64,000 bases of DNA, taken from assembly GCA_022706785.1 (NCBI GenBank), contig JAKJBW010000007.1, positions 25,599 to 89,598 of the forward strand, given 5' to 3'. How positions within the stretch are numbered: position 1 is the stretch's first letter; the number at the start of each line of letters is the position of its first letter. The stretch comes from Bacillota bacterium (lineage in GTDB: Bacteria; Bacillota; Clostridia; UBA1381; UMGS1253). Below the pieces are notes generated by a model. The model worked only from the letters and a program-made list of their open reading frames with translations. It was not told the origin of the DNA and did no database searches. A program made the position numbers and the translations under genes. Below are positions 1 through 64,000 of this stretch, one piece after another.

Positions 1-1035
1 GTCATACTGCTTTGCGGCCTCAATGTTTTTCCTGCCCATTTCTTCCCTTAGCGCGCTGTCTTGGGCTAAATCTATAATCGCTTGTGCCAAAGCGCCGCTG
101 TTTCGCGCTTCAACCAATATTCCGTTGATAGTATTGCTGATGATATCAGGCACCCCGTCGACGGCGGTTGCGATCACTGGCAGCCCTGCGCACATCGCTT
201 CAACGACGGACAGCGGCGTTCCTTCAAAATCGGAGGAAAGTATAAAAATATCGGATCCGGCTAAGTATGCCTCAACGTCAGTAACATTACCCGTTAATAC
301 AACCTTATGCTCTAATCCGCAATCCCTGATCTGCTTTTTGATTTCGCCCCTTAATTCACCGTCCCCGACAAGCAAAAGCCGCATACCGGGGACAGCGCCC
401 TGAGCTTTGTTAAAAGCTTCAATCAGGAGTCTGTGATTCTTTTGCCTGTAAAACCTGGCGACACAACACAGCACAAGCCCTTCAAAAACCTTTTTTGCAT
501 TTTTTCTTGTAAACCTGTCCGTGTCGACGGGATTATATATCAAAGGGATTTTATCCTTATTCAGCCGGTGCATTTCAGCGATTTCTTTTTGTATAGAGTT
601 CGATATGGCCACCGGACAGGCCTTGTTTATGTGATACAAAAACCGCTGAATAATTCTCTGTACGGACCGGAGCTCATATTTGGGCGGACAGTGGACTGTG
701 TGGACAATTTTGCACCTGTGGAACATAGCCCACGGAAACACATACAGTATGGTCCCCAGATGGGTGTGCAGCACATCCGGCTTTAATTCCGACAAAGTTT
801 TCCACATGTAAAAAAAACAAGACGGCGCAAATCCCAACGCTTTACCCAGAAACCGTACCTTCACGCCCGCGTCGCAGAGCCGCTTTTCAAGTATTGTGTT
901 ACAGGGTTTCGACATACAGACAAACCCGGCATCATATTTTTCCCGATCTATATTAAGCATGATTTGCGACGCCATAAACTCGGCCCCGCCGACAACCAAA
1001 GACGGCACCAGAATTGCCACTTTTATTTTGGCCAA
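1..1035 (-). CDS. GT4-family glycosyltransferase; C-terminus lies beyond the window edge
   Basis: Absent from the supplied ORF track because it runs off the edge. My minus-strand translation from TTG at 1035 (GGAGAG SD about 8 nt upstream) reads LAKIKVAILVPSLVVGGAEFMA ... LSSDFEGTPLSVVEAMCAGLPVIATAVDGVPDII, the GT-B/GT4 E-x7-E region. Confidence 0.75.
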   Translation of the reverse strand, partial: MAKIKVAILVPSLVVGGAEFMASQIMLNIDREKYDAGFVCMSKPCNTILEKRLCDAGVKVRFLGKALGFAPSCFFYMWKTLSELKPDVLHTHLGTILYVFPWAMFHRCKIVHTVHCPPKYELRSVQRIIQRFLYHINKACPVAISNSIQKEIAEMHRLNKDKIPLIYNPVDTDRFTRKNAKKVFEGLVLCCVARFYRQKNHRLLIEAFNKAQGAVPGMRLLLVGDGELRGEIKKQIRDCGLEHKVVLTGNVTDVEAYLAGSDIFILSSDFEGTPLSVVEAMCAGLPVIATAVDGVPDIISNTINGILVEARNSGALAQAIIDLAQDSALREEMGRKNIEAAKQYD

Positions 1036-1198
1036 ATAAATTACTCTCCGTTCAATCAGCCCAGAAACATGAGCATAATCAGTCCATTTGTTTTATATAA
1101 GCCGTTGCCGTTGGTTTGACGCCTTTTTACTTTATTAATATATTTTATCACAATAACCCCGATAATTCAAGATATATTTTTCGTATTCGGCATTTTGC

Positions 1199-1227
1199 TT
1201 GAATTGCTTTTTCGAGTATGGTAAGAT
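1199..1227 (+). promoter_or_regulatory. Sigma-A-type promoter upstream of rfbB
   Basis: TTGAAT, 17-nt spacer, TGgTAAGAT (extended -10), about 70 nt upstream of the rfbB start. Confidence 0.45.
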
Positions 1228-1295
1228 ATAAAAAGTGCGGAGGTAGCGGTCAGCAGAGGCCTGGCTCATAACAGATAATAAAGGAAGGGGTTTGT

Positions 1296-2282
1296 GTGGC
1301 TGTATGGCTTGTAACCGGCGGAGCCGGTTTTATAGGATCAAACTTCATCTATTTTTTGCTTAAAACCTATCCCGGTGATCGGGTGATTTGTTTTGATGCG
1401 CTGACATATTGCGGTAATTTAAAAACCCTCGACAGGGCTATGGCTGATTCCCGCTTTGTTTTTATACAGGGGGATATTACCGACCCTGCCGCCGTTAATC
1501 TGTGTTTTGAGGCGCACAAACCGGATTATGTGGTTAATTTTGCCGCAGAATCCCATGTCGACCGTTCTATCAGGCAGCCCGATATATTTATTAAAACAAA
1601 CGTGTCCGGTGTTCAGGTGCTGATGGACGCGTGCAGGACGTACGGATGCGGGCGCTTCCACCAGGTGTCTACGGATGAGGTCTACGGTGATTTGCCGCTT
1701 GACCGCCCCGATTTAAAATTTACCGAGGAAAGTCCTTTGCAGCCCTCTTCGCCGTATTCGGCGTCCAAGGCGTCCGCGGATTTGTTGGTGCAGGCATATT
1801 TCCGCACCTTTAAATTACCTGTTTCCATCTCCCGGTGCTCCAATAATTACGGGCCCTTTCACTTCCCTGAAAAGCTCATTCCCCTTACGATCACCAATGC
1901 TTTGCATGACAAGCGGCTGCCGGTTTACGGCGACGGGCAAAATGTGCGGGATTGGCTTTATGTGAACGACCATTGCAGGGCAATTGATATGATTGTCCGC
2001 AGCGGTAAACCCGGATCACTGTTCAATGTGGGCGGAGGCAGCGAATATGCCAATATCAGTATCGTAGGGCTGATTCTTGAAAAGCTCAACAAACCGCAAA
2101 GCCTGATTGAGTTTGTCGCCGACCGCCATGGGCACGATCTGCGTTATGCCATCGATGCCTCAAAAATCAGAAGTGAGCTGGGCTGGGAACCTTTATGCGG
2201 CTTTGACGAGGGCATAAACCAAACGCTGGACTGGTATTTAAACAACAAGGATTGGTGGTGCAGGCTTGTTGCAGACGGCTGA
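1296..2282 (+). CDS. rfbB: dTDP-glucose 4,6-dehydratase
   Basis: 328 aa. TGGAGFIGSN Rossmann motif, ESHVDRSI, YSASK (YxxxK), and overall RmlB-like sequence (NVRDWLYV, HGHDLRYAID). Confidence 0.9.
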   Translation: MAVWLVTGGAGFIGSNFIYFLLKTYPGDRVICFDALTYCGNLKTLDRAMADSRFVFIQGDITDPAAVNLCFEAHKPDYVVNFAAESHVDRSIRQPDIFIKTNVSGVQVLMDACRTYGCGRFHQVSTDEVYGDLPLDRPDLKFTEESPLQPSSPYSASKASADLLVQAYFRTFKLPVSISRCSNNYGPFHFPEKLIPLTITNALHDKRLPVYGDGQNVRDWLYVNDHCRAIDMIVRSGKPGSLFNVGGGSEYANISIVGLILEKLNKPQSLIEFVADRHGHDLRYAIDASKIRSELGWEPLCGFDEGINQTLDWYLNNKDWWCRLVADG

Positions 2283-2536
2283 TCTGGACGAATGGCAGGC
2301 CCATATGCTCTAATGCCCGCTAAACAAAAACCCTGTTCATCCTTTGGGCGAAGCAAAAGCGTGCGGGGATGCAAATCCGCCGTAAGGGGAAGAGGTTTGG
2401 TTATTTTTGCGTGGCAGTGTTTATCGGATAAAATAATTGCCGTATCCTATGATACGGCAATCAGCATTGCGACAGGCATAAACTCGGCGGAATCCGCAGC
2501 TGTTCACCAGCTTGAATATAACGCCATGTAAAATTC

Positions 2537-3571
2537 TCATACGCTTTGGTATACGTTCAGTATTTTCTTTTTGTACTCTCCGATATTATTTATTCTTTCG
2601 GCAGAAACCTCCGCCTCATACGACATTTTCCTGAGGTAATCCGTATCTGTCAGCAGTTTGCAGACGCTTTTGACGAGATCTTCGTTGTCACTGCTTAAAC
2701 AGCCGTTTATGCCGTTATCAATTATCGCTTTAACTCCGTCCACCGGCGTTGAAACTACAGGGGTTCCCAAAAGCATTGCCTCTAAAACGCCCATAGGAAG
2801 CCCTTCATAAACCGAGCTCATCAGCAACACCTTAGCCTGCGACAAAAGCTTATACGGATTATCCATAAAACCGAAAAACGTGACGCTTTCACCAAGGCCT
2901 GCCGTGTTGACGGCATTTGTCACGGCTTCCTTTAACTTCCCTTCGCCCGCGATGCCAAAGCTGGCCCCCGGAACTTTTTCAATTACCCGTGCGGCAATTT
3001 CAACGGCTCTGAGCGGGTCCTTTTGAGCAGACAGCCGCCCCAAAAACAAAAAATCAACCGCATAGTTATGGGCATCCTGCGCAATCGCTTCGATCAGCCG
3101 GCTGTGGTTTACAACATTATATATAACAGCAACCTTGGACTTTATTGCGCCGGCAAACGCGAAATCGTTAAAAACCGAGTCGGAAACGGCGATTATCTTA
3201 GCGTATTTTTTTATGGTAAGCCTATACATCAGGGATTTTAAGGTTATCCTGCGCATATTGATGAAATTACAGTGCAAGTGGGATATTACAGGGATGCTGC
3301 CGGCTGCGGCCGACACAAATACGCTTGCTCTGATGTCATGCGCATGGATGATATCAGGCGCTATAGCTTTAATGGCTTTCCTTATATGTCTGACCGACAG
3401 TTTCCCGATGTCAAAAAAAACGTGCCCACGCTGCGCGACCCGCCGGGCTATCGGACCGTTCGGCGATGCGTAGACCATATCGATTTCACCGCGAAACGCA
3501 TCCATTATTTCCAAAACCACATTTTCCGCACCGGACAACCGGTCGGAGGAAAGCACATGCAAAACCTTCAT
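2537..3571 (-). CDS. GT4-family glycosyltransferase
   Basis: 344 aa. N-terminal SGAENVV and C-terminal SVYEGLPMGVLEAMLLGTPVVSTPVDG (E-x7-E). Confidence 0.8.
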   Translation of the reverse strand: MKVLHVLSSDRLSGAENVVLEIMDAFRGEIDMVYASPNGPIARRVAQRGHVFFDIGKLSVRHIRKAIKAIAPDIIHAHDIRASVFVSAAAGSIPVISHLHCNFINMRRITLKSLMYRLTIKKYAKIIAVSDSVFNDFAFAGAIKSKVAVIYNVVNHSRLIEAIAQDAHNYAVDFLFLGRLSAQKDPLRAVEIAARVIEKVPGASFGIAGEGKLKEAVTNAVNTAGLGESVTFFGFMDNPYKLLSQAKVLLMSSVYEGLPMGVLEAMLLGTPVVSTPVDGVKAIIDNGINGCLSSDNEDLVKSVCKLLTDTDYLRKMSYEAEVSAERINNIGEYKKKILNVYQSV

Positions 3572-3586
3572 TTGTATCCCTTTCAG

Positions 3587-4711
3587 TTAATTTAGGTATA
3601 GGGAATATATTTCCTTCATTTTTCCCAACACAATGTCAATGTCATATGCCCGGACTTTTTTCTTGTTATTTTCACCCATCTGCCGGCATAAATCGGGCGA
3701 TTTCATCAGCAGTTCAATGTATGCGGCAGTTTTCTTCGCATCGTCACAGCCGACCAGAAAGCCGTTTGCGCCATGCTCTATAAGGTCTGTATTCCCTCTT
3801 ATCTTTGTTGCAACAGCCGGAAGTCCGGCTGCCATTGCTTCCATCAGCGCCTTTGACAAACCTTCCTGGTAGGTGGTAAAAAGAAAAAGGTCGCTGCACG
3901 AAAGAATGTCACCGACATCAGTTCTGTGTCCCAGAAAAATGACGTTTGCATCCAAATCCAGCTTGCCGCAGAGTTTCTCCAGCTTTTTTCTGTACGGACC
4001 GTCTCCGCATATGCCGTAAAGCATATGCGTTATCCCGTTCGCCTTCAGGATGGAAACAGCATTTAGCGCCTGCTTGTGATTTTTCCGCTTTCTTAAATCG
4101 CTGACTGTGACAATAAAAAAGGCTTGCTGGGGAATGCCTGTTTCTTGGCGGCGGCAGGCAATATCGTCCGCTGGGAGAGCGTCTGCGCACGCCACTCCGA
4201 CGCCTGGAATATAAAAAACCCTGCCGTTTTCAGCCAGCCGAAACCTTTGGGCCAGCGTAAAGTCCTCATGGTTAATGGTCAGCAGGCCATCCGTGTATCG
4301 TGCCAGAAACAGCTCTACAGGATAAAATAGCAGCCATGACAAAAACGGGGAACCTTTAAAAAAGTGAAACCCGTGCGCCGTATACAAAACCTTTGTCCCC
4401 CGGCGACGGGCCTTTATGGCGGCAAGCCTTGCCAAAACGCCGCCGACCGGCGTATGGCAATGAATTAAATCATAGCTGTTTTTTGATATAATAGATTTCA
4501 GCGCTTTGTATGCCCTGACATTTTTAATGCTGAAGGGATTTTTTTGAAAGCAGATGTTATATTTTACGTCGGCATAAGGCACCGCCGTTTCTCCGTTGCT
4601 TGCGACGTGAACGGCATACCCCAAATCCTTGAAGTATTTGATGCAGGGAATGTGAAAATTAATGATATGGCTGTCAACATGCGCAACAAACAATACCTTC
4701 TTCAAACGCAC
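3587..4711 (-). CDS. GT4-family glycosyltransferase
   Basis: 374 aa. TTYQEGLSKALMEAMAAGLPAVATKIRGNTDLI (E-x7-E). Sits 16 nt downstream of the preceding gene, so probably the same operon. Confidence 0.8.
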   Translation of the reverse strand: MRLKKVLFVAHVDSHIINFHIPCIKYFKDLGYAVHVASNGETAVPYADVKYNICFQKNPFSIKNVRAYKALKSIISKNSYDLIHCHTPVGGVLARLAAIKARRRGTKVLYTAHGFHFFKGSPFLSWLLFYPVELFLARYTDGLLTINHEDFTLAQRFRLAENGRVFYIPGVGVACADALPADDIACRRQETGIPQQAFFIVTVSDLRKRKNHKQALNAVSILKANGITHMLYGICGDGPYRKKLEKLCGKLDLDANVIFLGHRTDVGDILSCSDLFLFTTYQEGLSKALMEAMAAGLPAVATKIRGNTDLIEHGANGFLVGCDDAKKTAAYIELLMKSPDLCRQMGENNKKKVRAYDIDIVLGKMKEIYSLYLN

Positions 4712-4727
4712 ACCTCATTGCGGCAGT

Positions 4728-6095
4728 TCATATTTTTATCTCAACCTTGTTATCGTATACGGCCTTCTCCGCTTTTGCGTTTTGGTAAGAGCTTATTTCG
4801 TTCCCAACGCCTTGGGCAGCGTCTTTTACAAACAGCACGCCCAGCGTCTGAAACATGATCTTTATATCCTGCAGCAGGGAATACTCCTGAATATAAAGCA
4901 AATCATATTTAAGCTTGTCCACGGCGGTCGTATTATATTTGCCCCTGATCTGCCCCAGACCGGTCAGCCCTGCTTTTACGTTGAGCCTGTATTCAAACCC
5001 TGGGATTTCGTTTATATATTTCTCAATGAATACTTCCCTTTCAGGCCTCGGTCCGACAACGCTCATATCTCCCAGCATAATATTAAAAAGCTGGGGCAGC
5101 TCGTCCAAACGCAGAATGCGCAAAACACGCCCGACAGGCGTTATTCTCTCGTCATTTCTTGCGGCAAGCACTGCGCCGCTGTGTTTTTCGGCATCCGGTA
5201 TCATTGTGCGAAACTTATAAAGCTGAAATTTCCGGTATTTGTACGTGATACGCTGCTGCCGGTATATTACCGGCCCGCCGTCATACAGCTTAATTAAGCC
5301 CCCGATGACCAGCATAACGGGCAGGGTCGCAATTATTCCGGCGGCGGCTACCAAAAGGTCAAACGCCCTTTTGATTACCCTTTGGTCTTTGGTCAATTCC
5401 AAGGCTTTGCAATATAAAATAGGGACGTCGTCCACTGTAAATTTGACCGATGAATTCATAACAATTTCATATATTTCGGGTACGATATAAACCCCTTTTT
5501 TATTTTTAACGCAGTAGTTAATAATATTGTGCTTCTCTCCATCCGGTATGCCAAGCAGAAAGACATAATCGCACATTTCAATATCGTCAAGCAGGTCGGC
5601 GCTGGTGTAGCTTACCACATTGATCACTTCAAAATTTACAGGCCTTTTGAGAATTTTTTCAATATAATACGAACCTTTATCAGGACCGCCAAAAATAACG
5701 GTGACCTTTAAAGGCTTATTGAGGGTGTAAAAAATACGGTTACATATGTAAGCCCAAAGCACAACTAAAACAGACTGTAGGGCAAAGCACATCAATACTT
5801 TGTGCAGCGTATAAGCGTATCTGTTCATAATAACTAATATAAAGCATGTGCATAAATCCGCAAAAAAAATGGCCAAAACAACCAAAACAACAATTTCATT
5901 GAGCCTTTTCTGACCAATATTAAGCGCATTGTATAGTTTCAGGAAAACCGCGGAAAAAAGCGCAGTAATGAGGATGTTTTCGATATCAGCCTGCGGAAAG
6001 GAGATAATGGCAATGCATAGGCTTATTATGATAATTGCCGCCGTATAATAAAACACTGTCGATACCGAAATGCTTTGCAACAGCTTCTTTAGCAT
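4728..6095 (-). CDS. Polyprenyl-phosphate glycosyl-1-phosphate transferase (WbaP/CpsE-type priming sugar transferase)
   Basis: 455 aa. N-terminal multi-TM region and a C-terminal bacterial sugar-transferase domain (KRAFDLLVAAAG..., DELPQLFNIMLGDMSVVGPRPE, KAGLTGLGQI). Confidence 0.85.
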   Translation of the reverse strand: MLKKLLQSISVSTVFYYTAAIIIISLCIAIISFPQADIENILITALFSAVFLKLYNALNIGQKRLNEIVVLVVLAIFFADLCTCFILVIMNRYAYTLHKVLMCFALQSVLVVLWAYICNRIFYTLNKPLKVTVIFGGPDKGSYYIEKILKRPVNFEVINVVSYTSADLLDDIEMCDYVFLLGIPDGEKHNIINYCVKNKKGVYIVPEIYEIVMNSSVKFTVDDVPILYCKALELTKDQRVIKRAFDLLVAAAGIIATLPVMLVIGGLIKLYDGGPVIYRQQRITYKYRKFQLYKFRTMIPDAEKHSGAVLAARNDERITPVGRVLRILRLDELPQLFNIMLGDMSVVGPRPEREVFIEKYINEIPGFEYRLNVKAGLTGLGQIRGKYNTTAVDKLKYDLLYIQEYSLLQDIKIMFQTLGVLFVKDAAQGVGNEISSYQNAKAEKAVYDNKVEIKI

Positions 6096-6315
6096 TTTTC
6101 AACCGCCTTTCCCGGTTTTCGCCCTTTTTCGCAGAAATTGCAAATCGGGCATATACCCTTGCCGAAAAACGTAATAAATAATAAGCATATCGCCGTGTTA
6201 ACCTTATTTTTAAACATACATATCTTAGTATATTTTATCACTCGAGTCCTGTGTTGTCAAGCGTAAGACCACCGGTGCCTGCAAATTTCCCTTTACATTT
6301 TTATCTATTCCTTAC

Positions 6316-6344
6316 TTGAAATCATGCTGTGCAGGTGGTATAAT
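6316..6344 (+). promoter_or_regulatory. Near-consensus sigma-A promoter for the 6515-10133 operon
   Basis: TTGAAA, exactly 17 nt, TATAAT. Confidence 0.5.
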
Positions 6345-6514
6345 AAAGGCCGGTAAAAAATGTCGGAATTTAAGCGCTTGGTTTGTTAAACCTGTGCGCA
6401 GGATATCCCTGCTTAAGCGGGTGGCTGCGCAAATGCGGCATATTTGTTGAAACGGTTGGCATAAAGCAATGCCCGCATTATTCTATAATGCTTGAGAAAA
6501 AGGGGACGGATAAG

Positions 6515-7729
6515 ATGGAAAGCACTGCCGGCAAGGCCATCTATAACGGTTTTTTAGAGGTGGCAAAGGAAAAATGCGGCTATTTTGCCCAATGGACCTA
6601 TGATACGCCTATCGCCATCACGACGGCTACAAATCAAAAGCTCCACAAAATACAGAAGCTGCTCTACAAATGTATCCGTTATTTTGTGGAAAATTACGAA
6701 GCGTTCTATGAATTGATGCCGGTTTCGGACCAGGTCCGCGGCATCCTTTCACTGTTTCAGGAAAAGCCTTACAGAACGGGCACATACAGAACGGATTTTG
6801 TCGTCGGGGAGCAGAATGAAATTAAGCTGATTGAGATTACCTGCCGGTTTGCAATGAACGGTTTTTTTACCACCGGGTTTTTCCGCCTGCTTTCGGAAAG
6901 GTTTTTGCAGTATCACCCCGAGATCCGCAAAGTTGATGATTATACGCCGTATTTTGATTACATTGCAGGCTGTTACAAAGCATTCGACCGCATCTGCCTT
7001 TTGAAGGGCGTTGTGGAAAAGAATGAAGATAAGATTATGATACCAATATTTGAGGCGGCAAAATACCCTGTTTTTGTGCTGCGGCCGGATGAAATCTCCG
7101 CTGGCACCCACCTGTTTGAGAATTCATTGGTCATGTCGCAGCTCAGTCACGAAGAGATATGCTCGCTTCCCATGGACACTATACGGGCAATACGGGACGC
7201 CAATCTGATTAACGATTACAGAACGGTATTTCTGATCCACGATAAGCGGTTTTTGTCGGTCCTGTCAAAAGAATCGTTTTTGGACAAAGTGCTGACGGCC
7301 CGGGAAAAAGAGGAATTCCTGCAATACCTCGTCCCCACCTATCAAAAAGGGGAGAGGGAGGATTTATGGCAGGCCGCCAGGCACGAAAAGGAAAAATGGA
7401 TCATCAAGCCAAGCGTCTTGGGCAGAAGCATTGATATCTTCGCGGGCTGCGTGACCGCCGATAAGGATTGGGCAGCTTTATTTGAAAAAGAAAGAACGGA
7501 CATTGTTTTGCAGGAATATATCAGTCAGCGCCGTTTCCGGGGCCGGATCGGCGAACAAAGCTACAACGATTACGCCGTAGGGACCCTGCTGTTTTTTGAC
7601 GACCATTTTTTTGGCCCCGGCATGTTTCGCACCTCTTCCCATCCGGTGACAAACATTACCGACGACAGAAAGATGGCTTTTGTCGTGACCGACGACACCG
7701 AATGTTTTTCGCAGGACAATGTACTTTGA
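6515..7729 (+). CDS. ATP-grasp-like ligase (glutathione-synthetase-like fold), function unknown
   Basis: Start moved to ATG 6515 (MESTAGK) because the upstream extension has no SD. Motifs: YRTDFVVGEQNEIKLIEIT, WIIKPSVLGRSIDIFAG, IVLQEYISQ resemble the ATP-grasp K and QEY/E-N segments. Assigned from motifs only. Confidence 0.4.
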   Translation: MESTAGKAIYNGFLEVAKEKCGYFAQWTYDTPIAITTATNQKLHKIQKLLYKCIRYFVENYEAFYELMPVSDQVRGILSLFQEKPYRTGTYRTDFVVGEQNEIKLIEITCRFAMNGFFTTGFFRLLSERFLQYHPEIRKVDDYTPYFDYIAGCYKAFDRICLLKGVVEKNEDKIMIPIFEAAKYPVFVLRPDEISAGTHLFENSLVMSQLSHEEICSLPMDTIRAIRDANLINDYRTVFLIHDKRFLSVLSKESFLDKVLTAREKEEFLQYLVPTYQKGEREDLWQAARHEKEKWIIKPSVLGRSIDIFAGCVTADKDWAALFEKERTDIVLQEYISQRRFRGRIGEQSYNDYAVGTLLFFDDHFFGPGMFRTSSHPVTNITDDRKMAFVVTDDTECFSQDNVL

Positions 7730-7753
7730 ATTTTTGAAGGTGAACAGTTTATT

Positions 7754-8455
7754 ATGGGATGGAAGGAATTCTGGAACGAATTTCCGCTTAGGTTTGAAAA
7801 AGACAGCCTTTTCCACCAGGTTGGAAAGACATATGGCGGAAAGCCCATCAACGATTGGCAGTTTCGTATCCTGATGGGTGACATTATAGCCAAGCTGAAT
7901 ATTACGCAGGAGGACTATGTGCTGGATTTGTGCTGTGGGAACGGTCTTATCACGCACAGGATCGCGCCGTTCTGCAAAGGCGTTTCGGGGATCGACTTTT
8001 CCGTACCGCTTATCTGTACGGCAGAAGCATGTTGCCGAGCGGGTAACCTGAAATACCACTGTGCATCCGCCCTCCAGATTTCGCGGCAGCACCTGTTCAA
8101 AGAGGGTTCGCTTTTCCGCAGGGTTTATATGTATGAGGCGCTCCAGCACTTTGCTTATGAGCAGCTAGGGCCGCTTTTGCAGCGTATTCTCACCCTATCG
8201 GAGGATGATGTCACCATTCTTCTGGCCAGCATCCCCGACCGGACCAGGTTAACTTCCTTTTACAATACGCCCGAGCTTTTGTCCGATTACTATGCCAAAA
8301 CGGAAAAGGGCGAGCTGCTGCTCGGGACGTGGTGGGATCCGGATTATATCCGGCAGGTCTGCGCGGAAAAGGGGTTGCGCGCTGTAGTATGCCGGCAGCC
8401 CGCACAGCTGCATACAGCGTACTATCGTTTTGACGTATTGATTACAAGAAAATAG
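7754..8455 (+). CDS. Class I SAM-dependent methyltransferase
   Basis: 233 aa. VLDLCCGNGLIT (motif I) followed by GIDFS. Confidence 0.7.
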   Translation: MGWKEFWNEFPLRFEKDSLFHQVGKTYGGKPINDWQFRILMGDIIAKLNITQEDYVLDLCCGNGLITHRIAPFCKGVSGIDFSVPLICTAEACCRAGNLKYHCASALQISRQHLFKEGSLFRRVYMYEALQHFAYEQLGPLLQRILTLSEDDVTILLASIPDRTRLTSFYNTPELLSDYYAKTEKGELLLGTWWDPDYIRQVCAEKGLRAVVCRQPAQLHTAYYRFDVLITRK

Positions 8456-8472
8456 TGATTGGGGAAGTGATT

Positions 8473-9237
8473 ATGAAGCTCGGGCTGATGCAGCCTTACT
8501 TTTTTCCGTATATCGGATATTTTCAGCTGATACAGGCGGTCGACAGCTTTATCGTCTATGATGACGTTGCCTTTATCAAGCAGGGCTGGATTAACCGGAA
8601 CCGGCTTTTGCCGCTGCATGGGCAGCCAGTTTATTTCAATGTGCCGCTTAAGGGTGCGGGTTCCTTCCAAAAGATCCGTTCCATTGAAATTTTCGATGAC
8701 GGCAGATGGCGGCCAAGGCTCTTGAAGATGATCCAACATAACTATAAGTCAGCGTCATACTTTGAGGAGACCTTTCCCCTCATAAAGGATCTCATACTGA
8801 CAGAGGAGCAAAGTCTGTCTGGGTATAACCTTTGCATCATGCGGGGCATAGCGGGCCACCTGGATATCGGCACGGATATCCGCTACGAGCCCGACAAATA
8901 TCAGTGGCTGGAAAGCGCGCTTGCTGCCGAACCGTCCGCTTTAAAGCATAAATATGCTGAGGCGGGGTATGCTTCGGAGTCAAAAGTTATCCGTATCCTT
9001 GAAATCTGCAAGCACGAGGGCGCCGATACTTACGTCAATGCGATTGGCGGACAGGCGCTTTATGACAGGGAAATCTTTTGCCGAAGCGGCGTAGCGCTTT
9101 TATTTGTCAACACACTGCCGTATCAATATGACCAGCGGTCAGAGGCGTTTTATCCGCATCTGTCCATCATTGACGTTTTGATGAACTGCGGAAGGGAAAA
9201 TACCAAAAAAATGCTGTGCGGCTTTACGTTAATTTAG
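8473..9237 (+). CDS. WbqC-family protein (polysaccharide-locus protein of unknown function)
   Basis: Start at ATG 8473 (GGGGAAG SD). N-terminus MKLGLMQPYFFPYIGYFQLI is the WbqC-family signature as I recall it. Confidence 0.65.
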   Translation: MKLGLMQPYFFPYIGYFQLIQAVDSFIVYDDVAFIKQGWINRNRLLPLHGQPVYFNVPLKGAGSFQKIRSIEIFDDGRWRPRLLKMIQHNYKSASYFEETFPLIKDLILTEEQSLSGYNLCIMRGIAGHLDIGTDIRYEPDKYQWLESALAAEPSALKHKYAEAGYASESKVIRILEICKHEGADTYVNAIGGQALYDREIFCRSGVALLFVNTLPYQYDQRSEAFYPHLSIIDVLMNCGRENTKKMLCGFTLI

Positions 9238-9257
9238 ACAGTAAGGACTGATTAATT

Positions 9258-10133
9258 ATGCCAGGCAACGCCCAACCGCTTGTCAGCGTACGAATTATCA
9301 CATACAATCACGCCAAATTTATCAAACAGTGCATTGAAGGCGCGCTTATGCAGAAAACAACCTTTCCGTTCGAAATTCTGATCGGAGAGGATTGCAGCAC
9401 GGACGGCACGCGTGAGATTGTGTTTTCTTACGCCGAAAGATATCCGGACCTGATACGGGTAATCACCTCCGACCAGAACGTGGGGGCTAACCCCAACATT
9501 CAACGGGTCATAGCGGCGTGCAGGGGAAAATATTATACCATATGCGAAGGCGACGATTATTGGATTGATCCGCTCAAGCTGCAAAAACAGTTTGATTTTA
9601 TGGAAGCCAATCCGGATTGCCCTATGTGTTTTCATAACGCCTTTATTATTTCGGAAGATGCAAGTCAGCCTCCCGAATATTTTTGCCCCGGCGGTTTGAA
9701 AAACTGGCTTTCCTTTCCCGATGTCATAGAACGGGAGCGTATTATTCCCACCTTAAGCGTGTTTCTCCGTGCCGACATTGCACAGACCCTGCCGCAGTGG
9801 CGGTTCAAATACTGGTGCGGTGATCTGGTCGTGCGTTTGTGGTGTGCGCACTGCGGCCAGATCGGATATCTGAATGAAATCATGGGCGTTTACCGGAAAC
9901 ACGCCGGTGGTATCACACAGGCAATGGCTTTTACTAAGCATGCGCTGCAAAGCCGACAGGATTTATATGCTGAGCTGGACAGGGATACGGACTATGTGTA
10001 CAGTGATCTTATCAAAGCGGAAATCCGCAGGCAGAAAGAGGAGCACACGCTCCTTACGGGTATCCACAGGTTCGGAAAGCTGTACTATCTTATGAATCCG
10101 GCGGCGGCTTACAGAAAAATGTTTAAAAGGTAA
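9258..10133 (+). CDS. GT2-family glycosyltransferase
   Basis: 291 aa. VSVRIITYNHAKFIKQCIEGAL ... ILIGEDCSTDGT is the typical GT-A N-terminal region. Confidence 0.8.
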   Translation: MPGNAQPLVSVRIITYNHAKFIKQCIEGALMQKTTFPFEILIGEDCSTDGTREIVFSYAERYPDLIRVITSDQNVGANPNIQRVIAACRGKYYTICEGDDYWIDPLKLQKQFDFMEANPDCPMCFHNAFIISEDASQPPEYFCPGGLKNWLSFPDVIERERIIPTLSVFLRADIAQTLPQWRFKYWCGDLVVRLWCAHCGQIGYLNEIMGVYRKHAGGITQAMAFTKHALQSRQDLYAELDRDTDYVYSDLIKAEIRRQKEEHTLLTGIHRFGKLYYLMNPAAAYRKMFKR

Positions 10134-10338
10134 CCGGCTCTTTTTACGACACATACCGGCGTCCATCTGAAAAATATAAACGTTGATCAGGGCTTGTTAA
10201 AAAAATTCCTTTACCCGTTTATCGGCCGAAAAATCCGCCCTGCTGCGGCAAAAATCTTGTTGATACACGAAGCGTTATTTTTCCTGCAGAACAGCCGGCA
10301 TGAACAAAACGGCCAGATTATGATTTGAGGTGATAGTT

Positions 10339-10728
10339 ATGATACAGCAGATTAAAACCAGTCATGCGCCCGAGGCGATAGGCCCTTACTCGCAAGGCGT
10401 CGGTGCGGGCGGCCTGATCTTTACTTCGGGGCAGATCCCCATAGACCCAAAGAGTGGTGAAGTGACAGGCGGCGGGATAGAGGCGCAGGCGGCGCAGGTG
10501 TTTGAAAACCTGGGTGCGGTGCTTGCGGCTGCGGGCACAGGCTTTTCAGAGGTTGTAAAAACAACGGTGTATCTTAAGGATATGAATGATTTTGGCGCGG
10601 TAAACGAAATCTACGCTTCCTATTTCTCACAGCCGTATCCGGCAAGGTCGTGCGTTCAGGTGGCGCGCCTGCCAAAGGATGTGCTGGTGGAAATTGAGGC
10701 TGTGGCTGTGCGTCAGTCTGCGCTGTGA
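10339..10728 (+). CDS. ridA: RidA/YjgF-family reactive-intermediate deaminase
   Basis: GAGGTG SD 7 nt before ATG 10339. APEAIGPYSQG ... SGQIP ... ARSCVQVARLPKDVLVEIEA. Confidence 0.85.
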   Translation: MIQQIKTSHAPEAIGPYSQGVGAGGLIFTSGQIPIDPKSGEVTGGGIEAQAAQVFENLGAVLAAAGTGFSEVVKTTVYLKDMNDFGAVNEIYASYFSQPYPARSCVQVARLPKDVLVEIEAVAVRQSAL

Positions 10729-10832
10729 TGTATCCCGCGTCCGGCGCAGATGTTCCCACCCCAACCGCCGAAAACCTGCCGCACGGCGGATACAGCACTT
10801 TGCACAGCGGCTGCAACGAAAAAGGAATAGTT

Positions 10833-11612
10833 ATGCAAAATGCGTTTTCAAGGACACAGATGCTTTTAGGTAAAGAGGCTATGGAAAGGCTGGCGGCCTG
10901 TACCGTCGCCGTTTTCGGCATAGGCGGCGTTGGCTCGTATGCGGCTGAGGCGCTTGTCCGAAGCGGTGTGGGGGGGCTTGCCCTGTTTGATCCCGATGCG
11001 GTGTGCCTCACCAACATCAACAGACAGCTCATTGCCACGCATGAAACCATTGGCAAGAAAAAGGTGACTGTGATGCAGGAGCGGGCACTTCAGATTAATC
11101 CCGGGTGCCGCGTGGAAAAGTATGAATGCTTCTATTCGGCTGAAAATGCGTCGCAGTTTGACTTGTCAAAATATGCTTACATCATAGATGCGGTGGATAC
11201 CGTTTCCTCCAAGCTCACTCTGGTGCAGCAGGCAAAAGAGGCTGGCGTTCCCATCATCAGCTGTATGGGCGCAGGCAATAAGCTCGACCCCACCGCCTTC
11301 GAGGTGGCCGATATCACCAAAACCTTGATGTGCCCTTTGGCAAAGGTGATGCGAAAAGAGCTGAAGGCAAGGGGGATCACATCGCTTAAGGTGGTGTATT
11401 CCAGGGAAAAGCCGCTGTGCCCCATAGACGACGGCCAGCCAACCTGCAAAAACGGCTGCGTCTGTCCGCCCGACGCTAAAATAAGGTGTGCCGACAGGCG
11501 TCAAATTCCCGGCAGCGTGGCGTTTGTGCCTTCTGTGGCCGGCCTAATTCTGGCCGGCGAGGTGATCAAGGATTTGATTGCCTCTGCCGCGCAAAATTCG
11601 GTAAAGCCGTAG
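10833..11612 (+). CDS. tcdA: tRNA threonylcarbamoyladenosine dehydratase (ThiF/E1-like)
   Basis: Start at ATG 10833. VAVFGIGGVGSYAAEALVRSGVG ... DPDAVCLTNINRQ. Confidence 0.75.
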   Translation: MQNAFSRTQMLLGKEAMERLAACTVAVFGIGGVGSYAAEALVRSGVGGLALFDPDAVCLTNINRQLIATHETIGKKKVTVMQERALQINPGCRVEKYECFYSAENASQFDLSKYAYIIDAVDTVSSKLTLVQQAKEAGVPIISCMGAGNKLDPTAFEVADITKTLMCPLAKVMRKELKARGITSLKVVYSREKPLCPIDDGQPTCKNGCVCPPDAKIRCADRRQIPGSVAFVPSVAGLILAGEVIKDLIASAAQNSVKP

Positions 11613-11680
11613 CGCATATGAACTTTCAAAGCTATAACCAGAGCAAACTATTAAATTAAACAAGAAAGCGTGTAATAGCT

Positions 11681-12967
11681 ATGACACAGGAAAGAAAATA
11701 TAAATTTGAAACCCTGCAGCTGCATGTGGGGCAGGAAAAACCGGACTCCGCGACCGGTGCGAGGGCGGTGCCGATCTATCAGTCGACCTCGTATGTGTTT
11801 GCCGATTGCGCACAGGCGGCGGCGCGCTTTGACCTGAGCGAGCCGGGCAACATCTATTCGCGTATTATGAACCCTACCTCAGATGTGCTTGAAAGGCGCA
11901 TTGCCGCGCTGGAGGGCGGCATTGGGGCGCTGGCAACGGCCAGCGGAGCCGCTGCCGTTACCTATGCCGTTCAAAACATTGCCCATGCGGGCGACCATAT
12001 CGTATCTGCCAATACGCTGTACGGCGGTACATACAACCTGTTTGCACATACCCTCCGCGACTTCGGCATTGGCGTGACCTTTGTTAATCCCGATGAGGAA
12101 GGCAGCTTTGAGGCGGCTATTAAGCCAAACACCAAGGCGATCTTTATAGAAAGTCTGGGGAACCCCAATTCAAGTATAATTGACATTGAGGCGGTGGCCA
12201 AAATCGCGCACAAGCACGGACTTCCGCTTATCGTGGACAATACCTTCCCAACGCCTTATCTGCTGCGTCCCATTGAGCACGGTGCCGACATCGTGGTGCA
12301 TTCGGCCACAAAGTTCATAGGCGGACACGGCACCACCCTCGGCGGTGTGATCGTAGACGGCGGACGTTTCGACTGGGCGGCTTCGGGCCGTTTCCCATGC
12401 CTTACAGAGCCTGACCCCAGCTATCATGGCGCAGTATTTACCGATATTGCGGGCAATGCGGCTTACATTGTCAAGGCAAGGGTAACCCTTCTTCGCGACA
12501 CGGGTGCGGCGCTTTCGCCTTTTAACGCTTTTCTGCTCCTTCAAGGCATTGAAACGCTTTCGCTTCGCATAGAGCGGCACGTGCAAAACGCGCTTGCCGT
12601 TGTGGACTTTTTGAAAAATCATCCCAGAGTGGCGCGTGTGAACCATCCTTCACTGCCAGACAGCCCATATCACGCGCTTTACCGCAAATACTTTTCAAAT
12701 GGCGCAGGCTCCATTTTTACATTCGAAATTAAGGGCGGCGCTGACGCGGCAAAGGCGTTTATCGATAAACTGGATATCTTCTCGCTCCTTGCCAACGTAG
12801 CCGATGTAAAATCGCTTGTCATTCATCCTGCCAGCACAACCCATTCCCAGATGAATGAGCAGGAGCTGGCCGATTCCGGCATCAAGCCGGGCAGCATCCG
12901 CCTGTCGGTGGGTACGGAGCATATCGACGATTTGATTGATGATCTGAAGCAGGCTTTGTCGGGCTAA
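11681..12967 (+). CDS. O-acetylhomoserine sulfhydrylase (PLP-dependent Cys/Met-metabolism family)
   Basis: 428 aa. [10 protein letters not shown] ... [12 protein letters not shown] (PLP lysine) ... [14 protein letters not shown]. Confidence 0.85.
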
Positions 12968-12991
12968 AATGTTGTTACAATACAGGAGTGG

Positions 12992-14077
12992 ATGCTGATG
13001 TCGGAAAAAGTGATGGTTGCAATGAGTGGCGGCGTGGACAGCTCTGTTGCCGCGGTTTTGCTGCAGGAGCAGGGCTATGAGGTGTGCGGGGCGACGCTTA
13101 AGCTTTTTAGCAATGAGAATATCGGCATTGATGAAACGCACACCTGCTGCTCGCTTCGCGACATTGACGACGCAAGGAGCGTTGCCCGCAGGCTGGGCAT
13201 CAGCCACTATGTGTTCAATTTCGGCGATGATTTCAAGCGCAGTGTAATCGAGCGGTTCGCGAATGGATATGTCAATGCCGAAACGCCCAATCCCTGTATA
13301 GACTGCAACCGGTATATTAAATTTGGCAAGCTTTTGGAGCGGGCTACCTTGCTGGAGCAGGACTTTATCGCCACAGGCCACTACGCACAGGTCGGATGGC
13401 ATGAAGAGAGCGGCCGCTATCTGCTCAAAAAGGCGAAGGACGCCTCCAAGGATCAGACCTATGTGCTCTATGCTATGACCCAGGCCGAGCTGTCAAGGAC
13501 GCTGTTTCCGCTTGGCGCTCTTACAAAAGGCGAGGTGCGTGCCACCGCCGGAGCGCACGGGCTCGCCAACTCAGACAAGCCCGACAGTCAGGACATCTGC
13601 TTTGTGCGCAACAACGACTATGCGGGGTTTTTGGAAAATGTGATGGGAATCCCGGCAGCGCCCGGGGAGTTTGTGGACGAAAGCGGCAAAGCGCTGGGCC
13701 GCCACAAAGGCCTGATCCACTACACCATAGGTCAGCGCAAGGGGCTTGGCCTTAGCTTTGACCGACCCAAGTATGTGATCAAAAAGGATAAGGATACCAA
13801 CACAGTGGTGCTTGGTGACGAAAGTGCGCTGCTCAGTCGGACTGTCGCTGTCGGTGATGTGAATTTGATTTCAGTCGAAGAGCTGACGCGGCCTATGGCG
13901 GTCACGGCCAAGACAAGATATTCGCAGGCGGAGGTGCCTGCCGTGATATCGCCGCTTGGGGATGGGCGCATACAGGTGGAATTTGCGTCCGCTGTGCGTG
14001 CCGCAACGCCTGGGCAGGCGGCTGTATTTTATGACGGTGATACCGTTGTAGGCGGCGGCACGATCCTTTACGCATAA
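12992..14077 (+). CDS. mnmA: tRNA 2-thiouridine(34) synthase
   Basis: 361 aa. VAMSGGVDSSVAA PP-loop, NPCIDCNRYIKF, KDQTYVLY. Confidence 0.9.
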   Translation: MLMSEKVMVAMSGGVDSSVAAVLLQEQGYEVCGATLKLFSNENIGIDETHTCCSLRDIDDARSVARRLGISHYVFNFGDDFKRSVIERFANGYVNAETPNPCIDCNRYIKFGKLLERATLLEQDFIATGHYAQVGWHEESGRYLLKKAKDASKDQTYVLYAMTQAELSRTLFPLGALTKGEVRATAGAHGLANSDKPDSQDICFVRNNDYAGFLENVMGIPAAPGEFVDESGKALGRHKGLIHYTIGQRKGLGLSFDRPKYVIKKDKDTNTVVLGDESALLSRTVAVGDVNLISVEELTRPMAVTAKTRYSQAEVPAVISPLGDGRIQVEFASAVRAATPGQAAVFYDGDTVVGGGTILYA

Positions 14078-14094
14078 ACGAATCGTGAATAGTA

Positions 14095-14260
14095 TTTTAT
14101 ACTAATCTCCAATAGAAATCACAATATCTTTCCGGGCCTTTTTGCACCGGGCGGTGTTCTCCTCTTTAGCGGACGACGGCCCGCCTGCATGGTCAGCCTT
14201 GCCCGGCTGGAAAAATCCTCGGAAATCTTATCGCACTTTCTATTGGAGATTAGTATAAAA
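14095..14260. repeat. Perfect 24-bp inverted repeat flanking a GC-rich 118-bp core
   Basis: ttttatactaatctccaatagaaa at 14095-14118; its exact reverse complement at 14237-14260. Confidence 0.9.
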
Positions 14261-14290
14261 CGGGATACGCAAAGCGCGCATCCCGTTTCA
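14259..14290 (-). terminator. Intrinsic terminator of the flavodoxin-like gene, possibly bidirectional
   Basis: aacgggat / atcccgtt stem. On the minus strand it is followed by TTTTAT. Confidence 0.55.
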
Positions 14291-14323
14291 AGTTTTTGAT
14301 TCAATGATACCAGCCGCAAGAGC

Positions 14324-15034
14324 TTAAAACGGTTTGCCGCCGCTAAGCCAGCCTCGGGATTCCCAGTAGCTTTTATCGTAAGGGATGCAAAAGTTTTTTT
14401 TCATCATGCTTTTGACGATAAAGAACATAAAACCTCTGAAAAAGGGCGAGGGGAGGGCGTCCGCGTTTTTTACGGCTTTTGCGATCTTTTTAGCCAATGC
14501 GGCCGCCTGCTTTTTTATGCGTGCCATATTCGCCTCAGAAACACCATTCCAGGCGGAGGCGGCAACTGCCTTTTTATAGGAAAAAATCCTTTTAACGCCC
14601 CAGAATTTAAGGCTGTATTTTATTGTTTTAGCGGTGTGGGAAAGACCTGCGCCGGCGGTGGTGGACACAGTGAGCCCAATCTTGTTAAACATTTTGGGGT
14701 TAGGCCTGTGGGTAAGCCACATAAAGCATAAATGATCCAGGAGTGCCTTTAACTGTCCTGTCACATCCATCGCGTAAACAGAGGATGTGATAATAATCAG
14801 GTCGGCCTCTGCCAAAGCCTCCGCGATAGGGCTTACACTGGCGGTGTGCGGGCAGGTGTGCTCGCCGTTTTGGAAGCAGGAAAAACAGCCGTTGCAAAAA
14901 TGCGGCATATTCCGGGGTAGAAAGAACTCCGCCGTCTCAATGTGGTCGTAGCGCGAAAGCTCGTCACATATCAGTTGCGCGCAATGACGGGTACTGCCGT
15001 TGCGCGTGCTTCCGTTAATGATGGTCAGTTTCAT
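14324..15034 (-). CDS. Flavodoxin-like fold NAD(P)H-dependent FMN reductase / iron-sulfur flavoprotein-like
   Basis: 236 aa. MKLTIINGSTRNGSTR N-terminus, Cys cluster CNGCFSCFQNGEHTC, and LIIITSSVY. Confidence 0.65.
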   Translation of the reverse strand: MKLTIINGSTRNGSTRHCAQLICDELSRYDHIETAEFFLPRNMPHFCNGCFSCFQNGEHTCPHTASVSPIAEALAEADLIIITSSVYAMDVTGQLKALLDHLCFMWLTHRPNPKMFNKIGLTVSTTAGAGLSHTAKTIKYSLKFWGVKRIFSYKKAVAASAWNGVSEANMARIKKQAAALAKKIAKAVKNADALPSPFFRGFMFFIVKSMMKKNFCIPYDKSYWESRGWLSGGKPF

Positions 15035-15183
15035 AAAAAAACCCCTTTGCCGGATTATTCTGCAGGCTCCGTATCTGTATAAAGTATACCATAGAGGCCT
15101 TATAAATCAAGGGCCTTATACTTTTTAATCATTGCAGAATTATTTAAACAAACAAGCTTTGCGTGCAAATTTCGCCCGATGCA

Positions 15184-15213
15184 TTGACACGCAGCATGTC
15201 TGTATGCTATTAT
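15184..15213 (+). promoter_or_regulatory. Promoter for tRNA-Leu
   Basis: TTGACA, 18 nt, TATTAT, about 30 nt upstream of the tRNA. Confidence 0.45.
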
Positions 15214-15245
15214 ATTAGGGCAGTATTTTTTAAAAAAATCAGTGT

Positions 15246-15332
15246 GCCGGTGTGATGGAATTGGCAGACGTGCTGGACTCAAAATCCAGTGGTAGCGATA
15301 CCGTACCGGTTCGACCCCGGTCACCGGCACCA
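15246..15332 (+). tRNA. tRNA-Leu (anticodon CAA)
   Basis: Acceptor GCCGGTG / CACCGGC, anticodon loop CT-CAA-AA, long variable arm, GGTTCGA T-loop, encoded CCA. Confidence 0.9.
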
Positions 15333-15334
15333 AA

Positions 15335-15366
15335 AGTCTTCGGCTGTCTGCCGAGGACTCTTTTTC
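15335..15366 (+). terminator. Intrinsic terminator after tRNA-Leu
   Basis: agtcttcggc / gccgaggact stem (one G.U pair) followed by CTTTTTC. Confidence 0.55.
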
Positions 15367-15494
15367 TACAGAAAGACCCGGACATTATACCCGGACAACC
15401 CCGGATATGCACTGTAAGCTGTCAAGCGAAACAAACCGCTTTAAGGGGTTTATGCGTTTTAAAGCGGAAAATATAAAGGGGGCTTGTTTCAATC

Positions 15495-16880
15495 ATGAAA
15501 AAGCAGACTGTTTTTACCGCGTGGCTGTTGGTTACGGCGCTGTCCTTAGGGATATTCATAGGTACGCTTGCCGAACCGACGCAGAAGGAGATAACGGCAT
15601 ACCTGAATTCGGCGTATAACATTGATCTGAACGGCAGCCGCTTTGAAGCGACTGATGAAAATGGCACGGCGTATGTGCCCGTTGTATACAACGACAGGAT
15701 ATATCTGCCTCTGAGGGCGATAGGCAATGCCGTCGGCGTTTCGGTGGACTGGGACGAAGCGACGCAAACCGCCAAGCTTACATCGCCAAATACCCAACAG
15801 GTAAAAACAGCAAAAAACGTGATATATATGATCGGCGACGGCATGGGCTTGTATCAGGCACAGATCAGCCAGTGGAAGGGCTTAGGGCCGAAGCAATGGC
15901 TGGCTATGCAGCAAATGCCGGTGACAGGTATTATATCGACATATTCAGCCGATAATCTGGTCACCGATTCCGCCGCCGCGGGAACTGCGCTTTCCTCAGG
16001 CTTTAAAACTAACAACAGTGTCGTAGGCCTTGACCCTGACGGCAAGAAGGTAAAAAATATACTCGAGGCGGCAAGAGAGCAGGGCAAGTCTACAGGTCTG
16101 GTTGCTACGTCAACCATCACGGACGCCACGCCCGCTTCTTTTTCAGCGCACGCCTCCGGCAGAACTAACGTACATGATATCGCATCACAGATCGCCACAT
16201 GCGGCGCCGAGGTGATCCTGGGCGGAGGCAGGGCAGACTTTACTCCCACAGCCAACGGCGGCTCCAGAATCGACGGGCGCAACCTTCTTGACGAGATGGC
16301 ATCGGACGGCTACACCGCCGTAAGAACCAGGGCTGAAATGAACAGCTTTATGATGGGCCGCGGCAAAAAGCTGGTCGGGTTGTTTAAGCCGGGCAACCTT
16401 GAAACCAAGTATCCGCTCGACCCTGCGGGACTTGAGCCCACAATCGAGAACATGACGCGTAAGGCGATAGATGTGCTGAAGGATGATCCGAACGGCTTTG
16501 TACTTATGGTGGAGGGCAGCAAAATAGACAAAATGGCGCATTCAAACGATTCTGCGGCGATGATCCATGAAACGCTGCTTTTTGATAATGCTGTCAGGGC
16601 GGCCGTTGAATTTGCCAAACAAGACGGCAATACCATTGTTATCGTCACAGCCGACCATGAGACCGGTGGTATCAGTATGCCGGACAAGGTCATTTTTACC
16701 GGGGACGAGATGACGAGTGATGTTAAATGGAGCACCGGAGGCCACTCTCCGGCCTATGTGCCACTGTATGCTTATGGCTGCGGCGCCGAGCTGTTTACAG
16801 GTGTGTATGACAATACCCAGATCAGCAGAAAGCTGGCGGATATCCTTGAGCTTAAAAATTTTCCTATGCTGGAACAATAG
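15495..16880 (+). CDS. Secreted alkaline phosphatase (PhoA family) with an N-terminal copper-amine-oxidase-like stalk domain
   Basis: Signal peptide; YVPVVYNDRIYLPLRAIGNAVG; NVIYMIGDGMG; TDSAAAGTALSSG (active-site Ser); ADHETGG. Confidence 0.8.
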   Translation: MKKQTVFTAWLLVTALSLGIFIGTLAEPTQKEITAYLNSAYNIDLNGSRFEATDENGTAYVPVVYNDRIYLPLRAIGNAVGVSVDWDEATQTAKLTSPNTQQVKTAKNVIYMIGDGMGLYQAQISQWKGLGPKQWLAMQQMPVTGIISTYSADNLVTDSAAAGTALSSGFKTNNSVVGLDPDGKKVKNILEAAREQGKSTGLVATSTITDATPASFSAHASGRTNVHDIASQIATCGAEVILGGGRADFTPTANGGSRIDGRNLLDEMASDGYTAVRTRAEMNSFMMGRGKKLVGLFKPGNLETKYPLDPAGLEPTIENMTRKAIDVLKDDPNGFVLMVEGSKIDKMAHSNDSAAMIHETLLFDNAVRAAVEFAKQDGNTIVIVTADHETGGISMPDKVIFTGDEMTSDVKWSTGGHSPAYVPLYAYGCGAELFTGVYDNTQISRKLADILELKNFPMLEQ

Positions 16881-17038
16881 CCATAAAATAAGCAGCGGGC
16901 TTGTTCACCTATGCGAACAAGCCCGTATTAGTGTCAGACATATAGCGCAAAAACTTTAAAAAAGCGGTGGCTGTGCTTGTCATGCTGCGGCATCTGTGCT
17001 ATAATTTTCGGAAATATAAACGGATCGGGGTGGGTGTG

Positions 17039-18142
17039 ATGTTGTCTAAGCTTACTGAAATACTGGCATATCTTGAAACGAATCTGGATGAGGCGCACTT
17101 AAAAAAGGTTGAGCAGCGCTATAAGGACGCGATTGAACTGAAGTCGGAAAAGCCGCCGCTGATCCTCGGATATTTGGACTCCGGTTTTGAGGCATATCCG
17201 TATCCGCAGGTGCACAATGATATGGAAAAAATGCTCTATAACCAGCTATGCGCATGTATGGGCGCGGCACAGGTCAAAGACGACAGTCTCCCCATGGTAC
17301 GCGCCAACTACGGCGTCGGCACGGTGCCTTCGTTATTTGGCCTCACAAGCAGGCTTGTTGGCAACGCCATGCCCTGGGTGGATCATTGCGAAGGAATTGA
17401 CAAGATAAAAGAGATTGTAGATAAAGGCGTTCCTGATCTGGATGCGGGATTCGGGAAAAAGGTAGGTCAGACCCATGCTTTCTACCGTGAAGTGTTTTCT
17501 AAATATCCCAACTGCGAAAGGTGCATCAAGATTTTCCACCCCGACCTGCAGGGGGCGTTTGATATTGCGCATCTGATGTGGGGGCCCGATATCTACTACG
17601 CGCTCTACGATGAGGAGGAGCTGGTACACGAGCTTTTAGAACTGATTACCCAAACATACATTAAAATCTGCGAAAAGTTTAAAACACAGATAAACGACAC
17701 CACAGACGACGGCTACATATATCACTGGTCCACGCTTTATCCGGGCAAGGTACTGCTGCGCAACGATTCTGCGGTCAATCTGTCAAGCGATATGCTTTTA
17801 GAGTTCATACGCCCTTATGATGAAAAGATTCTAGCGCATTTTGGCAGCGGCAGTGTGCATTTCTGCGGCCGTGCGGACCAGTGGGTTAACGAGATGTTTA
17901 AAACGAAAAACTTAAAAGCGCTTAATTTCGGCCATGTGTGGAGTATGCAGTTCGGTCAGGAGTACCTTGATCTGCTCGATACCAAGCTGGAAAAAAAGCT
18001 TCCCATCATCAATTATGTCCTTCGTAAACAGGAATTTGAGCGGTTTGATTTTAGCAGGCACAACAAAGGGCTGACGATTGCCGTAGGTATGGATTCCAAA
18101 CAGGCTGCAATAGAGCAGATACGCAAATACTATAACGAATAA
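17039..18142 (+). CDS. Hypothetical protein, possibly uroporphyrinogen-decarboxylase (URO-D)-like fold
   Basis: Start moved to ATG 17039. Only weak resemblance (GAFDIAHLMWGPDIYYALYDEEELVHELLE; VHFCGRA). Confidence 0.3.
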   Translation: MLSKLTEILAYLETNLDEAHLKKVEQRYKDAIELKSEKPPLILGYLDSGFEAYPYPQVHNDMEKMLYNQLCACMGAAQVKDDSLPMVRANYGVGTVPSLFGLTSRLVGNAMPWVDHCEGIDKIKEIVDKGVPDLDAGFGKKVGQTHAFYREVFSKYPNCERCIKIFHPDLQGAFDIAHLMWGPDIYYALYDEEELVHELLELITQTYIKICEKFKTQINDTTDDGYIYHWSTLYPGKVLLRNDSAVNLSSDMLLEFIRPYDEKILAHFGSGSVHFCGRADQWVNEMFKTKNLKALNFGHVWSMQFGQEYLDLLDTKLEKKLPIINYVLRKQEFERFDFSRHNKGLTIAVGMDSKQAAIEQIRKYYNE

Positions 18143-18185
18143 ATCATTGTGGTCATACCCGACGCTTTACCTGCACAAGGAAAAA

Positions 18186-18222
18186 CCGGCCGCAAAACGC
18201 TTTTGAGCAGTTTTGCGGCCGG
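18186..18222. terminator. Bidirectional terminator between convergent genes
   Basis: ccggccgcaaaac / gttttgcggccgg 13-bp stem. Confidence 0.6.
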
Positions 18223-18247
18223 CGTTATCATTTTACCTGGTTTACCA

Positions 18248-19261
18248 TCAATCGCCATAGCCGTCCGGATTGTTTTTCTGCCAATTCCATGCGTCGCGGC
18301 ACATCTGCACGATATCACGCTTCGCTTCCCAGTCCAGCTCTTTTTTGGCCTTGGCAGGGTCGGCGTAGCAGATGGTGACGTCCCCGGGGCGCCTGTCGGC
18401 AAGCCTATAGTTGATTTTGATATCATTTGCCGTTTCAAACGCCTTAATCACATCCAGAACGCTGTAGCCGGTTCCGGTGCCGAGATTGTGGATGAACACG
18501 CCGCGCTCACGCCTTACCTTGTCCAGCGCTTTTAAGTGCCCTTCGGCCAGATCGGCGACATGGATATAATCGCGTATGCATGTGCCGTCAGGGGTGGGGT
18601 AATCGCTGCCAAAGACGCTCAGCTGGGCCAGCTTTCCGGCCGCGACCTTGGTGATGTAGGGCATGAGGTTGTTGGGGATATCTCTCGGATCCTCTCCGAT
18701 AAGGCCGCTTTGGTGCGCGCCAATAGGATTGAAATACCGCAGCAGGGAAACGGACCATTCGTTGTCCGACACATAGAGGTCCTTTAGTATCTGCTCAATC
18801 ATCAGCTTGGTCTGTCCGTACGGGCTGTAGGCAGAAGTGGGCATATCCTCTGTGAGGGGGACTGTTTCGGCTTTGCCGTACACCGTGGCCGACGAGCTGA
18901 ACACTATCTTTTTTACGCCGAACTCACCCATCACTTCAAGCAGGCACAGGGTGCCGGTAATGTTGTTATGGTAATACTTAAGCGGCAGCGCGACCGATTC
19001 GCCTACAGCCTTCAGCCCCGCAAAATGTATGACGGCGTCAATAGCATTTTCACGCATCACCTTAGAAAGCATGGGTTTGTCGAGGATATCACATTCATAA
19101 AATTTTACGGTTTTGCCTGTGATAGCTTGCACACGGTCAAGCGCGGTGCGGCTGCTGTTGGAAAGATTGTCGACGCAGACCACCTCATGGCCGGTTTCCA
19201 GTAAGGATACGCAGGTGTGTGAGCCGATAAAGCCGGCGCCGCCGGTTACTAATATTGCCAT
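18248..19261 (-). CDS. galE: UDP-glucose 4-epimerase
   Basis: 337 aa. VTGGAGFIGSH, YGQTK (YxxxK), RYFNPIGAH, DGTCIRDYIHV. Confidence 0.9.
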   Translation of the reverse strand: MAILVTGGAGFIGSHTCVSLLETGHEVVCVDNLSNSSRTALDRVQAITGKTVKFYECDILDKPMLSKVMRENAIDAVIHFAGLKAVGESVALPLKYYHNNITGTLCLLEVMGEFGVKKIVFSSSATVYGKAETVPLTEDMPTSAYSPYGQTKLMIEQILKDLYVSDNEWSVSLLRYFNPIGAHQSGLIGEDPRDIPNNLMPYITKVAAGKLAQLSVFGSDYPTPDGTCIRDYIHVADLAEGHLKALDKVRRERGVFIHNLGTGTGYSVLDVIKAFETANDIKINYRLADRRPGDVTICYADPAKAKKELDWEAKRDIVQMCRDAWNWQKNNPDGYGD

Positions 19262-19581
19262 ATTCTCATCCTCCCGAACTGTTTATAATGCAACGGTAGA
19301 AAAATTTTCTTTCCCTAAAGCGTTTCAACGAAGCGGGGGATATCTCTCGCTTCGTTATAAAATCATTTTCGTACTATTATACCCTAATTCCCGCACAGAA
19401 TCAAATTATTTTAAAAAATATGCGCAATTTGTCCTTTTTGCCGCCTTGTTTTGAAAATACAGTTGATAGAATATAAAATTTGGATTATAATAAGATAAAG
19501 GATAAAACAATATCTGCCAATGCGCGGCTGAAAAATGCCTGGCTAAAGAGAAAGCCCGCGGAAACGGAAGTGAATGGCTAA

Positions 19582-20562
19582 GTGATAGAAAGAATATTTG
19601 AACTTGAACGGAACGTGGATGTCGCCGCGCTGTTCGGCAGTTTCGACGCCAACATTAACCTTTTGGAAAAGCAGCTTGGCGTCAAAATATTAAACCGTGA
19701 CTCGGAAATCAAAATACTCGGCGAGGAGCAAAACGCCGAAAATGCGGTCAAGGTTTTTGCCAGCCTGGTGGCGCTGCTTGCGCAGGGTGAGCATTTAAAC
19801 GAGCAGAATATCCTCTATACCATCTCCATGGTGGAGGACGGGCTTGAGCAGAACCTGGGCAGCCTGGGTGCGGACGTGGTGTGTATCAACGCCAAGGGTA
19901 AGCCTATCAAGAGCAAAACCTTGGGCCAGAAAAAATATGTCGGCGCAATCAAAAACAACGTGATAACCTTCGGCATAGGCCCTGCCGGAACAGGCAAAAC
20001 CTATCTTGCGGTGGCGGCGGCCGTCATGGCGTTCCGCAACAAGGCGGTGAGCCGCATCATCCTCACGCGCCCGGCGGTGGAGGCAGGCGAAAAGCTGGGC
20101 TTTCTGCCCGGCGACCTGCAGACCAAGGTAGACCCCTACCTTCGTCCGCTCTACGACGCCATGTATGACATGTTTGGCGCGGAAATGTATCAGAAGCACA
20201 TGGAGCGCGACCTTATCGAGGTGGCGCCTTTGGCGTATATGAGAGGGCGCACGCTGGATGACGCCTTTATCATCCTGGACGAAGCGCAGAATACCACAGC
20301 CGAGCAGATGAAGATGTTTCTCACCCGAATCGGCTTTGGCTCAAAGGTAGTGGTGACGGGCGACATCACGCAGATCGACCTGCCGGAAGGCAAAAAGTCG
20401 GGGCTTAAGGAAGCGGTGAGAATATTGAAAAATATTGAAGGCGTGGAATTTTGCTATCTTACCGAGAAGGACGTTGTGCGCCATCCGCTGGTGCAGAAAA
20501 TCATTAAGGCGTATGAGCGTGTGGAACAGGAAAAGCAGCGTGGGCGTGACAGCGCCAGATAG
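19582..20562 (+). CDS. phoH: PhoH-family ATPase
   Basis: 326 aa. Walker A GPAGTGKTYLA, ILDEAQN, VVTGDITQIDLP. Confidence 0.85.
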   Translation: MIERIFELERNVDVAALFGSFDANINLLEKQLGVKILNRDSEIKILGEEQNAENAVKVFASLVALLAQGEHLNEQNILYTISMVEDGLEQNLGSLGADVVCINAKGKPIKSKTLGQKKYVGAIKNNVITFGIGPAGTGKTYLAVAAAVMAFRNKAVSRIILTRPAVEAGEKLGFLPGDLQTKVDPYLRPLYDAMYDMFGAEMYQKHMERDLIEVAPLAYMRGRTLDDAFIILDEAQNTTAEQMKMFLTRIGFGSKVVVTGDITQIDLPEGKKSGLKEAVRILKNIEGVEFCYLTEKDVVRHPLVQKIIKAYERVEQEKQRGRDSAR

Positions 20563-20747
20563 CGTTTGCATGGGTTTAAACATTTAGATTTTGAGCGGAT
20601 TTTGTGCCGGGCAAGACGAAAATTTGCAAGAATACTTTGTGTATTTAAAAATTTTTAACACAGCAGGGTGTAAAATCCACCAAAAGATGGGCGTCGTCCG
20701 CCCGCGCGCGCACTATCCAAGGACGGAAAAGGAGATTATGTAAGGCA

Positions 20748-21242
20748 ATGGCTGACGCAGAGATTTATGTGGAAAACGAGCAGGATGTACTGCCGTTTCT
20801 GCCCGAATACGAGCAGGTCATCGTAACTGTTATTGAAACGGTACTTGAGCAGGAGGAGTTTGTGCATCCTTGCGAGGTGTCGGTGCTGATTACCGATGAT
20901 GTGCGCATCCGTCTTTTAAACGCTGAGCATCGCGGCAAGGACGCTGCGACGGATGTGCTGTCCTTTCCCATGCTGGCATTTGACGATATGGGCGAGCTGG
21001 TAAGCGTCCCGCATGAGCCCCTCGCAGGCGCTCTGCTGCTGGGGGATATTGTTATCAGCCTGGAGCGGGCGGCGCAGCAGGCCGATGAGTTCGGCCACAG
21101 CCTTGCACGCGAGATAGGCTTTTTGACGGCACACTCGGTGCTGCACCTTTTGGGCTACGATCACGAGTGGGGCGAAAAGGAGCGGCAGATCATGCGTGAA
21201 AAGGAAGAACGCACACTCGGGCTGATCGGGCTTGTGCGGTAG
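20748..21242 (+). CDS. ybeY: rRNA maturation endoribonuclease YbeY
   Basis: 164 aa. HSVLHLLGYDH zinc motif, plus phoH-ybeY-dgkA-era synteny. Confidence 0.9.
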   Translation: MADAEIYVENEQDVLPFLPEYEQVIVTVIETVLEQEEFVHPCEVSVLITDDVRIRLLNAEHRGKDAATDVLSFPMLAFDDMGELVSVPHEPLAGALLLGDIVISLERAAQQADEFGHSLAREIGFLTAHSVLHLLGYDHEWGEKERQIMREKEERTLGLIGLVR

Positions 21243-21311
21243 GGGTTTTTACGAGGACATGATCTGCACATAATATGGCGATAAAAACCTTGTAAAAGGT
21301 GGGAGAAAAGC

Positions 21312-21776
21312 TTGAAAAGGGTTTACAGTATTGTGCGCAGCTTTAAGTTTGCCTTGGCCGGTGTGCGCTATACGCTGAGGACACAGCGCAACATGCGCAT
21401 CCATTTTTCTGCGGCGGCGTTTGTAACCGCTTTCGGATGCTTTTACGGTCTTTCGGGGCAGCAATGGCTAGCCCTTGCTTTTACTATCACCTTTGTTGTG
21501 GTATGCGAAATGTTTAACACAGCTGTGGAAAATGCTGTAAATGTCGCCACGTCTTCTTACCACGAAAACGCAAAGATAGCAAAGGACGTGGCTGCGGGCG
21601 CAGTGTTTATGGCGGCCGTTATGGCGCTTGCCTGTGCGGCGCTGCTTTTTTGCGACATATCCAGGCTCTGCGCCGCTGTTTTTGTCATCCTGTCAAACGG
21701 TTTTTACATAGGCGGCTTTTTAACCGGCGGAGCGCTTGCCATCTGGTGGATATTATCGGATGGCAGACGCGCATAG
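21312..21776 (+). CDS. dgkA: Diacylglycerol/undecaprenol kinase
   Basis: 154 aa. Three TM segments and EMFNTAVENAV. Confidence 0.8.
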   Translation: MKRVYSIVRSFKFALAGVRYTLRTQRNMRIHFSAAAFVTAFGCFYGLSGQQWLALAFTITFVVVCEMFNTAVENAVNVATSSYHENAKIAKDVAAGAVFMAAVMALACAALLFCDISRLCAAVFVILSNGFYIGGFLTGGALAIWWILSDGRRA

Positions 21777-21887
21777 GAAGGAAGAGCCTTAAAGATTACG
21801 GAAATTTTTATTCTGACCGGCCTTTTCGCGGCGGCATTGCCGGCGCAAGGGCTTTATCGTGAGTTGAAAGGAGCAGTCATCACGGCT

Positions 21888-22781
21888 ATGAACTTAAAAA
21901 AAACTTTCAGATCCGGATTTGTGTCCATTGTAGGGCAGCCTAATGTGGGCAAATCCACTATATTAAATGCGCTTGTCGGGGAAAAGATCGCAATCATCTC
22001 CGACAAGCCCCAGACAACCAGAAACCGCATACTCGCCATTCTCAATGAAGACGACCTCCAGGTGGTTTTCACGGATACCCCCGGTATCCACAAGCCGCGT
22101 ACCCGGCTGGGTGAGTATATGGTCAAAACGGCAAAGGATTCTATGGACGATATGGACGCGGTACTGTTTGTGACGGACGCCTCCGGCCCCATCAGCGACA
22201 TAGAGCGCGGGATAGCCAAAAATTTAGACGCGCTTGCGGTGCCGGTAATTTTGGTCATCAATAAAATCGACACTGTAAAAAAGGATGCGCTGCTGCCCAT
22301 GATAGCCGATTATTCCGGCCTGTGCAGGTTTGAGGCCATCGTGCCCGTGAGCGCGCTTAAAAACGACGGTATGGACCGGCTGAGAAGTGAAATCCTGCAG
22401 CATATCCCCAAGGGAATGCCATATTACCCGGAGGACATGGTAACCGACCAGCCCGAAAGGCAGATCGCTGCGGAGATCATACGCGAAAAGCTGTTATGGC
22501 TTCTGGACAAAGAGGTCCCGCACGGAATCGCGATTGAGATTATGAGCATGAAGGATACGGGAAAGGTTGTAGAGGTGTCCGCCGCCATCTACTGTGAAAA
22601 GATGTCGCACAAGGGCATCATCATCGGCAAAAACGGCACACTGCTCAAAAAGGTAGGCTCCATGGCGCGCACCGATATTGAAAAAATGCTTGACAAAAAA
22701 GTATTTCTGGAGCTTTGGGTCAAGGTGAAGGACGACTGGCGCAACAACAATACGCTTATTAAGAACTTCGGATACCAATAA
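21888..22781 (+). CDS. era: GTPase Era
   Basis: Start at ATG 21888 (MNLKKTFRSGF). G1 GQPNVGKST, DTPG, NKID, C-terminal KH domain. Confidence 0.9.
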   Translation: MNLKKTFRSGFVSIVGQPNVGKSTILNALVGEKIAIISDKPQTTRNRILAILNEDDLQVVFTDTPGIHKPRTRLGEYMVKTAKDSMDDMDAVLFVTDASGPISDIERGIAKNLDALAVPVILVINKIDTVKKDALLPMIADYSGLCRFEAIVPVSALKNDGMDRLRSEILQHIPKGMPYYPEDMVTDQPERQIAAEIIREKLLWLLDKEVPHGIAIEIMSMKDTGKVVEVSAAIYCEKMSHKGIIIGKNGTLLKKVGSMARTDIEKMLDKKVFLELWVKVKDDWRNNNTLIKNFGYQ

Positions 22782-22906
22782 GAAAAAAATATATTTTTGC
22801 CATATTCAGCCCTAAGTTGGCGGCAAAGTAAAATTGTTACAGCATATTAATATAATTTCTGCAAACCCTAATTTTAAGAAGAAAAAAACACGCAGGGGGT
22901 ATTGCG

Positions 22907-23059
22907 ATGCTGGACAGGTATATGTGGGAAAAGTTTATGACGTCGGGCGATATAGCGGATTATCTGGTGTATTGTGAGCTTGGAGGCGATGAGGAAATGA
23001 CAGCAAAGGCGGACGGTGAAAAGGGAATTTGCACGCGCACCGACGCCGTCAATTTATAA
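22907..23059 (+). CDS. YqzL-family small protein (50 aa)
   Basis: Too short for the ORF track. MLDRYMWEKFMTSGDIADYLVYCELGG... sits between era and recO, as in other Firmicutes. Confidence 0.55.
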   Translation: MLDRYMWEKFMTSGDIADYLVYCELGGDEEMTAKADGEKGICTRTDAVNL

Positions 23060-23090
23060 ATAACGGCTTTTGCAAATCGGGAGGAACAGC

Positions 23091-23831
23091 ATGGAAAGTA
23101 TGGTGTGCAGGGGATTGGTGATCAGGCAGAGCAACTATGGCGAAGCAGACCGCATCCTTACCATATTTACCGGCGAACTTGGCATAGTGCGCGTGGTCGC
23201 AAAGGGCGTACGCAAGTACAAAAGCCATCAGGGTGCGGCCGCGCAGCTTTTGTGTTTCGGGCAGTTTACGCTGTGCCGTGGCAAAAACCTTTATACCTTG
23301 CGCGGTGCGGCGCAGACAGAGAGCTTTTACAGGATTGGCGCCAGTGCGGAAAAGCTGGCGCTTGCCGCGTATTTATGCGAGCTTACGCAGGGCTTCGTGG
23401 CGGAAGGAGTGTGTGAGCCCGAGATTTTACGGCTGCTTTTAAACACGCTCTACATATTGGCGGACAAAGACCGCCCCCTGCAGCTTATCAAGGCGGTATA
23501 TGAGTTGCGGCTGTCTGCGCTTGCCGGCTTTGCGGCGCAGAGCGGCAAATGCGTATGCTGCGGCACAGACACCGGCCTTGTTTATTTTTCTGCGCGGCAG
23601 GGTGGCGTTTTGTGCGGCGCCTGCCTCGATGCTGACCGAGGGGCCCGAAAAATCTCGGATGCCGCCCGTTTTGCGCTTGACTATATTCTCTGCCAGCCCC
23701 CCGAAAGGATATTTGCGTTTGAAGCTTCACAGGGCGTGCTTTTCGAGCTGTATGCCTTAGCGGAGGATTTCGTCTGCGCACACGTCGAAAAGGCGATTTT
23801 GTCGCTTTCTTATTTTAAAAATCTATTGTAA
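23091..23831 (+). CDS. recO: DNA repair protein RecO
   Basis: Start at ATG 23091. GLVIRQSNYGEADRILTIFT (OB fold), Cys4 motif CVCCG...CGAC, and era-recO synteny. Confidence 0.85.
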   Translation: MESMVCRGLVIRQSNYGEADRILTIFTGELGIVRVVAKGVRKYKSHQGAAAQLLCFGQFTLCRGKNLYTLRGAAQTESFYRIGASAEKLALAAYLCELTQGFVAEGVCEPEILRLLLNTLYILADKDRPLQLIKAVYELRLSALAGFAAQSGKCVCCGTDTGLVYFSARQGGVLCGACLDADRGARKISDAARFALDYILCQPPERIFAFEASQGVLFELYALAEDFVCAHVEKAILSLSYFKNLL

Positions 23832-23963
23832 CGCCTTCGGTCAGGCAGTCGGTTAAAAAAATTTGCACAAAAAACTTTACTATTTCCCCAAAATACAGTA
23901 TAATATCACACAGCAATATGAGAAATTGTTCTTAAAATAACGGCTTTAAGGAGTGTATGGGGC

Positions 23964-24752
23964 ATGAAAAAAAGAGGTTTGGTTATTGTTTTAATTTCTG
24001 TACTGGCGCTTTGTTTTGTTTTGAGCGGCTGCAAGGACAAGTCATGGTCCAAGGTTGTGGATAAGGAGCTTATGCTGGTGGGGCTTGACGTAAATTCTCC
24101 GCCGTACTGCTTTATGGACGAAAACAACTCTATCGTTGGTTTTGACGTTGATATGGCTATGGCAGTGGGCAAAAGGCTGGGTATTTTGGTACAGCTTAAT
24201 CCCATTGACTGGAAGAACAAGGAAGGGGTGCTTGCCGCCAACCAGGCCGATGTTTTGTGGACAAGCTATGCCATCACGGATCAAAGGAAGAAGGATATGC
24301 TTTTAAGCGATCCATATTTGTCGGGCAAACAGGTCATACTTGCCAAAGCGGATTCGGCAATCGCCGCCAAGAGTGATCTTGCCGGCACTAAAATCGGGTT
24401 GACTGCCGAAACGGCTGCCTATGACAGTGTGACAAAGGATCCGGGCTACGATCAAATCAAGGAAAATCTGATTACCTACAATAGCAGCAATGCCGCGGTA
24501 AAGGATCTGGATTCAGGCGCGATTGACGCTGTTGTGCTTGACGGGTTTACGGCAAAATGGTATATGAACAAAAATGAAGGAAAGTACAAGGTGTCAGATG
24601 ATGCCTTTGGCAGTGAACAATACGGCATAGCGTTCAGAAAAGCGGATAAGGCGTTTTACGATAAGGTGGCTCAGGCAATAAAAGAGCTGAAGGCTGACGG
24701 AACCGCGTCCAGACTTTCGATGAAGTGGTTTGGCGAGGATTTAATGCAGTAG
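23964..24752 (+). CDS. Amino-acid ABC transporter substrate-binding lipoprotein
   Basis: 262 aa. Lipobox LSGC and a type-3 SBP-like sequence (LMLVGLDVNSPPYCF, DVLWTSYAITDQRK, YGIAFRK). Confidence 0.8.
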   Translation: MKKRGLVIVLISVLALCFVLSGCKDKSWSKVVDKELMLVGLDVNSPPYCFMDENNSIVGFDVDMAMAVGKRLGILVQLNPIDWKNKEGVLAANQADVLWTSYAITDQRKKDMLLSDPYLSGKQVILAKADSAIAAKSDLAGTKIGLTAETAAYDSVTKDPGYDQIKENLITYNSSNAAVKDLDSGAIDAVVLDGFTAKWYMNKNEGKYKVSDDAFGSEQYGIAFRKADKAFYDKVAQAIKELKADGTASRLSMKWFGEDLMQ

Positions 24753-24797
24753 GATAGTACCATTTGCGGATGCGGCCTAAAATATGATTTTCTGTTG

Positions 24798-24836
24798 CGG
24801 ACGGGGAGATATATCTATTTTCCCGTCCGTTTTATT
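24798..24836 (+). terminator. Intrinsic terminator
   Basis: cggacggg / cccgtccg stem followed by TTTTATT. Confidence 0.55.
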
Positions 24837-24911
24837 CCGAAAAAGTGCGTTTGATTTTGTAAGTTTGAAAGATGTCCGCTTTTGCAGGCGTGAAAAATAT
24901 ATGCTTTTCTC

Positions 24912-24940
24912 TTGACACACCAGTCCTGATATGGTAAACT
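24912..24940 (+). promoter_or_regulatory. Promoter of the tRNA-Ser pair
   Basis: TTGACA, 17 nt, TGgTAAACT (extended -10). Confidence 0.55.
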
Positions 24941-24987
24941 AATGCTTGCGGTAATTTAGGGCTTTTTATTAACTGGACTGCTATCTT

Positions 24988-25074
24988 GGAGAGGTGTCCG
25001 AGTGGTTTAAGGAGCTGGTCTTGAAAACCAGTGACTCGAAAGAGCCAAGAGTTCGAATCTCTTCCTCTCCGCCA
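24988..25074 (+). tRNA. tRNA-Ser (anticodon TGA)
   Basis: GGAGAGG / CCTCTCC acceptor, loop CT-TGA-AA, long variable arm, GTTCGAATC, encoded CCA. Confidence 0.9.
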
Positions 25075-25101
25075 CTTGTTTTTAACTTAATAAATTTATA
25101 T

Positions 25102-25193
25102 GGAGAAGTACTCAAGTAGGTCGAAGAGGTGCCCCTGCTAAGGGTATAGGTCGTGAAAGCGGCGCGAGGGTTCGAATCCCTCCTTCTCCGCCA
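25102..25193 (+). tRNA. tRNA-Ser (anticodon GCT)
   Basis: GGAGAAG / CTTCTCC acceptor, loop CT-GCT-AA, long variable arm, GGTTCGAATCC, encoded CCA. Confidence 0.9.
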
Positions 25194-25498
25194 AAGAAAC
25201 TAACAGAATTTAGTACAAAAATAGCTGCTTAAAATAAGCGGCTATTTTTGTGTATTTCCATATATTTACAAGGGATTTGTGGGTTCGCATACGCTGCGTG
25301 TTACCGCTGGTCGGCGCGGTAAATTGATATAAAAATAAGGCGCGATACATATTCCGCTATTTTTATTTGAACCCCACAGGACATATTGCAATAAAGGAAA
25401 ATATTACCGTTAAAAAGCATAAGTTAGCGTTAAAATGTATGAACCCCACAAATCAGCCCCGCGCTTTGGCGGGGCTGGTTTTCATTTTCGGGCGGCTA

Positions 25499-26080
25499 TT
25501 ATTCGGCTACGAAGCCTCGCTCCGCCAGTGCGTCTATCAATTCTTGATTGCTCTCGCCTGTAAGCGTTCCGTTGCGGTCTATGAGGTAGTTTCCGATTGC
25601 GTAAACGTATGTCGGTGCGCCTTTATATACGGGTTTCTCGCCTATTATTTTACCTATTGCCGTAACTAATGCTTTGCGCTGGTCGCCGGTTACGTTGTAC
25701 GCTATTTCTACATTGCCGCTTTCGGCGAGCTGCTCTTGGTCTGCGTTTACCGGGGCAGCTATATTTACTATTACCGCCGGAAATGCTGGCTTTTCTTCTT
25801 CGCTTTCCGCCGCGGCTTTCGCCGCCGCCTTTTCCGCCCGTGTCATTTTGGGGCGTATGTCCGGGAAAACCTCCGGCAGTATGCCTTTTTCAAAAAATAG
25901 CTGAAAGCTGATTTTTCCGTCCTCGGGTACGTCGAATTTGAAGTCTGTAATTTCTAATTCCTTCAGCGCGTCCGGGATGTCAATGTTTTTGTACTGCTTT
26001 ACTTCATCGTTCCCTACCATAAACCTTACCGGAACCGCGTCCCTCAATTTTGCTGTGATTTTTCCTGCTTTCATAGTCAT
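25499..26080 (-). CDS. Hypothetical island protein (193 aa)
   Basis: Long ORF with an Ala/Glu-rich linker; hairpin terminator at 25457-25481 just downstream. No motif recognised. Confidence 0.5.
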   Translation of the reverse strand: MTMKAGKITAKLRDAVPVRFMVGNDEVKQYKNIDIPDALKELEITDFKFDVPEDGKISFQLFFEKGILPEVFPDIRPKMTRAEKAAAKAAAESEEEKPAFPAVIVNIAAPVNADQEQLAESGNVEIAYNVTGDQRKALVTAIGKIIGEKPVYKGAPTYVYAIGNYLIDRNGTLTGESNQELIDALAERGFVAE

Positions 26081-26572
26081 TGTTTTTTCCTACCTTTCAA
26101 AAATTTATTTTTTTGTTGACTTGCTTTGTGTGCCACAGCTTACTCTGGAAATGCTTATAAAGCAAGGCTTTTTATAATTTTCTTTGCATAAAATAAGACA
26201 AAAAAGCTGCTTACTTCTTGTATGAAGTCAACAGCTTTTCAATATTAAAAATATTTTTAATTTTCGCTTGCAATCCCACGGAAATTATTGTAACATCCCG
26301 ACAACGGGATTTTCTCGGAAAATAAAAAGCGTCATGGCAGGCGGGTATGCAGCGAACATAACCGCCCTGCGCGAAAGGTGAACAGACCACCTCTGCACAA
26401 CTTAAAAAGCACCATGACTTTAATATTATACATCCGCTGAGAAATATTTTCAAGTCATTTATACAAATGTGTGCGAGGGTCGGAGGTCGTTTATGCGACC
26501 TTACCTTTGTACGCATTTTTGTATATACGGGAATTTCCCGACATATTAAAATTTGTCGGGAGGTAGTAAAAA

Positions 26573-27250
26573 GTGAACATTTTTGAAAATGCGGGCGCGT
26601 TTCTCGGTGAAATTCGCCTGGAGAGCTTGGGAAATGCTCTGACGGAATTTTACGGGGCGGTGGCTGATGTTAAAGGGAGGCTCGGTCATAGCGGGCGGTT
26701 ATTGGATGAATACTTAGAACTTGTATTCGGGGCTATCCATGAGGTTAGCACGGAAACATCCGCAACGGACGGGTATTCTTCCTGTATGCCGGAGTTAAAA
26801 AGAATGTGCGGCTCGATTGTGCGGGGCGAGAGTGGGTACGAAAACCACCCTCTATACGAGCAAACAAAGCAGTATATTGATTTGCACCCGCTTCCGCACC
26901 TCGAACGCTTGCACAAAATCGAAGTGTACGCCGGGGTTTTAATGGGGGATTACAGTAAATATGCAATAGAAAAATATTACAACAAATACAACGGTAGGCT
27001 GGCGGACAGCGGGTATATTTCCGAATTGAATCCGTTATATAACGATATTTGCGGCATACTTGGGTCGGAGGACGCTATGGAGCGGTTAAATATGATAATT
27101 AAACGAAGTTTTTTAATCACCCCTGTTATGCACTCTTTTTTACAGGCTGTAATTGATAATATGCTTGAAATGCTGTCGTTTAAGGTGCCGGAAACCGCGA
27201 AACATGTCTTTGAATTAGTGCCGTGTATGGAGGGACGTGATGAAAACTGA
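26573..27250 (+). CDS. Hypothetical island protein (225 aa)
   Basis: GTG start with GGGAGG SD. The 14-nt overlap with the next ORF suggests translational coupling. Confidence 0.5.
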   Translation: MNIFENAGAFLGEIRLESLGNALTEFYGAVADVKGRLGHSGRLLDEYLELVFGAIHEVSTETSATDGYSSCMPELKRMCGSIVRGESGYENHPLYEQTKQYIDLHPLPHLERLHKIEVYAGVLMGDYSKYAIEKYYNKYNGRLADSGYISELNPLYNDICGILGSEDAMERLNMIIKRSFLITPVMHSFLQAVIDNMLEMLSFKVPETAKHVFELVPCMEGRDEN

Positions 27251-27641
27251 ATATTTGTCAATGAAACATATTGAGATACTTTTCAAATGTTACTATTTGA
27301 AAAGCTACACGAGGGTCGCCGACGCCGAAAATATTATGCCGGGTAAAGTAAAGCAAATAAAAGAAAACGCCCTTCGCATTATCCGGCTGTCATATAGTCA
27401 ATCTCATATGAAGGGGTTACGGTTTGACGGTGAAAATATCTTAAATTATATGGCGGAACGCGCGGGCATGGAAAAAACGGCTCTATTTTCGATTTTTGAA
27501 GGATATATATCCGAGGGGTTGTCATCAGACAATAAGAAATATTGGGCGAGAATTAAGAGTAAAGAGCCTATTCCCTCGCCCGCTGAACTATTAGATTTTA
27601 TATATGATAAATACGAGATTGAGATTGAAGGTTTTATTTGA
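27237..27641 (+). CDS. Small protein with a sigma-70 region-4-like HTH
   Basis: 134 aa. YTRVADAENIMPGKVKQIKENALRIIR resembles a region-4 HTH. Confidence 0.4.
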   Translation: MMKTEYLSMKHIEILFKCYYLKSYTRVADAENIMPGKVKQIKENALRIIRLSYSQSHMKGLRFDGENILNYMAERAGMEKTALFSIFEGYISEGLSSDNKKYWARIKSKEPIPSPAELLDFIYDKYEIEIEGFI

Positions 27642-27812
27642 CGGGATAATATGGAGGTATATATTGCGTATGCGCGTTAAAACGCCTCTATTTTGGACGA
27701 ACATCATCCGCATATGGAGGAATATGGAAACTGACTATACAATGCCTTAAACGGCAAATATGAGCCTCATACGACGAATGTGGAAAAGCGTCTGTGCTGG
27801 GTGGTGATAGCT

Positions 27813-27981
27813 TTTGACGGAATTACGGAATTGACGGGTTTCTGTATTTCTTTACATATAGACCAGTAGAGGAACAATAGAAAAACCATAAGCAAAAAAA
27901 CTTTGTTTTTTTGCTTATTTGCTTATATAAAAAAGATAAATATATGTACTCGTCAAATCCGTCAAGCCGTCAAATTCGGCG
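27813..27981. repeat. Iteron-like repeat unit 1 (TTGACGG motifs in inverted arrangement)
   Basis: Left arm is tttgacggaattacggaattgacggg...tttacatatagaccagt. Right arm is tatataaaaaagataaatatatgtactcgtcaaatccgtcaagccgtcaaattcggcg. Confidence 0.85.
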
Positions 27982-28180
27982 GGATAAAAAACGAGTGTGA
28001 ATTTACAATAAGATGATTGTTTAAGGGTTGCTTATTTGCTAAGAAGTGTGCTAAAATGGTATTATGTGGAAACGTGATTAATGCTGGATTGTTCTTTGTC
28101 CTGAAAAAATTTATAGTTCGTCGTCAGAAAATCATGAGGAACACGGTAAACACCGTATGTTGGTTACTGCTATAAAAGTA

Positions 28181-28327
28181 TTTGACGGAATTACGGAATT
28201 GACAGGTTTCCGTATTTCTTTACATATAGACCAGTGCGGGGATAGGTAAGGGGTTTATGTGTATACGACTATATAAAAAAGATAAATATATGTACTCGTC
28301 AATTCCGTCAAGCCGTCAAATCCGGCG
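28181..28327. repeat. Iteron-like repeat unit 2
   Basis: The 55-nt left arm matches unit 1 at 53/55. The right arm is near-identical. The central roughly 35-55 nt differs. Confidence 0.85.
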
Positions 28328-28456
28328 AAACGAAAAACAAGGCGCAAAGCTACGGAAAATCAGGGTTACAAGCATATAGATAACGGAAAGGCGAAGCCTA
28401 CAGGGAAATAAGGCGGCGGGGACAAAAACAAATTTTATCTTATGGAGGTTTTGTAT

Positions 28457-28861
28457 ATGCACATAGCATTGGCTTATCTTGACAAAAGAACAGCGACGGT
28501 ATCCGCGATAAAAGATTACACGAGTATGGAGTTTATAATTAACAACACGCCGGATGAGGCGAAGCTGGCACCACAGATTGGCGAGATGGACATCCGCAAG
28601 GAATGCTACCGGCGTGCTTTGGAGTACATGGAGTGGTTTCTTCCTGCATGGGATACGCTCACCGATGACGAGCGGTTTGTCCTTTCGGAGTTTTACCGCG
28701 AGGACGGGGCACAGCGCGGGGACGCTATTGATAACATCCGCGACCGCTTCTATATTGAGAGTACATCCGCCTATAAAAAGAAAAACCGCGCTTTGGCAAA
28801 ATTAACAACTTTGCTATACGGAAAAATAAAAGTGTCCAAAAGTGGAGGGTACTTTTTATAA
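28457..28861 (+). CDS. Phage-type sigma-like transcriptional activator (RinA/ArpU-style, region-4 HTH)
   Basis: Start moved to ATG 28457 because GGAGG at 28444-28448 is its SD. LTDDERFVLSEFY ... ESTSAYKKKNRALAKLTTLLYG. Confidence 0.5.
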   Translation: MHIALAYLDKRTATVSAIKDYTSMEFIINNTPDEAKLAPQIGEMDIRKECYRRALEYMEWFLPAWDTLTDDERFVLSEFYREDGAQRGDAIDNIRDRFYIESTSAYKKKNRALAKLTTLLYGKIKVSKSGGYFL

Positions 28862-29621
28862 AAAGTATGATATAATGTTACTGTGCGAAAAATGAAAAGT
28901 GTCCAAAATCGCGGACGATTTTTCGCATTGGATGTGATACACTGTTATTATCGAAAAGTGCGAAGATGAGATTTTTACGAGATGAACATAATACGTTCTC
29001 GTGTTATACTTGTATCATCAAAAAATACACAAGCAAAAAAGTCTTTGAAGCAGGCGCCTGCCAAAGGCTTTTTTTGTTTGCTTTATATAAATAAAATTTT
29101 TTGCTGGGAAAGGAGGGATAAAATCTCTACAAACCGCTCGACGTTCTACCGGCGCCCCCCTTCGCGTGAAAAATCGCGTTTTCAAATAGGGTATAGGGTG
29201 CGAAAAATGCGCTCATAACTTGTCGTTGCGCGGCGTTTGTGGTGTTTTTCGCGAAATATCCCTCCCCCCTGTGGATAAATCAAATAACAATCAAATGAAG
29301 TGTCCACGCGGAGGAGCTTTAGGCTTGGCAGAGGAAAAAACTTGTTCTGGTGTGTTTGTAAAAAGGTGTAATCTTACGGCTATGCCTTTTGAAAGATGGG
29401 GGTTTTATGGGGGTATTTTTGCTCTAAGGTGTGTTATAATGTTATCATCTGAAAATATCAAAACGGGAGCCTTCGGCGCGGAGGCTCCTTTTTCGTGCTT
29501 ATTTTACGAGGGGGGGACAATATGCAAGAGTTAAAGATATATGCCTATGGAGCAGGACAGGTGTTTGGATGAAATGAAATCAAATCATATAAAAAATAAA
29601 TTTTAAGGAGGATTTATCACT

Positions 29622-30875
29622 ATGAAAAACAAAAAATTACTTGCTATGATGGCAAAACGAAACGAACTGAAAACACAGGCACAGAGACTGCTTGACGCGG
29701 CACAAAAAGTGGGACGCCCGCTCACTAACGCAGAGCGCGAAACGCTGGAGGGGCTGAAAGTTAAAATCGAGCAATGGGACGACACTATCAAGGAAATGGT
29801 AACTCTTTGGGAGGATGGCACACCGAGCGGCGCGCCAAATGGTGGTAACTCCCGTAAATTCACCAGCTTTGGCGAACAACTCCACGCGATATATAACGCC
29901 GCCAAGCCGGAGCGTTCCGCAATGGACGCGCGGTTGTTTAACGGGGCGAGCGGCGCGGGCGAAAGTGTTCCTTCGGACGGTGGGTTTTTAGTGCAGAGCG
30001 ATTTTGCGGCAGGACTTTTAAAGCTAACGTATGAAACAGGAATACTCGCGGCGAGATGTAAAAAAATACCGATTTCAAGCGGCGCGAATGGAGTAAAAAT
30101 CAACGCGCTGGACGACGACTCCCGCGACAACGGGGCAAGGTGGGGCGGCATACAAGCCTTTTGGACTGGCGAGGCGGACGAGTTGACTGCCTCAAAGCCG
30201 AAATTCCGTCGAATGGAATTAACGCTGAAAAAGCTAGCAGGCTTATGCTACACCACCGATGAACTTTTAAGCGACACGATGGCGCTTGAAAGTGTAATCG
30301 CGCAGGGCTTTGCCGAGGAATTTGGGTTCAAAATGGACGACGTTATACTGAACGGCACGGGGACGAACCAGCCGCTCGGCATTCTCAAAAGTAACGGTCT
30401 GGTAACGGTGGCGAAAGAAACCGACCAAGCGGACAAAATCACAGTTGATAATATAACAAAAATGTGGGCGCGATGCTGGGGACGGAGCCGTAACAATTCG
30501 GCGTGGTACATAAACCAAGAATTAGAACCGTACCTTTATGCGCTAAAAATCGGCGACGCGCCCGTGTATATTCCCGCAGGCGGGCTTTCCGCGTCGCCGT
30601 ACGGCTCAATATTTGGTCGCCCAGTAATTCCGATTGAGCAATGCCCGGGGGTGGGCGAGAAGGGCGATATTATCCTTGCCGACTTGTCGCAATATCTACT
30701 TGTTGACAAGGGCGGAATTAACGCTGCGTCGTCAATTCACGTTAGGTTTTTGTATGACGAAAACGTGTTTAGATTTACCTATCGCGTGGATGGTCAGCCG
30801 ATTTGGAACGCACCTATCACTCCGTACAAGGGCGCGGGTACATTGTCGCCGTTTGTAACGCTGGCGGCAAGGTAG
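29622..30875 (+). CDS. Phage major capsid protein, HK97 family
   Basis: 417 aa. AAGGAGG SD. N-terminal coiled-coil delta-like region (LTNAERETLEGLKVKIEQW). Typical HK97-family body (GGFLVQSDFA, LAGLCYTTDELL, TNQPLGIL). Confidence 0.8.
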   Translation: MKNKKLLAMMAKRNELKTQAQRLLDAAQKVGRPLTNAERETLEGLKVKIEQWDDTIKEMVTLWEDGTPSGAPNGGNSRKFTSFGEQLHAIYNAAKPERSAMDARLFNGASGAGESVPSDGGFLVQSDFAAGLLKLTYETGILAARCKKIPISSGANGVKINALDDDSRDNGARWGGIQAFWTGEADELTASKPKFRRMELTLKKLAGLCYTTDELLSDTMALESVIAQGFAEEFGFKMDDVILNGTGTNQPLGILKSNGLVTVAKETDQADKITVDNITKMWARCWGRSRNNSAWYINQELEPYLYALKIGDAPVYIPAGGLSASPYGSIFGRPVIPIEQCPGVGEKGDIILADLSQYLLVDKGGINAASSIHVRFLYDENVFRFTYRVDGQPIWNAPITPYKGAGTLSPFVTLAAR

Positions 30876-31041
30876 AATTATGGCTGAAAAAGCTGGCGGA
30901 GGACAGCAACGCCTACTGGCTCGCGTGGAAAACCGTGGTGTTTTTGCGGAGTAAGGGCGTATAAATTTTTCTAAACAATCACAATGTCCCCTTGATGTAA
31001 TATAGTGACAATGCTAACATCAACGGCGAAAGGAGCGGATT

Positions 31042-31455
31042 ATGATGAACGATAAACAAAAAGCTACAATTTATGAATTAAGACAGCAGGGATTGGTGTA
31101 TAGGCGAATAGCGGCGCGGCTTGGTATATCCGCGAATACGGTAAAAGGGTTTATTTATCGTAAGGGAATTACTTCGCAAGCTGCTGCAAAGACAAAATCG
31201 GAGGGTTGCTGCCCGCAATGTGGCGCGGATATATCTCTTGTAAAAGAGCGCAAGAGCCGGAAATTCTGTTCCGACGCCTGCCGCCATGCTTGGTGGAAAG
31301 CGCACGAGCATATAATAGACCGCCGCGCTTGGTATTCCTGTGTTTGCGCCGGGTGCGGTAAGGCTTTCAAAAGTTACGGCAACAACAAACGAAAATACTG
31401 CGATCACGCTTGCTATATTTCCGATCGCTATAAAAAGGAGGTTGTGGCACAATGA
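31042..31455 (+). CDS. Sigma-region-4-like HTH protein with a C-terminal Cys-rich zinc-ribbon region
   Basis: 137 aa. IYELRQQGLVYRRIAARLGISANTVKGFIYRK, then CPQCG...CSDAC...CAGCG...CDHAC. Confidence 0.55.
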   Translation: MMNDKQKATIYELRQQGLVYRRIAARLGISANTVKGFIYRKGITSQAAAKTKSEGCCPQCGADISLVKERKSRKFCSDACRHAWWKAHEHIIDRRAWYSCVCAGCGKAFKSYGNNKRKYCDHACYISDRYKKEVVAQ

Positions 31456-31604
31456 CCGAGGCGCATTTTGACCGCGAGGCGTCCTTTCGGGTGGCGATTA
31501 TCGCCGCTCGTGAAATGTTAAAAAACAACGTAATATCTGCCGCCGATTATTCAAAAATCGCGGCTTTTTTTATGAAAAAATATAAACCTTTTTTCGTGGA
31601 ATAA
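31452..31604 (+). CDS. Small hypothetical protein (50 aa)
   Basis: ATGA overlap with the preceding stop. MTEAHFDREASFRVAIIAAREMLKNNVISAADYSKIAAFF... Not in the ORF track (under 60 aa). Confidence 0.35.
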   Translation: MTEAHFDREASFRVAIIAAREMLKNNVISAADYSKIAAFFMKKYKPFFVE

Positions 31605-31676
31605 TGCTGAAAAACCTTGATTTCCACAGTGTTTGAGAGTAAGCTGTCAACACTAAGGAAGGGGGTGTTTAGCAAT

Positions 31677-32990
31677 ATGGAACGAATAATAACGCAAGTA
31701 ACGCCGCAGGCAATACACCTTGCGGCACCACAATCAAAGCGTGTAGCCGCCTATGCGAGAGTATCGAGCGGCAAGGACGCAATGCTGCACAGCCTGTCGG
31801 CACAAGTAAGCCATTACAGCGGATATATCCAAAGGCAACGCGGCTGGCAGTATGTGGGCGTATATGTGGATGAAGCCGTTACCGGGACAAAGGATTCACG
31901 GGCGGGATTCAAAGAAATGATCGGGGATTGCCGTGCCGGGAAGGTTGATATGATTATAACCAAATCAATCACACGCTTTGCGCGAAATACGGTTACTCTT
32001 TTGAATACCGTCCGCGAATTAAAGCTGCTGGGAATTGACATATTTTTTGAAAAAGAAAATATCCACTCAATGAGCGGGGATGGTGAGATTATGCTTACCA
32101 TCCTCGCTTCATACGCGCAGGAAGAAAGCCGGAGCGTTTCGGAAAATTGCAAATGGCGCATAAGAAAACGGTTTGAAAAAGGCGAGCTTGTGAACTTGCG
32201 GTTTTTGTATGGTTACGATATTAAAAAGAGCGTAATCGAAATTGACCCGGAGCAGGCGGAAATCGTCCGCGTGATTTTTGACGACTATATCGGCGGCATG
32301 GGCGGAGTGTTAATTGCACAAAAGCTAAATGAGGCGGGTATTCCGTCATTTTTCGGCGCACGCTGGAGCGCATCCCGTATTCTTGACATTATCAAAAACG
32401 AGAAGTACATCGGCGATTCGCTGGGACAAAAATCCTTTGTTGCCGACCACTTGACAAAGAAAACCGTCCGTAATATTGGGCAATTACCGCAATATTACGC
32501 CGAGAATGTACTCCCTGCCATTATCGACGCGGCGACCTTCGAGGCGGCGCAGGACGTTATGGCGGGGCGGCGGGAGCATTTCAACGCCAAAGACACCAGC
32601 GCGAACCGTTACCCGCTCACGGGGAAAATCCTGTGCGGGAATTGCGGAAAAAAATTCAAGCGCAAAAAAGGCGTCGGGTGTTTCTATTGGCAATGTTCCA
32701 CCTTTTTACAGGATGGCAAGGCGTACTGCCCCGCCAAGCAAATACCCGAAGGGACGCTGTACGCGGCAACTGCCGAGGCATTAGGACTGGCGGAATTTGA
32801 CGCGGCTGTATTTGCGGAGCATATCGCGGAAATACGGGTGCCGGAGCATAACAAGCTGGTATTTGTATTTTATGACGGACGGACGTTGGAGCGCGAATGG
32901 CAAGACCGCTCCCGGCGCGAAAGCTGGACGGAGAAAATGCGGCAAGCTGCGCGGGAACACGCGCTCAGAGGACAAAGAAAATTAGATTAG
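31677..32990 (+). CDS. Large serine recombinase 1
   Basis: Start at ATG 31677 (AAGGAAGGGGG SD). VAAYARVSSGKD catalytic-Ser motif, ITKSITRFARNT, recombinase domain, Cys4 zinc ribbon CGNCGKKF...CSTF. Confidence 0.85.
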   Translation: MERIITQVTPQAIHLAAPQSKRVAAYARVSSGKDAMLHSLSAQVSHYSGYIQRQRGWQYVGVYVDEAVTGTKDSRAGFKEMIGDCRAGKVDMIITKSITRFARNTVTLLNTVRELKLLGIDIFFEKENIHSMSGDGEIMLTILASYAQEESRSVSENCKWRIRKRFEKGELVNLRFLYGYDIKKSVIEIDPEQAEIVRVIFDDYIGGMGGVLIAQKLNEAGIPSFFGARWSASRILDIIKNEKYIGDSLGQKSFVADHLTKKTVRNIGQLPQYYAENVLPAIIDAATFEAAQDVMAGRREHFNAKDTSANRYPLTGKILCGNCGKKFKRKKGVGCFYWQCSTFLQDGKAYCPAKQIPEGTLYAATAEALGLAEFDAAVFAEHIAEIRVPEHNKLVFVFYDGRTLEREWQDRSRRESWTEKMRQAAREHALRGQRKLD

Positions 32991-33003
32991 GGGGTTTTGA
33001 CTT

Positions 33004-34614
33004 ATGCCAGCAAAAACGGCAACAATAGAAAAACGGGTACGGTATATTCCCGCCGTGGATAATCTCGCGCGGGTGCCGTTCAGTACGGAGTACGTCAAAA
33101 GACGCACGGCTGCTTATGCCCGCGTATCTACCGACGAGGAAGAACAGCTAAACAGCTATGAGGCGCAAGTTCAGTATTATACTGAATATATACAGTCAAA
33201 CGACGAATGGGAATTTGCGGGTATGTACGCGGATAAAGACCGCTCCGGCACCACAACTAAACGCCGGGATGATTTTAACCGTATGATAAAGGACGCGCAG
33301 GAGGGCAAAATTGATTTTATTATTACAAAGTCCGTTTCCCGGTTTGCCCGGAATACGGTTGACACTTTAACGACGGTGCGGCAATTAAAGGAAAAAGGCG
33401 TCGAGGTGTATTTTGAAAAAGAGAATATTTACACGCTGGATAGTAAGGGCGAGCTTCTTATAACTATTATGTCGAGCCTCGCCCAAGAGGAAAGCCGCTC
33501 CATATCCGAAAATGTGACGTGGGGGCAGCGTAAGCGCATGGCGGACGGAAAAGTGAGCCTGCCTTACAAACAATTCCTCGGATATGAAAAGGGCAAGGAC
33601 GGTTTGCCGAAAATTGTGGACGCCGAAGCGAAAATAGTGCGGCGCATTTACCGCCTGTTTCTATACGGCAAAGCCCCTGCTACAATCGCCGCCTTACTAA
33701 CGGTGGACGGCATACCTACTCCGTCCGGCAAGCAGGAATGGCGGGCGCAGACGGTTATTAGTATTCTTACAAACGAGAAATACAAGGGCGACGCGCTATT
33801 GCAGAAAAGCTACACGGTGGATTTCCTTACCAAGAAAAAGAAGGTAAACGAGGGCGAGGTTCCGCAATACTACGTCGAACAAAGCCATCCCGCTATTATC
33901 GAGCGGGAAATATTTGACCTCGTACAACAAGAATGGAAACAGCGCAAAGCGTCCGGCAAACAGTCAAGCTCGGTTCATCCATTTTCGGGTAGAATATTCT
34001 GCGGCGACTGCGGCGACGGGTACGGCTCTAAAATATGGCACAGTAACAGCAAATACCGCCGCGAGGTGTGGTCTTGCAACGGCAAGCACTATGGCGGCAA
34101 AAAGTGCCAAACACCACGCCTAACCAACGAAGAAATACAAACGGCGTTCGTAAACGCCTTTAACGGCTTGATAGACCACAAAACCGAGATAATGAAAGCA
34201 TACGGGGAAATATGCGGCATATTGACCGACACCGCCGCTATTGACGCCGAACGCGAGGAATTGCAGCGGGAATGCGACGTTGTAATGGAATTACTCCGAA
34301 AATGTATTGAAGAAAACGCGCATACCTCGCTTAATCAGGACGAATACCGCCAGCGGTACGAGGGTTATACGGCGCGGTTTGAAACCGCCCGGAACAAGCT
34401 GGTGGAGCTTGACGCCGAACGGCTGGCGCGTATCGCCAAACGCGCAAATATCACGCTGTTTTTGGAAACGCTGGAACAGCGCGACGGGCTTATATCCGCC
34501 TTTGACGAGGAACTATGGTACATTACCGTGGAAAATGTAAAGGTGTACGACGGTAAGCGGCTGATATTTACCTTCAAGAACGGCGTAACGGTGGAAGTAC
34601 CCTCTACGAAGTAA
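33004..34614 (+). CDS. Large serine recombinase 2
   Basis: 536 aa. AAYARVSTDEEEQ, ITKSVSRFARNT, zinc ribbon CGDCGDGY...CNGKH, C-terminal coiled coil. Confidence 0.9.
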   Translation: MPAKTATIEKRVRYIPAVDNLARVPFSTEYVKRRTAAYARVSTDEEEQLNSYEAQVQYYTEYIQSNDEWEFAGMYADKDRSGTTTKRRDDFNRMIKDAQEGKIDFIITKSVSRFARNTVDTLTTVRQLKEKGVEVYFEKENIYTLDSKGELLITIMSSLAQEESRSISENVTWGQRKRMADGKVSLPYKQFLGYEKGKDGLPKIVDAEAKIVRRIYRLFLYGKAPATIAALLTVDGIPTPSGKQEWRAQTVISILTNEKYKGDALLQKSYTVDFLTKKKKVNEGEVPQYYVEQSHPAIIEREIFDLVQQEWKQRKASGKQSSSVHPFSGRIFCGDCGDGYGSKIWHSNSKYRREVWSCNGKHYGGKKCQTPRLTNEEIQTAFVNAFNGLIDHKTEIMKAYGEICGILTDTAAIDAEREELQRECDVVMELLRKCIEENAHTSLNQDEYRQRYEGYTARFETARNKLVELDAERLARIAKRANITLFLETLEQRDGLISAFDEELWYITVENVKVYDGKRLIFTFKNGVTVEVPSTK

Positions 34615-34623
34615 CCTCATATT

Positions 34624-34667
34624 CCCGCCCGTGGGTTCGTCCGAGCCTGCGGGCTTATTTTTGTTTT
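34624..34667 (+). terminator. Terminator after the recombinase genes
   Basis: cccgc...gcggg hairpin followed by CTTATTTTTGTTTT. Confidence 0.5.
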
Positions 34668-34705
34668 GGGGCTTAAGTGTTTTAAGGAAATTATTACAAA
34701 AAACA

Positions 34706-34734
34706 TTGAAAATTGCATAAATATGTGTTATAAT
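34706..34734 (+). promoter_or_regulatory. Strong sigma-A promoter heading the RT cassette
   Basis: TTGAAA, 17 nt, TGtTATAAT (extended -10). Confidence 0.55.
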
Positions 34735-34948
34735 AATTTTACCAGTGTAGAAATAGTCAGATTCACTCCCATTTGGCTCACATTTATTGTGGGCGGCGTT
34801 GTGCCTCAAGGCATGAACGCATTTTTCTCCGGCGCACGCTCTCTCATGTTGTTTTAACACTTGCTAACACTAACGTGTTATGCAGTAGTGATGACAGTGT
34901 GATGATGTGTATGTGTATAAGATAAATCAATTTTATCGGGAGTTAGAT

Positions 34949-35256
34949 TGTGCTGGTGTTATCGGTATACGGCTATTATCTCTTTGTTATTAGAGGGTGC
35001 GGGAGACCCTCGACCGTTTTGGTTAGGGGCCAATAATAACAAGGAGGTGAAAACATCGTGAAGAAAGCGGATAGGCCTAATGTTACCATTAATATTTTTA
35101 ATGGTAACAAGATTTCTCTTGATGGCAAGTCATTGCTGCTAATTATAGTAGTAATTGTATGCCTAACACTGGTTGTATCGTTACGTAGTCCCGAACTGCA
35201 AGCTAATGTTGTCCGCTGGTTAATTAGCTTAGCAGAGAACTACTAACACCAGCACA
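34949..35256 (+). ncRNA. Candidate retron msr-msd-like structured RNA closed by a1/a2-like inverted repeats
   Basis: 13-bp perfect IR: tgtgctggtgtta at 34949-34961 and taacaccagcaca at 35244-35256. Several internal hairpins. Lies directly upstream of the RT. Boundaries are inferred. Confidence 0.4.
35058..35246 (+). CDS. 62-aa predicted single-pass membrane peptide; may instead be non-coding
   Basis: AAGGAGGTGA SD 7 nt before GTG. Hydrophobic core LLLIIVVIVCLTLVV. However, it lies wholly inside the a1/a2 bracket and contains a perfect 12-bp hairpin. Confidence 0.4.
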   Translation: MKKADRPNVTINIFNGNKISLDGKSLLLIIVVIVCLTLVVSLRSPELQANVVRWLISLAENY

Positions 35257-35280
35257 CTAAAATAATGAGGTGTATGCCTT

Positions 35281-36240
35281 TTGATATATAATAATTGTAA
35301 GCTATATCAGTTACAATCAAAAAGAGTATTGAAATATCTGTTGGGGATTACGGATACAAAAATGTTTAATCAAGCATACGTGGCGTCTTTAATAAAGCCT
35401 TATATTGACTCCAACGGAAAGCCGCGTATTATTGAACCACCTTCTTATGGGTTAAAACAAATACAGGCACGAATCAAAAAACTTCTTTATGCGGTTGTGG
35501 TACCAGAAAATGTGTTTTCCGGTATTAAAGGCAGATCATATGCCCAAAACGCAGAAATTCACAAAGGAAATAACTATACATATAAAATAGATTTAACAGC
35601 TTTCTTTCCGAGTATTTCACGAGAAAAAGTTTATGCCTTTTTCAAAAATGAAATGCAAACCGCTCCAGACATAGCGGAGTTTTTGACGAATGTTACAACG
35701 GTAAACATAGATTTATCTGACGTTCAAAACATAGATGATATAAATAAATTTCTTGCAGATAAGAAAATTAAAACTCGCAACCACCTCATATCGGGTTCAC
35801 CGACAAGTCAAATATTATCATATATGGTCAATCATAAGATGTTTAATGAACTTCAAGATTTGGCAAGTAAGAATCAAGCTGTTATGACAATATATGTGGA
35901 TGATGTGGTGTTCTCTTCTAAAAACAAAATATCCAGTGACTTTAAATATGCCATTAACGCAATTGTTAAAAAACATGAGTATAAAATATCAAAGCATAAG
36001 GTTAAAGGGTATTCCAAAAATTATCCTAAACTGATAACAGGGGCAATTATTGATAAAAATGGAAATATGAGAGTCAAAAACTCATTAAGATATAAAATTA
36101 TTATGGCATTTAACGAATCTTTAAAAAATCCTGATGATCTAGAAATTAGAAAACGACTAAGAGGACTTGTTACAGCAGCAAGGCAGGTTGAGCCAAATGC
36201 ATATCCAGAGATACGAAAATATGCATTTAAAAAATTATAA
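35281..36240 (+). CDS. Retron-type reverse transcriptase
   Basis: 319 aa. TTG start with GAGGTG SD 8 nt upstream. PRIIEPPSYGLKQIQ, GRSYAQNAEIH (NAxxH), IDLTAFFPSI, ISGSPTSQILS, IYVDDVVFS (YxDD), LITGAII (xTG). Confidence 0.8.
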   Translation: MIYNNCKLYQLQSKRVLKYLLGITDTKMFNQAYVASLIKPYIDSNGKPRIIEPPSYGLKQIQARIKKLLYAVVVPENVFSGIKGRSYAQNAEIHKGNNYTYKIDLTAFFPSISREKVYAFFKNEMQTAPDIAEFLTNVTTVNIDLSDVQNIDDINKFLADKKIKTRNHLISGSPTSQILSYMVNHKMFNELQDLASKNQAVMTIYVDDVVFSSKNKISSDFKYAINAIVKKHEYKISKHKVKGYSKNYPKLITGAIIDKNGNMRVKNSLRYKIIMAFNESLKNPDDLEIRKRLRGLVTAARQVEPNAYPEIRKYAFKKL

Positions 36241-36313
36241 ATACAGCAGTTATTTTTTAATATGTAACGCTCTTTGTTGTATGCAGTAATTTTTTTTTGG
36301 GGGGGGTGATGCA

Positions 36314-36895
36314 ATGGAAAAAGGGGATAATCGCGCAAGGTTCAATGAAGTAAGGAAAATGCTTTTTGCAGAGAATATTGATACCAAAAAACCTTGTATA
36401 TTTCTGTCACATAGGAGTTTAGATAAAGAAATGGTAAGAACAATAGCGGATTATATTGCCGAGCAAGGTATAGATTATTATTTAGACGAGGAAGATCCTG
36501 CCCTACAAGAAGCCGATAAAAATGAGGATGACCAAGCAACTGTTGATTGTATAAAAGAAGGCATTGGATTATCTTCGCACATATTATGTGTTTTATCTTA
36601 TAATACAGTCAGTTCCTGGTGGGTTCCTTTTGAAGTGGGATATGCAGATTGTTTAAAAAAGAAAGTGGCATCTTTAAAAATAAAAGATTTATCTGATAAA
36701 GAGATACCTGCATTTCTGAGAATCTATGAATGCCTTGCCGGAATTAAAGAGTTTAACAAATACCTTGTAGGAATATCAGATCCATACGGTGGACTTTTCT
36801 CAAAGTACAATAAGCAACAGAATGGAACGACTTCTCCTTCTGTTGAGATAGCATACACTCAAAATCACCCACTATATGATACGCTTGATGAATAG
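36314..36895 (+). CDS. TIR-like (TIR/NDT-superfamily) effector protein
   Basis: 193 aa. CIFLSHRSLDKEMVRTIADYIAEQGIDYYLDE and ILCVLSYNTVSSWWVPFEVGYA match the TIR_2-style pattern (FxSH..D ... S.W...E). Assigned from motifs only. Confidence 0.6.
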   Translation: MEKGDNRARFNEVRKMLFAENIDTKKPCIFLSHRSLDKEMVRTIADYIAEQGIDYYLDEEDPALQEADKNEDDQATVDCIKEGIGLSSHILCVLSYNTVSSWWVPFEVGYADCLKKKVASLKIKDLSDKEIPAFLRIYECLAGIKEFNKYLVGISDPYGGLFSKYNKQQNGTTSPSVEIAYTQNHPLYDTLDE

Positions 36896-36938
36896 GTATA
36901 ATTAAATTAGTCTTCATCTATTTATATTACCGGGGAAA

Positions 36939-37379
36939 ATGACTATGAGTGACTATATCGAAAAAGGGAAGCAAATTATGAACGATTTTACTAAAACATC
37001 AAGTTTTACACGCAAATTGGTATGTGTCAATATTGTATCGTCTGATCCAAAACGGCTCGCCGATTTCTACCGAAACGTTTTAGGTGCAGACATCAACGAG
37101 GAACATGGTGCTCCGCGCCGCATTGAAATATGGTTCGGAGAAAGAGACGAAAACACCGTTTGTATTGTTGTAAATTATGAAGAAGGATTTACGCCGCAGA
37201 CCGTTACCGCCTGTCAGGGATTTGAGTTTCGCGTGACAGACGTTGACGCGGAATACAAACGGATACGAGATTTGGATATTGATGTAAAAGAACCGCCAAA
37301 AGATGTATCTTGGGGTTATCGTTTTTTCAATATCAAAGATCCGGACGGTAACGGTATTGATATTGTTCAAGCTTTATAA
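36939..37379 (+). CDS. VOC-family (glyoxalase / bleomycin-resistance-like) protein
   Basis: 146 aa. LADFYRNVLGA ... FEFRVTDVDAEYKRI ... GYRFFNIKDPDGNGIDIVQ. Confidence 0.7.
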   Translation: MTMSDYIEKGKQIMNDFTKTSSFTRKLVCVNIVSSDPKRLADFYRNVLGADINEEHGAPRRIEIWFGERDENTVCIVVNYEEGFTPQTVTACQGFEFRVTDVDAEYKRIRDLDIDVKEPPKDVSWGYRFFNIKDPDGNGIDIVQAL

Positions 37380-37497
37380 GGGCATATAGGAAGTATAAGC
37401 ATTTTTCTATATTCCCGTTAAAAAGTGTACCCCCTAACACAACGAAATGCACCCCATAAAAGAAAAATACACCCCATAATAAAAACTTTTCGCGTTA

Positions 37498-37526
37498 TTG
37501 ACTTTCTCGTTAAATTGTATTAAAAT
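37498..37526 (+). promoter_or_regulatory. Promoter-like element (TTGACT, 17 nt, TAAAAT)
   Basis: Good -35 and -10 spacing. The only downstream element is the hairpin terminator about 25 nt later. Confidence 0.4.
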
Positions 37527-37547
37527 TTGTTGCATTAGACAATCAGT

Positions 37548-37580
37548 AATGGCGATTCTTTGGAATCGCCATTATTTTTT
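37548..37580 (+). terminator. Strong intrinsic terminator
   Basis: aatggcgattc / gaatcgccatt 11-bp stem, tttg loop, then ATTTTTT. Confidence 0.65.
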
Positions 37581-37711
37581 ACCTCAACTCTCCGCCATTT
37601 TACAATGAACCGGGTTTGCCGGTTCACTAAGGGAAGTTCGCGGCTGCCCAAAACTTAAGCGCAGAGCATAGTTTAAGGAAACTTGGGCTATGCTCTTTTT
37701 CTTTTCAGCAT

Positions 37712-38181
37712 TTAGGCAACCCCGACAAATACTAACCATCCTGCGGCAAATAGGATTGCGCCACCAATCGTCATATTCGGCGCGGAAAATCCAAACCCGC
37801 CGAGAGAGCGAACGGGTGCGCCAATGCCGCTCAAATCGCCATATCCCAGCCACGTTCCAATTCCTTCAGCTTTTTCTGAATGGGGTAAACCCCCTAAGGC
37901 GTCCTCGCCGTTTTGCCTTTCGGGGCCGTTCCAATATGTGCTTACCCTTTCTGTGAACAAGTTATATCGAAAATGGAATTTTAGCACGCGATTACGGTTA
38001 ATCTGAATAGCAAGGGGCTCGCCCGTACCGTACCTGGCAACGGCCGTTTCATAAATTGCCTTTGATTCTTCATATTGTGATCGGTCAAATGGTCCGCGGT
38101 TCTCCGAAAGCAAGCGTTTGTATTGTGCAATAGCCTGTTTTGACTGCTTGGAGTTGCGAGTTCAAATTCCCCTGCTGCCAT
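37712..38181 (-). pseudogene. Possible frameshifted gene encoding a Gly-rich, C-terminally membrane-anchored protein
   Basis: ATG 38181 opens a 66-codon frame. A second frame (TTG 38113, open from about 38160) continues for 133 aa, so one indel would join them. No family recognised. Confidence 0.3.
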
Positions 38182-38446
38182 GGAAAAACCGACTGTGGTA
38201 TAAACAATAAATAAAACTGCGAGGAAGTGGTTTGTTCAAATATATACAGAAAAATATGGCTTAGTTTGCACAGCTATCATCATATTGATAAAAAACTTGA
38301 CAAAAACGGCTAAAAAAATCCTTGAAAAATCCGTAAACTTATAATATACTATTAGTACTTTTTATATTTCTCAGGCTGTTGAAATAAAATATAGTCTAAA
38401 AGCCGGTTGTCAGTTGCCCGGATGGTATCGATTGTGGGGGGTTTTT

Positions 38447-39286
38447 ATGTATGAAATATTAAAAAAGCAAGAGCTTAACGAGCAGGTTAAGCTGATGGAA
38501 ATATATGCGCCGGGGATTGCCAAAAAGGCCAAAGCGGGACAGTTTATTATGCTTCGTATTGACGAGAATGGCGAGCGCATACCTTTAACCATTGCGGATT
38601 ATGATCGCGAAAAAGGTTCCGTGACGATTATTTTTCAAGAAGTGGGCAAAAGCACAATTCATTTGGGTATGTTAAACGAAGGGGAATGCTTGGCCGATTT
38701 TGTCGGTCCGCTGGGCGTTGCCACGCATTTGGAGGGCTACCGGAAAGCGGCGGTAATCGGAGGCGGGTTAGGCACGGCAATTGCATACCCCCAGGCAAAA
38801 GCGCTGAAAAAGATCGGTTGCGATGTTACCGTCATTGCGGGATTTAGGAATAAAGACCTCATCATACTGGAAAAAGAGCTTTTCGATATTACCGATAAAA
38901 CCATCATCACGACTGACGACGGTTCAAACGGAATAAAAGGTTTTGTGACAAATATTCTGGAGGACAAAATCAAAGAGGGGGAGGAGTTTGACCTGGTTAT
39001 CGCCATCGGCCCCCTAGTGATGATGAAAGCGGTTTCGCAGTTGACAAAACGCTACGGCATCAAAACCATTGTGAGCATGAACCCTGTTATGATCGACGGA
39101 ACAGGCATGTGCGGCGGCTGCCGGGTTAAGGTTGGCGGCCAGACCAAGTTTGCCTGTGTTGACGGACCTGACTTCGACGGCCATTTAATTGATTTTGATC
39201 TGGCCATCAGAAGGCAGAACTTTTACAAAAAAGAGGAACAGACATCGGTGGAAAAACATCGCTGCAGACTGGAGGGTGTGAACTGA
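38447..39286 (+). CDS. nfnA: NADH-dependent reduced ferredoxin:NADP oxidoreductase subunit A (PyrK-like FAD/NAD-binding, 2Fe-2S)
   Basis: Start at ATG 38447. GQFIMLRIDENGERIPLTIA, GGGLGTA, C-terminal CGGCRVKVGGQTKFACVDGPDF. Confidence 0.75.
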   Translation: MYEILKKQELNEQVKLMEIYAPGIAKKAKAGQFIMLRIDENGERIPLTIADYDREKGSVTIIFQEVGKSTIHLGMLNEGECLADFVGPLGVATHLEGYRKAAVIGGGLGTAIAYPQAKALKKIGCDVTVIAGFRNKDLIILEKELFDITDKTIITTDDGSNGIKGFVTNILEDKIKEGEEFDLVIAIGPLVMMKAVSQLTKRYGIKTIVSMNPVMIDGTGMCGGCRVKVGGQTKFACVDGPDFDGHLIDFDLAIRRQNFYKKEEQTSVEKHRCRLEGVN

Positions 39287-40695
39287 TGCCGAATATGTCT
39301 TTACATAAGGTTGAAATGCCCGAACAAAATCCTGACGTGAGAAACAAAAATTTTAAAGAGGTTGCGTTGGGCTATGATGAGGATATGGCGGTTACCGAGG
39401 CGCAAAGGTGCTTAAACTGCAAAACAAGGCCTTGTGTTTCAGGCTGCCCTGTCAATGTTGCGATACCGGATTTTATCATGAAAATCATCCGGGGGGATTT
39501 TATCGGCGCATATGAAACCATAAAAGAAACAAACGCGCTGCCCGCGGTTTGCGGGCGGGTATGTCCCCAGGAAAGTCAGTGTGAACAGCTTTGTGTCAGG
39601 GGAAAAAAGGGCGAACCGGTTGCAATCGGGCGGCTGGAGCGTTTTGCCGCCGATTATTTTTTGGCAAACGGCGCTTCAAAGGCAAAAAAAGCTGAAAGCA
39701 ACGGGATCAAAGTGGCCGTGATCGGGGCCGGTCCTGCCGGGATCACCTGTGCGTCGGATTTGGCACAAATGGGGTATGACGTGACCGTGTTTGAGGCCTT
39801 TCATAAAGCGGGCGGGGTTTTGGTTTACGGAATTCCTGAATTCAGGCTGCCCAAAGCCATCGTGCAGAAAGAGATCGACGCCCTTTTGGACATGGGCGTT
39901 AAAATACAGACCAATATGGTGATCGGAAGGATTAAATCTATAGACGAATTGAAGCAGGAAGGCTATCAGGCCATTTTTATCGGTTCGGGGGCAGGCCTTC
40001 CAAATTTTATGAATATCGAAGGGGAAGATTTAAACGGCGTTTATTCCTCCAACGAGTTTTTAACGCGCATCAATCTGATGCGGGCATATGAATTTCCCAA
40101 TTATGATACGCCGGTTAAAATTCCGGAGGTTGCCGCGGTGATCGGCGGCGGAAACGTTGCCATGGACGCGGCGAGGTGCGCTAAAAGGCTGGGGGCCAAA
40201 GAGGTTTATATTATTTACAGGCGGGGCGAGCAGGAAATGCCTGCCCGGCTGGAAGAAATCCATCATGCCAAGGAGGAAGGGATTATCTTTAAGCTGTTGT
40301 CTGCCCCCACAAGGATTCTCGGAAACGACGAGGGCTGGGTAACGGGCATAGAATGCGTGGAGATGGAGCTGGGGGAGCCGGATGCTTCGGGCAGACGGCG
40401 GCCTGTTGTAAAAAAGGGCAGCGAATACACCATTGATTTGGATACGGTTATTGTTGCTATAGGGCAGTCGCCAAACCCGTTGATCCGCAATACGACGCCC
40501 AACTTGGAAACGGAATCCTGGGGCGGTATTATCGTGGAGGAGGAAACGGGAAAGACCTCCAAAGCGGGGGTATACGCCGGCGGGGATGCCGTTACGGGCG
40601 CGGCGACGGTTATCTTGGCCATGGGCGCCGGCAAGGTTGCCGCAAAGGCGATTGATGACTTTTTAAGCGAAAATAAAGAAGAAAAACGGCTGTAG
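39286..40695 (+). CDS. nfnB: NfnB / glutamate-synthase small-subunit-like NADPH oxidoreductase
   Basis: 469 aa. ATGA overlap with nfnA. Fe-S Cys motifs CLNCKTRPCVSGCP and CGRVCPQESQCEQLC. Two Rossmann motifs, VIGAGPAG and VIGGGNVA. Confidence 0.8.
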   Translation: MPNMSLHKVEMPEQNPDVRNKNFKEVALGYDEDMAVTEAQRCLNCKTRPCVSGCPVNVAIPDFIMKIIRGDFIGAYETIKETNALPAVCGRVCPQESQCEQLCVRGKKGEPVAIGRLERFAADYFLANGASKAKKAESNGIKVAVIGAGPAGITCASDLAQMGYDVTVFEAFHKAGGVLVYGIPEFRLPKAIVQKEIDALLDMGVKIQTNMVIGRIKSIDELKQEGYQAIFIGSGAGLPNFMNIEGEDLNGVYSSNEFLTRINLMRAYEFPNYDTPVKIPEVAAVIGGGNVAMDAARCAKRLGAKEVYIIYRRGEQEMPARLEEIHHAKEEGIIFKLLSAPTRILGNDEGWVTGIECVEMELGEPDASGRRRPVVKKGSEYTIDLDTVIVAIGQSPNPLIRNTTPNLETESWGGIIVEEETGKTSKAGVYAGGDAVTGAATVILAMGAGKVAAKAIDDFLSENKEEKRL

Positions 40696-40707
40696 GATCG
40701 GTACTGA

Positions 40708-42123
<1,416 letters not shown>

Positions 42124-42140
42124 TCAACAGAAAACCTTTC

Positions 42141-42182
42141 AAACAGACAGTCCGTTTTATCGGGACTGTCTGTTTTGTTTTG
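42141..42182 (+). terminator. gdhA intrinsic terminator
   Basis: aaacagacagtcc / ggactgtctgttt 13-bp stem followed by TGTTTTG. Confidence 0.7.
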
Positions 42183-42243
42183 TGCGAAGCATTCGGTATT
42201 TCATCAAATCACTTAAAAAACAGATTCGGTTTTTGAGGTGAAC

Positions 42244-42300
42244 AACGGCTGGTATTTGAACATTTTTTTGGAATGCTCAAATACCAGCCGTTATTTTTAC
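42244..42300 (+). terminator. Second hairpin with T-tract (16-bp perfect stem)
   Basis: aacggctggtatttga / tcaaataccagccgtt followed by ATTTTTAC. Confidence 0.5.
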
Positions 42301-42450
42301 GGTGAAACCCTTATAATTAAGGGCTTTACCGTTATGATGTATTTCATATGTAATTGGTGAACAGAATAATTCCATCACAGCATTGTGATACGGCCTCCCT
42401 GAAAGAGAAAAAAGGATTGTGCGGCATGTAACATTTTGGGCAGATTCTGA

Positions 42451-42495
42451 AAACCTCCAAATCAGTGTCGTTATTTGACGCCGATTTGGAGGTTT
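42451..42495 (-). terminator. Terminator of the protease operon
   Basis: aaacctccaaatc / gatttggaggttt. On the minus strand it is followed by TTTTC. Confidence 0.6.
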
Positions 42496-42558
42496 CAGGA
42501 ATATACTCAGTTTATAACTTAATTATTGCATCTTGGCCCTGTTGTCGCTTTCAAAGGA

Positions 42559-45500
42559 TCAGGGCGCTATCAATACCTGGCAGCAGATGAAATCGTCAAA
42601 GTAGTGCGTGCCTCCCCACGAGTCTTTCACAACAAACCTTAAGATATTATTATCTCCGCTGTTGAAGGCAAACGTATACTCCTTCCATTCGTCAGGACTC
42701 CAGCTTGTCGGACCGCAGTCCTTTATTAGCACGCCATCTGTAGTATATATATAGAAATTAGCGGGGATATAGCCCGATTTTCCATATACTCTCCATATAT
42801 AGTCGGTATGCGGGAGTAAATACGCATCCTGCCTGAGCCCGGTCCAGCCTGAATTGCCTGTCAGCTTGGCCGAATAGAAACCCCAAAGATGCTTCTGTTC
42901 GGTTGTCACACTAAACACATCCGATGCGGTCCATGCTGAAAAATCACCTGTTTCAAAACTGTGATTGGCAATCTGAGACGAGAGACGGAAGTGCACAACA
43001 TATGTATTCACCTTGACGCCGTCCTGCGCTGTTACTGTTATTGTTATTGTACCGTTGCCTGATGATACGTCCACCACTCCGTTGGCGGGCATCATCTGTA
43101 CTGTCGCGTTTGGATCCGACTTTATTGCTTCTACCGTTACTGTAGTGGTGAGACCCGACACCTCTGTTATGCGTGTTTCGCCTTGGTTCTCTTCCCCAAA
43201 CCATTCCTGATTCAGCTCCGTTAAACCTGCCGTCTGAAAAACAATTGAGGACAATCTGGCGTCATCCGACAGCGGCGGCGGCTCCGGCGCGCCGGCAATG
43301 CGCAGGTCAGAATCGTCTATGTAGTGCGTCCGTCCGGGATAAGAATCTGAGATGGACGGGACAAGCTGGCTGTAGCTTCCGCTGTTGAAGTTAAGCGTAT
43401 ACTGTGTCCAGACAAAGCCACCCGTGTTATTGACAAAGCCTGAGCCCGGCAGGATGCCGCCGCCGTCAGCCGCAGTTCGCAAAATTCTCATCCGTGCACC
43501 GTTGGCAGCGCTGGATTTCATCCACACTGTCCAGGTGTAGTCTGTATAGGGTATTACATTAACAGTCTGGCCAAGGTAAGTCCAACTGCCGCTGCTGGTC
43601 AGTACAACAGAAAGCATACCCGAATGCGCCTGTTGGGATGTTAAACTGAAATGATCCTGAGGGCTGATCCACGGTGTAAACACGCCTGTTTCAAATCCGG
43701 GATTTGCAAGCAGGTTGTTTGCTACCAGGAATTTGATGGTGTATGTATTTAATGTGATGCCATCCTCGGCCCTGACGACGACTGTTGCTGTGCCGCTTCC
43801 TGACGATAGATCAAGCGTGCCGTTTTCGGGTGTCATCTGTACTGTCGCGTTTGGATCCGCCGCGGTTGCGCCCACATTTACCGAAGTCGCGCCTTCCCAC
43901 AGCTTGACTGTATAGGTGCCGCCTTCATCCGTTGCCGAAAACCCTGTAACCGCTGCGGTCGAGCCATAGCCTGACTGGTATGTCAGTGCTGACAGCTTCG
44001 CGTCGCGGGACAGCGGCTCCGGCGTAGGCCAGTCTTTGAGACGCAGGTCAAAGTCATCGATATAATGCGTGCGGTTCTTTTGCGAATCCGACACAGAGAG
44101 GGTAAGCTCGGTGCAGCTTCCGCTGTTAAAATTAATGGTGTATGGCGTCCATACATTGCCGCCTACGTTATCCACAGCGGTAGTTCCGGGGAGCATACCG
44201 CCGCCTTGAGCTGCGGTTCGAAGCACCCTGAGCCTGGCTCCGCTTGCGCCGCTGGATTTCATGTATACCGTCCAGGTATAATCCGTATTTGGGATGACAT
44301 TGACCACCTGTCCCAAATAGCCCCAGCTGGCGGTTCCCGCAAGCTTGACCGAGTGCGTACCGGAACGCTTCTGCTCTGTTGTCACGCTGAATTGCGGCTG
44401 GTTGAAGGTCCACGGAGAAGAATCTTCTTTTTCAAAACCGGGATTTTTAAGAAGATTGCCCCCGACGCAAACGGTACATGAGGTGGTATAACCGCCCACT
44501 GCCGTTGTTGCGGTGATGGTGGCTTGCCCCGGGGAAACGGCTGTAACATTTCCGGTAGAATCTACTGCAGCTACGGCAGGATCGCTCGAACTCCAGTAAA
44601 TTAATTTATCCTCGTCGGGAACATTACTAGGTATGACAGAGGCGGATAATGCAACAGAGTCGCCTATATTCGGAAGATCCACATATTCATAAACAGGCGT
44701 AATGCCTGTAACCGAATATTCAAGCGCAAGAGATGGATCCCCATAAATGTTATACATTAACATCATAGCCCATGGGAAATCGCCGTTACACGCAAACTTA
44801 CCATATCCTCTGTATGCATTATTTAATGAATCACCCGTAGTCAGCCCATCAAGTATAAGATTTTTAGAGTAGTCATATAGTAACCAGTTATTAAATAGAG
44901 ACCAGCTAATTCTTGTGGCGCCTAAAGTGTTGATAGCGCCGCTTAATAAAAGTTTATAAGCTAAATTATCTGTAGCCTCCGGATAAGCAGTCCAACAACT
45001 GGCTTGGAATGTAAAGCTGTACCAGTCATCCAACGTGCTTGCTGTAGTAATATCCATTATATCGGAAGCCCCTTGAGGCCAGCCATGTGTCGACCAAGCC
45101 ACAAGCCCTGGGGATATGCCGTTCCATTGATCTCTCACATTTGTCTGGGTACATGGCACTGTAATATTAGTATTTGGGTCATTTGGAACATAACTGTCAT
45201 ATACACGTTGATAACCATATCCGGCTGGTATTAAAATATCATTTTTTACTTCTTCCAAAGTCGTATATCCTACATCAGTCGGAGTTATTGGTTTGCCAGC
45301 GAGTAAAACGTCCTTAGAAGGAGTGATCGTCCCAGCATCTATAGTCTTTTGCAAAATTACATCGAGATCATTCATGGTTCCATAATATGGAATTCGCCCG
45401 ACTGTTAATTCTCCATAGCAATCCGCTCCACCATCCCCATAATCATCTTCATATTCACCAAATTTGCCATCAGCATCCACATCCCAATTACCGCTCATTT

Positions 45501-46608
45501 CAGAATAAAAGAAATCAGTAGGAATAGGTTGATATTCGTCCAGTGTTAGATCACGATAAGGACCATATGCACATGCCATTTTCATTGGAACAGTACCGGT
45601 GGCCGGGTTAGGGTTGCCAATCAGCAAGGCGTATCTGAGGCTAAGGCTCTCGTAATTTGATTGCAGCCACGCGCGGATATTGTTGGCAGCGGTGTCGCCT
45701 GTCCCGCCGCCCCAGTCGCTCTCGGTCACCACATAAACATCAAACCCTTTGTTTTGCTTGTCTGCTACAAAGGCATTTAATTTGGTTGAATTATTTTTAA
45801 TATCATTTGTTGTTAAGATGACATATCCCACGCCTAGCTGCGACGAGCTTGCCGCGCCCCGCAAAGTACTTGTCATGCTTTGCGACGGGGCAGCATCATC
45901 AATATATTGGGCTGCCATTTCATTATAATTGGCTGCACCCTCAGCAACCATTTTATCAGCACGGCTCTTCAAAAGATCCTTTCCCGGTTTTTTCGTATAT
46001 TTTTTATCCGAAGCCTTTAGTCTGTAGTTAATGACAATATTACCCGCGCTTAATTTGCGCAAAGATTTGGAAACAGGATTATACAAATAAGGGCTTATTG
46101 TAATGTCATCCATTTTCCACTCGTGTAATTGGCCGGTTTTTGATTGTATAATAGTTGAATTGGGGTAAAACTTATCGGCATTATAGATCGCAGCATCTTT
46201 TCCGTTTTCGATCGTTTTACCCTCCGGCCAGAACTCCTTTTTCTCATTATCAGCCGGCACTAACGGTCCGTTGGCCCGCACATCCCAGGATCCGGGCACA
46301 TCTGTGTATTCGTCTCCTTGCATTTCGACCGTTACAGAACCGAAATCAACGTCCGGCGGCAATATGGCGCTGATCTTTTGAATCGGTATTGCGGGTTCCC
46401 CCGGTATGCTGTTTGTTGTGCAATCCGAAAATACCGCGTAACCGTCCTTATCTGTTTCCAGAGATATATCTTGAATCGGAATAGGAATTACGATCTGATT
46501 CGATCCTTTTGAATCACCCTTCTTTGCAAAGATGTTCGGGCTGACTGAAAAGGAAATCAATAAACTTACAAGCAGAATGGCAGATATTCTTCTCATGCTT
46601 TTATACAA
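42559..46608 (-). CDS. Secreted gingipain-like (peptidase C25 family) multidomain protein with a Big_2 domain, three CBM-like and two cadherin-like modules
   Basis: 1349 aa. Signal peptide. C25 propeptide/catalytic-like region (GEPAIPIQ, VGYVILTT, YALLIGNPNP, LTVGRIPYY, STHGWPQG, FQASCWTAYP). Big_2 (SSSDPAVAAVDSTGNVTAVSPGQATITA). Repeated NPGFE...HYIDDFDLR modules. Confidence 0.6.
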   Translation of the reverse strand: MYKSMRRISAILLVSLLISFSVSPNIFAKKGDSKGSNQIVIPIPIQDISLETDKDGYAVFSDCTTNSIPGEPAIPIQKISAILPPDVDFGSVTVEMQGDEYTDVPGSWDVRANGPLVPADNEKKEFWPEGKTIENGKDAAIYNADKFYPNSTIIQSKTGQLHEWKMDDITISPYLYNPVSKSLRKLSAGNIVINYRLKASDKKYTKKPGKDLLKSRADKMVAEGAANYNEMAAQYIDDAAPSQSMTSTLRGAASSSQLGVGYVILTTNDIKNNSTKLNAFVADKQNKGFDVYVVTESDWGGGTGDTAANNIRAWLQSNYESLSLRYALLIGNPNPATGTVPMKMACAYGPYRDLTLDEYQPIPTDFFYSEMSGNWDVDADGKFGEYEDDYGDGGADCYGELTVGRIPYYGTMNDLDVILQKTIDAGTITPSKDVLLAGKPITPTDVGYTTLEEVKNDILIPAGYGYQRVYDSYVPNDPNTNITVPCTQTNVRDQWNGISPGLVAWSTHGWPQGASDIMDITTASTLDDWYSFTFQASCWTAYPEATDNLAYKLLLSGAINTLGATRISWSLFNNWLLYDYSKNLILDGLTTGDSLNNAYRGYGKFACNGDFPWAMMLMYNIYGDPSLALEYSVTGITPVYEYVDLPNIGDSVALSASVIPSNVPDEDKLIYWSSSDPAVAAVDSTGNVTAVSPGQATITATTAVGGYTTSCTVCVGGNLLKNPGFEKEDSSPWTFNQPQFSVTTEQKRSGTHSVKLAGTASWGYLGQVVNVIPNTDYTWTVYMKSSGASGARLRVLRTAAQGGGMLPGTTAVDNVGGNVWTPYTINFNSGSCTELTLSVSDSQKNRTHYIDDFDLRLKDWPTPEPLSRDAKLSALTYQSGYGSTAAVTGFSATDEGGTYTVKLWEGATSVNVGATAADPNATVQMTPENGTLDLSSGSGTATVVVRAEDGITLNTYTIKFLVANNLLANPGFETGVFTPWISPQDHFSLTSQQAHSGMLSVVLTSSGSWTYLGQTVNVIPYTDYTWTVWMKSSAANGARMRILRTAADGGGILPGSGFVNNTGGFVWTQYTLNFNSGSYSQLVPSISDSYPGRTHYIDDSDLRIAGAPEPPPLSDDARLSSIVFQTAGLTELNQEWFGEENQGETRITEVSGLTTTVTVEAIKSDPNATVQMMPANGVVDVSSGNGTITITVTAQDGVKVNTYVVHFRLSSQIANHSFETGDFSAWTASDVFSVTTEQKHLWGFYSAKLTGNSGWTGLRQDAYLLPHTDYIWRVYGKSGYIPANFYIYTTDGVLIKDCGPTSWSPDEWKEYTFAFNSGDNNILRFVVKDSWGGTHYFDDFICCQVLIAP

Positions 46609-46671
46609 TTTTGATCATTCCTTTCATTGTTGTATTTAATTGACAGGCTCACAGCTTATCCAAGCTGCCGC

Positions 46672-49600
46672 TTATTCGACAACCACGAAATCCCACGGCG
46701 TATAATTCGCATTATCCGTAATAAGCATAGAGTCAAATTTTCCGCCTGCGCCTTGCGGGATAATGCTTAGCACATGTTCTCCTGCCGTCAGGTTTATTAC
46801 GGCTGCCTTTTTCCATAGCCAAACGTCACCGCCACCCGACGAAGTTACAGGGATGTTAACAAAGGTGTACGCATATTGATCGTCGGCCATAATGCAGGCT
46901 GCGCCCTGGCTGGCAGTGCTTGTGCAAACCCTCATCCATATGTAATACGATCCGGATTTATAGGCCGCGAACGAAGCCTTCAAAGGCGCTGTCTGCCAGC
47001 AATTCCAGGGCCCTGCGTGTTCAAGATTGGTGCCTGTCGCCGCTGCGTATTCTCCGCCCTCGCACTGGATCGACTGTCCAACGGTATATCCCGCAACAAC
47101 ATGTCCGTCATCAAGAGTAGAAAGCGTAGCATCTTCCATCTCTGTCTGGTATATGTACTCCTCCATATCGTCAGCGATGATCTGATGCGGGAGCAGATTG
47201 CCTGTGCTTAACGGCTGTCCCGCCTGACCCCATTCATTATCTCCCCAGGCATACCCCAAACCGCCTTTTGTTCTGGCAAAACTGCTGTAGTATCCTGCTG
47301 AAACATTTGCAGCGTTTGTCAGGCCTAACACCTTTACGGGCGTATTGCTGTTCTCGAAAGTGCCATTTCCAAGCTGACCTAACTCGTTGGCACCCCATGT
47401 CCATACAGTCCCGTCATTTTTAAGCGCCACACAGTGAATCCCGCCTGAATCGACCTGCTCAATTCCCGTTAACCCGGTTACCTGAACGGGAATACTACTT
47501 GGTTCATCAAAGGTGCCGTTTCCAAGCTCACCAAAATTGTCGGAGCCCCATGTCCATACCGTGCCATCATTTTTAACCGCCACACTTGAGTTGTCTGCAG
47601 CGTCGATTGCTTTAACATTCGTCAGGCCTGATACCTGCACAGGCGCATAGCTTGTCTGGGTAGTGCCGTTACCGAGTTGCCCAAAGGTATTCTCGCCCCA
47701 GGCCCACACAGTCCCATCGTTTTTGAGTACCAGCACATGACCATATGATGCTGAAACTGACGCTACATCTGATAATCCGCTTATCTGGACCGGTGACAAC
47801 ATATCGCTCTCAGACATATAGGGCACCGTCGCCCCCCAGGTCCATAAGCTTCCGTCTTCCTTAACGACAAAACTGCTGAAAGCTCCAGCAAAGACCTGTT
47901 TTACATTACTGAGCCCCGCCACAGGTGCAGGCGTACTGCGTGAGGCCGTAGTGCCATCTCCAAGCTGTCCACTGTCATTCTCACCCCAGGCCCACACAGT
48001 CTTGTCATCTTTTAAAGCAAGGCGATGCTCACAGCCTGCGGAAACTTGACTGGTGTCGCCTAAAATAATTTCGCCTGCCCCGCTCGTTGTCAGTTCTCGT
48101 ACATATCCGTCTGCGAGAACATATCTTTCATTATACGTGGATGCTGTGATGTCCCCTTGTAAGTCCGGAATGCGCAACACAGCGCTTAAATGCATGTCAC
48201 GATTAGAGGAAGTGCCATATCCCCATATCCATACGGCGCCGTCCTGCTTAAGCGCGATACTGTCATAGGATCCGACTGCAGCCTGTTTTACGCCTGACAG
48301 CCCTACCGCTTGTACGGGTGTTGCCCTATCCGTTGTTGTCCCGTCGCCCAGCTGCCCATCGTTATTATCTCCCCAAGCCCACACAGTTCCGTCATTTTTT
48401 ACTACCATACAGCTTTGATAAAAAGAAAGGCTTACAGAAACCGACGCCACATCCGAAAGCGAGCTGACGCATTGAGGCGTAGCCAGGCCGCCTCCAAATT
48501 CTTTCCAGGTCCACAGGCTGCCATCCTTGACCGCCAGTACATCGTCACCGTCATAACCGTCTATTTCATAATAATAGCCGCCTACGTCGATATCGTCTAC
48601 TCCGCTCATCTCCTCTATTTCTTGCGGGATAGGTTGATATCTGCCCCATACCCATAATGTGCCGTCTGTTTTCATTGCCAGTATACTCGTCCCTCCGACT
48701 TTTACCTTGCACACGCCATTAAATCCTGACGAAGGAGGTAAGAAACTGCCCCCCCATACCTGTACTGTTCCGTCACTTTTAACGGCGGCGTTATGATAAT
48801 AGCCTGCATCCATCTGTACAATGCCCGATAATCCAGGTATTTGCATCGGTGTTACATATAACTCAGAACTTTCCGAAATTTGGTGGTAGTCATTCCAGCC
48901 CCATCCCCATACGTTTCCATTCTGGTCCAGGGCCAGGATGTGGCCGTCGCCTGCCGATATTTGTACAATTCCTGTCAGGCCTTCTATCTGTACAGCCCCC
49001 TGACCGCTACATCCCCACACGCTTCCGTTATTTTTTAACACATAAAGGCCTGGATTCACCGCCGCAACCTGCTTATTTGGCAGACTGCTAAACAGTTCCC
49101 AGCTCTCCTCGGCTGTCGGCTGGTAGCCGTGCACATCGAAGTCGTCCGCCGGACTAACCGGAACAATGGTTGGGTCTGTCACGCCGGCCACACAATTGTA
49201 TATGCCAAGCATGCTTGCCCCGCTTACCTTATTTTGCAGATTGGAAAGCCGGTATGATGTATTTTTCAGCCGTATTTTTAGGTCTGCGGGGGCCTGCTGC
49301 CCGGCACTCAGCGCCGCTGCCAAAGCTGCCGCGCCGCTCACATACGCAGTCGATACCGAGGTTCCGCTCAGCTCGCCGTATCCGCCGCCGGGGTAGCTGC
49401 TTTCCACATTACGGCCCAACGCCGCGATATCCACGCTCTCGGTTCCGTAGTTGGAATAGTAGCTAAAGCCCATATCCGCGTTCAGCGATGTTACGCTTAC
49501 TACATTGTCAAACCCATATGATGCAGGGTATACCGGTTCTGTATCCACATCCTTGCGCCCATTTCCCGCGGCGCAAACGAACAGCATATCGCTGCTTTGT

Positions 49601-50706
49601 ATCACCTCACGCAAAGCGGGATTGTCCTCACCGCTGCCAAAGCTGCAGTTGGCGATCGTCGCACCGTTTTGTTCGGCATATTCGATTGCGTCTATGATGT
49701 CACTTGTGTAAGCCGAGCCGCCCTCGAATACCTTTAAGGGCATAATCTGCGCCTGCGGTGCCACCGATGCGATCACGCCCGCTATGTGCGTCGCGTGGAT
49801 CTGGCCCATAACGTTATTGTTGTCGTAGGTCAAATCGGTATCGTTGACAAAATCATACCCGGCCGCCAGCCTGCCTGTCAGATCAGGGTGGGTTACATCA
49901 AGACCCGAGTCGATCAGCGCAATTTTTACACCCTGACCTGCCGATAATGTGTGCGCAGCGGTAATGTCAGCCGGCGTGCTGCCCATGATCCCGTCTATGC
50001 CGACTGCGTTCACCGGTGCGGGCTCGGCCGTTGGCGTTTCCTGTGGCAGAGATGTCTGTACGCCAGCATCCGGTATGTCGGGTTCAGCGGTTGCTTCATA
50101 AACCGGCGTGACCTCCGGCGCAGCGCTGGGCGCTTCAGTCTGTTCGGCTTGTCCGCTCAGGCCGGGATCCGGCGAATATGCCTGAGATGACGGATAGAGC
50201 TTATAGTCAGGCTGTATGTACTCAACGGCACTGTCACCCAACTCCGACTTAAGCTGTTGTACATATGCTTCCGTCTCCACCGCCGCGTCAAGTTCAATCA
50301 CGTCTGCATTAATCCGCGCTACCTTGCTGACGCGCGCGTTTGTCACACTTTTCGCTTCCCCGGCATTCTTGCCGTCAGGTCTGCGCCGCACATCCATGCC
50401 CTTAGCTTCATTTATTACCTGTGAAGTATCCAACTTTTTAATATCGTCTCTGCCGGCAACCGTCAGCGCCCTTTGCTTCACCGCCTCGGATCTGTCGGTT
50501 CCGGCAGACTCAGCCGTATACTTAATAATAAAACGATTGGTGTAGCGTTGTCCTTCCCCCATCCGGACAACATCACTAACATCCTCTGTGCTTTTCGTGT
50601 TCTTTGCACGGGCCTCTTGGGCGCCGTTTCCTTTTGACGATACACCCAGAGTCAGACCCAAAACCATACTGATCGCCAAAAATACGCTTATGACACGTTT
50701 CTTCAT
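46672..50706 (-). CDS. Secreted S8 subtilisin-like serine protease fused to an RCC1-repeat beta-propeller and a C-terminal CBM-like domain
   Basis: Start moved to ATG 50706 (AAAGGAGGAAG SD; MKKRVISVFLAI signal peptide). Catalytic triad motifs IDSGLDVTHPDL, HATHIAGVIAS, GTSVSTAYVSGAAAL. About 10 RCC1-like repeats (GxNxxGQLGDGT). Confidence 0.75.
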   Translation of the reverse strand: MKKRVISVFLAISMVLGLTLGVSSKGNGAQEARAKNTKSTEDVSDVVRMGEGQRYTNRFIIKYTAESAGTDRSEAVKQRALTVAGRDDIKKLDTSQVINEAKGMDVRRRPDGKNAGEAKSVTNARVSKVARINADVIELDAAVETEAYVQQLKSELGDSAVEYIQPDYKLYPSSQAYSPDPGLSGQAEQTEAPSAAPEVTPVYEATAEPDIPDAGVQTSLPQETPTAEPAPVNAVGIDGIMGSTPADITAAHTLSAGQGVKIALIDSGLDVTHPDLTGRLAAGYDFVNDTDLTYDNNNVMGQIHATHIAGVIASVAPQAQIMPLKVFEGGSAYTSDIIDAIEYAEQNGATIANCSFGSGEDNPALREVIQSSDMLFVCAAGNGRKDVDTEPVYPASYGFDNVVSVTSLNADMGFSYYSNYGTESVDIAALGRNVESSYPGGGYGELSGTSVSTAYVSGAAALAAALSAGQQAPADLKIRLKNTSYRLSNLQNKVSGASMLGIYNCVAGVTDPTIVPVSPADDFDVHGYQPTAEESWELFSSLPNKQVAAVNPGLYVLKNNGSVWGCSGQGAVQIEGLTGIVQISAGDGHILALDQNGNVWGWGWNDYHQISESSELYVTPMQIPGLSGIVQMDAGYYHNAAVKSDGTVQVWGGSFLPPSSGFNGVCKVKVGGTSILAMKTDGTLWVWGRYQPIPQEIEEMSGVDDIDVGGYYYEIDGYDGDDVLAVKDGSLWTWKEFGGGLATPQCVSSLSDVASVSVSLSFYQSCMVVKNDGTVWAWGDNNDGQLGDGTTTDRATPVQAVGLSGVKQAAVGSYDSIALKQDGAVWIWGYGTSSNRDMHLSAVLRIPDLQGDITASTYNERYVLADGYVRELTTSGAGEIILGDTSQVSAGCEHRLALKDDKTVWAWGENDSGQLGDGTTASRSTPAPVAGLSNVKQVFAGAFSSFVVKEDGSLWTWGATVPYMSESDMLSPVQISGLSDVASVSASYGHVLVLKNDGTVWAWGENTFGQLGNGTTQTSYAPVQVSGLTNVKAIDAADNSSVAVKNDGTVWTWGSDNFGELGNGTFDEPSSIPVQVTGLTGIEQVDSGGIHCVALKNDGTVWTWGANELGQLGNGTFENSNTPVKVLGLTNAANVSAGYYSSFARTKGGLGYAWGDNEWGQAGQPLSTGNLLPHQIIADDMEEYIYQTEMEDATLSTLDDGHVVAGYTVGQSIQCEGGEYAAATGTNLEHAGPWNCWQTAPLKASFAAYKSGSYYIWMRVCTSTASQGAACIMADDQYAYTFVNIPVTSSGGGDVWLWKKAAVINLTAGEHVLSIIPQGAGGKFDSMLITDNANYTPWDFVVVE

Positions 50707-51734
50707 GCTGCTTCCTCCTTTTGTTGTTTTTTTAAAATTAAATGAAAGTTGAGGACACTTCAGCATTTCGGGTACGATATTTCTGCGATAAAATCAAGCG
50801 CCTCTCGCAAGAGGAAACGGCCTCATACAGAAAACGGTATCCGTTGTATGCCAAAAGCGCAACAACAGTCATTTAGTTTTATCATTGAAATGGAGATTCT
50901 GATAGGAATAAAAATCTTTGCCGGAGCTGTTGTCTTGAATTTGCACCCGACCGCCCAAGGCAAGCCTTTTGCGTCGTGATGGCGGGGACTATTCAAACTG
51001 CTATTTGCAATAAAAAATGCAGTCATGCATTTTTTGCCTTTAAAAGCACCATAATAACCACACCCTTCCTGTCGGCACTGTGGGGTAGACACGGTTTTAA
51101 GCGAATGCATTACCTGCTTATTTCATTATTGTTAAATTGCCCATGCTCTGGGTTAGTAAAAAAGTAATTCATAACAGTGGAAAGCTTCAAAAACGATACT
51201 TTCAAAAATTGGATTGAGTCTTTGACAAGCAATTTAAGACGTGATACAAAACCAAACAGGGCTTTTTTCCTTTGCGTTAGTAAATAAGCGCATTTCTCTG
51301 TTCGTGTTTTTTTTTGACTATATCAGACCGTATCGCGTGCTTTATGGGTTGACGTCTGCCCGGATGGCCGGTTTGACTTGTCAGGCAAAAGCGGGAGTAT
51401 TTGCCCATTTTGTAAAGCAACTATACGATTTTAAGTACTTTTTCCAGTTTTATTTTACGGATTCTGGAGTTTGCTGTAGGATTTTGCTAATTATAGGTAT
51501 AATATAGTTCCGAAAGATATTTTTGTCAATTGTTTTCGGGCGCAGGTTTTCTTATTTTTCGACATCCCTTGGCGCTGTCTGAACACATGAGCAGAAAAAT
51601 ATGAAACAGGGTATTGGTAAATGCTTAGTCAAGGGCAAATAAAAGCGGTTGAAGGATTAACTGAAAATATTACTGCTTCGCCACGGAAAAAAAGGCGCTG
51701 CTTTTGATCACGCTAACTATTTTACACAAAAAAC

Positions 51735-51762
51735 TTGACTACCGCATAAAAAGTGATATAAT
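51735..51762 (+). promoter_or_regulatory. Promoter of the riboswitch-controlled transcript
   Basis: TTGACT, 16 nt, TGaTATAAT (extended -10). Confidence 0.6.
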
Positions 51763-51784
51763 AGAGTTGTATATGATATACCCA

Positions 51785-51955
51785 TGTAAAAGGCAAAGCA
51801 TATGAAAGTATGTGACGCAAAGCTATAGGGCCTAAAGATGATGAATCTATGGCAGCCAGTTGCCGGCTAATAAGAAGTGCTGACAGGATAGCTGTATCCT
51901 TATGCCTGTTATTAAAGGACAACTGATTTGTTTCGGTTGTCCTTTTTGTTTTTCA
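51785..51955 (+). promoter_or_regulatory. c-di-GMP-I (GEMM-I) riboswitch with a terminator expression platform
   Basis: aGGCAAAGCatatGAAAgtatGtGACGCAAAGCtatagGGCCTAAAg parallels the Vc2 aptamer segments GGCAAACC-(GNRA hairpin)-GGGACGCAAAGCC-..GGCCTAAAC. Terminator aaaggacaac / gttgtccttt plus TTGTTTTT at 51915-51953. Confidence 0.7.
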
Positions 51956-52002
51956 TATGGCAGAGCACAAAAAAATCTTATGAGTAAAAGGGATGTATAA
52001 TC

Positions 52003-53211
52003 ATGAAAAAACTTATGAATTGTCTGAAACGGGCTAAAAGCAATGAACAAGGGGCAGCCGTTGTGATTGTTGCGGTCTCAATGACGGTGCTGCTGGCCTT
52101 TGCGGGCGCGGCGGTTGACTTCGGTATGGTTTACCTCAATACCTCACAGCTCCAGACCGCATTGGACGCGGGCGTTATGGCGGGGGCCGCCCGATTGCCC
52201 GACACGGTGCTGGCCGAATCAACCGCGAAAGAATACATAGAAAAGAACGGAGTACCGGCACAGGACATTCAGATTTCATTTGGCGACAACAACAGTGTGA
52301 TCAGCGCTGAAAGCGAAAAGGCGATGGGTGCGACTTTCCTGAAAATCATCGGTATCGATGTGATGCCGTATGCGGCAGCGGCCAGCGCCCAAAGAGCAGT
52401 AGAAACGCTTGGCGGGCCGTTTGATTATAAGATATTTTCAGGGGATCCCGACTATACCCTGACTTTGGGCGGTAATTTTAATATTGCCGGAAGCGTTCAC
52501 TCCAACGGCTCACTGAACGCAAACCCGGCCAAAGGCAATATTACCGGTACCGCACAGGCTTGTAAAAATGTCAATATCAATACCTATACCACAACTGTCG
52601 GTCATACGGAGGCCGGTGTGGGAAAAATCAATATGGTTGATTTTTCAAATGTTGTCAGTGAGAATATGCCCGGATCGTACGGTATCGTTTGGGACGCAAG
52701 CTACGTCAATGCGCAATGGACAAAGCAGTATTGGAACGGAAACATAAAAATAACCGGGAATACCCATGTGTCCAATCAGGTGGTCATTAACGGAAACGTT
52801 TATATCGACGGCAATCTGACTATTAATGGCGGTGCGCCCGTCTGTGTCCTCAACGGCAATTTATACGTCAACGGAACGATTGAGTTTAACAATACCACGG
52901 TTGTCAACGGTTGTGTTTTTGCGAAAAATAATATTTATTTCAAAGGCGGCGGCTTGTCCCTGAACACCACCAGTACAGTATGTGTCTATTCGCAGCAGGG
53001 AAGCATTGATATCAGCACCGCGTCAAGTGAAGTGAGAGGGATGATATACGCCCCAAACGGAACGGTGCAGATCGCGGGCGGCACAACCACCTTTTATGGC
53101 AGCATTATTGGCAACAGGGTATCGGGTATCCCTGCCAATCTGCTCATGAAAGACCCTGACGTTACCTTGCCCTTTATCCATTCCTCCTACAAAATACGCC
53201 TGGTGCGGTAA
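52003..53211 (+). CDS. TadE/TadG-like (Flp-pilus pseudopilin-type N-terminus) protein with a beta-helix repeat body
   Basis: 402 aa. NEQGAAVVIVAVSMTVLLAFAGAAVDFGMVYL...LDAGVMAGA, then Asn/Gly-rich repeats (GNIKITGNTHVSNQVVINGNVYIDGNLTINGG). Confidence 0.6.
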   Translation: MKKLMNCLKRAKSNEQGAAVVIVAVSMTVLLAFAGAAVDFGMVYLNTSQLQTALDAGVMAGAARLPDTVLAESTAKEYIEKNGVPAQDIQISFGDNNSVISAESEKAMGATFLKIIGIDVMPYAAAASAQRAVETLGGPFDYKIFSGDPDYTLTLGGNFNIAGSVHSNGSLNANPAKGNITGTAQACKNVNINTYTTTVGHTEAGVGKINMVDFSNVVSENMPGSYGIVWDASYVNAQWTKQYWNGNIKITGNTHVSNQVVINGNVYIDGNLTINGGAPVCVLNGNLYVNGTIEFNNTTVVNGCVFAKNNIYFKGGGLSLNTTSTVCVYSQQGSIDISTASSEVRGMIYAPNGTVQIAGGTTTFYGSIIGNRVSGIPANLLMKDPDVTLPFIHSSYKIRLVR

Positions 53212-53331
53212 GCGCAAGGTGCCCGGATTTTGAGATTTATGCAAACGGCTTATGCGTATGCCGGCCTGCCGCGAAAAAAACATCGCAATCTGTCTGCAAA
53301 TATGGTATGATAGATACCGGAGTGAGCGCAG

Positions 53332-54414
53332 ATGAAAAAAACGGTGTTTGAAAACAACAATAATCCGCAGCTTTGCGGGATAGTGCAGCCGCTTTTAAGG
53401 TGGTATGCCGAAAACGCACGGGTGCTGCCGTGGCGGGAAAATACGGACCCTTACCGGGTATGGGTGTCTGAGATCATGCTGCAGCAGACGCAGGTGGAAA
53501 CCGTAACGCCTTATTTTGACCGTTTTATGCGGCAGTTTCCGGATATACAAAGCCTGGCGCACGCAGAGGAGGAAGCGCTTTTAAAGGTATGGGAGGGCCT
53601 GGGGTATTATACGCGGGCACGCAACCTGCAAAAAGCGGCCCGGATCATCGTGCAAAAATACGCCGGGCGCTTTCCCTTTTCTTACGACGAGATACGCGCC
53701 CTGCCCGGCATTGGGGCATACACCGCCGGCGCTGTCGCCTCCATTTGCTTCGGCCAGCCCACCCCGGCGGTGGACGGGAATGTGGTGCGGGTGGTCGCAA
53801 GGCTTACCGGGTATGACGGGGACACGGCCCATCCAAAGGTGAAAGAGCAGATAGCGGCGGCTTTGCGCGGGGTTTATCCGGCGTCCCAGAGCGCCGACTT
53901 CACGCAAAGCCTGATGGAGCTCGGCGCTACAGTCTGTTTGCCGAGGGGAGCGCCCAAATGCGAAAGCTGCCCGGTTAATTCGTTGTGCATGGCATACCAG
54001 ACAGGCACGCAAATGGCGATTCCGGTAAAGGTTAGTAAAAAGCCCCGGAAAAAGGAACAAAAAACGGTGCTGCTGCTTTGCTGCGGCGATAAAATCGCGC
54101 TCCGGCGGCGGGAGGCGGGGGGCTTGCTTGGCGGGCTTTGGGAATTTCCGAATTCAGACGGCAGCCTAACTGTCCAGGAAGTAAGGCGCATACTGGACTG
54201 GTGGCATATATCGGTTGTCAGTGTGGCGGAAAGCGTACGCAAAAAGCACATTTTTACCCATATCGAATGGGATATGAGCAGCTATATCATCATCTGCGAA
54301 AATATGCCGCAAGATTTTTTGTGGGTGACCAGGGAAACGCTTGAAAAGCAGATAGCCTTGCCGTCTGCTTTCCAGGCTTTTCGGCGTGTGTTTTTTTGCA
54401 CGCTTGCGGACTGA
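53332..54414 (+). CDS. mutY: A/G-specific adenine DNA glycosylase
   Basis: 360 aa. PWRENTDPYRVWVSEIMLQQTQV, HhH-GPD, 4Fe-4S cluster CLPRGAPKCESCPVNSLC, NUDIX-like C-terminus. Confidence 0.9.
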   Translation: MKKTVFENNNNPQLCGIVQPLLRWYAENARVLPWRENTDPYRVWVSEIMLQQTQVETVTPYFDRFMRQFPDIQSLAHAEEEALLKVWEGLGYYTRARNLQKAARIIVQKYAGRFPFSYDEIRALPGIGAYTAGAVASICFGQPTPAVDGNVVRVVARLTGYDGDTAHPKVKEQIAAALRGVYPASQSADFTQSLMELGATVCLPRGAPKCESCPVNSLCMAYQTGTQMAIPVKVSKKPRKKEQKTVLLLCCGDKIALRRREAGGLLGGLWEFPNSDGSLTVQEVRRILDWWHISVVSVAESVRKKHIFTHIEWDMSSYIIICENMPQDFLWVTRETLEKQIALPSAFQAFRRVFFCTLAD

Positions 54415-54430
54415 TAATACGCACCAAACA

Positions 54431-54700
54431 TTTTTTGCGAAGTAAAAGGGCAAAGTTTTGGTCAAACTTTTTTAAAAGCGGGCAGCGCCCGCTGGCACCT
54501 GTGCGGGTAGTCTTGCGGCAGTTTCGCCCTTGCGCCCGGATTCTTTTGCGAAGCAAAAAGCTAAAGTTTTACTCGATTTTTTTCAAAAAATCGCGGGTTT
54601 TAAAAGGGCAGAGCCCTTTTATCGCCGTCCGCAGACGGCGAAAGCCCAAGCGTACAGGAGCATTTTTCTTTGTTACTTTCTTTTTGCGATAGAAAAAGAA
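54431..54700. repeat. Block A of concatenated short palindromic repeat units
   Basis: A chain of hairpins (gcgggcagcgcccgc, aaaagggcagagccctttt, cgccgtccgcagacggcg, ctttctttttgcgatagaaaaagaaag). The unit ttttgcgaag.aaaag..aaagtttt occurs twice. The core 54474-54616 recurs inverted at 55712-55855. Confidence 0.8.
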
Positions 54701-54764
54701 AGTAAGGTTTTGTTTATACACTTTTATACGCTGTCCGCCGATTTAGTACAAATGAACATAAAGC

Positions 54765-54938
54765 TTATTCTGCGTTTTCACGTTCCTTATAGTGTTCGCA
54801 GGCCTTTGCGGCAGTTTCCCGCTTTTTTAATCGGGGATAAACGCAGTGCCCATACCAAAGCTCGCGATAGCTGAGCCCATGTTTGATATAGTGCTGCCTG
54901 AAATGCCTGCAATTTTTGCAGATATTATTCTCATTCAT
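54765..54938 (-). CDS. Small Cys-rich protein (57 aa)
   Basis: MNENNICKNCRHFRQHYIKHGLSYRELWYGHCVYPRLKK...ACEHY. Overlaps the stop of the upstream RHH gene by 8 nt. Not in the ORF track. Confidence 0.4.
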   Translation of the reverse strand: MNENNICKNCRHFRQHYIKHGLSYRELWYGHCVYPRLKKRETAAKACEHYKERENAE

Positions 54939-55113
54939 TTTTAATTATCTCCCGATTAAATATATACTTTTTCAGCAAATCCTCAATCGCTTCATCCAGC
55001 AATTTGGTCTTGGGTATTCTGGTCCGCTCAGCCAAGCGGTTAAAAGATGGCACCAACTCATTTTTCAACGAAGACGTAAAGCGTGTTCTGTTTTTCAAAA
55101 ACGGCTCAGCCAT
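54931..55113 (-). CDS. Ribbon-helix-helix (CopG-like) DNA-binding protein
   Basis: 60 aa. TSSLKNELVPSFNRLAERTRIPKTKLLDEAIEDLLKKY fits a beta-strand plus two helices RHH pattern. Confidence 0.55.
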   Translation of the reverse strand: MAEPFLKNRTRFTSSLKNELVPSFNRLAERTRIPKTKLLDEAIEDLLKKYIFNREIIKNE

Positions 55114-55170
55114 TATATCACTCCCATATGTTTTTTGCTTACTATCTATTATATATCTGTCATAAACCTA

Positions 55171-55212
55171 AAACAATTGGTTGCATATAGTAAACAATTT
55201 GTTGCAGATAGT
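55171..55212. promoter_or_regulatory. Two tandem 21-bp direct repeats upstream of the RHH gene (candidate operator)
   Basis: aaacaattggttgcatatagt followed by aaacaatttgttgcagatagt (19/21 identical), 58 nt upstream of the RHH start. Confidence 0.45.
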
Positions 55213-55619
55213 GATTATATAGCATAACGCGAATATGACAAAAGACAAGCACAATAGCTGATGGTTTCTGTTTTGCAAGCCCTATCCATTCCGTATGGTC
55301 AGGGGCGACCTTTTATACGCCGGATGCCTGTTGGGTAGTATTTTACGATAATAAGCACAGGGCTGTATACAAGCAAAGTGTTATCAGAATGTTATCATCA
55401 GAAAATTTTTGTGCAGACGCATACCATAAAAATTGAGCACAAATAAGGCTTTGCGCCGGAATGCGGCCGAGATAAAAATTAAAAACTTTTTTAGAAATCT
55501 AAAAAAAGCCCGTTGCGTTTGCAATAGGCTCAGACTGTCAAAAGGGACAGGGGATCGGTTAATTTGCGCAAAATAAAAGCCATAAAGAGATAATGGGGAA
55601 ACCCCCGGCGAGGGTTTCC

Positions 55620-55860
55620 CCACGCAAAAAAGCTTCCATCGGAAGCTTTTTTCGCGCCCCTTCCTGCGCTTTGGGGCGCTTAAAACCTTAAGACTCTAAG
55701 ACTCTAAGACCTTGGGGCGCCGCCCCAAACCCCGCAAGCTTTTGAAAAAGCTTGACCAAAACTTTTGGCCTTTTGCTTTGCAAAAGGATTCGGGCGCAAG
55801 GGCGAAGCCGCCGCAAGACTACCCGCGCAGGTGCTAGCGGGAGCGTACCGCTTTTATACT
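55620..55860. repeat. Block B of palindromic repeat units (inverted copy of block A core)
   Basis: The reverse complement of 55712-55855 aligns with 54474-54616 over about 140 nt at roughly 80 percent identity by eye. Also contains taagactc x2.9 (55689-55711) and several perfect hairpins. Confidence 0.8.
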
Positions 55861-56134
55861 ATTTGGATAAGGCGGACCGGTAGGCTTCATGGAACGCTTT
55901 GAGGATTGTCATGGTCATTTTATCCTTGTCGGTAACGCCTTCCTTGACAAACGCCCTGTACAAAGTATTTCGGGGACGCAGCACCTTTAGCCGTATCATC
56001 GTCCCTAATCCCAGGTTGTATTTGTTCAGCTTGTCCGCCGGTGTACACAAGAATTCCAGCAGACGGGACGGGGTAAAAAGCGCTTCTATCAACAGAAATG
56101 ACTTCTTTATGGTTTTGCTTAGCTTTTTGTTCAT
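55859..56134 (-). CDS. Hypothetical protein (91 aa), divergent from the XRE regulator
   Basis: Start at ATG 56134 (GAGGTG SD 9 nt upstream). No motif recognised. Confidence 0.45.
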   Translation of the reverse strand: MNKKLSKTIKKSFLLIEALFTPSRLLEFLCTPADKLNKYNLGLGTMIRLKVLRPRNTLYRAFVKEGVTDKDKMTMTILKAFHEAYRSALSK

Positions 56135-56156
56135 ATTACGTCCCACCTCAAATTCA

Positions 56157-56210
56157 TTTTAGCGAATATATCGCTAAAAGTCAATAGCGAATTATTCGCT
56201 AAAGTATAAT
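56157..56210. promoter_or_regulatory. Two palindromic operators sharing a TAGCGAA half-site, overlapping a TATAAT box
   Basis: ttttagcga-atata-tcgctaaaa (56157-56179), tagcgaat-t-attcgcta (56185-56201), TATAAT at 56205-56210. Confidence 0.5.
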
Positions 56211-56229
56211 GGAACCGAGGTGATGGGCG

Positions 56230-56457
56230 ATGTATCAGAATATACGCAGCCTGCGTGAGGACAATGACTGGACGCAGAAGCGGGTGGCAGATTATTTGCA
56301 TTGCAGCCAGCGGGTCTACAGCAACTATGAGCGCGGTGATGTGGATATTCCCACAGCTGCTTTGATTAAGCTTGCCGATTTGCATGAAACAAGCACGGAT
56401 TATTTATTAGGCAGAACAAAGATTAAAACGGCTTATCCCAAAACTGAGTCGGTGTGA
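56230..56457 (+). CDS. XRE-family HTH transcriptional regulator
   Basis: 75 aa. IRSLREDNDWTQKRVADYLHCSQRVYSNYERG. GAGGTG SD. Confidence 0.8.
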   Translation: MYQNIRSLREDNDWTQKRVADYLHCSQRVYSNYERGDVDIPTAALIKLADLHETSTDYLLGRTKIKTAYPKTESV

Positions 56458-56867
56458 TTGAGCAGACGGCGGCCTTTTTTGGCATGTTTTTTTATTGACG
56501 TTTTGACACAGGCGCCTTGGCGCGTTTTTTTGAAGGCCGGGTATTTTATATGAAGAAGGATAAAACCCGCACCACTGTCTTAGTGCGGGTTTTTTGATAT
56601 TGTATTTGACCGTTTGATATGCTATAATAACTTTGTTGCCTGTCCGTGCATATGGCAGCGGCTTATACTATTTAACACGACAATCAAGCTGATTTTTGAT
56701 CTGGTCGCTTTTAAATCGCTTGTATCTGTTTCATCGGTGCCAGACATAAGTTTCCCGACAAAATCGAAGGCTAATGCGTTCGATTTATTTATTGCATTGA
56801 AAACACGGATATGGCATATGGAACCCAGGCAGGGTCAGTATGCCATTGGCCGGCAATATAGGAAAGG

Positions 56868-57326
56868 TTGATATTTGTGGCGGGGATGACGGGGTCAGAG
56901 GAGAAGTATGGCAGGGCTGTTGAATTTATAAAGGAATTCATGAGATACGTATTGGTAGGGGGTACTGCCTTTATTGTTGACACGGGGGTTTTATTTCTGT
57001 TCAAAACGTTTGTTTTCGGCAGCATGGGTGCCATGGGGATATTAATTGCTACCGCTTTTGGATTCATAGCCGGGCTTATTTACAATTATATTTTATCAAT
57101 CATGTTTGTTTTTAAAAAAGCCGACGGCAAAGTAAAAGGCAGACAGATGCAAGCGTTCATTATTTTTGCGATAATAGGCATTATCGGTTTGGGATTGACT
57201 GAAGGCGGCATGTATTTAGGCGTTATTGTTTTTGGGACAGCATATTATCTTGTCATTAAGATTTTTGTGGCGGCTGTAGTTTTAATCTGGAATTATCTTG
57301 CCAGAAAGCTATTGATTTTTAAATAA
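56868..57326 (+). CDS. GtrA-family membrane protein
   Basis: [22 protein letters not shown] ... four TM segments ... [11 protein letters not shown]. Start uncertain (TTG 56868, GTG 56877 or ATG 56886). Confidence 0.75.
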
Positions 57327-57351
57327 TATTTGTAACGTTGGGGGAAGACAA

Positions 57352-58917
57352 ATGCACACAGATGGTTTGCCTAAAAGCGCAATCATTATTGGAGCCGGTC
57401 CTGCGGGGCTGACCGCAGCTTATCAATTATTGAAAGAGACCGGCATAAAGCCTGTTGTATTGGAAGAATCTGAGTTTATTGGCGGGATATCAAGAACGGC
57501 GCAATATAAAGGCAACCGGATGGATATCGGGGGTCACAGATTTTTTTCAAAAAACCAACAGGTAAATGACTTATGGAAAGAGCTTATGCCAATCCAGGGA
57601 GCGCCGTCCCGGGATGATAAAAAATTAGGCATAGAAAAACCCTTGGCGCCGGACGGCCCTGACCCTGAGCAAACAGACAGGGTGATGCTTGTCAGAAATC
57701 GCGTGTCGCGCATATTTTATTTAAGGAAATTTTTTGATTACCCTATATCGATTAAGCCTGCAACCTTTATCAATATGGGTTTGGCCCGTACTATAAAGGC
57801 CGGATTTGGCTTTGTTGCGGCGTCGATTAAGAAAAGAGAAGAAAACTCGCTGGAGGACTTTTATATCAACCGGTTTGGCCGGGCACTTTATGAAACATTT
57901 TTTGAGGACTATACCGAAAAGCTTTGGGGCGTGCACCCTTCAAAAATCTCTTCCACATGGGGCGCGCAAAGGGTGAAAGAGCTTTCTTTGAGTAAGGCAG
58001 TAAAGGAAATGCTTGCCAAAGCATTCAATAAAAATTATAAAAGCAGTCAGACGTCTCTTATCGAGCAGTTTGCTTACCCCAAAAAAGGTCCGGGTCAGCT
58101 TTGGGAAACCATGGCGGACCGTATAACGGACATGGGCGGACAGATCAAACTAAATTCAAAAGTAATTAAAGTGAACGCCGACGGGAATCAAATCGGGGAA
58201 GTCATTGTAAGGCATCCGGACGGGCAGGAGCGATCCATCACAGGGGACTTGTTTTTCTCTACTATGCCAATTAAGGATTTGGTAGAAGCAATGGGGGATA
58301 CCCCGGAGGCTGAGGTGAGAGACATTGCGGCCCATTTGCCATACCGTGATTTTATTACCGTAGGGCTATTACTGAAAAAACTTAAAATAAAAAATAAAAC
58401 AAAGATCAAAACAGTCGGAAATATTGTGCCCGATTGCTGGATCTACATTCAGGAAAGAGACGTGAAAATAGGCAGGCTTCAAATTTTTAATAACTGGTCG
58501 CCATATATGGTGGAAGACAATGAGAACACAGTATGGGTGGGGCTTGAGTATTTTTGCAGTGAAGGCGATCATATGTGGAATATGAGAAGTGAGGATTTTG
58601 TTAAGTTTGCCCTTGATGAGCTTGCCAAGATAGATGTGATAGAAAAAGAAGATGTGCTTGACGCGACGCATATCAGAGTGAAAAAAGCTTATCCCGCCTA
58701 CTTTGGAGCCTACAGCAGGATAGATAAGGTGAAAGAATATCTTAACGGCATTGAAAACCTTTATTGCTTAGGCAGGAACGGTCAGCACAGATACAACAAC
58801 ATGGACCATTCGATGCTTACGGCAATTGAGGCTGTTAATCTTGTGAAGTCGGGCAAAAACGATAAGTCACTGGTATGGAAGGTCAATACAGAAGAAACGT
58901 ACCATGAATCCAAATAG
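57352..58917 (+). CDS. NAD(P)/FAD-dependent oxidoreductase (amine-oxidase / UDP-galactopyranose-mutase-like fold)
   Basis: 521 aa. [16 protein letters not shown] dinucleotide-binding motif and [14 protein letters not shown] near the C-terminus. Confidence 0.7.
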
Positions 58918-58955
58918 AGACAAGGTACGTTTCTTTATATTGTCGGGCAGTTTTT

Positions 58956-60689
58956 TTATCTCGTAATAAATTGCGGTTTAGGAATTTTATAAATACACAT
59001 ATTCCCTTTTTGGTTGTACAGAAAAGCATTATTGGCAAACTGCTGCAGCCAGCCCGGAATATTGTTCTTGTCGGCGATAAAAATAGTAACCGTGGCGCTG
59101 CTTGGCAAAGGCGCCATTGTACCGCTGATGTCGGCTAAGCTTGCGACCTGCCGTACCTGCTTTAAAGACCAGCATAGCTTTGAATGCTGCTCCGACGCAA
59201 CGGAAAAATCCGGCGAGAAGACAACATCGAAATAGCCGGTATTATCCCGTACAAAGGTTCCGTACGTTTCAACCTCTGGTGTGCTGGGGGGATACATAGC
59301 TTTGTATGTCGGCGTGACAGAATGTATATATGTTGAGGCCGAGTACACGACAGCCACTGTGATTGCGTATGCCACAACAGCATTCAATATGGTTTTATTG
59401 CCTAATTTTGATATATCTCTCAAAATGGCATAGAGTGTGACAGGCAGTATGATCCAGCCTGTTGAAAGTATAAATGAAAGCTTAGCTATTGAGAAATCAT
59501 GGATAGCCGAATGGTTTTTAAAGGCGTAAAGCTGCATAAAGCATGGAAATACGATCAGCATTAAAAAGTTTGAAATAATCATTAGGTTTTCAATCGTATG
59601 GGATCTATCAGTATTTTTTGCGGAGGCCATTGTTTCTTCCGCCTCATTTTTTTCGTCTCGTTTTTTCCTAAATCTGCGGATCAAGAGAACCGCCAAAAAG
59701 CATAGGAAAAGTCCTGCCGCCAAGTAGAATGTACCCCATATGATCACATTTGCCCAAGGCCCGTATCCCGCTTTCATATACCTGTCCCAAACCATAGTGT
59801 CGAACCAGTTTATCCATCCGCTTTTGTCATCAATCCCTGTTCTCTCTAAAAACACTTTCATAAAGCGGTCAGAACTATTTGTTAAAAGCTGTGCTGCGTA
59901 AAACGCAACTGCGGCAAAAGCCGGAAAAGCCAAATCAAAAGTATTGCAGACAAAAGCCTTAAACGTCTTCCCCAGCTGGCCGTTAATAAGCCTTTTTATA
60001 AACAGCACAACGCATATAAACGCAAACAGCCAATCGGTCAATACACCGAAAAAGATAATGCTCCACTGCAGTATGTCAAATGTTCGTTTAAATTTCGACG
60101 GGTATACCAAATCGCGCGCCGCCTCTAAAAAAATTAAAGCTGCGAACGGGAGCAAAACCGCCTGATCCGAAAAAAATACGTTTTGCAGATAATACATGGT
60201 TTCGGGCATGAAAAGGATAATGGCTGAGGTGACAAATGCCGATAAGATTGAACCGATATAAGCAAAGCGTATGCGTCTAAGCGTCAAAAACAGTGCGCAG
60301 GCCAATAAAAACGAAATCCAAAAGTGGGAAAACAGATTATATCCCATGACCATGGCGGGACTGGGGGGCGTGTGGGCGATAACGCTTATCAGATAAATCG
60401 GTATGATTGTTCCGGGCGGATAGGTATCATAGACAAATCTTTTGTCGGGAGTCGGAGAGTCAACGGACTTTCCCAAATAATACATTTTAAAACCGAGGCT
60501 GAGTGGATTTTCGTTGTACCAATGCGTGGCAAATAAGATTGTACTTCCCGTAAGGTGGTTGTGGTGCTCTAGGTTCAGTTTGCCAAACTGATTACTCCTG
60601 ATTTTAGCCGATACACAAAACATTGAAAACGTGGCAATAAAAATAATAATAAGTCCAAAAATAACAGGGCGCCTAATAACTTTGCGCAT
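58956..60689 (-). CDS. Large polytopic membrane protein, possibly a GT-C-type glycosyltransferase
   Basis: 577 aa with more than 10 hydrophobic segments. Neighbours gtrA and the FAD oxidoreductase. No catalytic motif confidently identified. Confidence 0.45.
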   Translation of the reverse strand: MRKVIRRPVIFGLIIIFIATFSMFCVSAKIRSNQFGKLNLEHHNHLTGSTILFATHWYNENPLSLGFKMYYLGKSVDSPTPDKRFVYDTYPPGTIIPIYLISVIAHTPPSPAMVMGYNLFSHFWISFLLACALFLTLRRIRFAYIGSILSAFVTSAIILFMPETMYYLQNVFFSDQAVLLPFAALIFLEAARDLVYPSKFKRTFDILQWSIIFFGVLTDWLFAFICVVLFIKRLINGQLGKTFKAFVCNTFDLAFPAFAAVAFYAAQLLTNSSDRFMKVFLERTGIDDKSGWINWFDTMVWDRYMKAGYGPWANVIIWGTFYLAAGLFLCFLAVLLIRRFRKKRDEKNEAEETMASAKNTDRSHTIENLMIISNFLMLIVFPCFMQLYAFKNHSAIHDFSIAKLSFILSTGWIILPVTLYAILRDISKLGNKTILNAVVAYAITVAVVYSASTYIHSVTPTYKAMYPPSTPEVETYGTFVRDNTGYFDVVFSPDFSVASEQHSKLCWSLKQVRQVASLADISGTMAPLPSSATVTIFIADKNNIPGWLQQFANNAFLYNQKGNMCIYKIPKPQFITR

Positions 60690-60731
60690 AGTTTCCGACT
60701 CCTTAAATAAAATAATCCTATCACATTACAG

Positions 60732-60950
60732 ATGATATAATAAATGCAACTAAAGGGATAAACCCTATCGGGTTTATTTCATATGCATTTATTGTATCGG
60801 TGTGTAACAAGCCGACTACGGCTTGTATTTATGATATAATAAACGCAATCATGGATATAAAACCTTTCGGTTTTATTCTTTATGCATTTATTGTATCGGT
60901 GTGTAGTAAGCCGACTGCGGCTTACAATTATGATATAATAAACAATTATC
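60732..60950. repeat. 99-bp tandem direct repeat, 2.2 copies
   Basis: atgatataataaa begins at 60732, 60831 and 60930. Each unit holds the hairpins ataaaccc/gggtttat (or variant) and acaagccg/cggcttgt (or variant). Confidence 0.85.
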
Positions 60951-61223
60951 CTTGTCAAGGCGTTTCCGGCCAAAGCCTTGATAGCAGCCGAAATTATGCC
61001 TGTCAAGCTAAAAATTTCGCAAAACCCTTTTCATTACCCAAAAAGCTTGGTATAATATTTCAATCGTGCTAATAGGATAATGGGGGCGTGACGGCAATCG
61101 TGCGGTATACCGGCCCCGGCTTCTCTTGGCGATTTTGCGGATATGTATTCAGGCGAACGTGATGCAACCGTTTGCCTGCTTTCGGCTAAGCTCAACTATC
61201 ACAATAAACGGGGATGTGAATAT

Positions 61224-62858
61224 ATGGCCAGGGATCTGACCGGAAACGCAATCAAAAAGCAGACGTTTGTACAGGGCGCGGCAATCATCGCCGCCGCCCA
61301 TATCATGATAAAATTTATCGGAGCGGCATATAAAATACCGCTTGACGGCTTGATTTTGAAAACGGAAGGCATGGGCATTTACGGCGCCGCCTACACTATC
61401 TACAACTGGATGTTTATGATTTCCACCGCCGGTCTGCCGGTCGCGGTGTCCAAGATGGTAGCGGAGAGTGCAGCACTTAGAAACTATGCGGACGCTAAAA
61501 AAATATTTTCAATCTCCCGCGGACTGATGTTTATTATAGGCTTATGCGGAAGTGCGGTGCTGTTTTTCGGCGCTTCTATGTTTGCCGAAGCGTTAGCAGC
61601 GCCATCGGCTAAATACACCATCATGACCATGGCGCCCAGCCTGTTTTTTGTAGCGATGATGTCGTCCTACCGCGGCTTTTTTCAGGGGCTCAGCAATATG
61701 ACGCCCACCGCCATATCTGAGGTAATTGAAGCTTTAGGTAAGCTTGTTGTGGGCATAACGTTGGCGCTTGCCTTTATCGGATACGGTGTGCAATGGGGCG
61801 CGGCGGGCGCAATTGGTGGGGTCACTATAGGCACTGTATTGGGTCTTATTGCGCTGTTGGTTTATTCCGCGTTTGCCAGAAGAAAGCTTCCCGAATTCAG
61901 CCGCGCTGCGCTGAGCAAAGGCAAAAGCTGCGCGGTAGTGCGGACGGGCAGGCAGATTCTAAAGCAGCTTGTCTATATCGCTATCCCCATCACCCTGGGG
62001 GTATCGGTATTCACGCTGACATCGCTTATCGACACGGCAATGGTCATGAACCTGCTTAAAGGGCTGGGGCATGTTGAAGCCGAACGCCTGAGCATGTACG
62101 GTTATCTGTTGCGGGCTATCACCATGTTTAACATGCCGCCTACCATTATCTCCGCTATTGCTATCAGTGTGGTCCCGGCTATAGCATCAGCGCTTGCGTT
62201 GGGCAACAAATGGCTTGCATCCGAAACCGCCAAATCCGCCCTGCGTATTACCATCCTGATCTCGGTGCCGTGCGCGGTGGGGCTGTGTGTGCTTGCAAGC
62301 CCTATACTGCGCCTGCTGTACCACGACTCCGGCTATTACCAGCTGCTCAATATCATGGGCCTTGCGGTGGCGATGGTTACCATAGTGCAGGTCGGCAACG
62401 CTATCCTGCAGGCAAACGGCAGGGTGTGGACGCCTGTGCTGAACATGCTTGTGGGCGGCTTTGTCAAGATTTTTGTCAACTACACGCTGGTGGGCAATCC
62501 GGCGATCAATATCTATGGCGCGCCGGTGGGCACCTTCCTGTGCTATTTCACGGTAGCGGTGCTCAACCTGATCGCCATCAAGCGCATCACAGGCATCAAG
62601 TACGAGGCGGCAGACTTTCTCATACGCCCGCTGGCAAGCGGTATCGTCATGGGCGTGGCAACCGACCTGACCTATAAATTTGTCAATAACGCTTTGGGAA
62701 ATTATATCATAGCCATGGGCGCGGCGATGGTTGCGGCGGCGGGGATATATTTTGCCATGCTGTTTTTGGTGCGTGCGGTGAAAAAGGAGGATGTGCTGCT
62801 GCTGCCCAAGGGGAAGTACATTTACGCCATGCTGCAAAGGGCGCGTTTGATGAAATAG
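61224..62858 (+). CDS. MOP-superfamily flippase (SpoVB / MurJ-like polysaccharide biosynthesis protein)
   Basis: Start at ATG 61224. About 14 TM segments. Position upstream of mazG-hup matches the Firmicute spoVB context. Confidence 0.75.
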   Translation: MARDLTGNAIKKQTFVQGAAIIAAAHIMIKFIGAAYKIPLDGLILKTEGMGIYGAAYTIYNWMFMISTAGLPVAVSKMVAESAALRNYADAKKIFSISRGLMFIIGLCGSAVLFFGASMFAEALAAPSAKYTIMTMAPSLFFVAMMSSYRGFFQGLSNMTPTAISEVIEALGKLVVGITLALAFIGYGVQWGAAGAIGGVTIGTVLGLIALLVYSAFARRKLPEFSRAALSKGKSCAVVRTGRQILKQLVYIAIPITLGVSVFTLTSLIDTAMVMNLLKGLGHVEAERLSMYGYLLRAITMFNMPPTIISAIAISVVPAIASALALGNKWLASETAKSALRITILISVPCAVGLCVLASPILRLLYHDSGYYQLLNIMGLAVAMVTIVQVGNAILQANGRVWTPVLNMLVGGFVKIFVNYTLVGNPAINIYGAPVGTFLCYFTVAVLNLIAIKRITGIKYEAADFLIRPLASGIVMGVATDLTYKFVNNALGNYIIAMGAAMVAAAGIYFAMLFLVRAVKKEDVLLLPKGKYIYAMLQRARLMK

Positions 62859-62945
62859 GGTATATTGGCAATAATTATAGAAGACTCATGCCGAAACATC
62901 GTCCGACAGCGGACAGGCACCAGACGGAAAGGCGGGCGGAGAGCT

Positions 62946-63746
62946 ATGCAGAAGAAAAAGTATACCATTGATGATCTTTTAGGCATTCTTGCGACATTAA
63001 GAGGCGAGAACGGCTGCCCGTGGGACCGGGTACAGACGCACGACTCCATCAAGAAATGTATGATAGAGGAGAGCTACGAGGTCATTGAAGCGCTTGAGGC
63101 GGGCGACGATAAACTGTTTGCCAACGAGCTGGGCGATCTGCTTTTGCAGGTGGCGTTCCATGCGCAGCTGGCATCCGAGCGCGGCGCGTTCTGTTTTGAC
63201 GATGTTGTGGGGGAGATATGCCAAAAGCTGATCGACAGGCATACGCATGTGTTCGGGGCGGATACGGCCTCCGATCAGACGGACGCACTGGCGACATGGG
63301 AGAAAAACAAGAAGAAGGAAAAGGGGCTGGCCACGCAGGCCGAGATCATGCGCGATATCCCGCACGCGCTGCCTGCGCTTATCCGGGCTGAAAAGGTGGG
63401 CAAGAAGGCGGCGGACGTCGGGTTTGACTGGCCGCAGGTGTCGGGCGCCCTTGAGCGGGTGAGGGAGGAAACAGACGAGCTTGCCGCGGCAATCGCCAGT
63501 CAGGACGGGCAAAATATCGCCGAAGAAATAGGGGACATGCTCTTTTCCGTGGTGAATGTGGCGCGGTTTGCGCAGGTCAACGCCGAAGAGGCGCTAAGGC
63601 ATGCGACAGATAAGTTTATCGCCCGTTTCGGCATTGTAGAGCAACTTGCACAACAATCGGGGGAAAATTTGTCCAAAATGACGTTGGATGAGCTGGAAAC
63701 CCTGTGGCAGCAGGCAAAATTACAAAAAAAAGCGGAAAAACTTTAA
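62946..63746 (+). CDS. mazG: Nucleoside triphosphate pyrophosphohydrolase MazG
   Basis: Start at ATG 62946. CPWDRVQTHDSIKKCMIEESYEVIEA, ELGDLLLQV, second MazG repeat EEIGDMLFSVVNVARF. Confidence 0.85.
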   Translation: MQKKKYTIDDLLGILATLRGENGCPWDRVQTHDSIKKCMIEESYEVIEALEAGDDKLFANELGDLLLQVAFHAQLASERGAFCFDDVVGEICQKLIDRHTHVFGADTASDQTDALATWEKNKKKEKGLATQAEIMRDIPHALPALIRAEKVGKKAADVGFDWPQVSGALERVREETDELAAAIASQDGQNIAEEIGDMLFSVVNVARFAQVNAEEALRHATDKFIARFGIVEQLAQQSGENLSKMTLDELETLWQQAKLQKKAEKL

Positions 63747-63818
63747 AAAAAAAGAGGATTTGTTTAAATTTTAGAGAATAATTATTTCATCATCATTAAA
63801 TTAGGAGGTCATATATTC

Positions 63819-64000
63819 ATGAACAAAGCTGAATTAATAGCAAACGTAGCTGGTAGTGCCGGTATTTCCAAGAAGGATGCGGAAAAGTCAATCAATGCGC
63901 TGATCGAAAACATCACAAGCGCGCTGAAAAAGGGTGACAAGGTTCAATTGGTAGGCTTCGGCACTTTTGAGGTAAGAGCAAGAGCCGCAAGAAAGGGCAG
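63819..64000 (+). CDS. hup: DNA-binding protein HU (3-prime end beyond the window)
   Basis: AGGAGG SD. MNKAELIANVAGSAGISKKDAEKSINALIENITSALKKGDKVQLVGFGTFEVRARAARKG. Confidence 0.85.
   Translation, partial: MNKAELIANVAGSAGISKKDAEKSINALIENITSALKKGDKVQLVGFGTFEVRARAARKG

Follow-up and report, generated by a model that had tools for sequence, protein, structure and literature searches.

Gene content of the island

The window, by which we mean the whole 64-kb stretch of DNA that was analysed, carries to the left of the feature studied here a series of chromosomal genes (phoH, ybeY, dgkA, era, recO and a gene for a solute-binding protein) followed by two tRNA-Ser genes (24988-25074 and 25102-25193). 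From tRNA-Ser to approximately 37.5 kb extends an island of about 12 kb that includes, in this order, genes encoding a 193-aa protein (minus strand), a 225-aa and a 134-aa protein, two non-coding repeat units, and genes encoding a 139-aa HTH protein, an HK97-type capsid protein, a small HTH/zinc protein, two large serine recombinases, a retron-type reverse transcriptase (RT) with a TIR protein, and a glyoxalase. No packaging genes were found among the island genes. The features that matter for the analysis outside the repeat units are the following:

27237..27641, plus strand: gene for the 134-aa all-helical protein, directly upstream of the units and in an operon with the 225-aa ORF (26573-27250); it occupies the slot that the primase-helicase has in the phages and is unrelated to that protein
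28442..28861, plus strand: gene for the 139-aa HTH protein, late-activator-like, with its start probably at Met-6 (28457); all related phages have a gene of this family downstream of the unit
28900..28953, plus strand: conserved promoter-like element just past the HTH gene, with an inverted GTCC..GGAC / GTCCAA..TTGGAC motif and an extended -10 (TGTTATTAT)
29105..29200, plus strand: conserved cos-like element of about 100 nt; complete phages have it between HNH and terS, where cos is usually located
29622..30875, plus strand: gene for an HK97-type major capsid protein (dN/dS 0.10); the island has no other structural gene
31617..34614, plus strand: two large serine recombinase genes (31617-32990 and 33004-34614)

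The HTH protein belongs to a family of 150-aa proteins widespread in Bacillota, and capsid proteins 73% identical to that of the island are encoded in complete myovirus-type prophages together with HNH, terS, TerL, portal and protease. Between island variants, dN/dS ranges from 0.10 to 0.25 over five genes (capsid 0.10, 134-aa gene 0.11, 193-aa gene 0.22, HTH gene 0.25), with dS values of 0.8 to 1.4 between sister islands; judged by these substitution ratios, purifying selection acts on the island genes. The viral collection yielded no discrete contig corresponding to the island. A single-sequence search of viral contigs with the 134-aa protein gave no match, and a search of the same contigs with the family alignment returned only two prophage-end contexts, both devoid of a unit.

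Structure of the repeat units

The repeat units sit in an 800-nt non-coding gap (27642-28441) where ORFs are short and unconserved. The first-pass annotation had correctly located them in a 0.8-kb gap upstream of a sigma-like activator gene, which is the 139-aa HTH gene. Sequence reading of positions 27300-28900, combined with a repeat search, confirmed two units built on inverted TTGACGG iterons, unit 1 at 27813-27975 and unit 2 at 28181-28321. Both follow the same plan: three tandem TTGACGG-type iterons of 8-9 bp lead into a conserved, A+T-rich inner arm, and after a variable centre a second inner arm leads to three iterons in inverted orientation. Their parts are:

27813..27838, plus strand: unit 1 left iteron block, TTGACGG 27814-27820, TTACGG 27823-27828 and TTGACGG 27831-27837, in tandem at 8-9-nt spacing; identical in phage L086
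27839..27867, plus strand: unit 1 inner left arm, T-rich (GTTTCTGTATTTCTTTACATATAGACCAGT), conserved in phage and island units; 93% identical to sister island L096, against 43% for flanking non-coding DNA
27868..27923, no strand assigned: unit 1 centre, A+T-rich, with a palindrome (27888-27918) that is terminator-like on both strands; candidate melting region; same hairpin in sister islands L096/L097
27924..27950, plus strand: unit 1 inner right arm (TATATAAAAAAGATAAATATATGTACT); the 38 nt at 27924-27961, reaching into the first right iteron, are identical to the island variants L081-L084
27951..27975, minus strand: unit 1 right iteron block, inverted CGTCAA 27951-27956, CCGTCAA 27959-27965 and CCGTCAA 27967-27973; 92% identical to island L096
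28181..28206, plus strand: unit 2 left iteron block, TTGACGG 28182-28188, TTACGG 28191-28196 and TTGACAG 28199-28205
28207..28296, no strand assigned: unit 2 inner arms and 34-nt centre (28236-28269), 68% A+T; the centre resembles those of the phage units L001 and L086
28297..28321, minus strand: unit 2 right iteron block, inverted CGTCAA 28297-28302, CCGTCAA 28305-28311 and CCGTCAA 28313-28319; 25/25 identical to sister island L090, with flanks at 35-38%

The left arms (27813-27867 and 28181-28235, repeat family D2) are identical at 53 of 55 positions, as had been annotated. Two TTGACGG copies per left arm had been described; TTGACGG iterons are indeed present, but each arm actually holds three tandem units of 8-9 nt, which read TTGACGGAA / TTACGGAA / TTGACGGGT, the third one being TTGACAGG in unit 2. 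The right arms (27924-27975 and 28270-28321) share their first 38 nt and differ by a single base, within the iteron block; they carry, as annotated, three iterons (CGTCAA, CCGTCAA, CCGTCAA) in inverse orientation to those on the left. Beyond the right arms, the likeness between the units decays over about 20 nt (repeat family D1, 84% over 88 nt). The difference between the centres was also borne out: that of unit 1 measures 57 nt and that of unit 2 measures 34 nt, the two are mutually non-alignable, and the hairpin seen in unit 1 is a perfect one of 14 bp (arms 27888-27901 / 27905-27918, repeat I9). The complementarity of tacatata and tatatgta in the units was confirmed as well. Between the iteron blocks the A+T content rises to 77% in unit 1 and 68% in unit 2, for 56% in the island.

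A chance origin of the iteron repeats is excluded: the 23-nt left iteron block has three matches in the window for 0.00 expected, and TTGACGG occurs 16 times for 7.6 +/- 3 expected, half of these copies (8/16) lying within the 515-bp feature. Comparison of positions 27700-28450 with phage and plasmid collections by blastn returned no match.

Homologous units in related phages

To place the units in context, 80 loci were fetched around relatives of the 139-aa HTH protein and their layouts compared. A recurring prophage layout emerged, consisting of DNA polymerase A, DUF7768, a primase-helicase of 750-830 aa, a non-coding unit, VRR-NUC, sometimes SNF2, HTH, HNH and terS. The non-coding unit of the phages always has a left set of tandem iterons and, 64-110 bp further on, a right set in which they recur inverted. 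There is one unit per locus, which starts 0-50 nt past the stop codon of the primase-helicase gene in L086, L001/L085, L088, L028, L070/L073 and L044.

Close relatives of the window units came from a pattern search of viral and metagenome contigs and from one of the 80 loci. The motif search that the first-pass annotation had proposed as a check was thereby rewarded, with TTGACGG units recovered in related phages, prophages and islands. Phage L086 (IMG/VR), which encodes TerL, portal and the rest of a virion, has exactly the window's left iteron block (TTTGACGGAATTACGGAATTGACGG) and right arm; L001/L085 and L088 are similar. An HMM was built from seven close units, including those of L086, L001/L085 and L088, and it reports one unit per phage locus, with E-values of ~1e-36 to 1e-44 for these three seed members and 4e-06 for L028; it finds two units in the window and one truncated unit in L081-L084, and did not report those of L070/L073 or L044. 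In the alignment of the close units, the columns of the iterons and inner arms are invariant and the centres vary freely.

The layout of the unit is shared by about 30 more distant prophages; in 24 such loci the centre is conserved (GTATAAACCCCCTTTAGGGCAGTTTTTTCAG...ACTTATAGAGGA). Their iterons vary from element to element (GGTGCAGGTC, GGTGGAGGTC, GGTGTAGGTC, GTGACGGTC and AGACACCTC), and all four iteron copies within one unit change in concert.

The phage initiator and its co-variation with the iterons

The primase-helicase encoded next to the unit in the related phages is composed of an N-terminal RepB_primase domain, D5_N, DUF5906 (SF3 helicase) and a C-terminal Pox_D5/RFX winged helix. It matches PDB entry 7OLA, the PriRep5 protein of SaPI5, with an E-value of 8.8e-20 over the helicase and the C-terminal domain.

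Iteron distance was compared with the primase alignment in sliding windows. With statistics uncorrected for shared ancestry, it tracks best the last ~100 columns of the primase (Spearman correlation 0.64-0.74, and partial correlation 0.42-0.54 after removing whole-protein distance). Weaker correlations, likewise uncorrected for ancestry, were obtained with the unit centre (0.54), with the HTH protein (0.46) and with the remainder of the primase (0.42-0.62), where the partial correlations are mostly negative across the N-terminal two-thirds of the protein. The trend also holds qualitatively in the group to which the window units belong: C-terminal tails of the type ...GKRRTW(K/R)G... pair with TTGAC(G/A)G iterons, and the L044 tail ...SRRKTWRG... 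with GAACGG. Since the statistics are not phylogeny-corrected, we treat the co-variation as supportive only.

A tblastn search of the whole 64-kb window revealed no PriRep homologue and no primase-helicase, and tblastn and tblastx searches for remnants of a primase pseudogene in the DNA upstream of the units were also negative.

Sister islands

Islands with the same core layout and swapped cargo recur in independent samples. L096/L097 contain a 184-aa gene on the minus strand, genes for 79-, 229- and 134-aa proteins, one unit of the unit 1 type with the same centre hairpin, the cos-like element, the capsid gene, two recombinases, and SIR2 and HerA. L090 contains the 134-aa gene, one unit, a truncated HTH gene, HNH, the cos-like element, the capsid gene and a recombinase. 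In the cargo slot, the retron-type RT and TIR genes of the window are replaced by SIR2 and HerA in L096. Both L090 and L096/L097 are devoid of a primase gene, and their iterons and arms are 78-100% identical to those of the window, against 35-44% for the adjoining non-coding DNA. A third type, L081-L084, includes a tRNA, a 183-aa gene on the minus strand, a degenerate unit, the HTH gene and the capsid gene; its unit has lost all the left iterons and two of the three right ones, and its genes are intact. In that variant the iterons are therefore dispensable for persistence.

The presence of two units in the window probably results from recombination between an L096-type island, source of unit 1, and an L090/L088-type segment that brought unit 2 and the HTH gene. 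A simple tandem duplication is unlikely because the centres and the spacers differ.

Function of the repeat units

The first-pass annotation had considered an iteron array for replication or for partition. The first of these roles is well supported by the homologous units lying just 3' of a PriRep-type gene and by their SaPI-like architecture; the second is not supported, as the island encodes neither ParA nor ParB, and the ParB_N domains of the phages are fused to methylases far from the unit. We consider it rather probable that each unit is a replication origin of the PriRep/SaPI type that has been orphaned and would be fired in trans by the initiator of a helper phage. The homology with the phage units, their position, their architecture and the co-variation with the C-terminus of the initiator are observed in the sequences; from them we infer origin activity and its use in trans. 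The initiator would probably be borrowed from the helper because the island itself has no primase-helicase gene.

As a possible mechanism, the C-terminal winged helix of a phage primase-SF3-helicase initiator would bind the two opposed iteron sets, and the bound protein would melt the A+T-rich stretch between them and load itself there. A putative helper, related to the phages above and encoding a PriRep that reads TTGACGG (tail ...GKRRTWKG...), would most probably bind the island units in trans and then replicate the excised island, which the helper terminase might then package from the cos-like site. The units may incidentally titrate the initiator of the helper as well.

Two other kinds of origin were tried and set aside. 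A plasmid-type iteron origin does not agree with iterons of 7-9 nt arranged in two opposed sets, rather than in a direct array of 17-22 bp, and there is no rep gene; a DnaA-dependent origin was rejected because only one near-DnaA box lies nearby (27779), without a cluster.

Titration is at the heart of the first alternative, which we regard as unlikely: the island would be immobile, and its orphan origins and cos-like site would mainly soak up the initiator and terminase of an infecting phage and so protect the cell, much as cloned phage origins do in the phage-encoded resistance of lactic acid bacteria. Such a decoy agrees with iterons that are the same as those of the phages, with the two copies of the unit, with an island that lacks packaging genes and with the defence cargo found in the same slot of different islands (retron-type RT and TIR here, SIR2 and HerA in L096). 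It leaves unexplained, however, the two recombinases, the late-activator gene and a capsid gene kept at a dN/dS of 0.10. Interference is also compatible with a helper-fired origin, since a helper replicating the island in trans would thereby have its initiator titrated.

According to a second alternative, distinctly unlikely in our view, the island is the stump of a decaying prophage, whose origin DNA has survived in the units without serving any function today. In its favour, deletions differ from one relative to another, the HTH gene being internally deleted in the window, truncated at the N-terminus in L090 and absent in L096; HNH is present or reduced to a remnant depending on the relative; the iterons are lost in L081; and the window has no initiator gene. 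A relic is nevertheless difficult to reconcile with the dN/dS values of the five island genes (0.10-0.25), with iteron blocks conserved at 78-100% when flanking non-coding DNA is at 35-44%, and with a core layout that recurs with swapped cargo in independent samples.

For the island itself, the main rival to a borrowed initiator is binding of the iterons by the 134-aa protein. Either this protein or the 225-aa one would act as a small initiator recruiting the host helicase or as a regulator. The 134-aa gene lies directly upstream of a unit in the window, L090 and L096, and the L081 variant, which is devoid of the 134- and 225-aa genes, is also devoid of iterons. We find this highly unlikely all the same. 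The 134-aa family is strongly conserved (72% mean column identity) and is also found in Agathobaculum, C. innocuum-like and prophage-end contexts with no unit nearby; its model, a confident one (pLDDT 92), consists of helices only, lacks a winged helix and gave no significant structural match; the window iterons are those of the phage PriRep group, with no new specificity; and there is no DnaA box cluster. The occurrence of the 134-aa family without units also argued against the annotated possibility of a regulator-binding array for the HTH proteins of the island. The 139-aa HTH protein was likewise rejected as the iteron binder, its C-terminal HTH recognition region being invariant across elements with unrelated iterons; the better candidate for its target would be the conserved element at 28900-28953, just past its own gene.

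Finally, the units could form a long hairpin or cruciform (a single-strand origin, a promoter on single-stranded DNA or a structured RNA) or, as the first-pass annotation had suggested, provide convergent sigma-70 promoters for short RNAs. As single-stranded DNA each unit folds better than its shuffles (z = -6.0 for unit 1 and -3.1 to -3.4 for unit 2), and TTGACG resembles a -35 box; but inverted iterons give good fold scores automatically, so that these are no independent evidence for a hairpin function. Structure of any of these kinds appears extremely unlikely, given that none (0/22) of the predicted arm pairs has a compensatory change among the seven close homologues, most of the variation being one-sided and pair-breaking (six one-sided breaks, and two variants giving a G-U wobble), that a hairpin would not call for the co-variation seen between tandem copies of one arm, that Rfam 15 covariance models have no match in 27600-28450 at E <= 1, and that the island encodes no relaxase or rolling-circle Rep. 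The promoters fare no better, as the scan found none using the TTGACG boxes inside the units and a number of sites below shuffle expectation, the candidate -10 varies among homologues (TACATA, CACATT, TACACG, TACGTG), and the iterons of distant homologues, of the GGTGCAGGTC kind, are unlike a -35 box.

A helper-dependent element with defence cargo is the most economical reading of the island. We tentatively propose, as quite possible, that the window contains a member of an undescribed family of minimal satellites in Clostridia-type Bacillota, having no initiator or terminase, one or two copies of the helper origin ('origin mimicry'), a cos-like site, its own major capsid, a late activator, two serine recombinases and a swappable slot for anti-phage cargo. 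If this satellite reading is true, by duplicating the origin the island would gain an edge over the helper in competing for the latter's initiator, and the helper origin in two copies, a cos-like site and a single capsid gene would make a leaner way to parasitise a phage. The SaPI-type PriRep/iteron origin would extend to a large group of Bacillota phages from the gut and the environment, where a specificity code linking iteron to initiator may be readable from sequence, with at least 30 natural variants. The units also predict that phages whose PriRep has the tail ...GKRRTWKG... could mobilise the defence-carrying island or be blocked by it.

Comparison with known systems

The closest parallel is with the origins of SaPIs, defined by experiment, where 6-12 short iterons lie immediately downstream of rep (PMC9371898). 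The C-terminal winged helix of Rep or PriRep binds these iterons, two or more of which flank the AT-rich centre on either side, the two sets facing opposite ways (PMC9371898). Opposed iterons around an A+T-rich region are present in both window units (3+3 iterons, 77% and 68% A+T). The position directly downstream of rep or pri-rep is found in the related phages and in the 24 distant loci, but not in the window, where the gene upstream is the unrelated 134-aa one. In the related phages the predicted initiator is, as in SaPI5, a fusion of primase and SF3 helicase with a C-terminal winged helix, homologous to PriRep5, and iteron specificity appears to diverge along with its C-terminus. Unlike in SaPIs, the putative window origin comes without an initiator gene and is present twice, the hosts are Clostridia-type Bacillota, the elements integrate by large serine recombinases, and the iterons measure 7-9 nt (TTGACGG) instead of 5-6 nt.

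In satellite phage P4, the alpha primase-helicase reads short direct and inverted iterons through a C-terminal DNA-binding domain, and ori and crr are two separate iteron clusters on one small element, kilobases apart and acting together. The window island resembles P4 in having two iteron clusters on one small element; P4, unlike the island, encodes its own alpha protein. An origin without initiator, in a host cell and matching the specificity of an infecting phage, also recalls phage-encoded resistance (Per), in which, in Lactococcus and Streptococcus thermophilus, the replication factors of a phage are titrated by cloned phage origins. Per relies on multicopy plasmids built in the laboratory, whereas the window copies are chromosomal and lie in a mobile-looking island.

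To our knowledge, the well-studied phage satellites (P4, SaPI/PICI, PLE and PICMI) all bring their own replication initiator, and the window island differs from P4, PICI, PLE and PICMI in encoding none. The primase of PICMI is required for its replication (PMC10803314). The island also differs from PICMI and cf-PICI in that nothing of the head module is kept except the major capsid gene. It shares with them the general form of a small phage-derived island that adjoins a conserved chromosomal site, brings its own recombinase and defence cargo, has few genes and probably depends on a helper for virion parts.

The HTH gene and the two elements downstream of it

The late-activator-like HTH protein encoded downstream of the two iteron units lacks ~30 residues, between ...NNTPD and EAKLA..., that are present in all other family members, and carries a C-terminal extension of 11 residues; its true start is probably Met-6. 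Purifying selection still acts on the gene (dN/dS 0.25 versus the island variant L081, which lacks the left iterons). Directly after its stop codon lies the first of two conserved elements, which are listed here with the other features shared with related loci.

Features of the window and their counterparts in other loci
25499-26080, minus strand: gene for a 193-aa island protein; homologues of its C-terminal ~70 residues, for example, at the start of ORF 7514-8440 of phage locus L086 and at 3528-4193 of locus L092
26285-26572: conserved non-coding stretch; L098 7035-7312, L099 7035-7306, sister mini-island L096 7035-7330
28442-28861, plus strand: HTH gene
28900-28953: element after the HTH stop codon; L003 6475-6536, phage locus L001 6463-6520
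29105-29200: conserved ~100-nt element; L092 218-333, phage loci L028 ~7720-7800 and L073 ~8470-8560, sister mini-islands L090 ~1620-1710 and L096 ~8985-9075
35281-36895: cargo slot; L096 14386-16405

The element at 28900-28953 (TGTCCAAAATCGCGGACGATTTT..TTGGA(C/T)GTG.TACACTG.TATTATC) is 77-89% identical across phages with HTH proteins of only ~50% identity, and it combines inverted GTCC/GGAC motifs with an extended -10. These traits resemble those of a late promoter that depends on an activator, and the HTH protein probably acts on this site; a second, partial copy is found within the window's HTH gene, near its 3' end (28811-28841).

The element at 29105-29200 (GGGAGGGGGGA.AAAATCTC...CCGCCGCCCCCCTTCGCGTGAAAAATCGCG.TTTCAAA..GGGTATAG) has been kept by all mini-islands. 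Because its counterpart in complete phages sits between HNH and terS, we propose it as a candidate cos or terminase recognition site. Downstream of it are a perfect DnaA-box 9-mer (29270-29278) and AATCAAA repeats.

TTGACGG copies outside the units and other elements

TTGACGG also occurs inside the 134-aa gene (27424-27430) and at its very end (27638-27644), the latter copy (TATTTGACGGGAT) being similar to the start of unit 2. With a TATATT 16 nt downstream, this terminal copy gave the best promoter-like match of the region in the promoter scan.

Another element has kept a complete unit at L087 3473-3632, identical to L089 4014-4173, where it follows just the last ~20 primase codons (...DKLGKRRTWKGVKL) and precedes a different activator (DUF1492 / sigma-70 region 4), HNH and terS. 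Independently of the island, a putative origin thus occurs here for a second time without its own initiator. In the MAG contig L028 (9156-9935), the phage methylase ORF continues directly into a biotin-lipoyl / oxaloacetate decarboxylase gene; therefore, the methylase gene contains the end of the element, unless the contig is a chimera.

Conserved non-coding stretch at 26285-26572

Upstream of the 225-aa/134-aa gene pair lies a conserved non-coding stretch of ~280 nt, whose carriers differ greatly in genomic context. RNAalifold, run on four sequences only, predicted 40 pairs, and compensatory changes were seen in 7 of these; comparison with Rfam returned no family match. The stretch could represent a structured RNA or leader of an undescribed kind, and the minus-strand ORF of 101 aa at 26211-26516 is unlikely to be a real gene.

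Island ends and cargo

Both presumed island ends (25380-25450, immediately preceded by tRNA-Ser(GCT), and 37400-37480) carry similar short motifs, ATATT(A/C)CCGTTAAAAAG and repeated (a/c)accccaya, which are possible recombinase or att-flanking sites; L081 shows this arrangement as well, beside the 3' end of a tRNA. The C-terminal domain of the 193-aa protein is homologous to the N-terminal part of phage proteins encoded downstream of methylase genes in related phages, relative to which the island retains this domain in inverted orientation.

The cargo slot lies downstream of the recombinases. In L096 it holds SIR2_2 and a HerA-like ATPase. In the window its first gene encodes a retron-type RT, for which RT_VI is the best PADLOC model (E 3e-72), and the next a TIR/ThsB-like protein as a separate product; such a combination of a TIR protein and an RT_VI-like RT may be unusual. 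The retron RNA may be encoded in the non-coding region 34700-35280, where a strong promoter-like sequence, TTGCAT-N17-TATAAT, occurs at 34713-34741.

Follow-up and report, generated by a model that had tools for sequence, protein, structure and literature searches.

A probable type VI retron without its usual HTH gene from gut Clostridia, and its strain-specific TIR-domain neighbour

Type VI retrons, a class defined by Mestre 2020 (PMC7736814), combine a non-coding RNA, a small open reading frame embedded in it and a reverse transcriptase (RT), a layout known as 'hyRNA' (PMC7736814; bioRxiv 10.1101/2025.10.22.683967; bioRxiv 10.64898/2026.04.27.721009). A Cro/C1-type HTH protein (cl2_1 / HTH_VI) adjoins the RT in about 78% of the entries. 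In Retron-Vpa2 the HTH protein is essential and represses reverse transcription, and defence needs a catalytic RT (Zhang 2025, bioRxiv 10.1101/2025.10.22.683967). In Retron-Sen3 it is also essential and neutralises the small protein, SP (Garcia-Rodriguez 2026, bioRxiv 10.64898/2026.04.27.721009). The msDNA of type VI retrons is undetectable at rest. Since the HTH protein is essential in both characterised type VI retrons, a system without it may work differently. In type XII retrons, the C-terminus of the RT carries a fused TIR_2 domain (Mestre 2020, PMC7736814).

Here, we describe a locus in a 64,000-nt stretch of DNA (the window) whose positions 34706-36240 we regard, with a probability of roughly 0.72, as a complete type VI retron in which the customary HTH gene is missing, the TIR gene that follows being a strain-specific neighbour. 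Judging from comparison with related loci, the conserved unit is structured RNA, SP and RT. The kind of retron is known; what is new is an HTH-less lineage of type VI retrons in gut Clostridia. This lineage is widespread, with 151 close loci from Clostridia of gut and rumen as well as from some viral contigs, and the RT is 28-33% identical to phage-borne proteobacterial members. An earlier note on this DNA had held the layout to be unlike that of any known retron, but it matches the type VI 'hyRNA' architecture minus the HTH gene. The features are collected in Table 1.

Table 1 Features of the retron and its downstream neighbours, with positions in the window
Feature	Position	Strand	Remarks
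Sigma-70-type promoter of the retron operon	34706..34734	+	TTGAAA-17-TGtTATAAT
5' segment, a1-like	34758..34770	+	CAGATTCACTCCC; pairs with repeat 1, closing the msr-msd-like arm; also complementary to repeat 2
Two short conserved msr-like hairpins	34776..34820 (H1 34776-34794, H2 34796-34820)	+	RNAalifold consensus
Long imperfect hairpin, candidate msd	34821..34936	+	putative RT template; folds as a long stem
Direct repeat, copy 1	34937..34950	+	CGGGAGT; a2-like arm
IR1, 5' arm of the long-range stem	34949..34961	+	brackets the SP gene; 13-nt perfect inverted repeat with compensatory changes
Riboregulator hairpin	34980..35046 (stem 34980-34992 / 35034-35046)	+	sequesters the SP Shine-Dalgarno
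Direct repeat, copy 2	35000-35009	+	CGGGAGAC; in the riboregulator loop
Inner hairpin of the riboregulator	35008-35029	+	
SP, predicted single-pass membrane protein	35058..35246	+	62 aa; GTG start; RBS AAGGAGGTG; probable toxic effector
IR2, 3' arm of the long-range stem	35244..35256	+	begins at the SP stop codon
Retron RT, type VI-like	35281..36240	+	319 aa; TTG start; RBS GAGGTG; PADLOC RT_VI, Pfam RVT_1
ThsB-like TIR-domain protein, orphan	36314..36895	+	193 aa; Pfam TIR_2, PADLOC ThsB
VOC/glyoxalase-family protein	36939..37379	+	146 aa; Pfam Glyoxalase 6e-14; final gene before the terminators
Two strong intrinsic terminators	37545..37696 (37545-37576, 37663-37696)	+	likely end of the transcription unit

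The operon opens with the promoter that had been noticed earlier as near-consensus; it matches 11 of 12 consensus positions, has an upstream TG extension and is the best site of the region. As a class, promoter-like sites are not enriched there (17 vs 12.2 expected). In related loci the extended -10 (TGnTATAAT) is kept at the same alignment position (columns 43-56). The cassette is indeed AT-rich, as the earlier note had it from visual impression: GC is 0.32-0.37 between 35000 and 36999, compared to 0.47-0.53 for the recombinase genes and 0.47-0.52 for nfnAB. Also borne out are the structured RNA next to the RT and the carriage of the cassette as cargo, with serine recombinases adjoining, in a genome of the Clostridia type. 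RT, TIR and VOC genes share strand, low GC and apparently one transcript; neither a terminator nor a promoter was found in the intervals between them, and in this strain the TIR and VOC genes are probably read from the retron promoter. The VOC gene is a strain-specific addition: a homolog stands beside the RT in none of the 151 close loci, and elsewhere the gene has no link to retron or TIR.

The RT matches the PADLOC model RT_VI over its full length (3e-72, 241 bits), with the next model at 126 bits. All top PADLOC matches are retron RT models, RT_IV and RT_V are absent among the 25 best matches shown, and every match to PDB sequences is a retron RT. Canonical, HTH-bearing type VI RTs reach 260-279 bits on RT_VI, and their neighbours match HTH_VI. 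Throughout the family, the residues N90, A91, H94, Y205, D207, D208, T253 and G254 do not vary; the motif is ITG here and VTG in the family consensus. The six peptide motifs quoted in the earlier note are all found in the translation, and its view that the RT is of the retron kind is supported by the PADLOC and PDB matches together with NAxxH, YVDD and (V/I)TG. The catalytic residues (YVDD, NAxxH) are kept across more than 150 loci, and the RT is strictly co-inherited with RNA and SP. HMM scores place the enzyme among the retron RTs of type VI (clade 3). Assignment to DRT/UG, Abi, group II intron or DGR enzymes was rejected because the strong PADLOC and NCBIfam matches are all to retrons, group II giving 18 bits vs a cut-off of 300. 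Type XII was rejected on scores of 107 bits for RT-TIR_XII vs 241 for RT_VI, and of 93 bits for Retron_TIR_antiphage vs a cut-off of 600.

The leader (34741-35275) folds with -176 kcal/mol, compared to -140.8 +/- 6.1 kcal/mol for shuffled sequences (z = -5.8; none of 100 shuffles was as good), and the first arm by itself (34757-34950) reaches z = -4.0. The structured leader is ~317 nt long and the hybrid RNA as a whole ~520 nt. It had been described as structured and non-coding; structured it is, but it is partly coding, with the 62-aa SP ORF and its strong RBS inside. In the first arm the 5' segment pairs with repeat 1 as ACUCCC/GGGAGU in the minimum free energy fold, a near-invariant TGG (34774-34776) lies 5' of the msr-like hairpins, and these hairpins carry compensatory changes in 14 of their 17 pairs. 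The long hairpin that follows is hypervariable in sequence and length from locus to locus, and is the candidate template for reverse transcription. It is rich in G-U pairs, so a stable fold is not expected of its DNA copy, in contrast to classical msd stems. The RBS of SP sits within a conserved stem, and the SP gene is bracketed by the long-range inverted repeat, whose arms have changed together in related loci (TGTGCTGG/CCAGCACA, TGTACTGG/CCAGTACA, TGCGCTGG/CCAGCGCA); in Bacilli loci the bracketing inverted repeat is a different 14-bp pair.

Covariation across 46 distinct loci supports this architecture. The RNAalifold consensus contains 65 pairs, and 95.8% of the cells are paired vs 32-48% when slid. 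Double (compensatory) changes occur in 42 of the 65 pairs, compared to 20 +/- 2.3 in shuffles (0 of 500 as many) and 16-20 when slid, and the covariation score is 0.334 vs 0.05-0.08. The SP coding region, too, lies within covarying helices. The 5' segment and both direct repeats covary three ways, with a mean Watson-Crick run of 5.4-5.9 within lineages and 3.5-3.8 across lineages. A search of the leader against Rfam at gathering thresholds matched no family; a sub-threshold match to malK-I (27 bits vs a cut-off of 60) was judged to be due to chance. Phase variation at a T9G8 tract was also considered and dropped, the tract being identical in the sole other copy of the element (L073).

In essentially every close relative with sufficient upstream sequence, an SP ORF with a strong RBS immediately precedes the RT gene. 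The gap between the two genes is 34 nt here, 31-39 nt in loci of the Clostridia clade and about 73-78 nt in Bacilli loci. SP had no match in Pfam, PADLOC or NCBIfam and is without detectable similarity to annotated sequences. As a homolog search returned only 7 proteins, not enough to model the structure usefully, SP was characterised from the ORFs of related loci. The family alignment reveals a basic N-terminus, a hydrophobic 19-mer (mean Kyte-Doolittle 2.4-3.4) and a conserved tail, CCPELLADFVRW. From these features, SP is a single-pass membrane protein; it is probably the toxic effector, and would act on the membrane. An HTH gene upstream of the RT was found in 0 of 151 close loci vs 41 of 53 distant loci, tblastn of three HTH_VI proteins against the window gave no match, and the interval between SP and RT is too short for an HTH gene.

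In this reading, a single promoter drives a hybrid RNA of three parts: an msr-msd-like arm with its closing stem, the two conserved hairpins and the long hypervariable hairpin; the hairpin in which the SP Shine-Dalgarno sequence is hidden; and the SP coding region, tied to the first arm by the 13-bp IR1/IR2 stem, with the RT following directly. In a mechanism modelled on Retron-Vpa2, SP would be transcribed but not translated at rest. Upon phage infection, single-stranded DNA made by the RT from the variable hairpin would build up, and a short stretch of it, complementary to the repeat in the riboregulator loop, would open the hairpin. SP would then be translated, damage the membrane and abort the infection. 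The synthesis of msDNA, the translational derepression and the anti-phage role are all proposed by analogy.

The second gene of the cassette was correctly recognised as TIR/NDT-like in the earlier note, and the coordinates of RT and TIR genes, their common strand and the 73-nt gap between them were exact. The protein matches Pfam TIR_2 (4e-10, 40.5 bits vs a cut-off of 28) and PADLOC ThsB models (down to 5e-18). According to its AF2 model (pLDDT 86.6), for which Foldseek finds ThsB, B. cereus TIR, SPARTA, SARM1 and NDT structures, it has a TIR/NDT-like fold with a catalytic-type Glu; the motif SWWVPxExG is invariant, and its E107 (SWWVPFE here) is unchanged in all 27 sequences compared. The question is whether it belongs to the retron. 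The note had proposed that it does, as an NAD-consuming effector under the control of RT and msDNA, which would make the locus a tripartite retron, a two-gene form of type XII. The co-stranded, low-GC arrangement, the uninterrupted interval between the two genes, the invariant Glu and the precedent of RT-TIR fusions (Mestre 2020, PMC7736814) fit that proposal, and NCBIfam Retron_TIR_antiphage weakly touches both proteins. However, these matches are only 93 and 22 bits, the RT stands outside the type XII clade, and the RNA already contains a conserved effector candidate, SP. A TIR homolog was found in none of 204 related RT loci (0 of 72 and 0 of 132), and of the 7 TIR homologs examined for their context, not one lies next to an RT; the contexts of TIR homologs are Thoeris-like, phage or defence-island. 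One further RT-TIR copy (L073), the only one, differs by 1 SNP; being the same element, it is not independent support. With the two genes unlinked in homologous loci, we consider a TIR effector of the retron very unlikely. As far as gene neighbourhoods tell, the TIR gene lies outside the conserved retron unit and is a strain-specific addition. Most likely it is an orphan of the ThsB-like kind, with a defence role of its own, that came to occupy the same cargo slot, although a functional link of RT, TIR and VOC in this one strain is possible.

A related reading, which we find somewhat unlikely, sees in the TIR gene the surviving half of a TIR plus ~160-aa-partner or Thoeris-like system, inert or decaying, and next to the retron by coincidence in a defence island or cargo slot. 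TIR homologs do pair with a conserved 157-161-aa protein in three loci (L074, L077, L086; 54-59% identity) and with a distant, TM-bearing version of it in a fourth (L078), sometimes accompanied by a second ThsB-type TIR; this partner is missing from the whole window, and the genes adjacent to the TIR gene (RT and VOC/glyoxalase) are not ThsA-like. The VOC protein, considered as the family's usual partner, was rejected as it has no similarity to the 157-161-aa protein. On the other hand, the TIR ORF is intact with all invariant family residues, and the partner is likewise missing beside the homologs closest to it, P0122 (53% identity) and P0127 (51% identity, from the family alignment), so that some members of the family seem ordinarily to live alone. 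Improbable is a capture of the TIR gene by the operon, in which it would serve as another effector under retron control or take the place of the missing HTH protein; more broadly, the HTH-less lineage might gate its membrane toxin solely by strand exchange between RNA and msDNA. The capture would give a two-effector system of membrane toxin and NADase, a type VI/XII hybrid in trans, and the 5' segment, repeat 1 and repeat 2 would be the co-varying parts of a strand-exchange switch. The retron itself could also be read differently, with RNA and SP as a type I toxin-antitoxin-like addiction module of the mobile element and an RT that acts non-catalytically or has no role mediated by msDNA. The size and single TM helix of SP resemble small hydrophobic type I toxins, its RBS is sequestered by mRNA structure, the module is always on mobile elements, and type VI retrons show no msDNA at rest. 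Against this stand the strict co-inheritance of the RT with YVDD and NAxxH intact, the msr-msd-like arm, which is conserved and contains a hypervariable hairpin, and the need for a catalytic RT in Vpa2 defence; we find an addiction module highly doubtful.

If the locus is an HTH-less type VI retron, its lineage, which keeps hybrid RNA, toxin and RT, offers a naturally reduced system whose toxin has to be held in check by RNA structure alone. This makes the proposed msDNA-triggered riboregulator directly testable, and the three short co-varying elements mark the sites for compensatory mutations. The type VI rule of PADLOC and DefenseFinder requires RT plus HTH; HTH-less loci would be missed by such a rule, and retrons of Clostridia may be under-counted. 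The TIR gene is a case for caution: adjacency and co-transcription in one genome are insufficient for membership in a system.

Compared to the type VI retrons Vpa2 and Sen3, the locus has the same RT_VI-family RT, an operon that opens with a structured non-coding RNA and a small toxic-protein ORF in the same transcript with its RBS sequestered in a stem. Also shared with type VI are the long-range inverted repeat around SP with its 3' arm at or just past the stop codon, selection for RNA structure in the SP coding region, a variable long stem-loop (the variable SL3 of Retron-Sen3 may be likened to the hypervariable hairpin 34821-34936), conserved short direct repeats in first arm and riboregulator loop, and carriage on mobile elements and prophages. 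In contrast, the HTH gene (cl2_1/HTH_VI) is absent, SP directly abuts the RT, and the hosts are gut Clostridia instead of Proteobacteria or Bacteroidetes. SP itself, a predicted single-pass membrane protein with basic N-terminus and CCPELLADFVRW tail, differs, as far as published descriptions allow a comparison, from the published SPs with their two- or three-helix soluble-type folds and hydrophobic C-terminal core. The SP clusters known from type VI retrons are cl2075, cl2760, cl3272 and cl3897. Like type XII retrons, the locus encodes both an RT of the retron kind and a TIR domain on the same strand, but the RT is of another clade, the TIR is a separate ThsB-like ORF and the pairing is conserved in no relative. 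The TIR protein resembles Thoeris ThsB (BcThsB 8btn, EcThsB 8wcf, ThsB-Tad3 9b7d) in its TIR/flavodoxin-like fold and the Glu in a WxxxE-type motif, and its best PDB sequence match is BcThsB (2e-9); unlike in Thoeris, no ThsA effector is adjacent, and the family often pairs with the unannotated ~160-aa protein that is missing here. Small membrane-targeting effectors, as predicted here, are also found in type IV retrons (Retron-Eco6/Ec48, with a 2-TM effector) and among type I toxin-antitoxin systems (Hok, Fst, TisB). The latter likewise lock translation by mRNA leader structure but, unlike the present locus, have an antisense RNA; in type IV retrons the effector is a separate downstream gene, whereas here it lies inside the retron RNA, next to an RT of type VI.

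The locus is a retron, as the earlier note had claimed. The best PADLOC model for its reverse transcriptase (RT) was RT_VI (3e-72, 241 bits, full length), ahead of a second-best model at 126 bits and of the type XII model RT-TIR_XII at 107 bits; searches of NCBIfam and PDB sequences returned retron RTs only, and all motifs quoted previously are present in the translation. Bona fide type VI RTs (Burkholderia phage KS5; Ligilactobacillus and Staphylococcus plasmids) reach 260-279 bits on RT_VI, and the genes upstream of them match HTH_VI, the model of the type VI HTH protein, at 90-117 bits. The TTG start lies 7 nt after GAGGTG in surroundings (...GAGGTG...CCTTTT) that are alike in many relatives, so gene callers often shorten the RT; database entry P0001 has 292 aa.

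The promoter, the structured leader and the two co-directional, AT-rich genes were recovered where they had been placed by eye. The promoter matches 11/12 sigma-70 consensus positions and has a TG extension; related loci have an extended -10 at that position of the alignment. Folding of the leader RNA between its likely start (~34741) and the RT gene gives -176 kcal/mol (shuffled, -140.8 +/- 6.1; z = -5.8). GC is 0.32-0.37 over 35000-36999 versus 0.47-0.53 on both sides.

Features of the retron locus, its surroundings and the TIR partner proteins (window positions unless a related locus is named)
Feature	Position	Direction	Details
Three tRNA genes	15246-15329, 24988-25071, 25102-25190		upstream of the retron
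Capsid-like gene	29622-30875		ahead of the recombinases
Two tandem large serine recombinases	31617-34614		457 + 536 aa; Resolvase + Recombinase + Zn_ribbon_recom domains
Promoter	34706-34734
Msd-like hairpin	34821-34936		5' arm C/A-rich, 3' arm G/U-rich
IR1/IR2	34949-34961 / 35244-35256		perfect 13-nt inverted repeat
Shine-Dalgarno hairpin	34980-34992 / 35034-35046
SP	35058-35246		62 aa
RT ORF	35281-36240	same as ORF2	319 aa, TTG start, GAGGTG ahead
T9 run then G8 run	36294-36310		overlaps TIR ribosome-binding site
ORF2 (TIR)	36314-36895	same as RT	193 aa, 73 nt from RT ORF
Short repeats	37422-37480		CACCCCATAA-type; 3' of VOC
Promoter-like site	37498-37526		between repeats and terminators
Strong terminators	37545-37576, 37663-37696		strong ones only here
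c-di-GMP-I riboswitch	51782-51867		Rfam RF01051, 76 bits, above gathering score
TIR partner protein	L074:5591-6076, L086:5593-6066, L077:3998-4468		54-59% identity between the three loci
Distant TIR partner	L078:7741-8400		219 aa, TM helix

Within the leader, the inverted repeat encloses a small ORF, SP, with the 3' arm beginning at its stop codon, and a second hairpin sequesters the SP Shine-Dalgarno sequence. RNAalifold, applied to 46 distinct loci, independently recovered both stems and gave a further long-range helix into the SP coding region, helices in the SP 3' half and two 5' hairpins. In this alignment 95.8% of the consensus cells are paired (32-48% with partners slid), both sides change in 42 of 65 pairs (20 +/- 2.3 shuffled, 0/500; 16-20 slid) and the covariation score is 0.334 (controls, 0.05-0.08). 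The first arm is closed by ACUCCC/GGGAGU. The 3' element of the closing stem, consensus GGGAAGTC, recurs in the RBS-hairpin loop, and both repeats co-vary across lineages with the 5' segment to which they are complementary (GACTTC with GGGAAGTC twice; ACTCCC with GGGGAG twice; GGGATGTC twice); Watson-Crick runs have a mean of 5.4-5.9 within lineages, against 3.5-3.8 between them. The stretch from the 5' hairpins to IR1 forms a long imperfect hairpin, hypervariable in both length and sequence. In the window this msd-like hairpin has many G-U pairs, so that a DNA copy of it would fold far more poorly than the RNA does, in contrast to the msd stems of classical retrons.

Conservation was followed across 204 related RT loci (66 from reference genomes, 6 from exact look-up, 52 from viral and 80 from metagenome contigs), 151 of them close, with RTs at least 49% identical. 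Wherever sequence sufficed, an ORF of 59-79 aa with a strong RBS stands immediately 5' of the RT, at 31-39 nt in Clostridia-clade loci and at 73-78 nt in six of eight more distant loci (L066-L072; RT identity 39-44%). The gene 3' of the RT varies in size, strand and spacing. SP family members have a basic N terminus (MKKADKP), a short Asn-rich segment, a hydrophobic helix of 19-23 residues (mean Kyte-Doolittle 2.4-3.4 over 19 residues) and a conserved C-terminal tail, CCPELLADFVRWIIS (RSPELQANVVRWLIS in the window). SP had no match in Pfam, PADLOC or NCBIfam; its simplest reading is that of a small single-pass membrane toxin. In a more distant group of Bacilli/'Tenericutes' (L064-L072; RT 39-44% identical), SP and RT again occur together with no HTH; the SP there, in two variants, is unrelated to the window family, and in six of the eight loci analysed the bracketing inverted repeat is a different one, of 14 bp (AATTGTTAATTATT / AATAATTAACAATT), a pattern suggesting that SP and RNA are swapped as modules while the architecture stays.

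The earlier note put forward the TIR protein as the effector. The predicted fold was borne out: ORF2 is a TIR-domain protein (Pfam TIR_2 4e-10, PADLOC ThsB 5e-18) with BcThsB as top PDB sequence match, its confident model (pLDDT 86.6, pTM 0.85) resembles ThsB, a B. cereus TIR, SPARTA and SARM1 TIRs and nucleoside deoxyribosyltransferases, and the SWWVPxExG motif with Glu107 is invariant across 27 family members. Terminator-like hairpins and convincing promoters are absent between RT, TIR and the glyoxalase-family gene VOC, so the three are probably co-transcribed in the window. The effector role found no support among relatives: none of the 204 loci has a TIR homolog within its flanks, and no RT adjoins the TIR in the contexts of seven homologs. 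VOC homologs beside the RT are likewise absent from the 151 close loci. The sole other RT+TIR+VOC copy, in L073, differs by one synonymous SNP and is therefore the same element. The homopolymer tract before TIR is a candidate slip-strand tract; it is identical in L073, with no sign of phase variation. The TIR gene is an intact orphan ThsB-like gene whose operon-sharing is limited to this element, and comparative evidence lends no support to a functional link with the retron in this strain. By the same sequence comparison, the retron's conserved effector is predicted to be the embedded SP, not TIR.

The TIR family is small (28 database clusters). Its members were met in C. botulinum prophages, where they precede the terminase, in a phage, in prophage remnants and beside Hachiman; a second ThsB-type TIR adjoins the gene within a restriction/integrase island and alongside CRISPR-Cas. 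Several are accompanied by a conserved unannotated partner of ~157-161 aa, which is absent from the window and has no Pfam or PADLOC match; some partner-bearing loci add a second ThsB-type TIR. TIR and partner may together be an uncharacterised two-gene module for defence, carried by phages and defence islands.

The serine recombinases lie directly 5' of the retron. In relatives the module neighbours TnpV, serine recombinases or other genes and is often the final gene ahead of housekeeping genes. The tRNA genes possibly lie inside or border a prophage-like element ending with the recombinases, and 37420-37700 may be a small RNA gene or an island/att boundary.

As defined by Mestre et al. 2020 (PMC7736814), type VI retrons have clade 3 RTs accompanied by small auxiliary proteins and an HTH protein of the Cro/C1 kind. 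In Retron-Vpa2, msr-msd and a small toxic protein share one 'hybrid RNA', the SP RBS lies within a stem, the 3' end is tied to the first arm by inverted repeats, 7-nt direct repeats link msd and riboregulator, phage-induced msDNA derepresses SP translation and HTH represses reverse transcription (Zhang et al. 2025, 10.1101/2025.10.22.683967). Conserved IR1-IR2 pairing around SP with IR2 past the stop codon, a variable long stem-loop, covariation within the SP coding region, an HTH acting as antitoxin in the system studied there and HTH in ~78% of type VI entries have also been described (Garcia-Rodriguez et al. 2026, 10.64898/2026.04.27.721009). This analogy and the co-varying repeat elements suggest that here too msDNA would derepress SP translation upon phage infection. 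With three HTH_VI proteins as tblastn queries, 41 of 53 distant loci showed an HTH gene immediately 5' of the RT; none of the 151 close loci did, and nothing was found in the window. The earlier note matched the layout to no retron architecture; apart from HTH, its anatomy agrees point by point with that of published type VI retrons. The locus is best classified as an HTH-less lineage of type VI-like retrons, a new variant of a retron kind already known.

Follow-up and report, generated by a model that had tools for sequence, protein, structure and literature searches.

The perfect 13-bp inverted repeat found in the window, the whole 64,000-nt stretch of clostridial DNA analysed here, is a real and conserved RNA helix, as judged from comparative sequence analysis. 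It closes the presumed toxin-encoding half of a hybrid RNA, not an msr-msd template, and is probably the outermost helix around the effector part of a type VI-like retron ‘hybrid RNA’. The earlier note on this DNA had read the repeat as the a1/a2 bracket of an msr-msd unit; that interpretation is partly supported, and the lineage appears to be a variation on the type VI hybrid RNA that lacks the helix-turn-helix (HTH) gene. One conserved promoter (34706-34734) would give rise to a structured transcript of about 515 nt in two halves. The first would be a retron-type msr-msd domain (34741-34950) and the second a repeat-closed module (34949-35256) encoding a putative small membrane toxin (SP), whose ribosome-binding site (RBS) would be locked in an anti-Shine-Dalgarno (anti-SD) hairpin.

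The left arm, TGTGCTGGTGTTA (34949-34961, + strand), and the right arm, TAACACCAGCACA (35244-35256, + strand), show the perfect 13-bp complementarity originally reported, at a separation of 282 nt. Two bases of the left arm overlap the 3′ end of the a2 strand of the upstream domain, and the first three bases of the right arm are the SP stop codon, TAA. That such a repeat exceeds chance expectation is borne out by the entire 64-kb window, where perfect inverted repeats of 13 bp or longer with more than 100 nt between their arms occur just twice. Folding, suggested previously as a check, places the repeat as the closing helix of RNA 34940-35265 (z = -6.4), with an ensemble probability of 0.95 in the window and a mean of 0.67 across 53 loci.

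Comparison across homologous RT loci, another proposed check, likewise points to a functional long-range RNA helix adjoining the RT gene. The repeat occupies the same position, with its geometry kept, at about 60 of these loci, where 94.7% of cells are paired and compensatory change affects 7 of 11 pairs. This covariation was equalled in none of 500 shuffles, and slid registers yielded only 0-3 compensatory pairs. In two distant clades the arms are of unrelated sequence, at an unchanged position. The toleration of G.U pairs indicates that the repeat functions as + strand RNA. Recombinase att sites or transposon ends were considered as an origin and rejected, given that the repeat is kept in recombinase-free loci, tolerates G.U on one strand and has no flanking direct repeats.

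A retron-like ncRNA domain, recognised from its conserved and covarying structure, lies outside and upstream of the bracket, at about 34741-34950. Its predicted transcription start (~34741, + strand) follows a sigma-70-type promoter (34706-34734, + strand; TTGAAA, a 17-nt spacer with TG, and TATAAT, 11 of 12 consensus matches), both hexamers of which are kept across homologous loci. The strong terminator at 34627-54 belongs to the upstream recombinase gene. From 34741 to 35256 no strong terminator-like site was found; the two stems listed there, 34799-816 and 35081-109, are weak, each having three G-C pairs. An a1-like strand (34758-34770, + strand), containing the element X (ACTCCC, 34765-70) and starting with an invariant CAG (34758-60), pairs with an a2-like strand (34937-34950, + strand) that contains one copy of a direct repeat, R1 (CGGGAG, 34937-42). 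The resulting 13-pair helix (34758-70/34938-50) is 83% paired, compared with 31-59% in slid registers, and shows 35 compensatory cells against 15.6 in shuffles, none of 500 being as high. This test used an anchor-based gapless register, as misplaced indels made MAFFT alignment columns unsuitable.

Inside this helix, two msr-like stem-loops, SL-a (34777-82/34788-93, + strand) and SL-b (34796-805/34810-20, + strand), covary, with compensatory changes at 15 of their 16 pairs (34777-34820). The branching G has two invariant candidates in the alignments, the CAG of a1 (G 34760) and the TGG directly after a1 (34774-34776, + strand; G 34775-76), which is present in 53 of 53 sequences and may take this role by virtue of its position. 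A long imperfect, msd-like hairpin (34832-34916, + strand), the presumed template for reverse transcription, varies in sequence and length and is the least conserved block across homologous loci. In most loci it forms a single hairpin of 30-47 bp (mean z -2.1), and it also appears in the minimum free energy structures. The 5′ domain as a whole folds with z = -3.8. An Rfam search returned no significant family, its malK-I match (E = 0.049) being far below that family's threshold. With a closing helix, short stem-loops and a long variable hairpin next to an RT gene, 34741-34950 has the a1/a2, msr and msd elements by which a retron ncRNA is recognised and resembles canonical msr-msd RNAs such as that of Ec86 (Mestre et al., 2020; PMC7736814). 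In the main clade, a conserved alternative pairing of either repeat arm with the msd hairpin was looked for and dismissed, its signal being weak (z -0.5 and -0.9). One clade, L060, has a right-arm mimic at the base of the msd.

The bracket itself contains, on comparative grounds, an anti-SD hairpin, the conserved SP open reading frame (ORF) and further covarying helices. A long-range helix joins 34963-34973 to 35171-35180 within the SP ORF (+ strand). It is 97.7% paired, and 6 of its 10 pairs show compensatory change (for example GC25/AU15/UA4 and UA31/GC15). In the riboregulator hairpin (34980-35046, + strand), the anti-SD strand CTCTTTGTTATTA pairs with TAATAACAAGGAG and covers the 5′ half of the Shine-Dalgarno (SD) sequence of SP, AAGGAGGTG (35041-35049, + strand), whose GGAGG is invariant across loci. 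This hairpin is 98.3% paired in homologous loci, and a comparable anti-SD/SD pairing is visible in both distant clades. All the inner hairpins that had been listed for this region exist; one pairing among them, gagggt/accctc, is superseded in the comparative data by CCTC/GGGG (35008-11/35026-29). Toward the 3′ end, a stem domain within the coding region also covaries (35185-88/35240-43, 35198-99/35232-33 and 35203-07/35223-27, + strand). Besides the repeat, 56 consensus pairs are 95.2% paired and include 37 pairs and 246 cells with compensatory change, a level reached in none of 500 shuffles. The full-length RNA folds with z = -6.1 into a two-domain architecture.

These two domains bear directly on the reading that takes the repeat for the genuine a1/a2 duplex used in priming and its 308-nt interior for the msr-msd, with the branching G in TCGG and msDNA copied by the RT from the 3′ part of the ORF. 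The repeat is indeed free of mismatches, is conserved and immediately precedes the RT gene, and such repeats have been termed a1/a2-like in a published description, whose authors state that they ‘resemble’ a1/a2 (Zhang et al., bioRxiv 10.1101/2025.10.22.683967). TCGG does follow the left arm, as had been noted, but it is paired within the covarying helix 34963-73/35171-80, which speaks against the branching G placed there. Instead of a template, the interior carries a conserved coding ORF and an SD-sequestering hairpin, while the canonical msr and msd features, with a covarying closing helix of their own, sit upstream. Moreover, in Retron-Vpa2, RT-dependent DNA maps to the first arm only. The repeat differs from a canonical a1/a2 in being a second helix that has two bases in common with a2 and encloses coding sequence, and its use as the priming duplex is very unlikely. 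The length of the bracket and the ORF inside it, previously regarded as unusual, are accounted for by the published type VI hybrid-RNA architecture.

The SP ORF (35058-35246, + strand) encodes 62 amino acids from a GTG start, and its stop overlaps the right arm. A transmembrane helix is predicted at residues 24-42 (KD hydropathy 2.8 over 19 residues), as is an amphipathic helix at the C-terminus. NCBI annotates the ORF as a gene, and the ORF, its SD and its start are kept in all loci with in-frame indels only. Searches of SP against Pfam, PADLOC and NCBIfam matched no family and detected no similarity to known SP clusters. The distance from the SP stop to the RT start is about 34-88 nt in all loci, and that from the end of the right arm to the RT is about 24-88 nt (24 nt in the window). 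SP occupies the position equivalent to that of the type VI small accessory protein, upstream of the RT, and by analogy is presumed to be the toxic effector.

Small hydrophobic toxins are also made from hok mRNA, which is kept inactive by pairing of its 5′ and 3′ ends and by SD sequestration. The bracket resembles the hok/sok system in its fold-back closure and in the sequestered SD of a small hydrophobic peptide mRNA. It could accordingly be viewed as an autonomous type I toxin-like module with hok-style 5′-3′ fold-back, next to the RT only by accident, for SP is a predicted 62-aa single-pass membrane peptide and weak promoter-like matches occur on the minus strand (35128-35101 and 35062-35033). 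Unlike in hok/sok, however, no antisense RNA was identified at this locus, the proposed activator is reverse-transcribed DNA and not 3′ trimming, and the module is fused to a retron ncRNA. SP and RT are adjacent in every locus, including those from an SP-first search of viral contigs, which found SP only with an RT 41 nt downstream, and nothing else nearby is conserved. The left arm is physically common to the retron-like domain, and the direct repeats R1 and R2 link both halves. An incidental association is therefore extremely improbable.

The RT gene (35267-36240, + strand) has its SD, GAGGTG (35267-72), 10 nt past the right arm, as reported, and 8 nt ahead of a TTG start at 35281. The ATG at 35274 is not the RT start, because homologues cover the RT N-terminus; its frame meets a stop after five codons. 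Retron RTs are defined by NAXXH in region X, VTG in region Y and a YXDD catalytic site (PMC7736814). The 319-aa protein carries NAEIH (N90, A91 and H94 invariant among 33 homologues), YVDD and ITG (family consensus VTG; T253 and G254 invariant), and so has the NAXXH and VTG-type motifs of canonical retrons together with the YXDD site. It matches the PADLOC RT_VI model at 3e-72 over the full model length, ahead of the next model at 7e-37, and the best 25 matches, out of 39 families matched, are all retron RT models. The Pfam match is RVT_1, the NCBIfam retron_St85_RT match (9e-38) is below its cut-off, and 10 of 10 PDB matches are retron RTs. The search gave 482 RT homologues (E below 1e-10). 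The nearest annotated relatives belong to SP-HTH-RT loci, and the best phage and plasmid relatives adjoin HTH_VI genes. Judged by these matches, the RT is placed in type VI of clade 3 as defined by Mestre et al. (2020). The assignment of the locus to a retron, made in the earlier note, is upheld by the RT_VI match, the retron motifs and the upstream ncRNA domain.

The lineage comprises, as far as its sequences tell, type VI-like retrons of gut Clostridia without the usual HTH regulator gene. Type VI retrons are marked by a Cro/C1-type HTH (cluster 2_1, PADLOC HTH_VI) upstream of or overlapping the RT, and none occupies that place here. Neither HTH_VI nor a Pfam HTH was detected among small ORFs near the retron, in a search in which a Yersinia control scores 6e-36, and tblastn of three HTH_VI proteins against the window and 70 related loci found nothing. 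A missing HTH is reported for about 22% of type VI RT entries. The 65 genomic loci lie in prophages, plasmid-like elements and viral contigs. Throughout the lineage, conservation does not extend beyond the hybrid RNA and the RT, and no conserved effector protein gene lies downstream of the RT. A TIR gene was considered as a conserved effector and discarded, as it is confined to the window (and a Logan contig of identical sequence) and absent from the 65 loci. In the closest relative, a RhuM-family gene fills the slot of the window's TIR gene.

In Retron-Vpa2, a type VI retron of Vibrio parahaemolyticus, the hybrid RNA combines the msr-msd with the SP coding sequence, is closed by a1/a2-like inverted repeats, sequesters the RBS and carries direct repeats (Zhang et al., bioRxiv 10.1101/2025.10.22.683967). 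The present RNA, taken as a single transcript by homology, has the three arms of Vpa2: an msr-msd at the 5′ end, a stem-loop in which the RBS and start codon are hidden, and the coding sequence of SP. As in Vpa2, its 3′ end folds back through inverted repeats and the RT gene follows downstream; of the short direct repeats, one copy lies toward the msd and the other within the riboregulator loop. All the structural hallmarks of a Vpa2-type hybrid RNA, namely a 3′ repeat complementary to the first arm, a sequestered RBS and direct repeats, are thus found. In contrast to Vpa2, no HTH gene lies between SP and RT, SP is predicted to be transmembrane and has no detectable similarity, and R1 is in the a2 strand, whereas the Vpa2 repeat is in an msd loop. 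Its RT shares only about 30% identity with type VI RTs of proteobacteria, and the lineage is one of gut Clostridia.

A long-range IR1-IR2 pair also flanks SP in Retron-Sen3 and cl2075 type VI retrons (Garcia-Rodriguez et al., bioRxiv 10.64898/2026.04.27.721009). These resemble the present locus in an upstream ncRNA that ends in inverted repeats of its own and contains a long stem-loop that varies, and in a second conserved long-range pair around the SP gene, with IR2 just past the SP stop. Covariation within the SP coding region and alternative conformations that share one strand are further likenesses. IR1-IR2 in Sen3, however, lacks statistically significant covariation, while 7 of 11 pairs here are compensatory; IR1 is part of the long stem-loop there, whereas the left arm here abuts a2; and the HTH that acts as antitoxin in Sen3 is absent here. 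A Yersinia phage relative carries a 9-bp repeat of the Sen3 IR1-IR2 kind.

Coverage in Vpa2 RNA-seq is enriched over the hybrid RNA relative to downstream genes (10.1101/2025.10.22.683967), as would be expected if the repeat were a long-range intrinsic terminator or attenuator, at which the hybrid RNA would end and transcription into the RT gene would be curbed. At 36 of 65 loci the right arm is directly followed by at least five T within 8 nt, typically CACATTTTTT. The window, however, has no U-tract after the arm, the sequence there being CTAAAATA, and a helix that closes an RNA of about 300 nt is unlike a canonical terminator hairpin. Furthermore, the RT still has to be expressed from the promoter at 34706-34, since no other promoter is conserved. 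Termination as the role of the repeat is unlikely.

As the effector module of a hybrid RNA, the bracket would be controlled through its direct repeats. The second copy, R2 (CGGGAG, 35000-05, + strand), lies in the internal loop of the riboregulator hairpin, and R1/R2 together form a direct repeat of 6-10 nt shared by the ncRNA 3′ flank and the riboregulator loop. Their longest common substring averages 8.4 within a locus versus 6.85 ± 0.18 in permuted pairings, with none of 2000 permutations as high, so the two copies evolve in concert, which fits the proposed msDNA-triggered derepression. In the resting state, by analogy with Retron-Vpa2, the RNA would hold SP untranslated. Upon phage infection, msDNA made by the RT from the upstream hairpin would accumulate, as in Vpa2, and its 5′ part, complementary to R1, may anneal to the identical R2 and open the riboregulator hairpin. 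SP would then be translated, and the infected cell killed or arrested in a presumed act of defence. In the predicted fold R1 is base-paired with a1, and whether it is copied into DNA depends on the priming position. An ‘anti-anti-SD’ role, in which msDNA pairs with the anti-SD strand, was rejected for want of signal (duplex z -0.07).

In Vpa2 the HTH is a repressor of reverse transcription, and in Sen3 it counteracts SP; the two characterised type VI retrons already disagree in mechanism. With no HTH gene, control has to be exerted by the RNA and the RT alone, and neither published mechanism can apply unchanged. A tentative proposal for this lineage, unlikely on present evidence, is that the repeat mainly switches the retron as an RNA replacement for the protein repressor. 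The right arm and the 5′ end of the transcript would compete for the left arm, the 3′ part of a2. When the right arm captures it, part of the priming duplex would be withheld and reverse transcription kept low. Once msDNA opens the riboregulator, ribosomes terminating at the right-arm stop could melt the repeat, the left arm would complete a1/a2 and reverse transcription would be boosted, giving a self-amplifying all-RNA switch that couples it to SP translation.

Consistent with this switch, besides the missing HTH, is the position of the SP stop codon, which in all 63 loci that could be scored, from three clades, begins at -4 to +1 nt relative to the right arm. In the fold of the isolated 5′ domain, the left arm is paired with the 5′-terminal segment ACCAGTGTA (34741-34749, + strand), an alternative but weaker partner; in the full-length fold it is paired with the right arm. 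In six loci the alternative pairing has a probability of 0.3-0.7. Complementarity of ACCAGTGTA to the left arm is kept, with 98.7% of cells paired, against 15-79% in slid registers, and a mean duplex z of -2.0. Yet compensatory change in this helix is almost nil, at a single cell, the shuffles do not discriminate it, and no pairing of the 5′ end with the left arm occurs in either distant clade. The inner a1/a2 helix is also compatible with the repeat and can coexist with it, so priming may not require the left arm. If the switch did operate, translation would be linked to reverse transcription in a minimal two-gene retron of hybrid RNA and RT.

Read as the probable closing helix of the effector half, the repeat carries a caution for annotation: long inverted repeats beside a retron RT should not be taken as the limits of the msr-msd. 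Type VI was the one retron type without a recognisable ncRNA before the preprints of 2025-26, and the locus stands for a large, unstudied lineage of gut anaerobes. The concerted evolution of R1 and R2 lends the msDNA-riboregulator hypothesis, put forward for Vpa2, independent support from comparative data. With conservation confined to hybrid RNA and RT, the lineage provides a natural minimal system in which to study how reverse-transcribed DNA could turn on toxin translation without an HTH partner.

The reverse transcriptase (RT) begins at TTG 35281, behind the Shine-Dalgarno (SD) sequence GAGGTG (35267-72). This codon, and not the out-of-frame ATG at 35274, is the real start, since homologues align across the whole N-terminus. 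The 319-aa protein matches the PADLOC RT_VI model over its full length (3e-72; next family 7e-37) as well as Pfam RVT_1, its PDB matches are retron RTs only, and it carries the retron signature motifs (PMC7736814), with NAEIH for NAXXH, YVDD, and ITG as the VTG-type triplet. HMM scores and the nearest annotated relatives suggest a type VI RT.

The earlier note described a perfect 13-bp inverted repeat upstream of the RT whose right arm ends 10 nt ahead of the SD, and both points hold: TGTGCTGGTGTTA (34949-34961) is the exact reverse complement of TAACACCAGCACA (35244-35256), with 282 nt between them. Folding of the RNA, as that note proposed, gave -112 kcal/mol for 34940-35265 (z = -6.4), with the repeat closing the structure. 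Across the entire 64-kb window, perfect inverted repeats of 13 bp or longer whose arms are over 100 nt apart number just two, the second being a 24-bp repeat (TTTTATACTAATCTCCAATAGAAA; 14095-14118 and 14237-14260). This second repeat has a GC-rich spacer of 118 nt, is intergenic with ORFs converging on either side, and had no match in Rfam (14095-14260).

RT homologues number 482 at E <1e-10, and a scan with one genome per species yielded 65 loci for comparison, mostly Clostridia MAGs (Oscillospiraceae, Ruminococcaceae, others) with a few from Bacilli, Bacteroidota and Fibrobacterota. Nearly all contain a perfect inverted repeat of 9-14 bp in constant geometry: measured from the RT start, the left arm lies ~330-375 nt upstream and the right arm ~35-44 nt upstream. 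The commonest arm reading is TGTGCTGGTG(T); in each of the variants TGTACTGGTG, TGCGCTGGTGT, TGTGCTGAGG and TGTGCTGGCG the opposite arm has changed complementarily. Two distant clades (RT ~40% identical) have arms of unrelated sequence, GTAAGATGCTT and AATTGTTAATTAT, in the equivalent position. The helix is 94.7% paired in a 53-sequence alignment, and the covariation test that had also been proposed supports it: 7 of 11 pairs changed on both sides, a count equalled in 0/500 shuffles, while slid registers gave 0-3 pairs. The presence of G.U pairs points to a function in the + strand RNA.

The repeat had been read as bracketing the msr-msd, the retron template RNA. Instead, it holds a conserved ORF, and an msr-msd-like unit with its own covarying a1/a2 lies upstream. 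The ORF (35058-35246), also called as a gene by the NCBI annotation, encodes a small protein (SP), the presumed toxic effector. It is kept in every locus with an invariant SD (AAGGAGGTG) and start codon, and its indels are in-frame only. The SP C-terminus is conserved (..CCPELLADFVRWII.. in most loci, SPELQANVVRWLI in the window), and residues 24-42 form a strongly hydrophobic 19-residue stretch (KD 2.8) followed by an amphipathic helix. Its stop codon starts -4 to +1 nt from the right arm, which holds for 63/63 scorable loci from all three clades. When viral contigs were searched starting from SP, it turned up only with the RT 41 nt downstream. In the two distant clades (L060-L065 and L058-L059), the small proteins have sequences unrelated to that of the window SP (e.g. 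MVSKIVKFVEEHKYLVILSLGLTF...), yet occupy the equivalent repeat-closed position.

Beyond the repeat, RNAalifold and pair counting gave 56 consensus pairs, 95.2% paired, 37 of them (246 cells) compensatory, with 0/500 shuffles as high. These comprise a long-range helix immediately inside the repeat that includes TCGG (34963-73/35171-80), a riboregulator hairpin before SP (34980-92/35034-46), an inner stem (35008-11/35026-29) and a 3' coding-region domain (35185-35243). In the riboregulator, CTCTTTGTTATTA pairs with TAATAACAAGGAG, thereby burying the 5' half of the SP SD.

Conservation across loci extends past the left arm, to a promoter of near-consensus sequence (34706-34; 11/12 matches plus TG) and to blocks at 34741-34840 and 34936-34961 on either side of a variable stretch. 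Taken alone, the stretch 34741-34961 folds (z = -3.8) into a pair of short stem-loops (34777-93 and 34796-820; 15/16 pairs compensatory), a long imperfect hairpin (34832-34916) and a small hairpin, plus helices that close its ends. All loci tested share this plan, among them the two distant clades with their unrelated sequences, and in most loci the variable stretch folds into one hairpin of 30-47 bp (mean z -2.1). Scored in an anchor-based gapless register, the closing helix a1 34758-70/a2 34938-50 has 83% of cells paired versus 31-59% in slid registers, and 35 compensatory cells versus 15.6 in shuffles (0/500 as high). The left arm overlaps the final two bases of a2. The domain matches the standard anatomy of a canonical retron ncRNA (PMC7736814), which identifies it as an msr-msd-like unit upstream of the bracket.

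Type VI retrons that have been characterised carry a Cro/C1 HTH gene between SP and RT, whereas the lineage of the window lacks one. Among the nearest annotated RT relatives (28-36% identity), Yersinia phage vB_YenM_56.17 and an S. aureus plasmid show the order SP-HTH-RT; a Ligilactobacillus plasmid has HTH-RT, the 440 nt of available upstream sequence showing no SP ORF of 30 aa or longer, and Burkholderia phage KS5 has a transcriptional regulator annotated beside the RT. In all the loci compared here, the RT start follows the SP stop by ~34-88 nt and the end of the right arm by 24-88 nt. ORFs near the RT matched neither HTH_VI, the PADLOC model of the usual type VI regulator, nor any Pfam HTH (Yersinia control 6e-36), and tblastn with three HTH_VI proteins found nothing in the window or 70 related loci. 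Of the RT neighbours, only SP and the ncRNA are conserved across loci.

What follows the RT differs by locus: the window has a TIR-domain gene, the closest relative one of the RhuM family, and further loci other genes. The TIR gene (36314-36895, listed with 36939-37379) lies 74 nt after the RT and encodes a ThsB-like protein of 193 aa, with no terminator before 37545-76, and no TIR gene adjoins the homologous RTs (0/65). This slot may be a variable cargo position or hold a strain-specific second effector. The RT-TIR stretch is markedly GC-poor (0.33-0.35 versus ~0.47-0.50); a glyoxalase gene also lies downstream, and upstream of the RT are two large serine recombinase genes in tandem (31617-32990, 33004-34614) and a gene of the phage capsid family (29622-30875). 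With the retron and several ORFs of unknown function, the recombinase and capsid genes occupy a ~12 kb island (~25200-37500) directly after two tRNA genes (24988-25071, 25102-25190), flanked by chromosomal genes (PhoH, YbeY, Era, RecO upstream). The island, where no att-like direct repeats turned up, may be a satellite or PICI-like element. Two tandem ~350-nt modules at 27813-28341, which share a 55-nt repeat at 96% and an 88-nt repeat at 84% identity and carry short GACGGAATT/CCGTCAA iterons, look like an island replication origin or regulatory repeat. Elsewhere in the window, ORF 52003-53211 is preceded by a c-di-GMP-I riboswitch (51782-51867; Rfam RF01051, 76 bits, E = 4e-13). On the - strand, two very large ORFs of 1349 and 1364 aa adjoin each other (42559-50766), and three strong hairpins lie a short way downstream of them (42141-42509).

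Type VI Retron-Vpa2 makes a ~470 nt 'hybrid RNA' whose parts are an msr-msd arm, a stem-loop arm sequestering the RBS and start codon, and an SP coding arm, the 3' end of the last pairing back via inverted repeats 'resembling a1/a2' (Zhang et al., 10.1101/2025.10.22.683967). Its msDNA, the RT product, builds up only upon triggering and is required to derepress SP translation, with a 7-nt direct repeat in the msd and riboregulator loop as the proposed mediator (10.1101/2025.10.22.683967). Retron-Sen3 has an upstream ncRNA and a second long-range pair, IR1-IR2, around SP (Garcia-Rodriguez et al., 10.64898/2026.04.27.721009). The window agrees point by point, direct repeat included: CGGGAG occurs in a2 (R1, 34937-42) and in the riboregulator internal loop (R2, 35000-05). 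The copies vary together between loci, both reading GGGATGTC in L008, TTGGAGGTC in L054 and TAGGGAGA in L047, L050 and L052; within a locus their longest common substring averages 8.4, versus 6.85 +/- 0.18 for permuted loci (0/2000 permutations as high).

At the base of the msd-like hairpin, the L060 clade has a sequence nearly identical to the right arm (ATAATTAAC), which recalls Sen3, whose IR1 belongs to the long stem-loop. The right arm runs directly into a T-run in 36/65 loci (e.g. CACATTTTTTAAG), the window being without one, and L060-65 have an extra hairpin between right arm and RT SD. These features suggest termination or attenuation at the hybrid RNA end; a terminator-like role for the repeat is plausible in the U-tract homologues, not in the window.

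The repeat might also gate the priming duplex, being opened by terminating ribosomes. In the 5' domain alone the left arm pairs with the transcript 5' end, a complementarity that is conserved (98.7% paired, duplex z -2.0), while in the full-length RNA the perfect right arm, within which the SP stop codon sits, captures it. Such gating is suggested by these three features together, but the 5'-end pairs show almost no compensatory change, so this pairing is not proven. Overall, gating seems rather unlikely. The repeat helix has an ensemble probability of 0.95 in the window; over loci the mean is 0.67, and the alternative pairing reaches 0.3-0.7 in six of them.

The best-supported reading of the locus is a scheme transferred from Vpa2, in which comparative data show the RNA elements and the reactions follow by analogy. 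The hybrid RNA would hold SP silent; msDNA made by the RT and bearing the R1 complement would anneal to R2 and open the anti-SD hairpin, and the SP membrane peptide would then kill or arrest the infected cell.

Follow-up and report, generated by a model that had tools for sequence, protein, structure and literature searches.

The stretch of DNA analysed here, 64 kb in length and referred to as the window, carries a retron and two further genes in the same orientation, next to the recombinases with which an integrated mobile element ends. The features of this region are as follows.

31617–34614, + strand: two large serine recombinases, end of the integrated mobile element (Pfam Resolvase, Recombinase and Zn_ribbon_recom)
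34706–34734, + strand: promoter-like site, TTGAAA, 17 nt, TG-TATAAT (consensus scan, 11/12 matches)
34949–35256, + strand: structured hybrid RNA of the retron, bounded by a perfect 13-nt inverted repeat (34949–34961 / 35244–35256)
35058–35246, + strand: small protein (SP), 62 aa, with a hydrophobic C-terminal half; ORF inside the hybrid RNA
35281–36240, + strand: retron reverse transcriptase (RT), 319 aa, type VI-like (YVDD, NAxxH and ITG motifs; Pfam RVT_1; PADLOC)
36290–36306, + strand: T9G8 homopolymer run in the sequence, the ribosome-binding region directly 5' of the TIR start codon
36314–36895, + strand: TIR ORF with an ATG start, 193 aa, single-domain ThsB-family TIR protein
36939–37379, + strand: VOC/glyoxalase-family gene, 146 aa, co-oriented, 3' of the TIR gene (Pfam Glyoxalase, 6e-14)
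37545–37576, + strand: first strong terminator-like hairpin downstream (terminator scan)

A terminator is predicted beside the serine recombinases, at 34627–34654 (scan), and the GC content drops from ~50% to 28–39% across 34.9–37.0 kb. The TIR gene shares its strand with the RT and starts 73 nt behind it, a position such as a retron accessory gene would have. The scan predicted no terminator between the RT, TIR and VOC genes. Because the gap is only 73 nt, no terminator-like or promoter-like site is predicted between RT and TIR, and both genes share the low GC content, their co-transcription is likely; the promoter-like site at 34706–34734 could drive SP, RT, TIR and VOC as a single transcript. 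The same arrangement occurs in a second sample (L006), where the RT is 99.7% identical over 319 aa, the SP, TIR and VOC proteins are 100% identical, and the T9G8 run is unchanged. As near-identical copies, the RT–TIR pairs of the window and of L006 do not count as independent. The VOC gene, which is not known to be linked to the TIR, is absent beside the other members of the TIR family.

The ORF at 36314–36895 and the motifs quoted for it in the first-pass annotation are present in the ORF list and the sequence: CIFLSHRSLDKEMVRTIADYIAEQGIDYYLDE corresponds to residues 28–59, ILCVLSYNTVSSWWVPFEVGYA to residues 90–111, and KIKDLSDKEIPAFLRIYECLAG to residues 122–143. Within the TIR gene, four elements can be delineated.

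36395–36412, + strand: first-strand motif C-I-F-L-S-H (residues 28–33, family alignment)
36395–36787, + strand: TIR fold core (residues 28–158, AF2 secondary structure and Foldseek matches)
36614–36646, + strand: motif S-W-W-V-P-F-E-V-G-Y-A with the putative catalytic Glu107 (residues 101–111)
36800–36892, + strand: family-specific C-terminal region (residues 163–193), a linker followed by a conserved tail

The protein matches Pfam TIR_2 with 40.5 bits (E = 4.4e-10, gathering cut-off 28) and Pfam ThsB_TIR with 21.2 bits, exactly at the cut-off of 21.2, and it is matched by eight PADLOC ThsB models at 5e-18 to 1e-7. By these profiles, its resemblance to TIR proteins is far above chance. We aligned the window TIR with 27 full-length homologues from outside its own cluster, giving a family of 28 sequences. 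Residues C28, F30, S32 and H33 of the first-strand motif are invariant (alignment A1), and this motif aligns with IFLSH of BcThsB (PDB 8btn). Likewise, S101, W102, W103, V104, P105, E107 and G109 are invariant in 28/28 sequences. Glu107, encoded by gaa at 36632–36634, falls opposite a Glu in the solved TIR chains 8btn, 9m0n and 8fz9; at this position TIR NADases are known to have their catalytic Glu. The window protein keeps all 28 invariant family positions, E107 among them. Pfam, PADLOC and the invariance of E107 in 28/28 members thus bear out the proposal of a TIR-type flavodoxin-like domain with an S-x-W...E glutamate motif.

The RT upstream of the TIR gene belongs to the type VI RT clade. 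It matches the PADLOC model RT_VI at 3e-72 (241 bits, profile positions 1–276 of 279), with the next model at 7e-37; residues N90, A91, H94, D207, D208, T253 and G254 are invariant in its alignment (A4), and its closest named relatives come from Clostridia and other Firmicutes. The hybrid RNA has a predicted fold of −112 kcal/mol (z = −6.4), in which a stem between 34980–34992 and 35034–35046 is predicted to sequester the ribosome-binding site. This RNA is 91% conserved in relatives, and the masking stem is kept in 7/7 sequences. The encoded SP is found at full length and 66–74% identity in five relatives' loci, directly 5' of the RT, and survives in a sixth (L073) as an 18-aa fragment that is 89% identical. 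An SP lies directly 5' of the RT in 12/12 close-clade loci that have a 5' flank.

Type VI retrons, such as Retron-Vpa2 and Retron-Sen3, consist of a hybrid RNA, an SP, an HTH protein and an RT. The SP is the toxic effector, and the HTH protein binds the RT and neutralizes the SP; in Retron-Vpa2, the SP is located in the hybrid RNA as found here. The neighboring retron has in common with these systems its RT clade, an SP ORF within a structured RNA that inverted repeats close off, and a ribosome-binding site that is masked. It differs in lacking the Cro/C1-type HTH, which is encoded 5' of the RT or overlapping it in ~78% of type VI retrons, and in the gene order, which is SP–RT only, as in all close relatives. 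No ORF for a Cro/C1-type HTH lies between 34600 and 35281, where the small ORFs have no Pfam match. Distant proteobacterial RT relatives have a ~106-aa ORF overlapping the RT start, which resembles the type VI HTH by size and position only. Close RT relatives (49–73% identity) also have neither an HTH nor any third gene, so the SP–RT pair should work without one. On sequence grounds, the retron is complete without the TIR, comprising the hybrid RNA, a translationally masked SP toxin and the RT, and the SP is its own candidate toxin and effector. Each relative has a different gene 3' of the RT, among them those for RhuM, an uncharacterized 396-aa protein, GroES, an integrase in convergent orientation, and PcfJ-like and HD/ExoX-like proteins, and a TIR gene follows the RT in the window's element only. 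Single-sequence RT scans, whose patterns were too specific, returned one locus from the metagenome collection and none from the viral collection; the alignment-based scan of the viral collection returned 52. RT matches in the phage and plasmid collections are at most 37% identical. Two candidates from this part of the analysis were discarded. The only Rfam match in 34000–37500, to malK-I over the SP leader, scored 27 bits against a gathering threshold of 60.3 (E = 0.035) and is put down to chance or a generic hairpin, and the 492-aa RT homologue P0063 is not an RT–TIR fusion, its 170-aa extension being unlike TIR and without a Pfam match.

The first-pass annotation had listed the TIR protein as a candidate effector, which can be read as the effector of the retron. 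Conserved association with an RT clade across genomes is the criterion applied to retron components by Mestre et al. 2020, and such an association is not seen here. Within 3.5 kb on either side of the RT relatives, a TIR occurs at 0/59 loci, and of the 70 loci retrieved for the window TIR and its relatives, the only one with an RT is L006, the window's own element. RT homologues at E ≤ 1e-10 number roughly 480, and TIR-family representatives at E ≤ 1e-30 number 178. The RT lineage keeps its SP and the TIR family elsewhere does without an RT, which argues against a role as the retron's effector. The TIR gene is tied to the retron by position and possibly by a shared transcript, and by nothing else. 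Adjacency to a retron RT does not suffice to name a gene as the retron's effector, and the useful correction is that the effector of this retron would be the 62-aa SP, a candidate toxin concealed in a seemingly non-coding RNA. The retron itself has the "hybrid RNA" layout of type VI and comes from a Firmicutes branch that lacks the HTH.

One known type of retron includes a TIR domain. In type XII retrons ("Retron-TIR"), the RT carries a TIR_2 domain at its C terminus as a fusion, and the window resembles them in that its retron RT and the TIR_2-type domain are transcribed in one direction. In the window, however, the two are separate ORFs with a 73-nt gap, their pairing is not conserved, and the RT favors RT_VI (241 bits) over RT-TIR_XII (107 bits). 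The NCBIfam Retron_TIR model NF042941, with a cut-off of 600, gives two scores, 22 bits (the TIR) and 93 bits. A split type XII retron is therefore ruled out by the RT clade and the model scores.

The TIR could still be a true third component of the retron, either as a second effector triggered by msDNA or the RT, or as a stand-in for the missing HTH, which in canonical type VI retrons controls the SP. The common strand, the 73-nt gap without a predicted terminator, and the promoter-like site and composition that the genes have in common are in keeping with this idea. Canonical type VI retrons own a third protein, the HTH, which is missing here, and retrons are known to swap effector modules, one type having a TIR fused to its RT. 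We nonetheless regard a third-component role as unlikely: the close RT relatives manage without an HTH or any third gene, neither the 59 RT loci nor the 70 TIR loci repeat the pairing outside L006, the nearest relatives of the window TIR occupy unrelated contexts, and the likeness to the type XII retron TIR is weak (22 bits against 600). A more specific version is that a type VI-lineage retron captured an unfused ThsB-type TIR as a co-transcribed extra module in a single lineage, with msDNA or the RT itself gating the TIR besides unmasking the SP; to this we give still less credence. Should the TIR prove to rely on the retron, a retron paired with an unfused TIR would be without precedent, as would a type VI retron that has two outputs, and the capture would define a new retron subtype that joins msDNA sensing to TIR/NAD+ chemistry.

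The relatives of the TIR protein point in another direction. Of the 70 loci of the TIR family and its relatives that were retrieved, ~42 carry a recurrent partner protein (cluster 1), ~12 carry a TIR-SLOG protein, which is the effector architecture of type IX Thoeris, and many contain a second ThsB-type TIR. A ThsB-type TIR together with a "TIR and SLOG" protein (ThsJ) constitutes type IX Thoeris. The cluster-1 partner has no match to DUF6650, SLATT, Macro or other models in Pfam, PADLOC, NCBIfam and PHROGs, and, being unannotated in these four libraries, may be an uncharacterized Thoeris effector. Judged by the operons of its relatives, the TIR family is a Thoeris-type sensor family. The window TIR resembles ThsB as a single-domain TIR of ~190 aa with an F-L-S-H first strand and a W-x-P-x-E-x-G-Y glutamate motif; BcThsB 8btn is its best solved match, PADLOC ThsB models match it down to 5e-18, and its relatives lie in operons with further ThsB-type TIRs and TIR-SLOG, a setting that resembles type IX. 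It differs from Thoeris in having no effector gene adjacent or within the 64-kb window, and the commonest partner of the wider family carries no Thoeris-effector annotation in these four libraries. In place of the Thoeris operon pair of a thsB-type TIR and an effector gene (ThsA, ThsC ... ThsL), the window TIR is flanked by the RT and the VOC protein, and a profile search of the six-frame translation of the window found neither of the two recurrent TIR partners nor a second TIR.

In a neighbor-joining tree, the window TIR groups with three partner-less members (L063, L126 and L064), so that by sequence it is placed in a small partner-less subclade. In L063, the nearest homologue, the genes on either side are of phage type and encode a methyltransferase and an HNH protein. 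Around the TIR of L064, mobile-element genes could not be identified, and the solo status of L126 is weak because only 146 nt of sequence are available 3' of its TIR. The partner-less TIRs, at 47–54% identity, keep the family motifs, and this retention in diverged members suggests purifying selection on a working protein. The closest homologues of the window TIR come from Clostridia and other Firmicutes. The phage collection gave no TIR match, and TIR matches in the plasmid collection are at most 35% identical; one of these, on an Aureispira plasmid, belongs to a multi-TIR operon (one plasmid's annotation inspected).

Since only its position and possibly a shared transcript link it to a retron that has its own small candidate toxin, the TIR gene is best read as an ordinary stand-alone defense gene. 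It encodes an intact single-domain ThsB-type TIR, which probably works alone as a defense or sensor gene carried as mobile-element cargo and does not serve the retron next to it as a dedicated effector. In Thoeris systems, ThsB is the component that senses phages and cleaves NAD+. By analogy with the family, a phage component would trigger the TIR, the TIR would assemble, and Glu107 would be used to cleave NAD+ to nicotinamide and an ADP-ribose-derived product. Infection might then be aborted through loss of NAD+, as with the E. coli short-TIR systems made of a single protein; alternatively, the TIR might produce a cyclic-ADPR-type signal for a Thoeris effector whose gene lies in another part of the genome. 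[quoted passage not shown] Compared by description, these systems (PMC11350192) share with the window one gene, one short TIR domain and no partner; they are proteobacterial, whereas the nearest homologues of the window TIR are from Clostridia and other Firmicutes. Under this stand-alone reading, the stakes are modest, and the gene would be one more short single-gene TIR protein carried on mobile elements.

The ThsB-type TIRs of canonical Thoeris systems produce a signal without being toxic on their own. It speaks against the stand-alone reading that a solo copy may be inactive without an effector, and none lies within 64 kb. The gene could also be a functionless orphan of a decayed Thoeris operon, or a mobile-element decoy or interference protein that disturbs host TIR signaling. 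Such an origin would fit a family that is usually partnered and a window copy that has no partner inside 64 kb, the location of the TIR on a mobile element beside recombinases, and the placement of the nearest homologue between phage-type methyltransferase and HNH genes. We consider an orphan or decoy improbable, as the ORF is full-length with every invariant family residue kept, and the partner-less members at 47–54% identity also retain the motifs. Moreover, we know of no TIR-based anti-defense protein.

The structure prediction and Foldseek search suggested in the first-pass annotation returned a confident flavodoxin-like fold. The AF2 model (pLDDT 86, pTM 0.84) contains five parallel strands, at residues 28–32, 54–56, 89–94, 117–122 and 139–142, with their helices, which conforms to the flavodoxin-like fold. 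Its Foldseek matches include TIR, ThsB, SPARTA-TIR, SARM1, TLR2 TIR and nucleoside 2-deoxyribosyltransferase (NDT) structures. The top match is NDT 7o62 (E = 8e-5, TM 0.74 on target), and in the other library a Hokovirus NDT (5e-5); TIR and ThsB structures come next, with E values no more than tenfold above that of 7o62, NDT and TIR/ThsB structures are ranked together at 1e-4 to 1e-3, and MilB, BcmB and DNPH1 structures match as well. With the fold shared, the fold search on the predicted model cannot by itself separate TIR from NDT. The earlier doubt that the subfamily could be decided by eye was therefore fair, Foldseek mixing NDT and TIR structures, yet sequence profiles settle on TIR. Pfam PF05014 (NDT) matches the ORF with E = 0.013 and 16.1 bits, so the NDT-like character noted earlier is a real resemblance that remains below the cut-off of 28.8. 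The family profile, searched against the PDB, matches 12 chains at E ≤ 0.01; every one of these is a TIR, NDTs are absent, and BcThsB 8btn is the best (4e-12). Among the precomputed matches of the 28 family members, TIR_2 occurs in 27/28, ThsB_TIR in 22/28 and NDT in 0/28. By sequence, these results settle ORF 36314–36895 as a TIR and not an NDT.

The window protein belongs to the flavodoxin-like superfamily together with NDTs and the NDT-like effectors found in type II retrons; Foldseek ranks NDTs first for it, and it has a similar Glu motif, F-E-x-G-Y-A, which we take to resemble the NDT nucleophile motif. It differs in that it lies under the NDT cut-off and over the TIR cut-off, and its PDB profile matches include no NDT. 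That the ORF encodes an NDT/MilB/DNPH1-like nucleoside or nucleotide N-glycosidase, acting on nucleotides as the type II retron effectors do, is very unlikely, for all that both Foldseek libraries put NDTs on top, MilB, BcmB and DNPH1 match too, and PF05014 matches weakly, because TIR_2 scores well over its own cut-off, the PDB chains and precomputed family matches favor TIR throughout, the first strand carries the TIR-type F-L-S-H, and the family has Thoeris-like partners in its genomic loci.

The last ~80 residues were earlier said to match nothing, which was mistaken: residues 113–158 form the last two strand–helix units of the TIR fold in the AF2 model, and the full length of the protein, tail included, is conserved in 27 homologues. 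A role of the C-terminal half as a sensor or partner interface was also suggested. For most of this half, the idea of a separate sensor or partner interface fails, since the TIR fold extends to residue ~158; only the last ~35 residues lie beyond it. Outside the TIR fold lie three segments. The linker (residues 163–176) has pLDDT values below 50 and is predicted to be disordered; the tail that follows has pLDDT values of 86–91, with H185 invariant and P186 and L187 near-invariant in the family alignment; and the N-terminal segment G4-x-N6-R-A is invariant in the family.

The retron neighbourhood comprises five features, all on the forward strand:

34949-35256, +, hybrid RNA with a perfect 13-nt inverted repeat at its ends (34949-34961 / 35244-35256)
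35058-35246, +, small protein (SP) ORF, 62 aa, C-terminal half hydrophobic
35281-36240, +, type VI-like retron reverse transcriptase (RT; PADLOC RT_VI 3e-72, next model 7e-37)
36314-36895, +, TIR ORF with an ATG start, 193 aa
36939-37379, +, VOC/glyoxalase-family gene, 146 aa, 43 nt 3' of the TIR and before a terminator at 37545-37576

The first-pass annotation rightly assigned a TIR-type domain to the fourth of these, and the three peptide strings it cited are all found in this ORF. Pfam TIR_2 is matched with E = 4.4e-10 and 40.5 bits (gathering score 28), ThsB_TIR with 21.2 bits, exactly at its cut-off, and eight PADLOC ThsB models with E-values of 5e-18 to 1e-7; the likeness to TIR domains is not due to chance. 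The family profile matches 12 PDB chains at E ≤ 0.01, all TIRs, including BcThsB (8btn, 4e-12), a B. cereus TIR (8fz9), TLR2, TLR6, TLR15, AbTIR, and ThsB1.

A search of 5.8 billion proteins returned 27 homologues besides the TIR's own cluster (E 2e-58 to 3e-26). Their lengths are 178–208 aa, and for 22 of the 27 the alignment spans 95% or more of the query. The family alignment contains 28 invariant columns, among them C28, F30, S32, and H33 in the first strand, S101, W102, W103, V104, P105, E107, and G109 in the glutamate motif, an N-terminal G4-x-N6, and a C-terminal H185. Glu107 aligns with a glutamate in all three PDB chains from a single-sequence search. When 1.84 billion cluster representatives were searched exhaustively with the profile, 178 proteins reached E ≤ 1e-30 and 712 reached E ≤ 1e-10, the best 150 mostly 170–210 aa long. 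In sequence terms, these short TIRs make up a subfamily of moderate size, and the window's member is an intact ThsB-family protein with the conserved Glu; ThsB proteins are among its closest known relatives.

Locus surveys from both sides bear on the retron effector role proposed in the first-pass annotation. On the RT side, 59 loci carry RT relatives, 14 of them at 49–73% identity. Wherever 5' sequence is available in the close clade (12 loci), an SP homologue lies immediately 5' of the RT; the hybrid RNA is 91% conserved in the closest relatives, and the stem masking the ribosome-binding site is kept in seven of seven sequences. The gene 3' of the RT varies (L069, L070, L073, L074, L077, and L079), the genes being RhuM, a 396-aa protein, GroES/GroEL, a convergent tyrosine integrase, and PcfJ-like and HD/ExoX-like genes. 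The 3.5 kb on either side of the RT are free of any kind of TIR in all 59 loci. On the TIR side, among the 70 loci fetched around the TIR and related proteins, only L006, a near-identical element from another sample, holds an RT related to the window's. The two surveys define the conserved retron unit as the hybrid RNA with SP and the RT, and place the TIR outside it. The effector role is thus unsupported, and the TIR is unlikely to be a true retron component. A type XII retron was rejected, since the RT belongs to the wrong clade, RT and TIR are unfused, and NF042941 scores far under its cut-off. One RT homologue (P0063, 492 aa, 58% identical) carries a ~170-aa C-terminal extension with a hydrophobic segment, which has no Pfam match and is not a TIR; either fusion or read-through may account for it.

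The partners of the TIR family lie elsewhere. An unannotated protein, cluster 1, is encoded within 3 kb of the TIR on the same strand in ~42 loci. It measures 154–272 aa, has an N-terminal membrane helix in some members only, appears by eye to be mostly helical, and conserves the motif L-R-P-[HF]-[LFC]-[TS]-x-[WYH]-[HQ]; Pfam, PADLOC, NCBIfam, and PHROGs gave no significant match (E ≤ 0.001). Examples, in coordinates of the fetched loci, are the following, with ~35 more:

L001, 5591-6076
L008, 709-1188
L012, 6574-7272
L024, 7057-7734
L027, 7088-7729

Cluster 1 might represent a Thoeris effector that is yet to be characterised, and could be among the 29 predicted types of Yirmiya et al. 2025. 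About 12 TIR-family loci encode a TIR + SLOG protein of about 670–700 aa (LD_cluster2, 9e-70), some with cluster 1 in addition:

L023, 7134-9215
L032, 7104-9125
L034, 7119-9140
L048, 6494-8515
L025, 3206-5305

Second or third ThsB-type TIR genes are also frequent in TIR-family loci. Type IX Thoeris pairs a TIR, which produces 3'cADPR on infection, with a 'TIR and SLOG' effector, ThsJ. The TIR + SLOG loci share this effector architecture, which indicates that the family acts as sensor and signal producer in the manner of ThsB. One locus on an Aureispira plasmid (NZ_CP133672.1, 49576-55280 of the record) is an eight-gene, very TIR-rich operon with, in order, a hypothetical protein, an NDT-domain protein (NDT, nucleoside 2-deoxyribosyltransferase), a TIR, a 687-aa TIR protein, a TIR of the present family, another TIR, and a hypothetical protein.

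Neither cluster 1 nor a TIR + SLOG partner was found anywhere in the 64-kb window; with the effector missing, membership in a Thoeris system fails. Neighbour joining places the window's TIR together with three other partner-less members (L063, L126, and L064), and the sister clade is cluster-1-partnered. In L063 the TIR has a phage-type methyltransferase gene on one side and an HNH gene on the other; L126 has very short flanks, hence its partner-less status covers little sequence. The partner-less state appears conserved in this small lineage. That the TIR is a remnant or decoy seems improbable; partner-less members keep their motifs intact at 47–54% identity.

The family alignment yielded a confident AF2 model (mean pLDDT 86.3, pTM 0.84). 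It contains strands at residues 28–32, 54–56, 89–94, 117–122, and 139–142 together with the associated helices, so the TIR fold extends to about residue 158. Most of the C-terminal half, earlier called uncharacterised, therefore forms the latter half of the TIR fold. Residues 163–176 are of low confidence, and the tail with H185-P-L is confident again. This H-P-L tail and the conserved N-terminal G-x-N-R-A segment are both family-wide, in members with and without a partner gene. Foldseek against PDB and viral models intermixed NDTs (7o62 and a Hokovirus NDT), TIR, ThsB, and SPARTA-TIR at E 1e-4 to 1e-3, and fold does not separate TIR from NDT; sequence settles the protein as a TIR. NDT-type chemistry is highly improbable despite this structural ranking, as the NDT likeness noted earlier is present but under threshold (PF05014, 16.1 bits vs 28.8) and no NDT is among the 12 PDB chains.

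The window's TIR has no conserved retron link and no partner nearby, and we regard it as probably an independent TIR defence or sensor gene. Phage triggers ThsB TIRs, which convert NAD+ to cyclic-ADPR-type signals; standalone TIRs are usually viewed as NAD+-depleting effectors. Single-protein short-TIR systems protect E. coli and require their active-site residues (PMC11350192); they too count among the closest known counterparts of the present TIR, which shares their design. Family and literature suggest an autonomous, phage-triggered, NAD+-cleaving enzyme, whose output would be either NAD+ depletion or a signal to an effector encoded elsewhere.

The gene lies in an integrated mobile element of ~12 kb, downstream of host genes for Era, RecO, and a solute-binding protein:

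~25000-37600 (approximate ends), mobile element
29622-30875, Phage_capsid gene
31042-31455, sigma-region-4-like HTH with zinc-ribbon motifs
31452-31604, SHOCT-domain ORF
31617-34614, two large serine recombinases at the element end, just 5' of the low-GC region

GC content is 28–39% over 34.9–37.0 kb, against ~50% on each side. Beyond the element, the host sequence continues with a 290-aa ORF and two ORFs that by eye look like glutamate synthase small subunit and glutamate dehydrogenase. Consensus scans gave a near-consensus promoter-like site at 34706-34734 and, as the first strong terminator past 34654, the one at 37545-37576; SP, RT, TIR, and VOC/glyoxalase genes may therefore share a transcript. 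The VOC/glyoxalase gene was not found beside other TIR-family members. RT relatives also adjoin mobile-element genes (tyrosine integrase, TnpV, Mob, PcfJ), and the position after the RT, at the element end, looks like a slot of variable content, either for cargo or at a junction. A T9G8 run (36290-36306) forms the ribosome-binding region immediately 5' of the TIR start codon and is a candidate slippage site; it is identical in L006, thus giving no sign of length variation.

The more notable object of the locus is the retron. Inside the inverted repeat lie a structured 5' part, a masked ribosome-binding site, and the SP ORF, the AAGGAGG site of SP falling within a predicted stem (34980-34992 / 35034-35046). 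A 326-nt RNA over this region has a predicted fold of -112 kcal/mol (z = -6.4). From its sequence, the apparent retron ncRNA is a type VI-style hybrid RNA encoding SP, the architecture of Retron-Vpa2, where SP is a toxic effector that stays translationally silent until msDNA is made. In Retron-Sen3, the SP toxin is neutralised by an HTH protein. On these precedents, SP is the candidate effector of the window's retron. The ORF list and a scan of small upstream ORFs revealed no HTH gene beside the window's retron. SP and RT likewise occur without one in all 12 close relatives with 5' flank, which defines, within type VI retrons, a Firmicutes branch that lacks the HTH gene. In distant proteobacterial RT relatives (~30% identity), a ~106-aa ORF overlaps the RT start and fits the type VI HTH by reported size and position alone.

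A long-range pairing is predicted inside the SP coding region, between ~35069-35078 and ~35205-35214 (columns 188-197 / 371-380 of A5, the alignment of the hybrid RNA region). It joins AAGCGGATAG (window) or AAACGGATAA (A5 consensus) with TTGTCCGCTG / TTATCCGTTT. Among relatives, two base pairs of this helix change on both sides, and the predicted pairing recalls the conserved ncRNA/SP-coding pairing reported for Retron-Sen3.
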